Of a stretch of 64,000 nt of DNA, positions 1 through 64,000 are shown piece by piece (within the stretch, counting starts at the first letter, position 1; every line of letters starts with the position of its first letter). Below the pieces are notes generated by a model. The model ran no database searches and was not told the DNA's origin. It was given only the letters and a program-made list of their open reading frames with translations. Origin of the DNA: Carcharhinus longimanus. Taxonomy: Eukaryota. The DNA lies in assembly GCA_030264375.1 (NCBI GenBank), contig JASCQW010000154.1:4182691-4246690 (forward strand). The letters run 5' to 3'. A program made the position numbers and the translations under genes.

Positions 1-180
1 TCTATCCACCTGAGTGGCAACCTTCAGAGATCTGTGGATATGAACCCCAAGATCTCTTTGTTCCTCCACATTCCTCAGAACCCTACCGTTGACCCTGTAA
101 TCCGCATTCAAGTTTGTCCCACCAAAATGAATCACCTCGCACTTATCAAGGTTAAACTCAATCTGCCACTTTTCGGCTCA
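1..180 (-). mobile_element. CR1-clade LINE ORF2 fragment
   Basis: Minus strand translates AEKWQIEFNLDKCEVIHFGGTNLNADYRVNGRVLRNVEEQRDLGVHIHRSLKVATQVDR, typical of the CR1 RT C-terminal region. Confidence 0.85.
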
Positions 181-3100
181 GCTCTGAATACCTGAAGGGG
201 AGAAATTTGCACTGGGGAAAGCGTGGTGCGATGTAACTAAATGGATAGTTCTATCACTTAACAAGCAAGGGCCTGATGGGCCGAATGGCCTCACTCCGTG
301 TTCTGAAATTGCATTACTTCATTGGGCTTTTCTTGCAACTTCTGTGAAACCATTGGCCACAGCTGGTTTGAAAACAAACTTTGGAAGGAAGAAGAATGAG
401 AGTACATTAACATCAAAACATTGGTTTCAGCTACAGGTTCGAAGCAAAACAGAGAAACATTCTACACATTTCTGTGCCTTAATAGAATTTTGAATTTCTG
501 ATTGAGAGATAATGGTTCCTTTTTGTACCATTCAGGATTAGAACTTTTCACTTCACAACACGTGCTAGGAAAGGCAGGGTCAATGGGGCGTGGAATTTAT
601 TTATTTAGCAAGTACATAGTCACAGAGCCAATCAATATTCGTGTCAGTGACTAGATAGAGTTTTTAAAGCCAACCTTCAAGTTTAGTCAGCGGATACTCC
701 TGGACAATATGAGTCATTGTTTAGGCTGATCCACAGCTGCAGCTTGGATGGTCATGGCGCCCTCAGTGATGTTGTGTGACTGCGCAGACGCATTTCAAAG
801 TCTGGAAGCGCTTTAAAAAGGCCCTCTGTTGCTATGGGAGACGAAAGCCGGGCGGAGGAGCAGTGGGATCAAACGATGAGAAGTGGTTTCTGGTGGATGT
901 TTTCACCTGCCAACACTCCTCCTATAGGTCTTCAGATGCTACTCCTCAGCGCGCTGGGTTTAACCACATGGGGCGGAATGAAAGAAGATGCACTGCTTGT
1001 CGGTGCGGAGGTCATCGAATTAGGGTACGTTCAAGTTAGAGTAGATCTTGCCCAATAGCTAACTGGTTGCAATTAAATGCCTGATGGGCGATGGGGCAAT
1101 GTTTCGCAGGACTAGGAACGGCCGGGGTGNNNNNNNNNNNNNNNNNNNNNNNNNNNNNNNNNNNNNNNNNNNNNNNNNNNNNNNNNNNNNNNNNNNNNNN
1201 NNNNNNNNNNNNNNNNNNNNNNNNNNNNNGGGGGGGGGGGAGCGGGGTGGGATGAGTTGGTCGATGAGTACGTGTAATTATGGTAATTGTTAAGTGAATT
1301 TAGTGTGGAGAGAATGGTGCCATACTGAGGTACAGTATTCTGCAGTTGAGTACGTGTTGCCAATGGATCAGCGTTCTTGTCGCGATTAGCCAATCATCCT
1401 TCTAGCAAACCACATTCAACAAGTCTACACTGGAAAAATCCCAGCATCATGGAATCCAGAAAACACCAGCAATGTGAAATCTCGCCATTCCCATACCGCT
1501 GGATCCGCACATTGCATTCTGCAACTCAGTGTTGAGGGATTATCTACAGTCAAGAGACACATTGTCAGACCAATAACACGACATCAATGTTAGGTACATA
1601 CCAGAAACACGTGGCCCATTTGCTGAACCTGAAGATTCAGTTTTCGACTTGATATGCCATTTTACATATCCTAAGCATGGTCGTGCCACACTTAACCAAG
1701 AAACCCAATTCACCATTCATGATCTACAGTGTAACCAGAGACGAGTTCCCCATTTCTCTATCCTTCTGGATTTGGAAAAATTGGTGAGTGGACAGACGTA
1801 ATTGCAATTGCATTTATTTGGGATCTTCAGCCTAAGAAAACGGCAGAAGTTACTTTACAGGGGCGTTAACACATTCATTTCTGTGTATGTCTGAAGCACA
1901 ATTTGACATCAAGCTGCATAGGGAGATGTTCGGGCATGCGTCTAAAAGAGGACAAAAGGGGAGGTTTTAGGGAAAACCTCAAAGGAGTGGAGAGGTATGA
2001 GGTTGGCTGTAGGGGGAAGGATTCTTCTCACTAAGGTCTAGACAACTGATCGTTTGATCGCCATTCGTGCAGTGCTGAAAATACAGAGACAAAGAAACAG
2101 CTGCTCAGCACCATATTAGGACATACATAAACCCACGTAAGGGGAATGATTAAGGCGTAACTGGAAATAAATGACAATGATTCAATGCCATGTATAAGAC
2201 ATAAACCTCCAGAAAAGAATATGCTAATGTATCTGCACAGTTAATTACTTTAATAAATTAGAATGCTGTCTATTTTGCCTAACGATGCACAAAGGTTTTC
2301 AGTTAGATAAAGTCAATATTGCCGTAAAATGAAAAAGCGCCTATTATATCATGTTGTCAAAAGTTATCCTATTTCATGGCAGGCCCCGATCTGCTAATTT
2401 GTGTTATGACAATTTCGTAAAATATATCTACACATAAATGCGTCATATGAAATGAATGTTAACAAGCTGAAAGATGATTTTGAACATTCTTTTAATATAC
2501 GTGTAAATACTTTATTTTTATATATTGTAGCTAATTGTTATTGTTAAAATTATTGCCATTCTTAGTTACATGTATCTAGATACACATTTTTGTTAACGAT
2601 AAGTGACATCTTATGCAAAAGTGACACAATTTTTTCTCAGAATGATTTCGCTTCTATCCTATCTTCACACGGGGCCAGACTCTCAAGTTATTAAAATGTT
2701 TATGATTTTTAATTTTTAAAATGTTTTAATGTTTTAAATGTTCTAATCATTTTGAAAGTAATAAGCAATCTTGTGAAACAATCGAAGAAAGTGAGTGGGT
2801 TGCAGATGATACTGCCGACTTCTGAGCTGCAACACAGATACAGTAAATAATTCCACAACTAATTCAGGAATCATTATTCAAAATTGAAAGTACGAACGAC
2901 AAATACTTATTTTCTTCTTACTCCAAAATAAGTAAACAAAATATCATTATAATAGCAATTTCGGACATTAACAGCGAAATTGGACATAATCAAGCCCCCC
3001 GAAACAGATCGAAATTGATACAATACATTTTCTTCGAATGATTTGGGATAAGTTTACTTTGTTACATGTGTTGCTTCGGAACGCTGGCTATAAGTATTTT

Positions 3101-3864
3101 GAGAAGTTATGCTCATAAAATATAATAGAATTAGCATACTGTACTATTACGGCAAACTATTAATTGCATGAATTATAAAATAGTAAATTAATATAACATA
3201 ATTAACCGTGAAAGTATTTATTTACTTATTCATTTGATTTCTTTTGCTGAAAAATGGTGTAGATTAGAAAATTTTTTATATTTGCATTTGTAAATTTTGA
3301 GCGAGTAGTTATATCTATGACTTTATTTTTGCACTTTGATAAGCAGCTACAAACTGGGTACATTTTTGGTTTTTATGACACGATTATAGAATACAAATTA
3401 CCATCGGTATAAAATGAAACTGCGTTACACTGAAAACTATGCAAAACAAGGCTTATTTATAGTTAGAATAGATAACATATAATTCCAAACAAGCAGCCGC
3501 GCCCCGGAAGAGTCGTATTTACAGAAACTGTAGTGAGAATTGAATAGTCGTTCAACATCTTGATCATGTATAATCAGCTAGCTTGCATTCCAGCATGAAT
3601 GATAAATTATTCTCTATTTTGGTATACGTCAATTTCATGTTAAAACATTAGTTTTCAACGATAACTATTGAAGTCCGTTAATAGCGCCATTAACTGCGAT
3701 TGGATTGGCATCCATTCCAGAGAATACCCAAAAATATTCAATGTCACTCGGAAATAGGTTATTCCTCGACACGTCACGAGAAAAGATATTCACCTTATGT
3801 TGACTTATTTCTCCAATTAGATTCAACTGACCACGTAAAGAAATGATTAAGGTCGTCCGTTCGT

Positions 3865-3976
3865 CCTCCCTCCCGCCCTTCTTCCTTCATTCCTTCCCTC
3901 CCTCATTCCTTCCTTTTCATCCTACCTCATTCCCTCTTTCCTTCCTGCCTCCCTTCCTTCTTCCTTTCCTTCTCTT
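3865..3976. repeat. (CCTT)n-like polypyrimidine low-complexity tract
   Basis: Degenerate cctt/ccttc repeats. Confidence 0.9.
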
Positions 3977-4024
3977 ATGGTTCGTGCTTGGCAGCCTCTG
4001 GTATATCTGCGAAGCCTCAATGTA

Positions 4025-4295
4025 TGTAGAGTGACGTAGTGGTATTGACTTGTAATCCAGCGACAAAGGATAATGCTGAGGACCAGGGGTCACATCCCAT
4101 CATGGAAGATAATGAAATTTCAATTCACGAAAAATCTGGAATTAAATGCCTAATGATGACCATGGAACCACTGTCGATTGTCGGAAAAAGCCACTTGGTT
4201 CACTAATGTCCTTTAGGGGAGGAAATCTGCCGTCCTTACCTGGCCTGGCCTACACGTGACTCCAGAGCCACAGCAATGCGCTTGACTCTCAAAAG
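4025..4295 (+). mobile_element. tRNA-derived SINE body (MetaSINE-like central domain)
   Basis: Degenerate A/B-box head plus GGAAATCTGCCGTCCTTACCTGGCCTGGCCTACACGTGACTCCAG. Family name recalled, not searched. Confidence 0.6.
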
Positions 4296-4329
4296 AATCT
4301 CACTGAAATCCACCCCCCCCCCCCGCCCC

Positions 4330-4990
4330 CGTCAACATCCTTGGGGTTACAATAGACCAGAAACTCAACTAGATTCACCACATAAACACAGTGGCTGCAA
4401 GAATAGGTCAGAGGCTAGGAATAACTCACCTACTGGCTCCCAAAAGCCTATCCAACATTTATAAGGCACAAGTCAGGAGTGTGATGGAATACTCCCCACT
4501 TGCCTGGATGGGTGCAGCTCCAGCAATACTTAAGAAGCTTGACACTATCCAGGACAAAGCAGTCCACTTGATTGGCACCACATCAACAAACATTCCATCC
4601 CTCCACCACAGGCGTTCAGTAGCAACAGTGTGTACTATCTACAAGATGCACTGCAGCAATTCACGAAAGATCCTTAGACAGCATCTTCCAAACCCCAACC
4701 ACTTCCATCTAGAAGGACAAGGGCAGCAGATAAGTGGGAACACCACCACCTGCATGTTCCCCTCCAAGCCACTCACCATTCTGACTTGGAAATATATCGC
4801 CGTTCCTTCGCTGGGTCAAAATTCTGGAAATCCCTCTCTAATGGCATTGTAGGTCAAATCACAGAATATGGACTGCAACGATTCAAGAAGGCAGCTCACC
4901 ATCACCTTGTCAAGGGCAACTAGGCATGGGCAATAAATGCTGGCCAGCTAGCGATGCCCATGTCCCACGAATGAATAAAAGGAATAAAAA
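4330..4990 (+). mobile_element. LINE (CR1/L2 group) 3' fragment with tail
   Basis: ORF 4391-4852 contains IYKAQVRSVMEYSPLAWMGA...LDTIQDKA...LHHRRSVA (post-RT region). Tail GGGCAATAAATGCTGGCC...GAATGAATAAAA. Confidence 0.85.
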
Positions 4991-7900
4991 TTCCCCTGGG
5001 ATGCGCAATTAATGCTGGCCCAGGATGCCCACATCCAATGAACAAACTAAAAGAAGCTTTTTAACATATATTTCCCGAAATTATTCACAGTTGTACACAT
5101 ATTAAAGCATATGGGTGGGTAAATAACACCAGGGAATGACAGCGCTAGTATACAAACCATGGGAATGAGACTGTTTAAGGATACGCGGTCATTTTATATT
5201 TATTTAAGCTGCAGAATGCTTTATCTCGTAACTTTGTTAACTCGCCAATTAAAGAAATGCTTTACAATTAAAAGTAGATTGCTGAGAAAAAGTCATGCTT
5301 TCCAGGTTTATTCTGCAAACAACTGGTTGTACGTTTCATTTCGATTTAGATATAACAACACAATTCAAATTCGTGTAAACATGCTGCTTAGACATTCCGA
5401 GCACGTCTCCTGGGGGAGGTGTTTTACACAAAAACATGCAATATTTGGATAATTCTAAATTTTGAATTTAAGACATGCGTGAATATCTCTTTAAAACCGA
5501 TGGAAAATGTTTCCTTAATCCTGATAAATAGGGGAATGAATTCGGATGTCTACAGAATGGTTATAAATTAATGTATGATTTGCTTGTTCTCCGGCCCATT
5601 GATTCCACCATGTTTTGGCTAAATGTAAATTGAACTACTTGTCTTCTCATTTTTTACAAGACGCTAATGGCGGAACAGCCATGATCGACACGTGTTGCGT
5701 GTGATCTCAAACGTGCTGAGTAATTCATAATCAAGAAATTATTTTATGCTTGGTTTAAGGTTATAAATAGAAGCTTCTTTCTGCTTCGGGGATTGCATGT
5801 GGCTCACGTCAATGGGATGTGTTTTCTGCAGGACCTGAGACGCCACAATTCTATTCCCATATGTAGCTAATATCAACAACTCAACTTTGATGTTTCCAAA
5901 AACTAACTTGGATGGCATATCCGATTTATCAATGATTTTTCAAAATACTGTGCTGAATCTGTATCAATGTCTCGGTAAGATTTTATTGTTACAATTGCTC
6001 TCATACCTTATATCTGTCTTATATAGTGTTCATACATTTGAATCGTTCGTTGTGTTTAGATAATGTTGTTATAGTCAACGCTTTTGGTTGCGCATAAATA
6101 TTGATTTCTGTTGCCAATAACATCCGGTTGACGACACTTAAGTTATGATGCAATGTCCGGTCTGCATTATTTTAGTTTTCCGTTCGGATGTCAACTTATT
6201 TCATTGGTAATTTCCTCCAATGTCTTGGAATTTCTCTTAATTTTTGTTTTGTGTTCTACCAATTTAAATATGCTATTCTGTACGTTTCTCAGACACTGAC
6301 TGGAATGCAGCAACAAATCTCTCTCTCGCCTGCTTTACCCGATTTAGCAACCATCGGCATGTATGGCATGTAAAGCCGACAAAACATTCTAACAGAAGAC
6401 TATGTTTAATTTATAACTGGTAAATTCTTCCCCTGTTTTATAGAATCCTGAACCAACAATGCTAGTAAGCTTTTATGCCAATCAAATATTGTCTCTGGGT
6501 GCTGCTGTAAAAAAACTTGAATCTTCGTGTCCATAAAATTCTATAATTAATCACGTTCTCTCACGGGGCTTATAGAGTTAGGAAGGCATGCAAAGTCTGC
6601 TTTATTTTTACACATTTGAATCGCACTGGAACAATATCATACAAAGCAGAAAACTAATATTGACAATTAAAGCGTTCGCAAAAGGACATTATAATCATTG
6701 ATTAATAAAATAATCTGGACTCCCAGTGTCCCATGTTGTTTTAATTTCAATCAAACTCAATTAATCTTTTCTTATTCACATTATATAGAATTATATAAAT
6801 ACATAAACTGATATAACCATATAAATCATAAACTAATGTAGAATAAATGTAAAATACGATGTGTGTATGGAACAGTGTGCGTAAAATAATAGAAAAATAT
6901 TGTTAAAAAGATAGGCCATAAACAGCAATATTCTGAGTCAATCAGGACCCAAATCATATTAAATCCTGCCTTGAGAATCAATGATAGTCCAACAGTCGTT
7001 AATTAATGAGTCGTTCACCTCGTTTTGAATAGAAAATATCAACAGCAGAATAAGAGGGGCTTTCTGTGGAAAAAAACAAATGCAACGCCAGACGAGACAT
7101 TTCATTTCGTGCATTATCATGAACACAGCGAGTCACTAATTAACGAATTGAGCAGATAATTAATGCTTGAGTCACTCAATCGGCACAACGAGAATCGATC
7201 CATTTTAAAAAGTGTTCTCCAGATTTGTGGAATGCTTGGAAGAGTTCAGGCAACTCGTTAAAAACGCAATGTTCTGTTTTCACAGCTATGCAGATTTCTT
7301 TTGTTACTAAAGTTATAAAGAGTTGGAACCCATTTGCAAATGTTGTTCTTTGGCTGTAATTTTGGCCAGTCGTAGCATTCTCATTCCTGAGTCAGGGAAT
7401 CATGAACTGTCGCATCACTCCAGGAATTTAAGCATATTATCTAGACTGACACGTCCGTACAGTTCAAAAGAAAGCTGCAATATCCGAAGTGTAGGCTTTA
7501 GATGAGAAGCTGCCTGAGCTGTAATGCTAAATATTTCGTGGATAATAATAGGAAAATGCTCTCGGTGTCCAGAGCAACACCATTTATAATTGGGTGAAAC
7601 ATAGTAATTTCACGTTTATTTCATAGGTGTTAATGGGATTTTGGCCTGCACAAAATTGCTACAATGTTTGTCCACTTAAAGATATTGGCTATGCTTCAAA
7701 TGAATTCATTGTGAATTTCGCTGCAACGTCCCGAGGACTTGAATACCGCTTTATGAATCCAATATTGTACAGATAATATTCAGTAGTCATTCCAATTCTG
7801 AAGTTACTGAATTGAGATAAGGTAACCCCTTTTTATGGAACACAGAAAACCGAGTGTTGAATCCTTTTCTTAATGGGTACTTGCTAATTTCCAAATTCAA

Positions 7901-8078
7901 GATAAACAATGACAATCAGTCAACACCACCAGAAAGAACTCAATAAAAATACACTTTGAGGTAACAAGCTATGCACTATTCTCCATACCATGTTTTATGC
8001 TAAAACAAATGCGCTTATGTTGCAATCTATTGTTCCATTGATATTATTGATATATTATTCTTCTCACGCAGCAGTTAA

Positions 8079-8350
8079 GGACGGCACGGTGGCACAAAGA
8101 TTAGCACTGCTGCCTCACAGCGCCAGGGAGCGGCTTCAATTCCCGACTTGAGTCATTGTCTGTGTGGAGTTTACACGTTCTCCCCGTGTCTGCGTGGGTT
8201 TTCTCCCACAGCCTGAAAGACATGCTGGTTAGGTGCCTTGACCTGAACAGACGCCGGAGTGTGACAGTTAGGGGAATCCCACAGTAACTCATTGTATCGT
8301 TAATGCAACCCTTACTTGTGACTAATAAATAAACTTTTAACTTTACTTTT
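8079..8350 (+). mobile_element. HE1/V-SINE-type tRNA SINE
   Basis: GGCACGGTGGCAC..TTAGCACTGCTGCCTCACAGCGCCAGGG head and TGTGTGGAGTTT.CACGTTCTCCCCGTGTCTGCGTGGGTTT core. Confidence 0.85.
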
Positions 8351-8485
8351 TAAGACTGTCTAATACTCCTCCGACAATGAGAAGCGTGATGATTGTAAAT
8401 GGCCGCTTTGGACCAATCCCTCAACTATCGATTCCAGATTAGTTTATTATCATTAATATAAAATGTAGTGAGATAACAATGAATG

Positions 8486-8755
8486 TGGACGGTATGGAAG
8501 CTCAGTGGTTAGCACTGCTATCTCACAGCGCCAAGGACCCGGGTTCGATTCCAGCCTTGAGCGACCATGTGAGCTTTGCACGTTCTCCCGGTGTTTGCGT
8601 GACTTTCCTCCGGGCATCTCATAATCTAACAATGTGTAGGTTATGTGGATTCGTGGGTAAATACGTGGCGTTACGTCGATCGTTGTGGGTGTGCTCTGCC
8701 AGTGCAGGCTCGATGGGCTGAAAGTCTTCCTTCAGCACTGTAGGGATTCTATGAA
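8486..8755 (+). mobile_element. HE1/V-SINE-type SINE with CR1-derived tail
   Basis: tRNA head CAGTGGTTAGCACTG..GGTTCGATTCC; tail GATGGGCTGAA..CACTGTAGGGATTCTATG. Confidence 0.85.
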
Positions 8756-8879
8756 TAAAGCTGACAACTGTAAATTCCACTAACTTGTACAGCAAAATGT
8801 TTGGATCAAACCACATAAAAAGCGGATATATATTAACTTGCTTTAAATGCTAATGTTTCTGAATGGAAATGTGTTAGGT

Positions 8880-9990
8880 ATACATGGGGAGGTAGTAAAT
8901 TGGATTAGACACTGGCTCAATGGAAGAAGCCAGACAGTGGTTGTAGAGGATTGCTTCTCTGAGTGGAGGCCTGTGACTAGTGGTGTGCACAGTAAAAAGT
9001 CTGACAACACCAGGTTTTAGTCCAACCTATTTATTTGATAATATTCTCACAAGCTTTCGGGTTNNNNNNNNNNNNNNNNNNNNNNNNNNNNNNNNNNNNN
9101 NNNNNNNNNNNNNNNNNNNNNNNNNNNNNNNNNNNNNNNNNNNNNNNNNNNNNNNNNNNNNNNNNNNNNNNNNNNNNNNNNNNNNNNNNNNNNNNNNNNN
9201 NNNNNNNNNNNNNNNNNNNNNNNNNNNNNNNNNNNNNNNNNNNNNNNNNNNNNNNNNNNNNNNNNNNNNNNNNNNNNNNNNNNNNNNNNNNNNNNNNNNN
9301 NNNNNNNNNNNNNNNNNNNNNNNNNNNNNNNNNNNNNNNNNNNNNNNNNNNNNNNNNNNNNNNNNNNNNNNNNNNNNNNNNNNNNNNNNNNNNNNNNNNN
9401 NNNNNNNNNNNNNNNNNNNNNNNNNNNNNNNNNNNNNNNNNNNNNNNNNNNNNNNNNNNNNNNNNNNNNNNNNNNNNNNNNNNNNNNNNNNNNNNNNNNN
9501 NNNNNNNNNNNNNNNNNNNNNNNNNNNNNNNCTGGGACTTGAGAAGCTGAGTTACAGAGAGAGATTGAATAGGTTAGGACTTTATTCCCTGGAGCGTAGA
9601 AGAATGAGAGGAGATTTGATAGAGGTATTTAAGATTTTGATGGGTATAGATAGAGTGAATGCAAGCAGGCTTTTTCCATTGAGGCTAGGGGAGAATAAAA
9701 CCAGAGAGCATGGGTTAAGAGTGAAAGGAGAAAAGTCTAAAGGGAATATTAGGGGGAGCTTCTTCACGCAGAGAATGGTGGGAGTGTGGAATGAACTGCC
9801 GGATACAGTGGTAAATACGGGGTCACCTTTAACATTTAAGAAAAACTTGGGCAGGTTCATGGATGAGAAGGGTGTGTGGAGGGATATGGTCCAAGTGCAG
9901 GCCAGTGGGATTAGGCAAAAAGTGGTTCGGCACAGACAAGAAGGGCCAAAAGGCCTGTTTCTGAGCTCTAATTCTCTATGGTTCTATGGT
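8880..9990 (+). mobile_element. CR1/HER1-like LINE fragments spanning an N-gap (Penelope-like piece at ~8990-9063)
   Basis: LGLEKLSYRERLNRLGLYSLERRRMRGDLIEVFKI...FFTQRMVGVWNELP and a (TTCTATGG)n tail. Confidence 0.9.
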
Positions 9991-10354
9991 GTGGAGCACT
10001 CGTCTGCATCACGCTTCATCACTTGCAAATATCATCTACTTAACGAAGAGAGCTTTCATATTTGTTCCCAGAGTGGTTTGGCTGTTTAGAGAATATCCTC
10101 ATTGTATGACGACTGACAAAAAAGTTGCGTTTGGTGCGAAAGTTTTAAACGTTCGTGCTAACCTCCCACCGCCACGTGGTAAAAGCCAACCTTCCAAAGG
10201 AATATGGGTCGTGCCGCCGCATAACCACTAAAAGTATTCGATCTTCGTCACGGCGGACTGTATGTTAACGTGATGCAACATTAAATAACCAATACTATTA
10301 TTTTCCTGACAGACAGCGCATTTATAAATATTCTGGAATCCATAAATTCCTATG

Positions 10355-10480
10355 CTAAAGTGAAACACTGCAGAGGCTGGAATCTGAAATAAAACCGAAA
10401 TTGCTGGAGGGAATCGGCCGGGAGACAGAGTTTGTGGAGAGAGAAGCAGAGTTTGAGGTTGATGATCTTTCACCAGAATC
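10355..10480 (+). mobile_element. Short Penelope-associated repeat (related copies near 34870-34965, 35335-35390, 41040-41135, 44320-44740, 52345-52490, 55540-55605)
   Basis: Recurrent CTGCAGA.GCTGGAA.TCTGAAATAAAA..GAAA.TGCTGG..TGTGGAGAGA, in several copies next to hammerhead-like cores. Confidence 0.55.
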
Positions 10481-11179
10481 TCTGAGTGTTAAAGGAGAGC
10501 AGGGCCAATCAAGGTCACAGCATCTGCCCCGACGTCAGATGCGGGCCTGATTCTGGACCTACCCCCACAATAGAAGCATGAAGTACTTGCCAGCAACACA
10601 AACCTGACAGAATGACTTCCTTCTTGGAAGATCTTTTAAACCAACCAACAAATACAACTGAAACCATATTACAGTTTCACCATTGTTGATTTCTTTAAGG
10701 CATAAGATTCCCCAGCAGTGATTGCAGTCTTTGCTGGTCACAAGGAGTAGAAAGTGATATTAGTGTAAGAAATGTCTTTTTTCTCTAGTCTGCATTTATT
10801 CTCTCTATTCTTTGTGTATTTTCTTTTCTCCTTGTCTGGCCATCTCCCCCGACATTCTCCTTCTCACCTCTTATTTTTTCGCTGTGTCTTTCTTTGCTAT
10901 TAATCTCTGAACGTATTCATTTCTAATGCTCTCCCCATCTCTTTGCGTTTTTCCTCCTACTTGCACTGTTTCGCATTCTTTCCTTCATTGTGTTCATTCT
11001 CGTTTTCCAAGGTAACAGGAAGCATGAATCATTTCTTTGCTGCTGTGTCTATGAAAAATAAACGTGTAATCTGTAAAAAGCACACGTCAGCTATGACACA
11101 TGTCGAGAAAGGTGATTTGATTCGATTTGATTTATGATTATCACATGTATTAACATACAGTGAAAAGTATTGTTTCTTG

Positions 11180-11395
11180 CGCGGTATACAGACAAAGCAT
11201 ACCGTTCAGAGAGAAGGAAACGAGAGAGTGCAGAATGCACTGTTACAGTCATAGCTAGGGTGTAGAGAAAGATTAAATTAATGCAAGATAGGTCCATTCA
11301 AAAGTCTGACAGCAGCAGGGAAGAAGCTGTTGTTGAGTCGGTTGGTACGTGACCTCAGACTTTTGTACCCTTTCCCCGACGGAAGAAGGTGTAGA
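11180..11395 (-). mobile_element. Rex1/Babar-like LINE 3' fragment
   Basis: CTGACAGCAGCAGGGAAGAAGCTGTTGTTGAGTCGGTTGGTACG.. reads on minus as TNRLNNSFFPAAVRLLN, a typical LINE C-terminus. Confidence 0.65.
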
Positions 11396-11889
11396 ATAGT
11401 AACAGGACTAACCCTAATTGTCTATTGCTTTTCTTTGTGCAATCTTCATTTTAGCCTTTGCAATGTCATTCTATGTGATTCATCTCGTCATTTAATTTGC
11501 TTTGCCCCATTTTTGGCACTGTATCATGTGATATGTCACCCGATCAACATGTTAATTGCGTTTTTGTAACGTATTTCTTCAAACAATGGAGAATTTATGT
11601 AGTGCCTGTAACGTGGAAACGGACTCCAAATGTGCTTCACAGAAGTGTACTTTCAACGAAACAGATTCGGAACTAAAGAAGGAAAGAATAGGAGGATATT
11701 TAATAGCCTGGTTTTGTGTTGGGTGCTAAAGGAAGATGGACTTTTTTGGATATGTCTATGGGATAATTCTAAACCGTGGAGTTCTGGAGTCCTATCAATG
11801 TTGGGTGGAATATGCAGGAGAGCAAAGTTTATTAAAAAAACATAGAATTTGTGAACTGAGTGCAACGACTTAAGCACCAGAAACGACAA

Positions 11890-13290
11890 TAACAAACTTG
11901 ACCCTGCAAAGCCTCGGTGCTTCGGGCAAAATTGGGCGAGGTGCCCCAGAGACTAGCCAGGCAACTGTCTGACCTAGCCATACTCAAGGAATCATATTTT
12001 AAGACAATATGCTAGAAGCCACCATCTTTGGTATGTACTGCCCCACCAGCAGGACAGACCCAGCAGGCGTGGCAGCGGCACAGTAGTGTACAGCTGAGAG
12101 AGAGGTGCCCTCTGGGAGCCCTCAGCATCGACCCTGGACCCCATGAAACCTAGATGAAAAATAGGCAAGGAAACCTCCTTCTGATGACCACGCACAGATG
12201 CACGGTCCCTCCCACCTCAGCTGATGAATTAGTACTCTTTCATGTTGAAAACCAATTGAGGGAAGCAACTGAAGATGACAAGGGCTCAGAATGTAGACAG
12301 GGTAGGGGCTTCAACAAACATCGCCAAGAGTGCCTCGGCTGCACCTGGGTCTACGGTAGATGGCGAGGGAACCAACAATAGGAAAAAGATAATTGACTTC
12401 ACCCTTACTAACCGACATGCCCCAGATGCAACTGTTCATGACAGTATAAGTAGGGGTAGCCACTGCACAGTCTTTGTGGAGACAGAATCCCATCTTCACA
12501 TTGAGGATATCCTCCATCGTGTTGAGTGACATTACCACAGTGCTAAATGGGATAGATTTTGAACACATCTAGCAACTCAAAAACTGAGCTTCCATGAGGC
12601 GCTGTGGGTGATCAATAACAGCAGAATTGTGCTCACGCAGAATCTGTAACCTCATGGCCCTGCATATCCTGCACACTACCATTACCACCAAGCTAGGAGA
12701 TCAATCCAGATTCATTGAGGAGTGCAGGAGGGCATTCCAGGGACAACATCAGGCATACTTAAAAATGATCTGTCACCTGGTGAAGCTAAAACACAGGACT
12801 ACTTGTACGCCAAACAACAAAAGCTCTGCAATCCCACCACATCCAGTGATGAATGCTGGTGGACAATTAAACAACAAACCAAAGGTGGAGACACCACAAA
12901 CATCCCCAACTTCAATGATGGGGAAGTTAAACACTTCAGGGCAAAAGATAAGGCTGAAACATTTGCAATTGAATTTAATGAGAAGTGCCAAGTGGATGAC
13001 CCACCTTGACCTCCTCCAGAAGCCTGGAGTATCGCAAATGCTCGTCTCCAGCCAACTATATTCACTCAAGTAAGGGCTGAAGGCACTGGATACTGCAAAG
13101 ACTATGGGCCATAACAATATTCGACAATGGTACTATAGACATGTACTTCACAGTTTATTATGCCCCTAGTCAAGCTGTTCTAGTACAACCACAACAATGG
13201 CATAAACCTGGCAATGTGGGAAATTCTCCAGGTATGTCCTGTACACAAAAACAGGTCAAATCCAACCTGGTCAATTAGTCAGTTCTCCCT
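11890..13290 (+). mobile_element. Degenerate LINE (CR1/L2 group), endonuclease-to-RT region
   Basis: Frameshifted pieces: IIDFTLTN..HDSISRGSHCTVFVET, KLCNPTTSSDECWWTIKQ, KDKAETFA, LKALDTAKTMG. Confidence 0.8.
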
Positions 13291-13749
13291 CGGTTATCAA
13301 TATAATTCATCCATGAGTTGTGGTATCTCTGGCTAGTTCAGCTTCAATTACCCAGCCTAATTGTCCTTGGAAGGTGGTGGTGAGCTGTCTCCAACAACTG
13401 TTACAATCCACGTGGGGTACATACACCTGTAGTGCTTTTAGGGAGACAGTCCCATGATTTTTGACCCAGTTACAGTGAAGGAAAGGTGATATATTTCCAA
13501 GTCAGGATGATGAATGGCTTGGGGGGGAACTATCACGTAGTAATATTCCAATGTGCCAGCTGCCCTTGTCCTTCTAGATGGTATTGGTCATGGGTTTGGA
13601 CGGTACTGTTGAAAGAGACTTGTTGAGTCTTGTTTCTTAAAATATATCCTGTAGGTGGTACATACTGCAGCCACTGTGCATCAGTGTTGGAGGCTGTGAA
13701 CGTATGTGAATAGGGTCCCTATCAATTGGGCTGCTTAGTCCTGGGTGGT

Positions 13750-13945
13750 CATGATGTGGAGAGGCAGGTGTTGGACTGGGATAAACGCAGTAAGAAGTCT
13801 CACAACACCAGGTTAAAGTCCAACAGGTTTATTTAGTAGCAAAAGTCACTAGCTTTCAGGTTTCTGACCCTTCGTCAGGTGAGCGGTGAGTTCTGATCAC
13901 AATCAGGGGATATAAAGACACATGCTCAGTTTACAGTTTACAGGG
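13750..13945 (-). mobile_element. Penelope-like terminal fragment containing a hammerhead motif
   Basis: GTAAGAAGTCTCACAACACCAGGTTAAAGTCCAAC is shared with ~8990 and ~58420; hammerhead core at 13846-13882. Confidence 0.6.
13846..13882 (-). ncRNA. Minimal type I hammerhead ribozyme motif
   Basis: Minus strand: UCAC-CUGACGA-AGG(GUCAGAAA)CCU-GAAA-G-CUA-GUGA, giving stem I UCAC/GUGA, stem II AGG/CCU and an NUH triplet CUA. Confidence 0.6.
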
Positions 13946-15039
13946 TGGTATCATGTTTCTTTGTCTTGTTGGAGCTGTACTCAAACAGGCAAGTGGAAAG
14001 TACCCCTTCACACTCCAGACTTGCACCTTGAAGATGGTGGACAGGTTTTGGCGAATCAGGAGGTGAGTTATCCACCAGAGGATTCTTAGCCCCTGACCTG
14101 ACTTGCAGCCACAGCTTATAGTCAGATAGTCCAATTCAGTTCCTGGTCAATGAAAACCCCTGGCATGTTGATAATTTTTGTTTATTTGCTCATGCGATAT
14201 GGGCATCGCTGGCTAGGCCACCATTTATTTTCCATCCCTAATTACCCTTGGGAAGCAGATGCTGAGCTTTAATTTTGAACTGCTGCAGTACTTGTTGAGA
14301 AGATACACCTATAGTGCTGTTAGGGAGGGGGTTCCAGGATTTTGGCCCAGCAACAGTCAAGGAATGGCAACATGTTTCCAAGTCAGGTGTGTAGCTTGCA
14401 GAGGTCCTTCGTGGGTGCTGGTGTTCTCAGGGGGAATTCAGCAATGATAATGCCATTGGATGTCAGGAACCATGGTTAGATTCTCTCATGCTGTAGATGA
14501 CCATCGCCTTGCGCTTGTGAGGTGCAAGTGTTTCTTCCCACTTGGCAGCCCAGGCCTCCATGTTGTCAAATGCTTTTTTGTGTTTGGATGCAGACTGCGT
14601 CAGTAGTGGAGGAGTCGTGAATGGTGCTGAACATTGCACAATCATCAGTGAACGTCCTCACCTCTGATTTAATGATGGAAGGGAGACCATTGATGAATCA
14701 GCTGAAGATGGTTTGATTTAGAGTAGTACTCTGAAGATCTACTGTAGTGATGTCCTTGAGATGATTCACCTCCAACATTCACAACCATCTTCCATTGTTC
14801 TGGTATTATTCCAACCAGCATGGCTTTTAGTTCCAGCGGCTTCAGTTTTGCTAGCGCTCCTTGATGCCACATTGGTCAAATGTTGCCTTGATATCAAATG
14901 ATGGAAAGTGTCATCAACAATGCTAAGATGCAATATTTGCTTAGTAATAACCTGCTCGCTAATGCTCGGTTTAGATTCTACCAGGATCAGCCTTTGTTCA
15001 AACATTGTCAATATAGCTGAACTCCATAGGAAAGGTGAG

Positions 15040-15910
15040 AGTACATGACCTTGACATCAAGACAGCATTTGTTTATTGACGATTGCACAAGGCCATTCGT
15101 AAATGCAACAAGGCCTCGACAATAACCAGGCCGGAGCTGCCAAATGGCGAGTAACATTCATGTCTCAGGTGTTACAGGTAATGACTATCTCCAATGAAAC
15201 AGAATCTAACCATCACATTCAATAGCTTTGCCTTCGCTGAATCCTGCATTGTCAATATATTGGGGTTACTGTTGACCAGAAACTGAACTGGGCTACTTCC
15301 ATAAATATTGTGGCTACCAGAGCAGATCAAAGGCTAGGAACCTTGTGGTGAGTAACTCACCTCCTGACTCTCAGAAGTCTATACACCATCTATAAGGCAC
15401 AAGTCAGGGAGGTGATGAAATACTCTCCACTTGCCTGGATGAGTGCAGCTCCAACAACACTCAAGAAGCTCGATATCATCCAGGATAAACATTCTGCATG
15501 ATTGGCACCCCTTGGACAAACATTTACTCTCCCCACCATCTATGCACAATGGCAGCAGTGTGTAGCATCTACAAATTGCCTTGGTAGAGCTCAGCAAGTC
15601 TCCTTAGACAGCACCTTTCAAACCTAAGACTGCTGTAATCCAGAAGGACAAGATCAGCAGATGTATGGGAACACTACCACCTTGTAGTTCTCCTCCAAGA
15701 CACCCACCACCCTGATGTGCAAATATATCGCCATTCCCTCACTAACGTTGGGACAAAATCCTGGAACTTCCTCCCTAATACTATAATGGGTGTCCCTACA
15801 ACAATGGTCTGCAGTGTTTCATGAAGGTGCCACCAGCTTCTCAGGGGCAATTGAGGATGGACAATAAATGCTGGCCTAACAAGCGATTCCCACAGCTCAC
15901 GAATGAATAT
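15040..15910 (+). mobile_element. LINE 3' fragment with tail (same family as 4330-4990)
   Basis: ATCTATAAGGCACAAGTCAGG..TACTCTCCACTTGCCTGGATGAGTGCAGCTCC; tail CAATAAATGCTGGCC..GAATGAAT. Confidence 0.85.
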
Positions 15911-18499
15911 AAGAAAGGTTTACAGATACAGTGAGGGCTATTAAGTTATTAAGTGATTTAAACACTGCATTGTGAATCTTAAATTTGAGGCGTGAAGGAC
16001 TCAAATAAAATGTAAAAATGTAAATCACTGAAGGTAGGGGTGATGAGCTAGTTTGACTGGCAGCAGGACAGCAGGATAGTCTTGGAGGAGCAAGAGACAC
16101 TGATCTTGAGAATAATGCAATGCCGTTCTAAGGTGACAAACGGGTGTACTAGATTTGCCAAGGCAGATAGGCAAAGGAAGGATTGTAGGAAGACGCTAAG
16201 AAAAGTTAGATAGGTTTTGTTGTTGCAAATTTGTCAGATTGAACGCACTGGGTCAGACGCATAGCCAAAATTTCGAAATAGTTGCCGTGCCGAGGGCGGA
16301 ATCGTGGCCAAGAAACAAGTTGTGGCAGGTGAAGACAATACCAACTGATTTCTCAAGTCTATAAGGAGGGTAGGATTCTTCCAAGACTGTCGACAGTCTG
16401 AAAGGGCAAAATTAGCGGAAGGGTTAAGAGATGTAGTGGATAAGTAATGTAGGGTGTTGAAGTGTTCAGGTGAAGCTCAACCTATGCCTGCAGATGATAC
16501 CACCAAGGAACACACGCAAACACTGAAGATACATACTTGAGGCAATAATGCGGGGCTAGGAGACAAACCATTGTCAGACAAGTTTTGGCTCCAACCAGTT
16601 GGGGAAGAGTGGAATCAGAGGCAGGTAAGTCCTCTTGCGCTAGACAACAGAAGTGACACTAAACAGAATGAGATGTCAAAGTCTGCATAGATTTTTAGGA
16701 GAAACAAAATATCGCTGCCACATAAATGCCATTTGGAATGTTGGATAATTCGCTGCAACCCTATGGTCGAGAAATAATTGCAGAGATTCCAAGAGGGGAT
16801 TGAACTGGGGATGACACGGTTGAAAAAAGGTTCACGCAATGTTTTATCTTTTTGGGTAGTAATCTGTGCATATTTGTGGCATTTCTCTGAGACATTCATA
16901 TTTTCAATCAGTCCATTTTACATCTCTTTGAAACGTTAACCAATCATTGTTTAAAGCAGGAGGACTACAAAACAAAAAGTGACAACAGAATAAATACCAT
17001 ACCCAGGCTACAGAACGGTCCATTTTGATTAACGACATTTCTACATCTTCCTTGCTCGGATCGCTGGACTTATTTCGAATCTTACCTAACGGACCGTGGT
17101 AAGCTGTTAAGAATCTGTCACGTTATAAATTGCAGACGGTCTCGCGGAAGGAATGGACTGGAGGAGTGAATACTTTCTTATTACATAAGGTTCTTTGCGG
17201 TTAACAACGTCAAGCACGACGTTCCAAACTGAAAGTCAGCATTTACTGACAACATTCTTAATGCACTAATTTCATTCGTCCCGTGAATACTTCAATTTCA
17301 ATAAACAAAACGGCGACTCTATTTAACGCATTTATTTATTTGAAATTGCATTATGGCGTTGTGCAGCCATCTCAGTTGTAAATAGAATGGGGCCTAAGTT
17401 GCTTTCCCACTGAACCAAGGCTTTCAACAAATAAATATCAACGTTTTAGGATCAAGACTGTTAAGGCTCAACATTGGGATTGGAAATGGAAATCTCATCA
17501 AAAATCAAGCATTTTTTTTCTGCGTAACTTCGTCAAAACTAAGGACACATGATTAGCATGCACAGTGGATCACTTAATACTAAGTAATTAGACAGTTTGA
17601 ATCACGTAACTGTCAGTTCTGTTGGGTTGTTATAAGTAGCACAGGCTTCCATAACACCGCTTCGGGTAACTGTATTAATTTATTACATGTTGTAATTTAT
17701 TTGAGCAAGATTAAAAGCTGCAATATTCATCCTGCCAGCACTTTGTTCATTCAAGGTCACGGTGCCGATTAATTCCAAACCAAATTCCATGTCAACAAAT
17801 AAAATACAACTGGCCAGAAAATAAGTACAGATGAAAAAAATGCAAAATATAGATGGCAAATTTCTCTACACTTTCTGGCTGAAATCGATTTCGACCTTCC
17901 CAGTTGGAAATCTGATTAAAACAATAAACAGAATTACGTATCTTCATCATCCAATGTTTTGATCTAGTGTAAGTCCTTGTAGGTATTAGGGAATGTCAGT
18001 GATATAAGAAACCCAATTTCTTAATGCAGAAAATATTCAGATTGTGTCCCTTCTTCTGAAGGGACCTTTCAGCTTCTGTAGCATTTCTATACTTGCACCT
18101 ATACTAGTCGCCACTTAGCAATTTTTAACATGCCCATCTGCCGTTAAAACTAATATGGAACTTTGCACGAATATGTTCTAAGGAAGGACATATTCTCATG
18201 ATTTAAAACATCAGATAATGTAACTATAACAAAACTGTGCCTCAAAGCAGCGTCATTTTTAAATACAAAATTCATAAAGATACTAATTGAAATACTTTTC
18301 GCAACTAATATAATGCCAGATGGGTTTTAAATAGAAATAACACGGCAAGCATCTGTGAAGGGGTGATCACTTACTTGAGAGGTATCTGGCCTAATGAAGG
18401 AATTGCACGCCAATATGTCAACCTGTACATTTCTCCCAACTCTGCTGTGAAATTTTAGCATCACACTTATTAACCTGATCCTGTCCTGAGCCCGAAGTT

Positions 18500-18830
18500 T
18501 CTTCAGAAAGGCTTGTCTGGAAAATGGAATATTTCCTATTTACCTGGTTATGGGGGGCCATTGAAGCATTCAAGAAACTTTGCACCATCCAGGGAAGAGC
18601 AGGGATTGGCTATCCTTACCACCAAGTTCAACAGCAATCATCATCCTATTATTGGTCCTGCAGCAACATAACAATCTTATGTGGACAACTCCTCTCAACC
18701 TCGACAGCATCACATGGAGCAGGAAGTGCAACTTCCTGGTAACATCACCTGCAATTCACATATCATCCTGATCTACATACCTACTCTTCTAGAATGTTCA
18801 CTTCCCCTTGGTTTTTATAGAACAGGATTT
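18500..18830 (+). mobile_element. Old LINE fragment
   Basis: MEYFLFTWLWGAIEAFKKLCTIQGRA is a diverged version of MEYSPLAWMGA..KKLDTIQDKA. Confidence 0.55.
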
Positions 18831-21800
18831 ATTCCTAATACAAGTATTTCTTAAGTACTAGATGGGACTGCATCCTTAGCAATAATGGAGCCCGTAAACA
18901 TCACAAAGTACTTTCCTGGGACATAAATGAACATCAAATCACATGGTGGGATACTAGGACAGATAATCAAAACATTGGTTAAAAACGTCGGTTTCATGGA
19001 TAAGGAGGTGGTAATGGAGGGAATTCCAGAACGTACAACATACAAATAATGAGGAGCAAAGACATTTGGTCCATTTAACCGTTCCTGTGCAATTTTGATA
19101 TACTAGAATGATAACATAGGTACTTTCTATGCCACATTAACCACAAGCATCTCCTATGAGAGGCGGAAAACTAAAAATGAGAACCTAGGAAAAAATGAAA
19201 ACTTCATCTCTGGCACCTTAAGTGATTGGAGCTAGGCTAGGAGATCAGTGTGGTCCTGATCCTTCTATACAGATCTCTACACCCACAGATCTAGAACCTC
19301 TTGTTTGAAAAAGAACTTACCAAATTGGATGTACAGCGCTAGCAACGTCTTCTAATAATTCTACAATCAGTTCAGTAAAGGAACACTGCATGACATTTAA
19401 CCTAAATCTGGCCGTATATAACTTAAAATTTTAACCAATTGTACTCACTAACCTATTGGAACAACCTGCCGACCCAGTGTAATCTATTTCCTTTCGTCAT
19501 CTTACACATCTACACCAGACCACCCACTAAGTCTAAGTTTCTCTCAGGTTCATAATCCTAGCTGCTGTAATCCCTCTGGTTGACAAAAAATATTTTAAAC
19601 TGGGGATACCCTAGTGGTTCTAATTTATCGACTCTCCAAAGCCCCAATATCACTCAGCATGTGAAGGGACCCAATTTGAATACAGAATTCAAACTCAGGC
19701 CTGATGAAGGTCTTGTACAAGGCCACCATTTATTTAGCTATATGTAGTTGACAGATCGCAAAACGGAAAAAGAACATGGAATGAAAAAAATATTTTGACA
19801 ATTAAAACTTTCAGGTTTGATGTGTCACTTTAAAAGAGAAGTCCCCTCTTCTCTGCTGAAACTGGAGAGCAGAACTTCTTTCGCATGCCTAAGTTAAAAC
19901 CGCTGAAGACAACGTCATGGCTGTAGCATTTTAAATATGAAATACAAGCTGTGGAATGCCACTTGACGCAATGTCACTGCAAAAGTATCCAAAGATCACA
20001 GAAAATTCCTTTTACTAATCTGGCCGGCAACCAAATAGCCAGGAAACTATAGATATTAAAAACCAAGCCATACTTAAAATATTGATAAGTAAATGGATAA
20101 TATGGATGAATATATCCTGGATATTGGACATATAGACGACCAGCTGGATAGGTATACGTTACATTTTAGTTAAGGTTCTTACATTTGCTACGAGTTGACA
20201 CTGCCGCATTTACCCTAATTTTAGACAATAAGCAAACTTGCTTCACTCAACTGTTATTAAAAGCAAATGTGTTCTATTTATTTCCAACCCCTTTCATACT
20301 TGTTAAGATTCTATTTCTAAATTCGGCTATTCTTTTCGGTTATAAAATTTACCCTAGACGTGGCGTTGCCAAGCCATACGTTTTAATTTTCCCCACGCTC
20401 ACCCGTACTTTTCAGCCTGTCTTTCGTTAATAGTCCCCAAATCTTCAACTATATTTCCTATAACAGTTAGATGTTAGAATTAAAAAAACAACCAGTCATT
20501 TCATGTTTAGAAAAGTGCTCTTCCGGTGTGCTCATCTTGCAGGAATTTGTAACTTCGCCATCTCCTTGTGTGTTTTAATTCAGGGTGATTTATCTGTAAT
20601 GGGAGCTAGTGTCGATTGTTAGTTTGCAATGATGGATAGTCTGAGCTCATGACACTGACAAAACGTCAAGTAGTAGTGTATGTAAATTGGGTGCCAACAT
20701 CAAAATTATGCTTTCTGCTGAAGCTTTCAGTCTGTCTACAATTACATTTTAGAAACAAACAAGTTGCATATACTTAAACATGCAGTCAAGTCATTGAAGC
20801 TCCTAAAGAGGCAGCTTTACAATAATTGAGCTGAACTATCGCTGCAGGCATATATTCTTTTAAAATTACTGCTTATAATGCTGACTTATCGTCAGCAAGC
20901 ACGTGCAGCTGCAAAGTGATATATGATTTCCAAGATTCATGCATCAATTATAGAATATGAGCTTTAACCCTCCTCGTTCTCCATTCTACACGCCTCTTAA
21001 ACAGTTTTGGTTTTATATCCAATATCTCATATCCATTATTTTGACAATTGTATGGTTTTCCTCCCTTGAATATATTTACTGTTGTTGAAACTAACACCAT
21101 GTTTGCTATGTTAAAGTATATTTTCTGATTAATTATCATATCTAGAGAAAGTACTATACATTTCATGTAGGTAATGATTGATTTGTCAGCTTTACATTTT
21201 ACCATTATCATTACATTACATCAAAATGCATGCATTTAGTGGAGCACTTTGTTTCTAACTCTGTGATTGGATTTTAAAAATGTTCAATTTCTTTATTTTA
21301 TGCGAAATTAAGTTGCTCACAGAATGTCAAAAACATTCTGTATTAATTTTTAGCCCCTTTCTGACGAAAGCTCACTCACAGACTTCGGGAAGTGAGAATG
21401 TTAAAATGCACCAGAACTGAAAACAGTAATATGTTAATAATAGTTGTGGATTTTTCGTGCGTTCAACAAAACTAATTAGAAACGCAAGGCTGAATTATAG
21501 TTGAATGCATTCGCCATCGGATTAATACAGAATTAAAGAAACGCAATCCATTTTATAAAAACTAGTAACCAAATCAGGGCAATCTAAAAACATCACATCA
21601 GAAAAATACAAAATTTCGGATTTAATAATTGCAATGTTTGCCGAAACGTTTCTGAATGGTTTATAGACATTTACAGATATATTAAAAAGTCGTCCCCTGA
21701 AACAACATGATATTTTACGATATTCAATGGCTAAAATGCACATTTAAAACAGAACAAAGAGTTGCCATTCCACTAAGTCAGCAACATTCTTTATTCTAAC

Positions 21801-24800
21801 TGGATTTATAAATTAAAAGGTATATCTGATAAACAAGGGCTTCATATTATAAATGCTATACCCGGGCTTATTTGAAATCATTATATTTTCAGTAATAGAG
21901 AATTTGAATTTAAAATATTGGTTCGTTTTACCTTTGCTAATCACAATGCCCGGTTATTTAATGCATTAGAGTTAACGTATTAATTGTACATGACAGTCTT
22001 ACACAAAGTTCAATTGCAGCCTATATATTGATGTACATTAAACTTGTTAAATTATGTGAAAAATAAATGCTCAGTTGCATTTACAATTAATCACAGGTTT
22101 GTTGACCTAAAAGGTTACGTGTTTCTAATCAAATGCAACATAGCGGCTGAATGTGTGTGCGTTTTATACATTGTGCTGGTGATCATTAATTTGTCTTTTT
22201 GTCTTCGGGCGAAAAGCGGAAACAGGCATTTTGGACGTGTTAATATGTCGCAATAATTTCCTGAAATTGAAGTTGGGGTCGAGCATTCGCAAAACCAGAT
22301 CGTATATTTCAACTAAACAGTTCAAAATACTTTTAGATGCAATTTCTCATCAAGGTGCATTTCCCATTCAAGTTACTATAGTGAGTATTTTTGAGGGTTT
22401 TCATTAAACCATTTCTAGTTCTGTTTGCATTTGTCTTTAAAACTAGTAAACTTACTGAACTAAAATAAGGTCGGCTGCTGCCTTCTGAGCATTTTCGTAA
22501 ACCAACGTCGTGTTTCTTTGCAACTTCTTAACAATTATACATTTTTCGGTCTGGAATTAATTAACAAATGTATGACCGGATGTCTGTGAGAAATAAAAGG
22601 TATTTCCTAAAAGTGTTACAGCCATTTGCGAAAACAACATGGATTGCGTCACAAAGAGATCGCTGAAAGCTCAGATTTACCTTTGGAATTTCTAAATGTC
22701 GCTGGCAAGAATTGAAAATGCAGAAAATTCTAGATTTATTTGCAAAATTACACATTCTGTTTATCAAAACTATCAAAGCGATCCTTTTGGTAAGGTTGTA
22801 ATTTAGCACGGCCTGGCGCGCTTCCTTTTTGCATCAGAATGTTCTTCTGGCAAATGTAACTGCGCAACGCATAATCTAAATAAACTTTGGTTCAAAAAAT
22901 AACTTGAACCAACAGTTTGCTGTTTTATTCTTATCGATCACAGCACAGTATTTTACTTGGAACAGACTCTAATGTTCATGTTAGTGGTCCGTTTATATCC
23001 AAAGGAATGGCAGCAACTGCAAAGCCCTGAAGTCCTCGCAGTCCTTTTTCTCATTCAGATACAGCAGACCAAGTTATGACCTCATTAGCTCAAAGTTTTG
23101 CTTTATTCCCCCTCATTAATTTTAGAACTTATCTTAAAACATCCATCTTATCATCCCATCGCTTGGGCAGCGAGTACTTACTGCACTAGCCAGAGGACTT
23201 TCTGTTCCTTCCTGAGACCAAACCGTTGTCGGGGCCGCGGCGCTCCGTCTGATTGTTAACCTTGCCTTTCAAGTTCAACTGCAAGGTCATAGCTGGACAC
23301 AAAGGAATGGCTAGCACGAGCTGCAAGCACTCCTCAACTTAATTACTTTCAATGCAATTGAACTTGGATTTCTGCCCTCCTCCCCCAGTCCCACAACTCC
23401 CCTCCCCCCACTAGAAAATGAGATTGCAAGTCAGAAGCAGAATGCCACTTCTGGCCTCGTTGTTCTGGCCTTTCCTTCTTCGGGTAATTTTCTTACTCCT
23501 GACTAATGGGAAATTTTACGTTCGGGTGCGCGTAGAAATCCGATAGAAAGTAAAGCCTCAATTCGCCGTCGGCGCACTTGAACTTGAGTTACGCCTGCCA
23601 TTTCCGAACACTCACGAGGAGTATTATTGTTTTGCGCCGAGGATTAGAACTAATCCCGCTAAGTATGTGTTAATCGCCTGGATGTAGTTTTTACTTTCGT
23701 AATGTTTTAATAAAAAATGCAGCGCTAAACAGTGAACTCAGAAAGCTATTTTGTGGTTGGCTCTTTTGCGTCATGTGATGGTTACAAAGATTTGAAATTA
23801 CTTTTGTGATTTCGGGCTGTTTATTGCCATGCTTGAGTTAGATCCCCTCACACACCAGAATATTTTCAAAAGTGACCTTTTCACAATTCCACTGAAGTCG
23901 AAACAACCTATTAAAATTTCAAAAGGACGCGTGATAGCTTCACTGGCCGGGTGCATTATAAATAAGATATTGGAGTTTGCTGTGAGAAGTGTTAACAAAA
24001 CATTTCCTAAATATGGATTGTGTAATTGATTTGATGGTCACTTCTCTCATGTTTGCCTGTTGCTTCCTATGTGTTAAGCTGTTTTGTCATAGCCAGGTGC
24101 AAAGTCAAACATGGAACGTAGAAAATATTAATGTTCTACTGAATAGCTCCATGATAAATTCCTAATTCTTTGCATGAAAACATTTTATTTATTTTCTTTC
24201 AGTCCATAATACCCACGCATATTTTCAGAAAGACACGCTAGCCCGGTTTTTGCAGAGCTCAGCGCTAACACAAGAATCTAACATAAGTGCATAAAATTTT
24301 TAAATAACTTGTAAAAAGGAGCGTTATGCAAATGGCGCACATAGGCGCTAAAACGCGTTTGCTTATCGGAAAGTTAAGTATATAATTTCCCAAATTAGAA
24401 TTCAATAACTATTTGCAGCTTTTACCTGCAATTTATTTTATGATAAACTTCTGTTCACTAGAGTACTTGTGTGGCGGTTGTGTCCAGAAGTCAAAGCCTA
24501 TGATACTATACATGATTGAGGAAATCTTTGACCCTATATATAGTAGGACATGTACCATTATTTACATACCTTACTGTATATAGGTAATATATCGCATAAC
24601 TATGTTTTAAAAAGAATGGTGAATGGCTTAAAACATGCTGAGATTACTTTTAGTATTTAATTGCCTCATTTGAAACCTTTAAAGCGGAAAAGCTGCTTTC
24701 ACATATTTAAAAATAATAATGCTGCCAATAATACTGGAGGGTCGTGTATCCAGCGTAATGTATAAAACTCATATGGTTAAGTGAAGGTTACTGATGCATA

Positions 24801-26174
24801 TTTATGCGGAATTAAACAATTTGAAGCCCCCTTTCTCCATCGAGTCAGCATATTCAGTTCTTTGACCGCACCGCTGAGTGAACTTAGTTCTCTACAAAGA
24901 AATAGTTTTGGGTTGATATTTTTATTTTGTACAAAATCTGAGCTGAATAGAAGACATTAAAGGTGATGTNNNNNNNNNNATTCTTCCCTGTGCGGCATGT
25001 GCGCATTCACAAATGAGCTCAGTAAATTCTCTGAACATTTTAATGAAAATATCCTTACAAGAAGTTAAGTAGTTTGTGCATGGTCAGTAATGGAAAATCA
25101 ATATTTTATCACAAGGCTTTTAAAATCAACGCCTAGTTGATGCACAACCAGCAACCGGACAGTCATTTCTGCTTGTGACATAGTTAATGTTGTAGTAGGG
25201 AAGCCAAACTTGGCCTCTACGCTGTTGATACCAGTACAGAACCCGGTTACAGTCAGTTATATGACGGTACGCAACAACAGCTTCCCGGTTGCTTGTGTGC
25301 AGTTTCTTCAGTCTGTCGTGGCCTATTGGTGGAGCACATCTCACTGTACTTACATCTCACTGTCCTCGTGATGATTACTTACTCAACTGGAAACATTCCT
25401 GGTGTTAGATAACTCAAACACATTTTGCATTAACATCATCTTGCTGAATTGTTCTAAACTTCCTTTAGATTTACTGCAACAAGCATGTGTAAGCGCGGAT
25501 TTCCCATCGTGAGAAAAATTATAGTTTGTGCTCAAGAGAAGCATAATCAGGATGTTACATCTCAGGGATTTGAATTAAATATAATGGTCGCAAACATTTC
25601 TACTCCTTCCCGGTCGCTTATACATTTCTCAAAAGTATCTTCAAAGGCACTTCAGATGTTTCTCAACGGCTCTAAATTTGCTTCGTGTAGTCATAGTGAC
25701 TTTTTTTATTTTTTAAATTTCCGATTTGCTAAACTTTGGACTATCCGTGCTATTTTTGCGACGTAAATATTTGATCTAATAGTGACACCGATTCCACAAG
25801 CAACAGCAGCTGCAAGTAATTGTACCGAATTGTGTAATGTAACGCCCGATGATATTTGTGTGTCAGTCCGGCTGGCTTTGTGTTTGTGTCTGCATGTATG
25901 TGTGTGTCCGCCTGTACATGTGCATACAGGCCTGTGTGTGTCGGGGAAATTACCTCGGCACTGGTTCTTCAGATAATTGTAAGATAATATTTTTAATTAA
26001 CTGAACAAAGCATTATGTGGGAAGCGCTGTAGACAAACAGTTATTTGTTTTCTTAATCGCGTTTTAAATTTCCTTTATTTTGCATTATTTCTGCACGAGC
26101 TTTGTACAAATTCATCCGACATGTTTAAACAAAGACTGACCATGTAGGCAGCAGTACTCCTGTTATGGAATGAT

Positions 26175-26193
26175 TAGCCAGGAGATGGCGCAC
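26175..26193 (+). promoter_or_regulatory. Candidate CTCF site
   Basis: TAGCCAGGAGATGGCGCAC is close to the CTCF core CCASYAGRKGGCRS; ~1.8 kb 3' of the HoxB13 stop. Confidence 0.55.
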
Positions 26194-26294
26194 TTGTTCT
26201 ACTCATGATAACTGCCAGATCACATCACCGAAAACCGTTCGATTATTCATGAGCAGCTAGACGTCATGATCATTGGCGAATACGCACGTGACTG

Positions 26295-26316
26295 TCAAGG
26301 TCAAGGTCAAAGGCTA
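26295..26316 (+). promoter_or_regulatory. Perfect DR0 nuclear receptor element with TCA extension
   Basis: TCAAGGTCAAGGTCA followed by A-AGGCTA. Confidence 0.6.
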
Positions 26317-27516
26317 ATCAATACGATTTGAACTAAGAATCCAAAGGTGGTAGTAGGTTTTCGCAAATACTCAGTTACAAAGTCATCTTCACTCCACTAA
26401 ATCCATACAGCCTAAGAAGCACAATCCAAACACATCCAACACGTTGCACAAGCAAGCACTTTCTGTGTCCCTATATCAATAAACGTGCAAAAGTAATTCT
26501 TTAACATTGTGCCACCAAACTGATAGTTCATGATGAAGTAGAGTGGCAGCGTTTTCTAGATGGAGACAGGAAAACCTTTTGTCAACTAAACACTTCTTTG
26601 ATTGAATTTCAAGTTCAGTAACTTCTGTTTGAAATCCGAGAGGCTGATGGCATGAAAACCCGAATAAGTGGACTTGTCCGCATTTTCTTTCTTAAATTGA
26701 TGTCATGCTAGATTATGTGCACATAAATACAGAGAACCAAAAGGTTGGGGACGGGTGGGGTGGCGGGGGCGAGTGGGGGAGCCTGTCTGGAGAGAGTTTG
26801 CAGCAAAATGTTTAATGGTTTTAAATTGTTGTATAAACCAGACACTACTTAAAGTGTGAAATCCAGGAAGGATGAAGTTATTTGCGTGATATTGTCCGGC
26901 TTCAGAGAGTATATTTTCCCAGTATGTTTTCTTTCATTCATTCACTTCCTCCTGTTCAATAAGCAGCAAGTTATCGCGTGATATACACCCACTTAATCTC
27001 ATTTTGTTTCTCCGAGTAAATGTATTAACTTACTTTAAAGTCAAATGGAAAAGGTTTTCTGATTGCAAACGTAATTAATAGAGTCGGAGCTATATGCTTC
27101 CAGAGTTAGGATTTATCTCAACCTTAAATTTTCAACGCTCACTTTGTGATTAAATCATAATATTAAATTAGAAGTTAATCGTTGCTTGCAAGTGCAAAAT
27201 GGTTACCAGCATCGGTTTATCTTTTTTAAGTCAAGCTTGCATAGTTAACATTAATTTATATATTTTAGATGATAAAGCACTAAACGTTAAATACAATTTC
27301 ACCTTTACGCGAGTGCTGGTTGTCATCTCTTGCGGTTAATATCAGTAATATCATCAGGTCATCGGTTTCTCATATATTATATGAAATATGAAACATGTTC
27401 TATACCAAATAAGTCTATTATTACTATCAGTAAATGGACATTAAATGAATGCATGAGCATTCCCTGCTAAACACTATTGAACAAAATTAGTATAGTCGCA
27501 AAACATTTAATCCTTT

Positions 27517-27522
27517 TTTATT
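27517..27522 (-). terminator. Candidate HoxB13 polyadenylation signal AATAAA
   Basis: First AATAAA I noticed on the minus strand, ~440 nt after the stop. An alternative ATTAAA lies at 26811-26816. No transcript evidence. Confidence 0.3.
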
Positions 27523-27958
27523 ATTATTAATATTTTCCCTCAACCCGTTTTGCTTAAAAACAGCGTTTAGGCGGTTCTACTGCAGTCATGCCGAAAATCG
27601 ACAGTTTAATGCGTAACCCAAACAAAACATAAAAAATAGCTTCTACACCAGTCAGACATACTTTGCATATCTTCACTAAACAAAACTGATAATAAACAGT
27701 GATGTCGGTATGGTTACAGAGTCGTTATAATTAAATTTACATTCTGACCACGTATTTAGTCCATTTTAATGGTATCCCATAACAAATCCTCCATTACAGT
27801 ATTAAAAGAAGGAAGAGGACATGTTAGCATTCTGCAGACAGACTCCTTAAAAGAAGTGTGCAGTTAAACCCCGTCGGTCACAAACGTCTTTCGCATCTTT
27901 GTGATTAATTTCCGCGATTGAACAGTTTCAATTATCTTTTTTTAAAAGATAGTAATAA

Positions 27959-28206
27959 TTAGGGTGTGTTGGTTTTTACTTTCGCGATGACTTTCTTTTC
28001 CTTAACTCTCCTGTTCTGAAACCAGATGGTGATCTGCCGTTCGCTCAGGTTCGTAGCCGCCGAGATCTTCCTCCTCTTGTCTTTCGTGATGAATTTATTT
28101 GTTGCATATTCCCTCTCCAGTTCTTTCAGTTGGACTTTGGTGTAAGGAATCATTTTCTTCCTTCCGCGCCGAAAGGAGCTTCCATCCTGTTGGTGAACTG
28201 CAACAT
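27959..28206 (-). CDS. hoxb13: HoxB13 exon 2 (homeodomain; stop TAA at 27961-27959)
   Basis: Acceptor cacagcag|AT restores the frame (G+AT=Asp). Homeodomain [73 protein letters not shown] and the C-terminal AKVK..TP match HOXB13 rather than A13/C13/D13. Total CDS 918 nt. Confidence 0.95.
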
Positions 28207-28646
28207 CTGCTGTGTGTGACCGTACACACCGCGCCAAAAACACAACAGAAAAACACATCAGGGAAATGCAGCATTGGAAAAGAATGCAGAAATATTAATT
28301 AAACAACACGGTTATCGGCAACAATTTCAGTATCTAAAAGAGGTGTATTTAACTGAAAGGATGCTGCAAACGCCAGCAGCCTAACACTGCAACATGTGTG
28401 TAACATTCTAAGACGGAAAACAATGTAACAATAATGAAATTAACATTATATTCCTACTGAAAGCCTTGCACCGGAAACGAAAAGTAAAACTGTGCATTTT
28501 TGATCTTGTTCTAAATTACAGCATATTGCCAGAAATAAATTATTTGCAATCAGTTGCATGGGTTCAAAGTGTTTCCAATATACTTATTTAATCGGAGTTT
28601 GCAATTATAGGGAGTTTGGAATTATAGGGAGGAATTCATCTGTTAC
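28207..28646 (-). other. HoxB13 intron (440 bp, GT-AG)
   Basis: Canonical GT/AG ends that join the two exons in frame. Confidence 0.9.
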
Positions 28647-29316
28647 CTGCCAGTGTGGATTTCCAGAGATGTCCCGACTGTGCCTGCTCCTTAGAACAGC
28701 ACATCTGGCTATTCCACCCATTAAGGGCCCAGGGCTGGTAGCCTTCCATAGGTAACAAGGCTTCATGCCTCGGCTCCCCTGCGCCACTGATAGTTTGGAC
28801 TACGGAAACGTCCAGATAACTTGGCATTGGTTGGTAGGCACTCGCATAGCCGTGGTAGAAAGCGAATTCCTTCGGCCGGCCTGGGTATTCATCAGTGGGG
28901 ACAGGACTGTCCATATACTTGTCTCCTGGGTAACTAGACAGGGGGGCAGGCTGGGTACAAGGCTTGATTGAACTTCGACCCATTCGACAGGAGTAGTAGC
29001 CGCTGCCGAAATATCCATACGGTAGAGGGGCAGCGGTGGAGGCCTGTGGCATTGGACATGGGGTGCATTGCTTGCCAGGTTCCACTACCCCAGAGCCGTC
29101 GACTGTCGAGTAGCCAGAGCCGTGAACCAAAGGTGATGGATGAGCCCCGAGTGCAGAATGAGCCATCAAATTCCTGCACTGATTTGCAGAGAAATTGCCA
29201 GCACCTACAAATCCTTCCATTACCCCGTTATTCTTACTAATCTCATCCGAGTTGCTTTCATACAGGAACATCACACTGTCGACCCAGCGAGGTTTCAGAA
29301 GCAGTGACACTGTCAT
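28647..29316 (-). CDS. hoxb13: HoxB13 exon 1 (670 nt, 223 codons + 1 nt)
   Basis: [14 protein letters not shown]...MFLYE carries Hox13 motifs [39 protein letters not shown] and HLWKS. It ends at donor GCAG|GTAACA (GT at 28646-28645), phase 1. Confidence 0.95.
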
Positions 29317-29339
29317 ATCACGTTCAGCATTGGGTCTAT

Positions 29340-29470
29340 AGTTTCTTTTAAGAGACGCAGAACTGAGAGCGTTACCGAATTTCTCCCAGCTATCTGCACT
29401 GACGCATAAACCCGGGTTAAAAAAACACGCCCGCCGATTGGCTGCTCACGAATCACGTGTTATGCAAACA
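29340..29470 (-). promoter_or_regulatory. HoxB13 proximal promoter
   Basis: On the minus strand: E-box CACGTG (29454-29459), AGCCAATC box (~29436-29443), GGCGGGCG, a T-run/TTAA, and TTTATGCGTCA, all within ~150 bp of the ATG. Confidence 0.6.
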
Positions 29471-32400
29471 CTGATAATAAACCTTCCTGCAGAATTGGCA
29501 GAAAAGAAAGGTTCATTGCGAAATAGAAATTATTAAAGGCACGCGTTAAAATGTCCAATTGTTGCAACTGTAGAAAGTAAGGGGTTTGCAATGGACACTG
29601 AACACTCTGCACAGCGTCAGCTCAAACAAAACAATGTCACGTTTTAACACATGAACCAAATCAAAGTAATTGCAGCATCTGGTTGCGTTCGTCGATCAGG
29701 GAGTTTCTTCGCCAAGTCCTTTGCATTAGACAGAGTTATGCACGGATATTTTAAAAAGTTGCTTCCAATTGTCAGGAAAATCGAATGTGAAACCTGAAGG
29801 GAAGTGGGTTGCAGCCACCAGTAATACTTGTGTTTTTTAAAGCAGATTTGTTGGCTGGCATTTTACAGGCAGGTCAGTAGTTGTATTTTGCAATTGCTAT
29901 AAGAATGGTTGGTTAATTATTATCTGTCCGGGATACCAAACCTAAACAATTATGAGAAGGTATTTCTTTAAAAAAGCATTGAAAGTTAAAATCACATTAA
30001 CCAACTCTTCATTCTATACTTGGAACCTATTCTTTCAGACGATACGTGAGCATGTGTGGAAACATCTAACAAAAATAGCATCACCTTCCATTTAATGTAC
30101 AACACGTCAATAAACCACACACACATAGGTTGGCACACCTTCATAAACCTCTTTGAACAACATTTTGTCTATTCTGTCACACGTCTTGGATATTTGGAGT
30201 CAAATAAAATAAATAATATTACATGATAAATTCGAGTCAAAACCCTCCTAAAGAGTTAACGTTAACTGTAGGTTATCCACATATCAAATATATCTAATAG
30301 CCTAAATCGAAATGGCTTTGCCACATGGCGCTCTGCTAAGAATTAACAATTCTTATGCGATTTGTCAGTTATGATCTATCGCAGTACTGAGAAAATGTGT
30401 ATTCTTCAGTGTGGAATTCTATTATCATTACCGCGTACTCTTTTTACCTCGGATAATACCGCGCAATTCCCCATACATTTACTAAAAATCAATTTCCCTT
30501 ATTAAAGTCTTAGTAATTGACAAAGATTTATATCGGGGTTTGATATACCACAACAGGAATTTGCCTCACGTTTGCGGTCGCTCTTATTGTGAGCGTCTTA
30601 TTGGTAATTATTTACCCAAACATCGTAAAGATTTATTCAGGTATTATTCTCTGGTTTTATTTTCAAATTGTGCATTTTGTTTCACAATAGAACTGTCCAA
30701 AGCACAGCCGCATTCCCCTTTCTCAAACAATCCCCTAATGCTAAATATTTTCCTAGGTTCATTTTTATTTGGTGCCGAATGATTTGAAACTCGCATGTTT
30801 CTGAAATTTCTTAGTTTTTAAATAACTCTAATTCAGATTCCAAGTTCAACAGGACTGAAGTGTAGACATAGATGGCTCTGCTTTCTGTATCAGGCTGCAG
30901 AACAGTGTTTCAACTGCATGTGTGAGGCAGGAGTGCGATTTGTTATATTAAACGTGCTTTATAGACACAAGCAGCTATTATTGTTATTTGCAAATTGTGG
31001 GCGAAGCTACCACTTAAAAGTGGTTTGATACGGTTTGAATGCAAGCCCACGTGAACATAAAGTTCCATATTAATTAAGAAATGCCCTGCGATTGACGCTC
31101 ATAAATCTCTTCCTGATTTCAAAAGCTCCAACATTGTGTTATGTACTAGTCGACCCAAACAAGATATCGCATTCCGAGAGACAAGATCGATATGTTTTTG
31201 TTAATTCCTCTTTTAATGAGCACCGTGGCAATAACATGTTGAGAGTGATGTGGCGACATGGGAAGTGCAGTGAAGACTGATCCTTGCTCATTTGTAAATT
31301 CCCAGAATTATTATCAACCTTGAAAGTATAACAAACTAAACTTTCTTTTTAAACTTTTTAAAGAACAAAGTGTTAATTTGGGCGTAAACTGAAAATTAAC
31401 TTCTGCAAATAAAAACAGCTGCTTTATCAACGGCCATTTGCTGCAGTTGGTGGCGCCGGCATTGCTATAAAACCGATGAAAACTTCGAATAGAAAACATT
31501 GGTCAGAAAGTTAGTACTAATGTTACACAAAGCGAACTGGTCAATCAAGCGATTCATCTCAAAATATTATTTTTATCAGTAGGATTCATCGACGGACTAA
31601 TAAATTATAGATCACCAAGCGATGGGATTTAAATTTCAAATGCCATTAAGATAGAATCCAAAGAGCCTGGGAAATGGTTAGGCGCTATAGAGATGCAAGT
31701 CCGTTCCCATGTTCCATCTAAAGCCGCCAGGAGACAAACGCTTAAGCGGTATGTCACAATTCCAACGTATTTGAACAACATTTGACAACAAATATCAGAT
31801 CTTTAGTCATTTGTCCCAATCATAATCAGTCTATCAAATGAACTCCCCATCAAAATAATTCAAATGAAAGTGAACGTGTGCGAAGAACCATCTCTGTAGC
31901 ACAATAAATCACTTCAGGGAAGAAAGGAGCACAAAACGCCAAACATATTTACAAATAAACAATACATATCGGAAACACTAAGCCTAGCGAAATTCAGATT
32001 TCCTATAATAATTTTCATTTGGTCCAAGCTACCCTCTTTAGATGGTAAGCTATTAACAACACCTTTTTCTACCGATCCCTCTTTCTGTTTATGAAAACGC
32101 AAGTGAAAAGATTATTTTTACTGCCTACTTAATTGTGCGAACAATGTTTTAAAAGTATTAAACAATACACAAGTGATGTGTTAACGTTTTTATGTGCGAC
32201 TAATAGCAGATGTCTGTTTTCCAATATTACACCAAAATTTCACAATAAGGCGGGGTGATAGGAAATTTAGAAACCACATCTAAACATTTCTATTAGCAAT
32301 TAAATATTTGTCAGTCATCATATACCATGGAACAATATTAATATTTGTTTAAAGAGCAGTTAATTGTCGTAGAGTATAACTTACAAATAAAAATAAATGT

Positions 32401-32667
32401 TAGCTAACCAGGCTTCCTATCAATTTGAAATTTGATTTTTCTTTAAATGCCTATAACCATTAGTTGCTTATTTGCATTTAACGCTTCTGATGTGAAGAGA
32501 GCAGCTTTTCAATTTTTATCAAATCGCTTGAGCCTGGGTTTTGAGTAAAGTCTTGGTACAGAAAAGCTCTGGGTCGGTGTTCGAGGGAGGGGAAGATGTG
32601 CCGAGGACGAGACACAAGCAATTAAGGAAGAGTCAGCCTTTTTTACATACGAGTTAGACACGGCTGA

Positions 32668-32691
32668 AGGCCAAGGTCAAGGTGAAAGTTA
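32668..32691 (+). promoter_or_regulatory. Four tandem zero-spaced nuclear receptor half-sites
   Basis: AGGCCA AGGTCA AGGTGA AAGTTA. Confidence 0.45.
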
Positions 32692-35600
32692 AGAGTCTAG
32701 CCGCTCAGAAAGCTGTCATTCAAGTGCTTTTCCTTNNNNNNNNNNNNNNNNNNNNNNNNNNNNNNNNNNNNNNNNNCTGCTTCCTTTATTCGTTGAGAAA
32801 AGCATTCGGAAGCTAATACTCCTTAAGCAACGCAGTTCACAAGACGGTGTGAGACATATTAATTTAAATAAAAAAAAACTGGTTTCGAAGAGATTCCAAG
32901 TAATATCACAGAACTTTTGTAGCTGACTTTAGTAGATCAACAACTGTTGGCTAAATAATGAGATACCCACATAAAAGTTCCTTTTGCACGTGTTTTCCTA
33001 TCAAAAACTGACATCAAATTTATTCACATATGGTATCACTTTAGTATATTGTAATTATACCTTTATTTTAACCTCCAATAACCTAACAAAATATGTATAT
33101 TATGATCAAGCACAACTGTATGAAATGCCATTCAATGTGGGATTGCATGTATCTGGACCCAGTGATAACAAAATGTCGGGAAAAAATGGTCAGTCACTAC
33201 TCGAGATCAGTAAAGAGTTTTAATGAACCTTCATTTATTTACATTTACTGTTGTGTACAAAGCTGTGTTTTGTACACACATTTAATTTTTAAAAGCCGCA
33301 GAGATATACAAAAGCTACAGCCGCAGTACAAACACACTGGTTGCTCCCCGTATGGTCACTGGGCCTTGATTTGTTTAGAGGTGTTGGATCTCGTGCTGTG
33401 TCCACACTAAAGTTATATAGCAGCTCGTTTCTGTCTCCCCGAGGTATCTGAATATTGCAAACTATACGAGGGAGTAGAGTTAATTTAAATTCAAATTATT
33501 GAAATGTTACCATGCCACTACAATCGCTGGCAAAATATCTTAGTTTATTTGCTTCGAAATATTACATATACACAAAAATTCAGGTTTAGTTTCAATGGTG
33601 GTTATTTATATGAAATAGTTTCCACCAAAGGGCGGCGCATAGATTCAATATTATTCATGAATCAAAGAAATGACAACACGGTTCGACATGGTGAGAAGTT
33701 ATTTCCAATAGCTTGCTTCTTTTGTCTATTAAAATATTATTTAAGTCTTTTTAATTCGAAAAAATGCATACTTTCACAAGCCGAGCTGATAATGTTACAT
33801 TATTTGCATGAAAATGGTTTTATATTTTCCTCCAAGACTATTTTCTTGCGAGACTTGCATGGTGCTTTTTGTGAGGATTGGTGGAATGAAGGGCCCATAA
33901 GCATTCGAAGAAAGACTACGGCGAAATTACGAAGAATGAGAGGCTCCAGTGTCCGAGAGAGAGAAAAACAAACACAGGAAAGGGAAGAGTCATCCTAACC
34001 ATGCTCCGGCAGCTCGCATGCGTTTGCTTTGCGCGTCTTCTGCAGGATTTGCCCTTACTCTCGCCGGCGCGTTAATCAGTGATCCGGACAAAGACTTGTG
34101 GATGTTTACGGCGTAATAGTAATTTCAACCCCACTCTCAGCCCTACTCCGTTAAATATTTATTTCTCACCAGAAAACGTGCATAATTTAAGATATTGTGT
34201 TAAAAGCGTTCGTTTTTTTTAAAGGAAATACATCCGGAATTGGTAAATTGTTACTTTGGAAATGGAATTATACGCCTCCGTTGCCATTCCCTGCGAGTAG
34301 TCGTTTTAGGTCACTTTACAACGAATGTGACGCATACTTTCACATTTAGACCATCGGTAAGTATGGAAGTGAGTATATCCGAGGTAGAGTAGTCCTCCTC
34401 CCTCTGGGTAGTTGTAAGATGACCCAACTGAAAGGTATCTCAGTGTGGGGAGCACTTCCGGGACCTCTCCACGCTGTGAAAATGCAAAAAATATGAATAT
34501 TAGACAAAATACTTCAAAAGTTATTTAAAGTTAATTAACCTCACAAACTCGAAAATAATTTTAGCTGCACTTAAATATATTCCTTTCACATTGTTCCGTG
34601 TGTTTTCTGCATTTACAATAATTGGGTCCCCATCAGCATCATTAATAAAAGCTGAATAACCCAAAAAGACGAATCTCCCTTTTACCATTGCGGTGTTTAG
34701 ACTTTTCTCTTGCAGTAATAACCCCGTCTGCATTGGTATTTCCGTGTTATCTATAAAAGAAAGTCCATAAATAAAACAATTAAGAATTACTGGTTACTTT
34801 TTTTTAAAATACTGCACTCATATATTTTATCCACCAGTTTTTGGTATTGTGAACATACGGTATTGTATTTAAAATAAAAACAAAAAAATGCCAGAAAAAC
34901 TCAGCAGGTCAGACAGCATCTTTGAAGAGAGAAAATAGAGTTAACGTTTCGAGTCCGTATCTTCAGAGCATTGTATGTAACATTTTTTCTATGGGGTTGA
35001 ATACATTCAATTAAAGTAAGCAATGAGGTAGAAATATCGTCAACCTCGCGAAAGAGACCTGGGAGAGAATTGACCATTTTGCGGATATACATTTGGGATA
35101 TATTAACCATCCGAAAACTCACGCGATCCATCTCTCTAATGGATACGTCGCTCAAGGACTTTACTAATCAATTTACTCTTTCTTCTGAGTTGGTGCAGAA
35201 TAGCATGCTTATACATGATGTTATTTCTTTGACAATTAAATCGCTTCTGTGTGAATTCGCTTCTCGAATTCTCACCATTAACGACTAATGCGGTCAGTCT
35301 CGCAAATCGCTCGAACATCGATTAGTGGCTATTTTCCCTCTCCACAGTTGCTGGCAGACCTATTGAGTTTTTCCAGCATTTTATTTCTTTGTTGTCGTAG
35401 CTATTCCTGATTGAAAATGGCAAACGCTGACTTCAAATCGCATAAAAATATCTTTTTGTTTCTATAAACTACCTCTGTATAGTCGAATTTGCGTACGAAA
35501 TATTTACGATATTTACACGGGATACACGGACCAAATATACTGATACACAATTCTACACGTGCAAAGGAAAATGAATAAGTATAAAACAAGAAAGAGTAAC

Positions 35601-35899
35601 AATGCTGTAAATACAAAACTAAAATAAATTGCTGATTACGGACAATGAGCCACTCAGCATCAGAAAACAAGAAAAAAGTCAACTTTTCTGCTGTGGGCTG
35701 TGGGTCAGAATGGTGCAATTAAATTTTCCTTTTCTTTTAATTTTGCTATTCAGATCTAAATACCTGTTGAAAGTTTGTGTGATATAATTAATATACAATT
35801 CTGGTGTTTGTCTATTAACAAGGGTATTTTTGATTTAATGACAAATAATAGCCGCATATCATGAATAACCAGGAAAGATTAACGCCAAATGATTTTCCA

Positions 35900-36540
35900 T
35901 CAGCTGGGAAAATAAGGCAGCTATGAGGAGATTGTTTTTCTGTCAGTGAATCATAAATCTTTGGAACTTTCTTCCTCAAAAGTCAGTGAAAGCAGAGTCT
36001 CCAAACGATTTGAAGGAGGAGTTGGATAGATTCCTGTGAAGAAGGAGTTGGATAGATTCCTGGTAAGCAAATGGGTGAAGGTTATCAGAGGTAGGCGGGA
36101 AAGTGATGTTGACCCTACATTCAGATTAACCATAATCTTATTGAATAGCAGAACAGGCCTGAGGAACTGAGTGGCTTCATATGTTGTATTGAAGGGGAGG
36201 GAGAGAACAGGGTGAGAGTTATATGTTATTGTTTTTATATGGTTTTTTTCAACTTCATGTTACTCCAAAATGAATGCATCGCTTCCTTGCTCCTCAGCCA
36301 AGGTATTCACTTATTGTTTTCCAACAATTCAAAGTATCTGTCAGCAAAAAATAATTCTCATTTGGGCTTTAATTGGGGAATAACTTGGGCAGTAACATGT
36401 GGCTGCCATTTGAAGAGCTGTATGGACAGGATCACTGACCGATTGCAGGATGGTGAAATTAAGCACAGTAACTCTTAATCGACCAGCGTTGTCACGATCG
36501 GCTAAATGACCTCCTTCTGTGTCGTAAATTTTCGATGATT
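35900..36540 (+). mobile_element. Two CR1 3' tail fragments
   Basis: TTTTTCTGTCAGTGA..GGAGTTGGATAGATT..TCTTATTGAATAGCAGAACAGGCC and GGCTAAATGACCTCCTTCTGTG tails. Confidence 0.7.
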
Positions 36541-36764
36541 TTTGATAAGGTAAATGTGTCGTCCTTAAACAGTCCACAAGTGACATGTTCCCACTTTATT
36601 CGCACTGTAGAAAATGTCCAATATTTCGGGATTATGTCATCCAATTTTACATTAACTGGAGTTAGAATTAAAACAGAAAATGATTTTCATCTACCCAATC
36701 GCATCAAGGGGTGAATATTGGAATGACGCTCATTAACACACGAATGATTCTTTTTAGCATTTGA

Positions 36765-37040
36765 GAAACAGAGAGGTTACAGCAAAAAGCTGTCATGGAA
36801 TATAAGTAGAACGACACAGAGAGAGAATGAAAGAGACAGATTGAAATAGCAACGGAGACGGAGGGAGAGAGAGTCATTCAGACAGGGGTGGCGGTGGGGA
36901 TTGCACAGAGATCGAGGCAGAAAGCGACAGAAACAGTCAAACAGTGACAGATAATCAGACAAACGGAGAGGTGGGAGCAGAGAAAGGAAATCAGAGACAG
37001 AAAGATAGAAATACAAACACAGAAGGATAGAGAGAAAAAA
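36765..37040. repeat. GA-rich low-complexity tract
   Basis: Degenerate gaga/gaca repeats. Confidence 0.8.
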
Positions 37041-37159
37041 AGATAAATAAAGCCTGGAATGAACCGTTCCAGCTTAATTATTCTCGAATGAGTAAATACG
37101 TCATGTTGTGCAATGATCCAATCAAACCGTAAACAGGTTCAGGAGCAGGCAACGCTTCC

Positions 37160-37174
37160 TGACCTTGAACTTGA
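37160..37174 (-). promoter_or_regulatory. DR0 element with TCA extension
   Basis: Minus strand reads TCA AGTTCA AGGTCA. Confidence 0.5.
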
Positions 37175-39189
37175 CACCATTAGGCCGCGGCTTTGTCGCA
37201 CTCTCGTTGGACTACGGGATATATAGCGAAATTAGAATGAATGAATATTTGAATATGTTGATACGAAATATGCGTAATATACGCACTTAATTCACTAAAA
37301 TGAGATTAAAGCAATAGATCAGAGATGCATTTAAGGATATATTTCCCACAAAATGAACTTGGAGTTTTGAAACCGGACTTCTGTCACAGACTGTTAAAGT
37401 ATTGAATCAAACATCAAAGAAATCGTCACATTGAAGGCCCTTTCCTGAACGCACATTCAAAGGTTTTACAATTCCTATTTATTTAAGTTCTGCTTGTATG
37501 TGTTTTCTTCACAGATGCGGTCTTGCAATGGGCAGGGCTTACAATTTATGTTTGTTTTTTATCATGCTGGATCCCCTTATTTTAAAACAAAACCTGTTTG
37601 TTATCTTGAGTCTGGAAGTTTGCCTTGTTGTCGGGTAAGTGAAAAATGTATCCCTGTTGTCCCACAAATAACGTTATCTCCTCAATCTATATACACTTAT
37701 AGTTCTTCCAATCTATACTCTTATAGACTGTAGGGCTCATTTCTTGTAGCACACTGACTGTTTATAAGATATTTCGTCAGATCATCTCCCAAATGGTTTA
37801 TCACAGTTTTAAACAAATTTTCTCGAATCTGACCATGTAGAAAGGGTATATTTAGGAATCTGAACCTGAAGCTTTGATTCCTTTGGTCTTTAGTACAAAC
37901 TCATACTGTTCCGATATTGAACTTTAATGCCCCAGTCTGTCCGAGTATTAGGCTGCAAGCGTGGATCGTTTGATGTGAACAAAATCACCCTGCTGCTGTG
38001 TTTCTATAAGCTTTTACTTAAGGACATGCAATTATATACACGAGGAGAAAACACATTCAATTAAATAATTTAAAAGTTGCAGCAACAACACAAAACTTTG
38101 GCCTGTAGTTATTGTATATAAAAATATATGTACTTATAAATTAGATGGCCTTGAAGTATTTCTGCAACTATCCGTATATAAAAGATTCACTTTAGTAATA
38201 GTGCAATATTGACAGGTAGAAGTGCTTAGCGACGTGATGATCATGCTATGAATTCGCACAAGGTATTCATTAACAAATACAAAAATTTAAAACTGCAGCA
38301 TGGATGTTTACGTGTGCACAATAATCGTTTAGATTATATGGTACTGGACCAACTGATTACTATAAAATTCCTGTTAAATCAATCCACATTTTTGTCTGGA
38401 TCCGGACATTGTTATAACCACCCGCTGCCTTAAATTAAATAACAGATTTTTTATGATGCTCTGTGCAAACGTTTGGAATTTCGAGTATGGGACTGATTTA
38501 TTTATTACTGTATATCCTGCTCATCTGGGAAGTGATATCCTGTAGGTATTGTTTATGTGGTGGAATTCATTTCACTTACATTACCTTTCATTTGTATTTT
38601 AACCGCTCAGAGCATGCCTTGATGCGAATATCCGCCAGTATTATCGCTGATTTTGTTTAAAGATGAAAACAATCTTGGCGTTGGGTGCAAAGTTGCTTTG
38701 GGGTTTATTGTTTTCTAATAGAACAATCCTTGTAGACAATTAAAACATTTTGGTACAAATTTTTGAATCTATTCCGAGAGTGTGAATTTTATTTTCGCTG
38801 TTAAAAAGAAATGTAGGGGTTTTAGTGCAGACCAAATGGAAATAAAAATGTCGCTTAAAAATAAAACACGGTTGCTATCATGCCAGTAAAAGACTATTCT
38901 GTCCTGACTAAGTTTAATACTTTTGTCTGGACACATTCGCCTTTAACAAACGCATTTATATGCTGATCGATTTATTACCGTTCCACAAAGTAGTTTCCAA
39001 ATGGCAGATTTGGAAATTATTTTAAAAGTATTACTTATTCTTGATCTTAAATAATAGAGCAATGGATTTATCAGTTAGGCAATCTGCAATTGCAGAGTCT
39101 TGGTATTAGGTTTAATTCGTCAATTTTACAGCAGAAAATATTGAATGTTAGCCAGAATTTATGTAGCATCGTATCTCATCTGACAGAAA

Positions 39190-39770
39190 CGCTGTAAGGG
39201 CTTGACAGAGTGGATAGAGATGCCATCACTAGTGGGGGAGTCTAGAACAAGGGGACATAGCTGCAAGATAAAGTTTAAAGTTAAAGTTTATATATTAGTG
39301 TCACAAGTAGGCTCACAATAAAATTACTGTGAAAATCCCCTAGTCGTCACACTCCGGCGCCTGTTCAGGTACACTGAGGGAGAATTTAGCGTGGCTAATG
39401 CATCTAACCAGCACGTCTTTCATATTGTGGGAGGAGCACCCGGAGGAAACCCACATAGTCACGGGGAGAATGTGCAGACTCCACGCAGATATAGAGGATC
39501 CGACATTTAAAGCCGAGGTGCATAGAAATTTCTTCTTGCAGTGGGTGGTGAATCTATGGAATTCTCTACCCATCGGGTGGTGGGGGCTGGACCATTAGAA
39601 GTATTTAAAATGGAGGTGGATAAATATTTGATAGGTCAAGGAGCAGAAGACTATGGGGAAATGGCACAGAAAATGAGTTGAGGCCGGGCGTAGATCAGCC
39701 ATAGTCGTATTGAATGGTTGGTCAGGCTTAAGCCGGATTGCCTCTCCCTGCTTCTATTTTTCGTGTGTTG
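39190..39770 (+). mobile_element. CR1 3' fragment interrupted by a SINE
   Basis: GGGGAGTCTAGAACAAGGGGACATAG before the insertion; RNFFLQWVVNLWNSLP and the tail after it. Confidence 0.8.
39270..39490 (-). mobile_element. HE1/V-SINE-type SINE inserted in CR1
   Basis: Reverse complement of the 8079-8350 element: GAGCACCCGGAGGAAACCCAC..ACGGGGAGAATGTGCAGACTCC. Confidence 0.85.
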
Positions 39771-39839
39771 TGTGTTCACATCTAATGGGGTGTCTGGTAG
39801 AAGTGTTGGCGCTCTTATCTGTGTTGTAAAGATATGTTC

Positions 39840-40040
39840 TTTTATTCTTTCATGGGATGTGAGCATCACTGGTTAGGTCAACATTTATATTGTCCATGAT
39901 AATTGCCCTTGAGAAGGTGGTGCTGAGTAGCCTTTTTGAACAGCTGGAGTTCATGCGATGTAGGTACACCCACAGTGCTGTTAGGAAGGGAGTTCCAGGA
40001 TTTTGAGCCAGCCACAGTGCAGGAACACATTTCGAAACTT
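39840..40040 (-). mobile_element. LINE 3' tail
   Basis: TAATTGCCCTTGAGAAGGTGGTG..GGAAGGGAGTTCCAGGATTTTG, same family as 14180-14400 and 46490-46685. Confidence 0.75.
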
Positions 40041-42619
40041 CGATAAATGACAGCACTTCCTTATTTTAATAATGAATGTTGAAAAACAGAATGGTTACAG
40101 CATAGAAGGGGGCCGTTCCGCTGCGCTGGATCTCGAAGGCGCAATTTTCTCCGTGCCACTCCCCGGACTTTCCTCATAGGCCCTAGTTTCAGAATGTCCA
40201 TTTACACTGAGGCCCCAAAATATTAATATTGACACGAAAGAAGACAATAATAGAAAATTTGCAATTACTTCAGGAAACTGCTGTACCAAATTTTCCGTAG
40301 CAGAAACCTCTGCAAAATTGGGTATTTAAATTTGGACAAATGTCCTTCTAATATACCGGTTAACATCAAATATAGTCGGTCAATAATATTCCACTGCATT
40401 TCTTATATCTTTGGTTCAATGCATTGCCTTTTACATAAAAGGAAGTCATCTTAACATATCTTGCACCTTTTGTGCATCCTGCTTTTAACTTTTTCTCAGT
40501 CTTACCGAGGAACTATAGACCGTGTGCACCATTTAAGATGTGGAAATAATTTTAGTGATAAGAATTACTCTTGTGTCGACTAAGACCTGTACAGCGGGCT
40601 GATAGGATTTTAACGTAGCTCTTGAGGTCCATGTGCAATGGTTGATAATTTCAAAATTAATTTATAAGGATCATGTTATTCCACCAGCTAACAAGTACGG
40701 ATAGCGATCTGAAACAGTGGTACATTTGACAATGTAGGTTAAAAAGCTCTGCTCTCGGTCGCAATGCGATTGCCCCACTTTAACACCCTTCAAAATCAAC
40801 GCTGCATTTTTAAAAAATGCAGCTAGCATTGTTGTTTCAGCTTTAGGTTTTCGAACAATGACAGTAGTAAATGCTTTGATAACGAAATGTAGCAAATAAA
40901 AATTGACCGTAATGTTACCCAGTGTCAAACTAATGTAGTCATTTATTATCCATAACCTGATACACGTTTACATAAATTAATGTATCAGAGTCCCAATATA
41001 TTAAAATCTATCATTGTAATGTACAGCAGTGTTTTCTTCTTTGAAAGAGACACACAGACTCGAAACGTTAACCCTGTTTCTCTCTCCACGGATATTGCCA
41101 GACCTGCTGAGCTTATCCGGCATTTTCTGTTTTCATTATCGTTATCTTCCGTTTAGGAAGATATGAAAAATCATAAGTTGGTGATCTTTAATTCGTTGCA
41201 TCAACCAAGGTACACGATTTAAATACTTTAACTGAGGGCAATTGGTTACCATCTGATGTAATATGAAGGTATTAAAAAGTTAAAAACATTCAAGCCCTCA
41301 AGCCTATTCCACCATTCAATAAGATTATAGTTGCTTTATGTCTTAACTCCACCCATTCTCGTTGGCTCTTTATCCTTTTATACCCTGATCTAGATTTCGG
41401 ATCTAAAATAAATTGAGTTAGCTGCGTTTTATTTTGAGTGCTATAGGGTATTTTTTTAATTTCCACTGCTCTTTGCGAGAAGAATTATTTCTTAACTTCT
41501 TTCCAGGATGCCCTGGCTTTGATTACAGTGTGATGTCTCCAACAGAAGACTCCCTAACCAGGGGAAAAGGGTCTTTTTTTTATTTTTGCTTTGAAGATTG
41601 TCAGCAAGATTTCTTCTCAACACTATACTGTTTCATCATAGCGCACATATTTTCAGTTAATTCTACAAACTATGATTTCAACTCTCCTGAGCTAATGCCA
41701 CAACTGGCGAATATCTGGACTGCTTCATCCAGTCAGCGGCGGAATGGTTAACCCAACCCGCCCCAGACATGAATCAAGCCGCTTTGGTTGATAGTGACTG
41801 TTCTCCTAACATCGGATATAGTTACAACTGCACATTGGGAGCAATGGTTACCTGATCTGCATATCGTTCTTCTATTCTCTATATCAGAACGTCTGCTATA
41901 TCTTTCACATTTCCAGTGATCCAAAATAGCAACATTGTTGTCAACTTTTCTGCAGATGTTCAGTCACTGGGTATATTTAAACCTGAGCTTTTCGGCCACG
42001 AAGGAAATCCGGGGTTATGGAGATAGTGTGAAATGTGGATCTGATGTAAGGTATTATCCATAAGGTGTTGAATCGCGGAGAATGGCCCACACATCCTTCT
42101 ATTTCTTATGTTATAATTCTAAAATTCATGAACACGTAATAAATTGCTTTAGCTCCTCTGCGCAGTCTCATTGCAAATGCGTTCAATTCTCCTTTCCGTT
42201 ATTTTGGTGAAATAGTGAGTACCTTTATTTTTTGCTGTGTGTTTGCACACTTCGCAATCAACTGGGAGGTCACACGGCCTTCACTTGCCGTAGGGGTGAA
42301 ATTTGGGTTCAATTTCTCCAAAGAATAGTCATTTCAGTTTTATCAGCCCTGCCCCTTCACTTTTAGGCCCCGGTGTCAATATGGAATCAGATCGCTGGCC
42401 TGGTTCCCTCTTCATGGAGAAACTATTTACATATATATTGTCCATTTGTATCAAACAAAAACGAACACATAGCCAAAGGATGTAATAACATGACTCCAAA
42501 AACACGTCACAATTTCGGACAAATTCAGAGTCAGAATCTCATTGTCTACCAAGCAAGAATATATTTACAATACCACTGTAGAGCTGATACAGAGCGATGG
42601 CCCTTCACATTCTTGTTAC

Positions 42620-43161
42620 AATTATGGCCAACATTAATCTTGGATTCTGGCACCACCTGACCCATTGGGATGGGACTTCTTGTGAGAAGTATTTCCTTGG
42701 GAGCTAGCTCTAGCACTAACGCTTTACGCAAGGTCAAAGTCCCTGCAAAGCTGTGTATCCACACTAAACATCAGTACCTTCCACTTACGCCTCACAGAGC
42801 TCAGCCCCACCTCCGACATGGGCAGAGCATCCCTGGCTGTTGCGTGTCAATTCTACATAGAAAACTGATGTAAATCTAATTCATTCTGAATCGTGTTAAC
42901 TGACTCCGAATTTCTGCTGCAACTCTCGGATGGATGTAATGCCAACTGCACAAGTCATCTCCACATTCTTCATTAAGTGACTCGCTGTAGGCATTTACGG
43001 TATTTTCTCAATCCAATCCAGCTCCCACCTGTCCTTTAACCAGACAGGTTCCACCTAATGCGTTGCGGTCTATTAATCATGATGATTATGTTGCGCTTTC
43101 TTATAGCATTGCCCATAAAATCTAAATGTTGCAGAGAATCTCGCCTGGTGTTTTTGCGCAG
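42620..43161 (-). pseudogene. Tentative HoxB14 split-homeobox relic
   Basis: 43161-43029 translates LRKNTRRDSLQHLDFMGNAIRK..IRWNLSG* and ends GACAG|GT. After cag at ~42659-42657 comes TGG TGC CAG AAT CCA AGA (WCQNPR, vs Hox14 WFQNQR). Alignment by eye, needs indels. Confidence 0.3.
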
Positions 43162-43864
43162 TTTGTCAACTCTCGAAACGAATTCCTTTCTGGAGTTCAT
43201 GCGGTTTGCATTACCCCTTTCAAAAGACAGATGGACTGTAGTAAAGGCGCGTCCAGTTCTATTGGAGATGAACGCGACATAAATCCTTACAGTTTTACAC
43301 TACACTGCGGGTTATCTTTAACCGTTAAAAACAAGTCAGCCGCTTCTCTGCTCAACTAAAAAGACAGAGGTGGGTGAGGCGGAGGGCGGGGGTGTATGGC
43401 CGAGACCGAGTTTGAATTCTTTAATTAAATTGCCAGAACCCGCTGAGTAATTCTCATTTCTGCTTCGCTTAATATTTTTGGGTGGTCTCTGTAGCGAATT
43501 ATAGAGGTGGACTTTGAGGAATTCCGACTCGAGCTAAGTTCAAGGCTCTGCCCCCCAAATCGCTGCATAGACACCAGGGTAATTCCCCCCTCCCCCGCGC
43601 CACCCCTTTGTTCAGCTTCATTTTTTTTTTGGAAATTGGCCATGTTTACTTCACCTTCTGGCGATGGATTTACATCTATCACTGTGTCTACCAGCAAGCT
43701 GCGACCTGCACTGGCAAATCACCCGAAGCAAATCACACAAAGTCCCCCTTAGCAACCCCGAAATTTGAAAGTATAAAATATTGAGAGGGGACATACTGGT
43801 AAGTTGTTTCTTTGGTTGGATAGTCTGGTACGAGAGACTATCGTCAGTATAAGGAATCATTTAC

Positions 43865-44165
43865 TTAGAATCACAGTATCCCTATACTGCAAAAGGAGGC
43901 CAGTTGGCCCATCGAGCCTGCACCAACAGCAATCCCACCCATCCCCTATCCCCGTAACCTCACGTATTTACCCTGCTAATTCCCGTGACACGAAGAGTCA
44001 ATTTAGCACGGCCAATCCATCCAACCCGCACATCTTCGGACTGTGGAAGGAAACTGGATCACCCGGAGGAAACAGGCAAACATGCAAACTCCACGCGGTC
44101 GTCCAAGGCTGGAATTCAACCAGGGTCTCTGGCGCTGTGAGGCAAAGGTGCCACCATGCTGCCCG
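43865..44165 (-). mobile_element. HE1/V-SINE-type SINE
   Basis: ATTTAGCACGGCCAATCCATCCAACCCGCACATCTT..CTGGCGCTGTGAGGC..TGCCACCATGCTGCCC. Confidence 0.85.
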
Positions 44166-44759
44166 GACTTAGGACTGAGATAAGGAGCAATTTCTCCACT
44201 AGGGGACTGTGAATTTCTTGGCATTCTCTAACCTAGTAGGCTATAGATGCTTATTTCATGAGTACATTGAAGATTGGATGATTGACTAGTTGAGATCGAC
44301 TCTTCCAACTCATCAATATAAAAGCAAAGCTCTGCGGATGCTGGAAAGCTGAAATAAAAACAAACCAAAACAGGCTGGAAATACCCAGCAGCTCAGACAG
44401 CTTCTGTGGCGAGAAACAGGGCTAACGTTTCAGGTTGAGATAATCGCTGAGGCGCTCACTGGACACAATATTTGCTTCTTTACTTTACCCAGTCCCGTTC
44501 TCTTTGCCTGTTGTTTCATTAGACCTTTTGCAATTTAACTTCTCCATCCCTAGATCCTATAATGGACTCACGCTTTTGTTTTTCCTGCCTCCCCGCTCCG
44601 CCACTATCTTAGAAAAACCCTGACATTTTGATCTTTCTAAAGTTTTGATGAACACTCACCTTGACCTGAACTGTTAACTGCTTCATTCCACAGATGCTGC
44701 CTGGCCTGCTGAGTATTTCCAGCTTTTTCTGTTTTTGTTCTCCTGGTTCCTCTCCCACA

Positions 44760-45280
44760 TTCAGTAAACTTGAGGTCATCCAAAATGTTGCTCCCCACTT
44801 CTTAGCTCGTAGTGAATTGCGTTCCCCTCTCAACCCGTGTCCGCCTACCTGCATGGGCTCCCATTCAAGCAATGTCTTGATTTTAAAATTCTCCTCCTTG
44901 TTTTCCAATCCCCCCCTATTGGTACCGTTGCCTTCAACTGGGGAGGCCTTAATCTCTGGAATGCCCTCTCAAAACTTGTCTACTTCGCTTTCCCCCTGTC
45001 GAACATTCTTAAACTCTACCTGTTCGGCCAAGCTTTTTGTGATCTGACCTAAGTGAGATATTCTTTATAATTTTCCTGCCTTTGGGACATTGAATTACAT
45101 TGAAGGCATTATATAACTATAAGCTGTTGTTGATAGATTTGGGAGCATTAAAGGAATCGAGGGGCAGAGTGATAGGTCGGAAAAGTAGATTTCATATAGA
45201 AGTTTCTTCATGATCTTATTGAATGACTTAGCAGTCTCGAAAGGCCGAACGGTCTACTCCAGCTCTTAGTCCTCAAATTC
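44760..45280 (+). mobile_element. L2-like 3' tail followed by a CR1 tail
   Basis: KLEVIQN / LHGLPFKQCLDFKILLLVFQ (L2 C-terminus), ending AAGGCATTATATAA; then GATCTTATTGAATG..GGCCGAACGGTCTACTCC. Confidence 0.7.
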
Positions 45281-45859
45281 TGAAATAGAACAACATTTTT
45301 TTACCATTTAATGATTGCAGGGCAACGTGGAGCAAGCATCAAAATTGTGAAGTTGGGTATTGGGGGGATGAGGTCGTCTGCAAATATGTTTATCTAACAG
45401 ACCTGTAATGAATAAGCATAGCATATAAACCAATTGTACGTGGGATGTTATTGGCGATACTCTGACTGGAGAGTCATCTCAAGAATCTACCTCAAGATAG
45501 TTCAAGCCTTGATTTTATTATCCCATCCCACCTTCTCTCCACACATCCGTTACAAAATCTTCTTTCTTTGCAAACTGTGCAGCTTCCCCCCACCTCTCCC
45601 CAACTCCATATATCATTTGCTTACTGGAAATTCCCCGTCTCCCCATTCAGGCCTATTGTTTTCCATAATCAACAGCAGACCTTTGGGTCCTCACGCTAGA
45701 ATTTCCGAATCTGAATTTAATAACAATCCTGATTGCCTTCAGAAGGTTCACTGTGATATATCTGTAAGACTGGATGGTCTTTGTCACCCCTCACTTTGGA
45801 TATTGTTTAAGAAATACCCCACACATTTCTGAAATGCATGTGACATTCGAGGGGCAATG

Positions 45860-46230
45860 AGGAGATGTATGAGGCAAGTTCTTTACACAGAGGGTGGTGA
45901 GTACCTGGAACTCGCTGCCGGGGGACGTAGTGGACGCNNNNNNNNNNNNNNNNNNNNNNNNNNNNNNNNNNNNNNNNNNNNNNNNNNNNNNNNNNNNNNN
46001 NNNNNNNNNNNNNNNNNNNNNNNNNNNNNNNNNNNNNTTGAATGGCGGGGCAGGCTCGAAGGGCCAGATGGCCTACTCCTGCTCCTATTTCTTATGTTCT
46101 TATGTTCTTATGAGATTATCCCCTGAAGGGTAGGGGATTTTAGTTCAGACAGGCTGCATGGCCAGTGCAGGCTTGGAGGGCCGAAGGGCCTGTTCCTGTG
46201 CTGTAATTTTCTTTGTTCTTTGTTCCGTTG
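45860..46230 (+). mobile_element. CR1 3' fragments spanning an N-gap
   Basis: TTTACACAGAGGGTGGTGAGTACCTGGAACTCGCTGCC; tails (TTCTTATG)n and GAAGGGCCTGTTCCTGTGCTGT. Confidence 0.85.
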
Positions 46231-49200
46231 AATGTAAACGCGCGTTAGTCAATGGAATTATGAATACGAAAGCCATTCACCCTCGGCGGTTGGGGTTGAT
46301 ATAGAATATAACAAGAATCCAGGAAGGACCAGGACACCGGAACTTTATACCGAGTTGCTGAAAGGGTTCATTGCACCAATCGTGTCTTACGGAACGCACC
46401 AATAAATATTGCCGCTCTTAGATGCCTCCGTCTTTATGTGGTTAGGGACAACGCAGTGCGTGACAACCCGGATAGCAGATGATTTTTTTGTAACCTTGGG
46501 ATTTGAACGTCGTTTGCAAGACCAGCATTTATTGCCGTTCCTAACTGCGCTTGAGAAGATAGTTGTGAGCCGCCTTCTTGAACCACAATGGCCTCTGTGA
46601 TGTGGTACACTCAGTGCGATGGGGGAAAAGTTCCAGGAGCTTGGCTCAGATCAGGGAAGGAACAGCTAACGTATTTCCAAATCATAAAAAGAACAATAGC
46701 AATATATCACATATCTAAGCAAAATGACCCGTTACCTTTAACACGATTGCTGTGATATAACTGTCTAGAACTTACATAAAGCATTATCATATTTTTTACG
46801 GGCCAGATGTGTCACGTCTGTGTAAATATGGATTCACTTATACTTGGGCTTTTCCATTGTAAAACACATTGCCTATGTAAAAGCCTTTACGTTTGATAAC
46901 GTGATCTCCACTTCTAAAACCGATCAAGTCTTTATTAATAATGCTAACTCTTAGAAAAAAACGAAGTACTTCCTTCTCCCCAGGGGTAAAACTCACTTTC
47001 ATGTATTTTTTTTTGCCTTTACCATGTTATTAACAAGTTTGTTGACAGGTAAATCTCTAGAAGGGTGGGGGGGGGGGGGTCCCCACTTCAGCTTCCCCAG
47101 TCCCCGAATCGCAGANNNNNNNNNNCTGTAACGGCTGAGGTACAGGCCCAAACTCCTCCAGCTACAGTTTTCATGCACGATCCACAATGCCAGATGCAGA
47201 TTGCCCTGCGTTTCATCGTTGTCCATTCTTTCTTACTGGAACGATCCACTTTCCCTCTTTCTATCACTCCCTAACCAAACCTGCTGACCATTAGCATGCT
47301 GGAAGCGCAACTGAGAGATTTTCTTTGGTCTATATTATAGTTTAGGTGCGTTCAGCGAACACGGAATAACTGTCTAAAATTACTACCATAAAATGTTCTG
47401 GAGATTGAATCATTTAAACTTGTAAAAAAAAGAAAGATATCTGTGAACTCCGCAATCTGCGCTGATAACAGATAATTGTTACTTTAAAACGGCAGGTAAG
47501 CTCTTACCTTGAAAAGAAATTCTGTACATTTTGCATTTAAACACAAGTTTATCAAAAGTAGCAAACAGGGCTTGTGTTGTTGATGTGTAAATAGAGGTGG
47601 GAAGGAGGTTAAAATACAATAACTTGCTTAGTCATTTCAAACATTACCAGAAAAATTGAGATCAAGTCCACAGTCTAGTATGAAGGCTCGAAACTTTCGC
47701 CGGTTTAAGGACTAAAACTAAAATCATTAGTTAACGGCAATTAGGCTCGGATGAGGACCTAAATTTCAGTATGAAATTTAAAATCCAGATATTAATTTCT
47801 TGGGTCTCCCCACACTTTGTCAAAGCGAAAACTGAAGAATAAAATGCTCGTGTTATCTGTTCCCACTGCCTTTATACTTGTATGTCAACTGTGTGTATGG
47901 AGGGTGAAGTATTTCCTCACCAGAACATTCCTGTGATTCCGAAAATAAAAAGAACATTCTCACTTATTAAGTTATGTACTGGTTATATATTATCACATAT
48001 ACTGGTCTGAATAGCCGTTTTCATGTCGATGGCTTGCTTTCATAAATAACCTGCTTGTCGCGAAATTTTATTAAACCGCAAGCAGTCAGAGAATGGTATT
48101 CATTTTTCAAAATCCATTAATGATATAAACCTTCTTGTAATTGCGGCAGAACTTGCACAGTAAGTAAAAAACAATCACTGACGGCTCTGGAAATCTACAC
48201 TGGCATGACAGATGAGAAAAAAATGATACATACACAGCAAAATAAAGCGACGATGCACAAATGACGGTTATTAACCATCCTAAAAGTGTGAACTTGCCTG
48301 GAAATATTAGAAGGTTGATAGTTTATATTAGAAAAATTAGCATTAATTTGTCTATCTTGTTTAATGCCGCGCTGTGCAGTAAAAAATGATTTCGAAGTAA
48401 TTACTTTACAATGATGTACGCGGGCAAACTCGAAGTTTGTGCATGTTAATTCAAGCTCAATTATTGCTCTAATTGTTTCGAGGAATTATTGTAGTTAGGT
48501 CCGTCCTCAACTCTCGCCGAGAATGCTAAAAGTATGAATATTCCACCGTCCTGGGTTGTTTGGTAGAATGTTGTTTCCTTGCGCAGTTTTCCTCACTATC
48601 TTCATGCTTTTATAATACATGTATCAAAATCCAAACATTGCCGTGTCTAAACACAAGCCCGACTTGGAGTCAAATTCATTTTTTGCTCTTCCGCCGCAAC
48701 TTTGGCGAAAGGAACTATTCCGGCGACTCTTCTAACGAAAGAAGAATAGAGCAGCGGGGAACAACCCGGGGAAAATTCTCCCCCATGAAATTTTACAGCA
48801 AAAGCCAAGCTTGCTTGGTACTTGGCCTTTTTGGGAAGGTGTTTCTAGTTAAACCCATTCCCTTCCTCCTGTTCTTTCCAGCACACAGTACACCTGGAAT
48901 GTTAAGCATTCGTTTCGTGTTTTTTGAATACAAAATATAATATGATTGGTACTACATCTCTTTATATATATAATTTATACACAGTTTCGGAAAAAGAACA
49001 AACGGCAAATATAAACAATAAAATAAAACGGTGGGCACAAAGGCCATGACAATGAGCAGGACAGCTTACATTAAAACGGCACAGCTCATCGAAGCACAGT
49101 AGAGTATGAACATCTGTGCACATCAGCTCATTTTATGCAACATGGTGGAAGCACAGATTCCTGAATAAGAAGGTACTCAAATACACAGTTGGAAAAAGGG

Positions 49201-49939
49201 ACTTTATAATGAATGGACAAAGCACAATCAATGCCCATTGGGATAGCAGAGACTGCAAACTATAGGCACGGTACAATTTACATGCAATGGACAAGTCCTG
49301 TTTAAAGACATTGGTCGCAGCATAGGTTATGTACATTCGGGAAAAAAAGTGCCGATAGAGGATCATCTGGCTGATGCATGTTGATTTGTCTTCAGCAGAG
49401 TTGACCAATAGAATTTCAGTGTCCGCCAAACTTGCAGTGAACTAGTCACCATGTTCGCCACATGAATGCGCGCACTATTCTTAAAACTACGCAGTATGTT
49501 GAAAGTAAGACTGAGGTTTTAATCCATAAGCAATGAAGGCTGATACACCCACTGCGAGCTGGGAAAAGAGCTTCAACAAGGTTTTATAATCCACAAAGTA
49601 AACCTGCTGTATATAGTCTCAAAATATGCTGATAATCTCTCAACTGAAGTGCTCCGTTTCTGACAGTGTACTCCAGGTTTTTTTTACATTCTCTAACAGT
49701 TAATTGTTTTTATTTTATCAGAAATTATACATTAGGAGGCTCTGGAAGGAAAAGCGGCAGATCCCTACGCATTGATTCCTGTGTCCCGACTTTTGCCTTA
49801 GTTACCTCAGTTCTGTCTCCTGCCATGTTCACTCACAGCATCTGGACAGACCACTGCTCATGATCAACTTCCAGCCATCTTTTCTTTTCCTGAAAATCTC
49901 ATTGGAACCTTGATCTAAACTTGGAGAAAAGAACTATCT

Positions 49940-51000
49940 TCCAGAGGGAATGTGAGAATGAGTGCCATTGACACCGCGTGGCATCAAGGAACCCAAGTCA
50001 AATTGGAGCCAATGGGAGTTAGCGGAGGTATTCTCCACTTATTGAGCTCATACTTAATACAAAGGAAGATAGTTGTGGTTGTTGAATGCAAGTCATCTCA
50101 GACCCAAAATATGGCTGCACGGGGTTCTTGTGGTAATGTCTTAGTCAGTCAGCTTCAATACTTTATCAAATACCTTCCTTCCACTTTAATGTCAGCAGTG
50201 TGGGCGTTGGCTAATTATTAGACAGTTTTCAGTAACATTGGTGTCTCTTTAGATTCCGAAGAAGTCTGTGTCCACGTGCAGAAAGACCTGGACCACATTC
50301 AGCTTGAACTGATGAATGGTAAGTAACTTTAACAGCACATAATGCCAAGCAATGACTAACTCCAGCATGAAAGAAGCCAGTCATTTATGAGGTTACATTC
50401 AACGTCATTACTATGGCTAAATCAACATCCAGGGGGTTGCCATTGCCATTGACCAGAAATTTAACAGAACCTGTCATCTTTGCAGTTACAAGAGCAAATA
50501 CCTCACCACCTGACTCCCTATAGCTTGTTCATCATCTACAAGGTGCAGGCCAGGGGTATAATGGACTGCCTGGATGGGTGCAGATCCAACTACACTCAAG
50601 AAGCTCACAATCCAGTCAAAGGGCCTACGTGATCTACACCTCTTTCATCACTTTAAACATTTGCATCCTCTACCATTAGTGCAATATATACCATCTATAA
50701 GACACGTTGCTGCGATTCGCCAGGCTTCCTTCTACAGACCTTCCTCTATGATTAAGAACAAGAGAATCAGACACGCGGGGAGTTTCATCACCTGCAAGTT
50801 GCACCCTTAAGCCACAGATTATCCTGATTTAGATCTACAACTTATAGTCGCTGTGTCAAAAACCTGGAACTCCCTCCTTAAATGAACTACATGAACTGGA
50901 ACAATTCACCATTGCCTTCTCAAGGGCAATTAGGGTTGGGCAACATGACTAGCTTTGCCCACGAGGACTCACAGCCCAAGAAGGAATGGAATAAAAACAG
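49940..51000 (+). mobile_element. Degenerate LINE RT-to-tail fragment
   Basis: WHQGTQVKLEPMGVSGGILHLLSSYL..KIVVVVE; ADPTTLKKL; tail TCTCAAGGGCAATTAGGGTTGGGCAA. Confidence 0.8.
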
Positions 51001-51719
51001 ATCGCTGCTGCTTTCAATTCCACATTCCAACAAAGTTATTAAGATGAAGGCTAAAACCATCTAGATGTTGTTGCACCTCCCCATCTTGCCAATGTTGAAC
51101 ATTAAACTCTCACAGGCAGCCATGAAGTGCTGTAAGCAGGACACACGGTTTGCCTTGTGAAACCTGTCAACTACGAAGCTAAACAGAAACCAAGTTCTCG
51201 ATTCGCTGTCTTATTAGATTCCCCAAGAAGGTTTCCAGAACAATTGACCACTGTCCTTCCAAAGGGCAGTCCTGCTTTCACAGCTCAACCGCCTGTAGAT
51301 CTAATCGCAAGATCATTTAGAGGCACCCAGAGAGAACAGGAAGCATGAAGGAGACTTTTTTGCTTGGTTCATTGAGCAAATGACCCTTCAGCTTCCAGAT
51401 CACTAGAACGATACTCTGATTGTCATTGCTAATTTAACAGCAGCATGGTCGATTCTTTCTTGCCCATTCAGCGATGAACGAGTGACATCCCTACTCATAT
51501 CATCGTCGCAATTTTGGCACAACTCTGCACTGTGTGGCTTCAAAACTGAACAGGACAGAACAGGCTGATTTACTATGTATGGTGAGTGGCGAATTTATTG
51601 AACATAATTCCTCTATGCCATGTCCATACTTCGAATTGTGATCGAAAGACTACTTAGACAAAATGATCATTCCATAGTCAATGTGCTATAGGGAAATTGC
51701 AGATTATATACAATGTGAA

Positions 51720-52040
51720 GTCAAAAATCAAGACTGACGCTCCAGTGCAGCACTGAAGGAGGCCTGCACTGTCGGAGGTGTCGTCATTTGGATGACACAC
51801 TAAACAGAGACCCATCAGATCCTCAGGCGGAGGTAAAAGATTCCATGCCACTCCACTACTTCGAAGAAGAGCAGGGAAGTTATCGCTAATGTCCTGGCCA
51901 ATATCAATCCCTTAATCAACATCACGAAAGTAGATGATCTGCTCAATAGCACAATGTTGTCCGTGGGAGTTTGCTGTGCTCCAATCAGCCAAAGCCTTGC
52001 GTCCAGTTCGCGAAAAGCGCTATATAAATGAAACTCTTAT
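51720..52040 (+). mobile_element. DeuSINE (SacSINE1/AmnSINE-like Deu domain)
   Basis: CCAGTGCAGCACTGAAGGAG..CTGCACTGTCGGAGGTG..GTAAAAGATTCCATG..GAAGAAGAGCAGGG..GTCCTGGCCAATAT, with an L2-type end AAGCGCTATATAAATG. Confidence 0.75.
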
Positions 52041-54654
52041 ATCTCTTCATTTATATACTTTATTGACACGAAGCTTCCAAATAAATCAAGGGTGAATTTT
52101 AAAGAATAGTGTGGCTGCAAAGTGTCGCGGTGGTATTTCAATCACGCTTCGTACAAATGAATTCATTCCGGCGCATGCAAAGCGGAATATTTCCATTTTA
52201 ATATAGGCGACAAATGCTGATTCTAAACAACGACACAACCGTGGTCAAATCGTACACTACAATCAGAATTTGGACACATAGAGAATGCACTTTGTACACA
52301 ATTAGCAGAGCGGAACCACTCTATACCGGACATAATGCATGATATTAAAATAGGAAATGCTGGATATGCCCAATAGGTTCGGAAACAGTTAAGTTTCAGG
52401 TCGATGACTTGTCCTCAGAACAGGTCTGAAACTGAACTGCTGATTATTTCTATAATTAGCTATTTTTCAGCATCCGCGGTGTTTTACTTTAATTTCACAC
52501 GGTAGCCTTGGCTAGGACACTCCAATATTTCCTCCGTGAATTGGTTTTAAATAGTCAGCGAACACCTTCCCTGAGTAAAATCCATCACCTCGGCAAACTA
52601 CAAACTCTGACTTTGTGCTGTCATATCACATAATAGCAAATATTCGAAAAATAGTTTTAGATAATGCTTGTAATTAATTAAAACATATATCCAGAAGGAA
52701 ACTGAACAATATATGACTTTTGTGCTCCTTTGCAGAACGTATTCTACACTTATCCGATTATTATCAGTTTTCTCCGAATGAAAAGGATTCACATCCCCAA
52801 TATTTTTATTTGTCGCATCTAGATTTAATTACATAATCTCTTTATGCTAAAATCAACAGTTAAAATAACAACTTAAATACAACTTTCTCCGGAATAGCTA
52901 AACTCAGGAACATTGCAGCGTGAGTTTCTGTGCAATCCTCAGAGTTTAAAACGGAAGAGATTAATCAGCGGATTAGTCAATTGTGCGGAATTTCGGAGAG
53001 GGAGGAAACAATTCAATAAAACAGACTAACATGACTGCACTTCAAAACTGGGCAGAACTGGCTGCAAGGCCATACCATCCAGGTTAAATGGAGTAACAAA
53101 ATAATTGAATGCTATTCATTGCAAGGATATTCCCAGATACCGAGATGTCCGTCTACTGTCGAGCACAACGTCGCCTTTACCGTCAATTACTCAAAACCTC
53201 TTCTTTCTTTAGGTTGAACAGAGGCAATCAGTATTCCTACAGAAACTTTAAAAGTATATGCTAAGAAAACTGAATGAAACAGCTGACGTTTCGTTCAAAG
53301 TTATCGAAATAATACAGTGACCAAGCCATAACAATGGGAAACACAGAATGTCATACTGCTTTTTCCGTTTCACTTTAAGTATTGGAAATGGATTCACGTC
53401 GTTCTACTTTTGAAGGGATCTCTAGGCACTGCATTCAAGTAAGGTCAATAAAATACTCAGTGATTCATATGAAAGAATGTTTGCAGGCTATTTATAGAAA
53501 AAAAGGTATAAAAAAAAGCTCTGTCACTTTACTAAAAAGAGTTAAAGTTCTTTTATTTCAAAATACCTTACCGCAGGAGCTGGAATACACAATGCAGAAA
53601 AGACAAGCTTATTAATATGAACAGAGTGAGACGTTGCCTTCGAAAAATATGATTGCTGAAGTGTTGCTCGTAAGACAACTGAGGTGTTAAACAAATGTGC
53701 AAAATACATAGCTGAGCAGAAGGATTAAAGTCTGGGAGGACTTTTCAGAACGAGACATTACGGTTAGTAATATCTTAAAGGTGCCCTATTGAGGGTTTGA
53801 CGATTTGTGAACATTAATATACTTTCTCCTCTGAAACTTTCGGATGGAATAGAACAATGGCATTATTTTAGTTAGTTTCAATCCATTGCTTGACAGAGCG
53901 TATATCTCAAAATGCCTACAAATTACACACACATCGAGGCCATAGGTTTGACAGGTGCAGCAGCTGGTATGGAGTCTTTTCTGTGAATGGAGGCTTGTGA
54001 TGTTTAGATAGATCGTAGGGAACCTGCACATTCCGCTCTGCTTCATTTCCGAGTGAGGGGGCATGTTAAAGTTCGATATTGATATTATCCTTCAGGCATA
54101 CGAATTTACAATCCTAATCTTCATTTTCGAAAACTCCTTGTACTCTGAAGAGATGTTGATATTAAATACTTGTAAGTAGCCAGACCTTTAGTGTTCACTT
54201 TATTTGTTTCGTGCACATACTTGTCCAACTCCACAGTGAAATTCATCACTTTTTTTATTTATTGAGATGTTTTTCAATGAATCTTCTGTGTTTGAGAGAA
54301 TTGATTAAGCAAATGTAAACGCAAATAAATAAATTGTTGACCCTTTAAAGTGAAGTGCGTGATATTTGATTACATCTATTGCAAAAGATGCTGAGATAGC
54401 CGACCATTGTTTTAAAACACATACAGATTGTCCGGTTATTCTCTGTGTTTCAGTGAGCAGTCCGCTTGATTGGCATCCCATTCACCACCAGCATCATTTG
54501 AAACAGAGATGACTGGCCCTGAGTTTATGGACCATCCCTTCAAGCCTAAGAGTTATGTAAATATGTGCATTATTTTTAAAGATAAGGACAGAAAAAATAT
54601 AAAACAAATGTTTCCCTTTGACCATAATAAATATACCGTTAAAAAAACATAGGC

Positions 54655-55215
54655 CCTCTGCACAACCTCCCAAGCCCGTCACCTCTTCCACCTAGAAGGG
54701 CAAGGAGAGCAGATACACGCGAACACCACTACTTGCAAGTTCCCCTGCAAGCCACACACCACCCTGACGTGGAAATATACCGCCGCTCCTTCACTGCCGC
54801 TGGGTCAAAATTTTGGAGCTCCCTCCCAAGCATCACTGTGGATTGCAGCGATCCAAGAAGGCTGCTCACCACCACCTTAAAGTCTATTTGTTAGTCACAA
54901 GTAGTGACAAGTGCAATGAAGTTACTGTGAAAATCCCCGAGTCGCCACACTCCGGCACCTGTTCAGGTACACTGAGGGAGAATTTAGCATGGTCGATTCA
55001 CCTAGCCTGCACGATTTTTGATTGTGTGGCCAGAGCACAGACACAGAGAGAATGTGCAAACTCCACACAATGACCCAAGCCGGGGATTGAACTCAGGTCC
55101 TGGCACTGTGAGACAGTAGTGCTAACCACAGTGCCACTTCTCAAGAGCAATTAGGGTTAAGCAATAAATACCATTCTAGCCAGCGAAGACTGCATCCCCA
55201 GAATTAATAAAAATG
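54655..55215 (+). mobile_element. LINE tail interrupted by a minus-strand HE1-type SINE (54880-55137)
   Basis: The tail sequence CACCACCACCTT|CTCAAG.GCAATTAGG resumes after the SINE. Confidence 0.85.
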
Positions 55216-58200
55216 AAAAGAAAATCACTTTCACCCCCATTTTGTTGTCTGCTTCAATGGCTTAATTGCAAAAATTGATTCGGTTTGTGTATTCCAGATG
55301 AAGGTTAAATGATGTTTGGCTCTGATAGCAAGAGCCTACTGACCTGGCTATGTACATGAAATCTTCAAACAAAAACAGATATGGCGTTATCCGCTGAAGC
55401 ACAAACCAACAAGGGTAGCGCAAGATAACACTGAAATAGCTAAACTGCTGCTCAAATAACAGCGTACCATTCAGTTTTGACAATGGCATTGCTGGGGTTA
55501 GTCTGACGCTCATGCAAAAACAAAATAATGCGAATAGTGGAAATCTGAATAAGAAAGAGTAAATGCTAAAAATATTTAGCAGATTATGAAGCATCTATGG
55601 AGAAGTTCATGCTGCACTCCAGGAGCACATTCCGTCCTTTAGGAATCAAGTAGGATGTCAGAGTCTCCTGTTGGATCCATGGCAGCGGTAGTCAGAGCTA
55701 TTATGGAGAAGAGCATCAAGGGGGGGGAAATGTCAGAGAAGGAGAAAGAGGGTGAAGTTTAAAAAAGTAAGATTAATGGGGCTGAGGATGCTATTGGAGG
55801 ATACTCCAATAGCAGGTGGGTTACTGGATGACAGCCAGCATCCGTGAGTATCGGTGGTGGAGGTGAGGGCGCCTCAGTGATTAAAATAGGGCAGAGTGTT
55901 TCTCAGAATTGGGAGACGGGAGCCTGCCTCCGGTCGATGGGTCGAGAGAAGCACAAAGGATGCGTGTGGATTGAATGGAATGGAGGGAAGAACTGAACGT
56001 AGGGGTCAGGTGAGAAGGTATCGTTGTTGAACAGGTAGGGGTTAGAGAAGAAAGCCACCGTGAGCAAGACAGCGATTGTTCAGGTAACTTCTGTAGAAAT
56101 TATGCTGATTAATATGATTAATTTGGACGAAATTGTATATTTTGTCCATGCTTGGAGTGTGGGTCACATTTGGAGGCAATGTTATCATTTCAAATTGTGT
56201 GCCTGCACTAAGTATGTCGGCACACATTTAGAGAATGCGGCCTTGGATGATGTCCAACAGTGTGACGGGAATGGGGTGGAGAAGAGGAGGAGGAGGATTG
56301 ATGAGAGAAGGTCAACGTTTACAGGATATGGGAACGAGCAAAACCAGCTTTATTTTTTGCTGCATGTAGAAGAGAAAATGTCACCTGAAAATTACACGAT
56401 AATACGATTTTAAAAATTTCTCTGTGTGTTTGTCCAAAACAATTGACATATAAATGGTATCCTTTATTTTCTATCAACTTTGACCTTTTTCATTGCTCTT
56501 TCAATATTTCTAATTATTTTATTTTCTACCTTTCGTTCTTATTTTTCCCACTGCTAGTAACCTAGTAACTCCCTGNNNNNNNNNNCTGCACAGGGAGTGT
56601 GTACTTGACATAACAGCACATATTTACTCTAAATACTTTAACATTTACAGAATCTTTGTTTTCTGTCCTATAGTCATGAATTAATTCCATTTGACTACAT
56701 GATCCACCGTAATGGAGCTTTTCTTTTCATTGAGAGATCTGATTGGCGGGAAAAGAGCGCAAGCTTTTTGGTGTTGGCGCCATTTTATTCAGATTGAGGA
56801 GGAAAGCCAGGTCGCATGCTCAACGGCAAACCTGCTAACTCATGGCAAACTGGGTTTGCAAACCTATCGTTTAGTAGCATAAAGACTCGGAGTTTCTCAC
56901 CAAGACCAAGCTTCCAGAAATTGGACTAAAATAAGGTCAATGGTCTGAAAGTGATTATAGTGAAACCAGTAAGAAAGAAGAGTATCATTGGCTCCTGTCA
57001 AGCTTGGTTAGTGGCTGCTTTTAAACGACAAGATAATATCATATTGAGAGATGGAGAGACTATAAGAAATTTCAGATCCGAGGACAGGATTACAGATCTA
57101 TGCCTAAGGCGAACATAGGGACAATATACTTAAAATCTCTTCCACGTGTTCAAATTTCTGCACGCCCTCGTCCCTCAGTAACTCTGTCACTCCCTCCAAG
57201 CCTGCAGAATTCGGCTTTCCTCCAAATTTAGATTTTCATCGTTCTAACATTTGTGTCTTCCGCTGTCTAGACATTAAGCACTGAAACTGACTCTATCCCT
57301 CTCCACCTCTCGACCCATCTCTCCTAATTCAAAAAGCGCCTTAAAACCGCCCTCATCCACTGTACTTTGGCTAGCTATCTTGTTGTCTCTGTATGTGGCT
57401 CCTGTTTCTTTTCTACTCGAATGCCCCTATGAAATGTCTAATGAAGTTTCACTCCGTTAAAGACACTATATTTTAAGAGGAAAGATAAAGCTTGAGAGAG
57501 ATATTTCACAGTAGAATCAAGAGCACAAAAATAATGAAGGGTTTTGCGAAGTGTCACAACAGTGGTCACAGAAAGATGTGTTGAGATTAACTTGTGTTTC
57601 TAGACAGTGGTTCCTCCCACTATTGATCTGAGCGAACTGCAGTTGGATTTTCAAGAGGGCTTAGGTCGGTTATATGCCTGTAGACTTGGCCATTCCAGAT
57701 TTTTAGCAAGTCTTGATCATGGCATGATGACGTGGGCACGCAAAGACGTCAAGTAGACTAAACAGTTGAATGTGTAGAGATGGGAGTGGATATCCCAATG
57801 GGACAAAATAACGCCGCCCCAGACAGAAACATATAAATGCTTCCGAGACTTTTGATCTCGCCGTTCAACATTCAAGTTCGTAAAAACACAAGTTACACGG
57901 CCACATGTAAAGCTGAAATTCCGATATCTGCTTTTGCACCTCTGCCAAGAAAGCGAATTTACTTCCTGCCGACCTCATGTAATTATGGCTTTAAATATAT
58001 AATGGCGTTTAATTCCCATGTACAGTAAATGTATCAAAAAAGCAAACAATTTTCACAGTACACTTTTGAGAGAGGACAGAGGCAAGCCAGACTAGGAATG
58101 AAAAACACTCCAAAAATCTTACAAAGCATTACTTTTAAAAGCTATTTTATAAAGTAGAAGTTGAAAATGAAATGGACAGTTTGTGTTGCCTTTACGGCTG

Positions 58201-58419
58201 TCAACTCAGAGTGGTCGGGCTTTGGGAAATGTTCCCGAAGCTAGCCAGGATTCTGAGCTTGGCCTCCATCCCTAGCTACACTGTCTTGGTGATTTTGCTT
58301 CAGGACAGCAAAGTGACAGGTATATTGTTTGATAACGGCATTAACGATTTGATTATTTGTTTAATATTTATTATTAAAAAGCATCAGTAAATTAGATGGA
58401 ATATTCTGCCGAAACAAAT

Positions 58420-58535
58420 GTAGTAAGAAGTGTCACAACACCACGTTAAAGTCACCAGATTAACACCAGGTTAAAGTGTTGTGAGACTTCTTACTGTATT
58501 TACCCCAGTCCAACGCCGGCATCTCCACTTCATGG
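58420..58535. mobile_element. Penelope-like inverted terminal remnant
   Basis: GTAAGAAGTGTCACAACAC...GTGTTGTGAGACTTCTTAC inverted repeat; the right part is the reverse complement of 13750-13810. Confidence 0.6.
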
Positions 58536-58734
58536 AAACAAGTATATGCAAATATTAAGACTAAATCTAAAACATTTAATATTTTCTACAGAGATACTCT
58601 GTATCGATCATAGTTAGGAGTCACAATTTATACAAACGGCAGACAAGTAAAGGTACAACTTGAAAATCTTTGCCTTACAGACCATTTATTCATATAATCC
58701 TATAACTATAGCATAGTTAATGATAAATCCAATA

Positions 58735-58945
58735 AAGAATTCAAGAAAAACTTGTTCACCCAGAGAGCGGGTATAATGTGGGACTCGCTACCAGGTTAAA
58801 GCGAATAGAATAGACGCATTTAAGAGACAATCAGATTAGTACATGAAGGGGAAAAAAATCGAAGGGGAAAATGAAATAGGGCAGGTTTGTTTGGGGCATG
58901 GATACCAGCATGGGTTCTTTGGGCCGAATGGCCTGTTTGTGCTCA
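58735..58945 (+). mobile_element. CR1 3' tail
   Basis: TTCACCCAGAGAG..TGTGGGACTCGCTACC..TTGGGCCGAATGGCCTGTTT. Confidence 0.75.
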
Positions 58946-61499
58946 GCGATCCGATATAATTAGCTGGACCATTCTAAAGTTAAAAGGGTTGAGAATATTA
59001 AAACTCATTTTAGTTTTTACATAAACAATACGAATGTACTGCACAGAATAGTAATACATTATGTGAATCAAGTTAAGGCATGTTTCTTGAAACGTGATAA
59101 CATTTTCTAAAATTATCAGTTTTATTTTCTTTTTATTCAAGAGGTAAGGCCGGAAATCTGAAATAGGCAGAGATCCGATTCTGAAGTTCGAACAAAAATG
59201 TCAACCGCAAACTTTTTTTAACAGTCGACTGGCTTATCCTTGAGGTTACAGTCCTTAACACCTACTCGATTTAGTCTGGCGAATTGTGCTGGTATCCCTC
59301 AGGTAAAAAGCACTGACTGATCTGATCTGACCTGACCTATCCATTCTGCATAAATTAATGAAAAATAAAAATTTTCAGACAGTTGGCTCGAAACCAGACA
59401 AGGATGATAACCAGCAGAATGGAGAATACTAGCTCGATTTTAAATACATAAAATATTCGTTTATATCCGGTATTTTAAAAAATTGCAGATATATTGTATC
59501 ATTATGCCCATCAATTAAAATCAACAAACGTGAAACTTGTGTTTAATATTAGAATATACCTCAATTTGGAGATACTGAGATTTTTCTTTAGTATTCCCGA
59601 TTCCCCAAAAGAGAAGGGGATTATTTTTGGTGTCCAATCTCTTCCTAGAATTATAAAAAAAAGAAAAGTGTTTCTCATGCAGAATTTGTATGAAAACTTT
59701 AAATGGAATCTGAGTTCGCGCATCTTTAGAGCTAAATTGTCAATCAGCAGAACTTTACGGAGAGTGGAATGTTCACTTGTAAGACAATATAAATATTTAA
59801 CAAAGCTATTGCACTACCTCGGCAGATCTTAACGGGTGCAGGTAGCTACAGCATAATTCAGCATAAGATGCTTTGAACGGAAGGGCTGGTGAAGCAAATT
59901 CAGGAGAGGGTACCAAGCAGCAACAGTCGACCGACTGGAGTTATTATATTGTAATTTAAGACGTGCAATGAATAATTTAATCATCATTTTTACTTCTTCT
60001 GGGTTAATCATCATACCAATTCGTCGAGAATGAGCCTACTAACAAAAATGCTTTCTTTTGTACGTAACTGTTCAAAATGTTCTAATACACAGGCAAAGTT
60101 ACAACAAAAATTCCTTCTGGAAACAGCTGCAGAGCGAAATAATACGACAAAATAATAGTCTAAATCGGAACCAAAAGCTACCCTACTACCTGTTCCTAAC
60201 ATCATTTATTTTAAAACGTAGGCAAGCATCTAGCATCTGTGTTAAAACTCTACTGTTCAATGAGATAAATGGGTTCGGGATTTCACTGTACTTTCTACAT
60301 AGAGGAAGTCGATTTAGTACAAATGAGATAAAAAGTTGTCATCTTGCATTGGATATAATAACAGGTGTTCTTGAGACAGGGCCACATTTCTCCAGTTGTA
60401 ATATGGATCTAGACCTTCTTTGTGAGTTTCTTACTGCCTACATTGATATGTCAGATTTACACAATTACCTTCAGACCATACAACAACAGCAATACAGTGC
60501 TAACCTCAAGTTTCCCCACAACTATTATTATTTCACGGCATCAGCTTATACTTTTATTGGCGGGGTCCAATGTTGAAACTCATCATTTCAACAGAGAAGA
60601 CCAGAGAAAATTGAAGAAAGGAAATAAATCACTTTAATTTCACCTGACGTTAAACCTTTGAAAATATAAACTCGGATGGTTTTCATATTTTAGCAAAGGT
60701 TCAAAGATAAATTTTCCGAAATTATTGGAAGTAATGTGATGGATTCATCCTTTTCCTGACGTGCACCTATAAATCGGTATATATTGCAAGTGGGCTCTTT
60801 AATGGGAACCGACAGGACACATTTAGATTAATATCACTGTGTAGATGATGGTCATGTGAAAACGAAAGATTCCTGATCGTAATGCTTCTCTTTCAGGTTA
60901 ATTCTTGTTCATGCTAACCAACCTGTGAGAATTTCTCTCCCTTCTCAAAATAAACTGCATGACCACCTATCTATTCAATAACAGCTCCCATGCGTCAAAC
61001 ACCCGCCCCTACCCCATCCCCACCCACCCCCAAAAAAGCAGTCTGGATGGCGGCGTATTTATACTTAATTAATACTTAGCTGATGGAACTCAAAAAGAAC
61101 TGTTCCCGTGTTCACTTCAGGTTTGGCACCCCTATAGCTTAAGCATCTCTAACCCCCAATCTAAGGTACAGAGGATTCATTTGGCAGTGGATGCTGTAAA
61201 ATTACAATGTAAACACCAAAGTGGTCACTTTTGAACAGGTTTATTATTCACCAAAAGCAAAATGATGAATACATGTCAGAAAAACAGAAGAGGTTAGGTC
61301 AGGTAACGTTAACTAAGACAGAAAGGTATGGTTAACCTGTCAAGTCCATGGCCATTCATGAGAACATAGCTTTCCTCCAAGAGGGATAACGTTCTAGGAA
61401 TTAACATTAACTTTCTGATCCCTCTGGTTGACTGCAGCTTTAGGCAGAGTGTGAAATTTGGTGAGAGTGGGAAGGAGATATTGCTTTGCTTCTGCAATT

Positions 61500-63480
61500 T
61501 TGGAATTGGATTCTGCTGTTTAACAGGGGAGGAGGTGAGCTGTTGGTGAGTGTCTGTTGCATATCCAGCAGTTGGTAATAAGATTAATTAATATCTAAAA
61601 GAAAATAAACAGCTGAATAAAATAATTAAGTAATTAGTAAAAGTGTGATAGGACAGATGATCTATCATGCAGTATCTGGGCCCTTATGGATATTGGTGTT
61701 ATCCAGGGTACTGAGTGTCTGCAGCTCGAGGAGCTTCAGTTCATTGCCATTGAACTGGAGGCTGAGCTGCAGACACTCCGACACATCAGGGAAGGGGAGA
61801 GTTGCTTGGATGCTTTGTTTCAGGGGATGGTCACTCCCCTTAGTATAGAATCTTCTGGTTTGGAAAGTGGTCAAGGATAGAAGGGTGTGACTGCAGATAA
61901 GGCAGAAAAGGCAGGTAAGGAGATACAGAGGGCAAGAGTGCAGATTGTCAGCTAGTGCAATTGGCCAATGGGTTTAAGGTTCTCTCAGTCTGTTTGGATG
62001 AGTGTGGGGCAGCAGAGTGGATGAGCTGATTGACCACAGCATTGTGGTACAGGAAGCCAATCAAGTGGGGATAAATTAGAAGGTAGCAGTGGTAAAGGGC
62101 AGTAAAGTGAGGGGGATAGACACTGTTCTCTGTAACAAGGAATGAGAGTCCAGATGGATGCGTTGCTTGCCCAGTGCCAGGGTTCAGGACTTCTGCTCTG
62201 GGCTGGAGAGGAACTTGCAGTGGAGGGGGAAGATCCCATTGTCGTGCTCCATGTAGTTTCAAACACCACAGGTAGAATGAGCCAGACACTACATTAAACA
62301 ACAGAACCTTCAAGGTTATAATCTCTAGATTATTACCTGAGCCAAGTGCATATTGGCACAGAGTACATAAATTCTCCCGCAGCGTAACCGAACAGGCGGC
62401 GGCTAGGGGATTTTCACAGTAACTTCATTGCATTGTTAATTAAGCCTATTTGTGACACTAATAAATAAATAAACTGAAATTAGAGAGATTAATACATGGC
62501 TCAAAGACTGGTGTAGGAGAAGTGGGTTTCAGTTCGTGGGGCACTGGCATCAGTAGTAAAGAGAGTGGGGTCTGTACCGTTGGGACAGCCTACGTCTGAG
62601 CCATGCTGACCAGTGTTCTTGCAAACTGCATAAGCATGGAAGTTGAGACGTCTTAAACTAAATAGAACAGGGATGGTTCTGCAGAGAGAATATGTAGGCT
62701 TATAAAGTAAAAGGATACGGAAATGTTACTTAGATATTAATACCAAAGTGTTACAGGAAGAGACAGTGTGTACAAACATCAGAAACAACAATGAATGGTA
62801 TCAAAAAGGGACATAATTGTAACAAGGCAAAATTAATGGCCCTTTACTCAAATGCACACAGTATTCAGCACAAACTGAATAAAAAAGGCGCAAATTAAGG
62901 TTAATGGATATGATCTTGTAACCATCATACAGCTATGTTTACAATACGATTAACGCTAGAAACTAAATATTCAGGAACATGTGACTTTCATGAAGGCAGT
63001 TAGGAAGGAAATGATTGTGGGGTAGTTTCATTAGTACGAGATGGAAGATTGATGGAGTGTATTTGGGGCAATTCCCTAGAACAATATATTTTGAATGCAA
63101 TAAGTATCAGTCTCTTTTGGATCTGGTAATGTGTAATGAGGCAGGTTTAATAAACAATCTCATGTCAAGATCCTCTAACAAACAGTGACCATAACATGGT
63201 AGAATTAGAAAGTGAGAAACTTGGGTTCGAAACAATTGTGCTACACCTAAACAAGGATAATTATAAATGAATGAAGGCAGAGATGGCTGGAGTGCATTGG
63301 AAAAGGAGTTTAGAAGACAAGATAGTTGATCAGCAATGGCAAGTGCTTATGAAAATTGTTCACAACGCACATGAAAGAGAAATCTCAGTGAGGAAGAAGA
63401 CTTCTAGGAGGGGGATAAATCAACCATGGCTAACCATGGAAGTTAAGGATAGTATTAAACTGAAAGAAAAGAACATATAG
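61500..63480 (+). mobile_element. CR1 LINE 5' portion (degenerate ORF1 and start of ORF2), with a SINE piece at ~62376-62470
   Basis: ECLQLEELQF..ELEAELQTLRHIREGE (ORF1 leucine zipper), CLPSARVQD (esterase-like), ALYSNAHSI (endonuclease start), QPWLTMEVKDSIKLKEK. Confidence 0.8.
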
Positions 63481-63794
63481 GCTGTGATTTTACCTGCTCA
63501 CCCTGCCCATCAAGGTCTGTGCCTGATTTTTTGGCTCTTGCAATCTTACTGGCACCGAATATCCAGGGTGATCAGCCTCTTGCCTATTTCCAGTTAGAGA
63601 CTGAATATATTACCTAAATCTATTCAAATCTTCATTTACACGTGTTTGGCAAGGCCACTGCCACTCTGCATGCGACCTGTGATGGGGGGTGGGGACATTG
63701 GGAATGAATTCGTCTGGGTGGTGAGGGGTGACTGACAGGAGTGATATTTCCAGGTGGTGTGGGACAAACAACTCACTGGAGGGGGAAATTCCAC

Positions 63795-63985
63795 AAACCC
63801 ACAGTCCGAAGATGTGCTAGTCAGGTAGATTGGCCCAACTAAATTGCCTCTTAGTGTCCCGGGATGCGTAGGTTAGAGGGATTAGTGAGTAAGCGTGTGG
63901 GGTTATGGGAATAGGACCTGGGTGGGATGTTGTTGGTGCAGACTTGATGAGCGAAATGGCCTCCTTCTGCACTGTGGGGTCTCAA
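63795..63985 (+). mobile_element. HE1-type SINE 3' part
   Basis: CCCACAGTCCGAAGATGTGC..AAATTGCCTCTTAGTGTCC..GAAATGGCCTCCTTCTGCACTGT. Confidence 0.8.
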
Positions 63986-64000
63986 TGGTATCCCCAGCCT

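Follow-up and report, generated by a model that had tools for sequence, protein, structure and literature searches.

A zero-spaced direct repeat (DR0) bound by GCNF/Nr6a1 is described at the Oct4 (Pou5f1) promoter, where the AGGTCA repeat forms a single proximal-promoter element at which the repressor competes with other receptors, according to the available portions of two reports (PMC10909835, PMC4446430). The accessible text of the latter also indicates that a DR0 does not name its reader, being read alike by GCNF, COUP-TF, ESRRB, NR5A2 and RAR/RXR (PMC4446430). A DR0 at mouse Hoxb13 has served as a biochemical RAR/RXR substrate, and the available part of that paper mentions no paralogs, Nr6a1 link or developmental role (PMC7515732). 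On the 3' side of Hox13, posterior Hox CTCF sites, including CBS10 of mouse HoxB, share a posterior-type orientation and are kept between paralogous clusters; they are described with CTCF only in the excerpts available (PMC11573545, PMC10335938, PMC8559674), and the term Nr6a1 does not occur in those of PMC11573545 and PMC10335938.

Deletion of Nr6a1 in mouse tailbuds raises Hoxb13 more than 200-fold, and in vitro its loss induces Hoxb13 without Gdf11 through a mechanism that "remains to be defined" (PMC9755267). Peaks assigned to late genes are enriched for NR6A1 motifs, whose predicted effects are strongest on Hox10-13 (PMC10563765). The directness of Nr6a1 action on posterior Hox genes is called "currently unclear" in the available text of PMC10909835, and direct repression of these genes and the unique sensitivity of Hoxb13 are stated as open in the accessible parts of PMC9755267 and PMC10909835.

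Our analysis covers a window of 64,000 nucleotides from the shark Carcharhinus longimanus, in which HoxB13 occupies 27959-29316. Its exon 1 shares 94-96% identity with HoxB13 proteins of sharks, and 84% and 83% with those of ray and chimaera. Because both exons lie on the minus strand, sites at 23269-26617 are 3' of the gene and those at 32665-43548 are 5'. Two modules of receptor half-sites flank the gene, and both stand beside all three Hox13 genes of the assembly (HoxA13, HoxB13 and HoxD13) in the same order, orientation and distance. The features are as follows, in window coordinates:

23269..23289, plus strand: two spaced extended half-sites
23573..23587, minus strand: DR0 with a degenerate second half
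26178-26309, plus strand: downstream module, a CTCF-like site followed by TATTCATGA and paired half-sites
26178..26201, plus strand: CTCF-like site pointing to Hox13, predicted by motif
26243..26272, plus strand: TATTCATGA box, then a degenerate half-site that aligns with a perfect TCAAGGTCA at HoxA13 and HoxD13
26295-26309, plus strand: perfect DR0 TCAAGGTCAAGGTCA, second receptor site of the module, 1.65 kb beyond the stop codon
26609..26617, plus strand: single extended half-site TCAAGTTCA
27959..28209, minus strand: HoxB13 exon 2, containing homeodomain and stop, with two acceptors in tandem (28209 and 28206); position 5 of the homeodomain reads as Met in this assembly
28647..29316, minus strand: coding part of HoxB13 exon 1, ATG at 29316
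32638..32722, plus strand: upstream module, antisense to HoxB13 and 3.35 kb from its ATG on the 5' side
32657 (AGAC) and 32695 (GTCT): boxes flanking the four half-sites of the upstream module
37160-37174, minus strand: perfect DR0 TCAAGTTCAAGGTCA, 7.9 kb 5' of the ATG, specific to HoxB13
42729..43548, plus strand: two weak distal sites, at 42731 and 43537

The sites take the form of Nr6a1/GCNF elements, either an AGGTCA DR0 or a TCA-extended half-site. Unlike the Oct4 element, they lie kilobases from the promoter and on both sides of the gene, one set beside a CTCF-like site. Every motif listed in the preliminary description was recovered at its position. Its statement that they lie outside repeats also held: none of nine site positions tested is masked in a BLAST-based repeat mask, no tandem repeats were found at the receptor sites, and the stretch 26200-26400 has one genomic match, so that a repeat origin was rejected.

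Allowing up to two mismatches, TCAAGKTCAAGKTCA gives eight matches at six separate places, whereas 100 shuffles averaged 0.92 matches and never exceeded 3. The exact DR0 15-mer occurs 76 times in the 2.68-Gb genome (93 for the reversed control), twice here. For two in this window the Poisson P is ~1.6e-6, but about 0.07 windows with two sites are expected genome-wide, and for this reason the pair of perfect 15-mers alone is not overwhelming evidence. The extended half-site YCAAGKTCA occurs at 12 places within 16 kb of HoxB13, at 7 around HoxA13 and at 6 around HoxD13, against 1.9 expected; the excess at HoxB13 is about 6-fold (P 8e-7), its reversed control gives 2 against 1.2 expected, and 9 places remain without the three DR0 modules. 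Within 6 kb, the counts are 7 for HoxB13 and 4 each for HoxA13 and HoxD13 (0.76 expected). No enrichment was found for DR1-DR5 spacings at HoxB13, the classical RARE repeats within 16 kb standing at 10 observed to 8.8 expected (DR1), 5 to 8.9 (DR2) and 8 to 8.0 (DR5), and generic RGKTSA DR0s (15 against 9.5) are not significantly enriched over the same distance. Enrichment over background is present for the motif set, but not for the sites at 42731 and 43537. The motif was picked after it had been sighted, yet it agrees with the published description of DR0s and extended half-sites.

The four tandem half-sites of the upstream module, as previously described, are hexamers at 32668-32691, although only one is perfect, two carry one mismatch and one carries two. 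The flanking AGAC and GTCT boxes, presumably of Smad type, are absent from the HoxD13 copy. The module aligns at 85% over 85 bases (E 5.6e-17) with a site 3.2 kb 5' of HoxA13, which is its sole other genomic match (two including itself) and the only non-repeat, non-coding match between HoxB and HoxA found 5' of the HoxB10 region. A 20-base core recurs 2.4 kb 5' of HoxD13 with 19 of 20 bases identical, for which the chance within 10 kb is about 4e-7. A degenerate pattern of this core, derived from the same three Hox13 copies, matches the 2.68-Gb genome at exactly three places; each Hox13 gene has one of them on its 5' side, all in the same orientation, and the control has none. A motif scan found no CTCF-like site in this module. 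Positions 32666-32681 share 14 of 16 bases with the published DR0 of the same gene in mouse (available portion of PMC7515732), the best match in the window, the other DR0s reaching up to 13 of 16; this likeness suggests that the mouse Hoxb13 DR0 is probably the upstream module.

In the downstream module, the CTCF-like site has the reverse orientation to those found within the HoxB and HoxD clusters, and sites with its orientation also lie 3' of HoxA13 and HoxD13. At the motif level, it has the position and the reversal relative to central-cluster sites that mark a posterior Hox CTCF boundary. The shark module differs from the partial published descriptions of such sites in its co-conserved half-sites and TATTCATGA box. 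We take this box to be POU-like. The HoxA13 and HoxD13 modules each hold two perfect half-sites 25-26 bases apart, both TCA-extended, with TCAAGGTCA at the position matching 26295-26309. The HoxD13 copy (40493768-40493860) has an alignment score of 28, barely above the null maximum of 27, and its case rests on shared architecture. TCAAGKTCA lies within 150 bases of a CTCF-like site at 3 of 53 sites drawn from 40 background loci and the three cluster stretches, and these are exactly the three Hox13 3' sites. A gapped pattern of the module has two genome-wide matches, HoxA13 and HoxD13, and none for the control.

In having similar sequence at the same position and orientation in several clusters, outside repeats, both modules resemble paralogous Hox conserved non-coding elements, and the other sites do not. 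[quoted passage not shown] They are reportedly the subject of Matsunami 2010, which may list the upstream module; the main text of a paper citing it (PMC3595034) contains neither Hoxa13 nor Hoxb13. DR0s, CTCF sites and paralogous Hox elements are known kinds of part; no paper in the literature searched describes them together beside every Hox13 gene, and their combination appears to be new. Judging from the paralogous copies, the two modules most probably arose before the Hox clusters were duplicated, and we are highly confident that they are real, ancient nuclear-receptor elements. That the DR0 elements at HoxB13 are ancient and cis-regulatory, as proposed, is supported more strongly than the window alone could show: two of the sites lie in modules common to HoxA13 and HoxD13. 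The picture of a single uniform array gives way to two modules with deep sharing between paralogs, a perfect DR0 specific to HoxB13, scattered half-sites and two chance-like distal sites, and the elements are not specific to HoxB13, as HoxA13 and HoxD13 carry the modules too.

Words of the upstream module also appear in sequencing runs under at least eight organism labels and in at least eleven studies (20 of 24 rows, five of them possibly the source itself). Of four runs compared with 23150-26750, three are close relatives at ~95-99%; among the 40 of 245 substitution rows listed for this stretch, none falls in the listed motifs, a count from which no constraint can be claimed. One run with the upstream module has no real contig over the downstream region, a gap that proves nothing. 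In a metagenome scan, 76 candidate stretches yielded three that passed; two of these are short Hox13 contigs of fish-like type with no module found in their flanks (1.37 kb upstream, ~1.6 kb downstream), and the third was rejected as a spurious bacterial match.

An Nr6a1 gene is present in the genome, and its DNA-binding domain is identical to that of PDB 5KRB at 70 of 72 positions. Motif form and the sensitivity of mouse Hoxb13 to Nr6a1 loss make Nr6a1 a somewhat favoured candidate binder, and on balance we lean towards Nr6a1-mediated repression as the main job of the modules. Both would be Nr6a1 (GCNF) repressor docks inherited from a single ancestral Hox cluster. In trunk-stage axial progenitors, Nr6a1 dimers on the DR0s and extended half-sites would recruit co-repressors and keep Hox13 off, holding HoxA13, HoxB13 and HoxD13 silent until trunk completion. 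It is plausible that Nr6a1 times HoxB13 onset through the predicted sites; HoxB13 has the most and best sites, which might account for the de-repression of mouse Hoxb13 without Gdf11 on Nr6a1 loss. More tentatively, and with rather less than even confidence, the ancestral cluster may have possessed a hard-wired trunk-to-tail switch flanking Hox13, in which an Nr6a1-versus-Smad module lay upstream and a CTCF-plus-Nr6a1 module downstream. All Hox13 paralogs would have kept this switch, and the perfect DR0s added at HoxB13 would explain why this gene alone is de-repressed independently of Gdf11 when Nr6a1 is mutant. A paper source for an AGTTCA preference of Nr6a1 was not found in the literature searched. 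In the available text of PMC11573545, deletion of CBS8-10 from a re-inserted cassette did not raise Hoxb13 in mouse gastruloids, which argues against an essential 3' module if that module corresponds to CBS10.

Other receptors could read the same modules. It is rather unlikely, but deserves weight, that RAR/RXR, COUP-TF or TR2/4 are the main readers, in which case the modules would serve retinoid-linked or general repression instead of Nr6a1 timing. RAR/RXR binding has been characterised at the DR0 of mouse Hoxb13, for which an RXR structure is solved (PDB 6XWH), although the same partial source describes RAR/RXR binding to DR0 as non-cooperative and DR0 as no independent RARE (PMC7515732). 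By inferred coordinates, a strong RAR/RXR peak (mm9 chr11:96051451-96051951) is placed on the 5' side of mouse Hoxb13 at ~4 kb, a distance similar to that of the shark upstream module; the mouse DR0 may lie within this peak and be orthologous to the module. Among the matches listed, which relied on guessed coordinate prefixes and give no evidence of absence, there were no RAR/RXR peaks near mouse Hoxa13, Hoxc13 or Hoxd13 or 3' of Hoxb13. Four tandem half-sites also create longer-spaced composite repeats, common at RAR sites (PMC4446430, available portion), but the flat DR1, DR2 and DR5 counts and the TCA-extended downstream half-sites of HoxA13 and HoxD13, at their 25-26 base distance, speak against RAR/RXR. 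Activation of Hox13 by monomeric NR5A/ERR receptors in hindgut, cloacal or genital tissue, with no role in timing, is an unlikely function of the sites. AGTTCA-type half-sites, which NR5A and ERR read poorly, make up 7 of the 11 extended half-sites across the span of the sites, and the two perfect double repeats at HoxB13 also count against monomers, whereas the strongest enrichment belongs to extended half-sites and not to generic DR0s, and NR5A genes were found in the shark genome. Extended half-sites of the TCAAGGTCA type are the NR5A2/ESRRB motif (PMC4446430, in part), and Hoxb13 onset in wild-type mouse is in hindgut endoderm, but the genetics of the same mouse study indicates repression by Nr6a1 (PMC9755267).

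A role for the CTCF site and general chromatin context alone, with the receptor motifs as inherited relics or bystanders, appears improbable: CTCF sites are conserved between paralogous clusters and sufficient for insulating mouse Hoxb13, yet the upstream module shows no CTCF-like site in the scan and retains nothing but its receptor core at all three paralogs, with a 19/20 identity between clusters that would be unexpected for neutral non-coding sequence. Chance clustering of a motif chosen post hoc is consistent with the genome-wide expectation for two-site windows, the chance-like distal sites and the non-significant generic DR0 count, but same-orientation modules at all three paralogs and the flat reversed-motif controls at HoxB13 largely refute it for the two modules, leaving it a very slight probability.

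The modules offer exact few-base targets at three Hox13 genes for testing direct Nr6a1 repression, and they place the receptor input earlier than the cluster duplications. A possible confound also emerges: if such sites are kept in mouse, deletion of the Hoxb9-Hoxb13 spacer would also remove the receptor sites that adjoin the final CTCF site, and the 500-base pieces of the CTCF cassette would restore them. If the trunk-to-tail switch is real, these would be concrete sites for the evolution of trunk and tail length.

The remaining sites are less distinctive. For the perfect DR0 at 37160, the best paralog alignments score 31 and 25, where the null reaches 29 at most, a marginal result at best. 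The half-sites at 23269..23289 are part of the aggregate excess and have no paralogous match, and none above null was found for 23573..23587. The sites at 42731 and 43537, formerly counted as array members, lie where YCAAGKTCA is absent (between 38200 and 45316) and have no paralogous match; they are indistinguishable from chance. The window holds no Rfam match to a structured RNA. The entire 22-44 kb region is rich in CpG (median 0.78 vs 0.26), a property that does not single out the receptor sites.

The window contains a single Hox gene, on the minus strand, whose exon 1 shares 94–96% identity with shark HoxB13 proteins:

29316 (ATG) to 28647, minus strand, HoxB13 exon 1 (coding part)
28209 to 27959 (stop), minus strand, HoxB13 exon 2

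The next homeobox on this contig (C154) is HoxB10-like, 83 kb from that of HoxB13; a mir-196 precursor lies near HoxB10 (L011:1429-1502). The assembly harbors three Hox13 genes, on C154, C132, and C32, and the whole-assembly search (G000) returned these three Hox13 matches only, with no HoxC13. Based on their proteins and cluster content, the genes on C132 and C32 are assigned as HoxA13 and HoxD13. Two small contigs, C32666 and C16652, bear unplaced homeoboxes. Residue 5 of the HoxB13 homeodomain is Met (28151-28153, minus strand); Arg occupies this position in 15 of 15 aligned Hox13 proteins and in the shark's own HoxA13 and HoxD13. Arg5 is a minor-groove contact. The Met5 codon, a one-base change, may reflect either genuine variation or a mistake in the assembly. 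The exon 2 splice acceptor is a tandem CAG-CAG (28206-28212, minus strand), which fits the one-residue isoform difference in database entries of other cartilaginous fishes.

The preliminary description interpreted DR0 elements (zero-spaced direct repeats of AGGTCA-type half-sites) around HoxB13 as a direct, ancient Nr6a1/GCNF array timing its onset, and every motif it listed is present. The exact TCAAGKTCAAGKTCA occurs twice in the window, flanking HoxB13 on both sides, 10.9 kb apart, and these are two of 76 matches in 2.68 Gb (reversed control, 93). For the window, P is about 1.6e-6, with about 0.07 such windows expected genome-wide, and matches with up to two mismatches number 8 versus a shuffle mean of 0.92. 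Background frequencies came from 351,774 called bases in 40 loci of 10 kb, picked arbitrarily, together with 517,594 bases from parts of the three Hox regions distant from Hox13. Relative to it, the extended half-site YCAAGKTCA is enriched within 16 kb of HoxB13 (12 versus 1.9 expected; reversed control, 2), and nine places are left (P 1.6e-4) after removal of the three DR0 modules. Over the same 16 kb, DR1 to DR5 were flat against background, and generic loose DR0 showed no significant rise near HoxB13 (15 versus 9.5). The window also carries seven N gaps, and retroelement-like ORF fragments with interspersed repeats at 4373-4852, 9550-9900, 12612-13073, 34870-36175, 39283-40027, 41055-41137, and 43866-45934.

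A scan of the three clusters revealed that each Hox13 gene is surrounded by near-matches at corresponding positions. The upstream module (32638-32722) sits 3.35 kb 5′ of the HoxB13 ATG. Its sole other genomic match, 3.20 kb 5′ of HoxA13, shows 85% identity across 85 bases; in the region 5′ of HoxB10, it is the only non-repeat, non-coding match between HoxB and HoxA. A site 2.39 kb 5′ of HoxD13 reproduces the module's 20-base receptor core with a single base change (chance of such a match in 10 kb, about 4e-7). A degenerate pattern built from the three core copies has exactly three genome-wide matches, those copies themselves, and all three are antisense to their own gene. AGAC and GTCT boxes, which we take to be Smad boxes, surround the core at HoxA13 and HoxB13 and are absent at HoxD13. 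An N gap (32736-32776) directly adjoins the module.

The elements of the downstream module (26178-26309 at HoxB13) come in the same order on the 3′ side of every Hox13 gene: first a CTCF-like site, next TATTCATGA, then a half-site, and last either another half-site or a DR0. The HoxB13 copy has a decayed first half-site, and its second position holds the perfect DR0 at 26295. HoxA13 and HoxD13 carry a perfect TCAAGGTCA at both positions, with spacings of 26 and 25 bases, and this gapped-pair pattern matches the genome only at these two genes. Among 53 CTCF-like sites scanned, the three with such a half-site within 150 bases are the three Hox13 3′ sites. Simple alignment gives only modest scores (38 and 28 versus a null maximum of 27), so the case for this module is built on the order and orientation of its parts. 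Its CTCF-like site is oriented opposite to those found inside the HoxB and HoxD clusters, as in mouse posterior Hox CTCF sites (PMC10335938, PMC8559674).

The ancient DR0 reading thus stands for two modules, which recur at HoxA13 and HoxD13 and are very probably real, ancient receptor modules. It does not extend to the sites at 42731 and 43537, which do not have the extended form and resemble chance occurrences, and no convincing paralogous match was found for the remaining sites, among them the 37160 perfect DR0. Since the modules are shared among A, B, and D, the history of Hox cluster duplication would most simply place their descent in the pre-duplication cluster. Further extended half-sites around HoxA13 (C132:92522964-92539000, 3′; for example, three at roughly +7.8 to +8.1 kb relative to the HoxA13 ATG and one in the intron) and HoxD13 (C32) are not shared with HoxB13.

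Upstream-module words appeared in 20 of 24 runs listed (8 organism labels, 11 studies), of which five rows may be the source itself. The downstream region was compared with four runs, three from close relatives (about 95–99% alike) and a fourth without real cover; the 40 of 245 substitutions listed do not establish constraint at individual sites. Neither module was present in two short fish-like Hox13 contigs from a metagenome scan. The sole link to bony vertebrates comes from the mouse literature. A mouse RAR/RXR peak falls roughly 4 kb 5′ of Hoxb13, as placed from the Hoxb9 position, a spacer, and an assumed mouse gene length. The peak is at mm9 chr11:96051451-96051951 and Hoxb9 at 96132823 (PMC4446430 supplement), with a spacer of 74 kb (PMC11573545). 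RAR/RXR is already known to use a mouse element named the "Hoxb13 DR0", for which the structure of an RXR complex has been solved (PMC7515732 and supplement). The 16-mer of this element matches 32666-32681 at 14 of 16 positions, the best in the window; the shark upstream module is likely its ortholog.

An Nr6a1 gene is present in the genome, and the DNA-binding domain of its product is identical to PDB 5KRB at 70 of 72 residues; the exon for this domain and an NR5A-type gene are separated by about 200 kb (L104/L105, G000:C148, about 20.08 and 20.28 Mb). Nr6a1 targets a DR0 or extended half-site (PMC10909835, PMC12957460). When Nr6a1 is lost in mouse, Hoxb13 rises more than 200-fold in the tailbud and is induced in vitro without Gdf11, by a mechanism the authors call undefined; a ChIP re-analysis that they mention places putative Nr6a1 sites in all four Hox clusters (PMC9755267, including the peer-review file). 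A somite ATAC study predicts the strongest NR6A1 repression on Hox10-13 (PMC10563765), genes activated by Gdf11/Smad2, with Smad-responsive elements within Hox loci (PMC11659552). A review calls the directness of Nr6a1 action on Hox unclear (PMC10909835), DR0 is common to GCNF, COUP-TF, ESRRB, NR5A2, and RAR/RXR (PMC4446430), and binding on record at Hoxb13 in the literature found is by RAR/RXR only. On balance, we lean slightly towards Nr6a1 repression of Hox13 genes as the predicted main role of the modules. Removal of CBS8-10 from a synthetic cassette in mouse gastruloids caused no Hoxb13 rise (PMC11573545); if the downstream module corresponds to CBS10, it would not be essential there, where the upstream module is intact.

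The ingredients (DR0, CTCF sites, paralogous Hox elements) are already known. In the literature searched, mainly open-access papers, no report was found of DR0 modules common to Hox13 paralogs or of a Hoxb13 DR0 tied to Nr6a1, and the available portions of PMC3595034 and PMC4470032 do not mention HoxB13 elements. The 74 further perfect DR0 sites genome-wide form a candidate set for other Nr6a1 targets. Many paralogous non-coding matches, some with receptor half-sites, also link the anterior and central clusters (G000:C154:4040000-4125000 versus C132 and C32).
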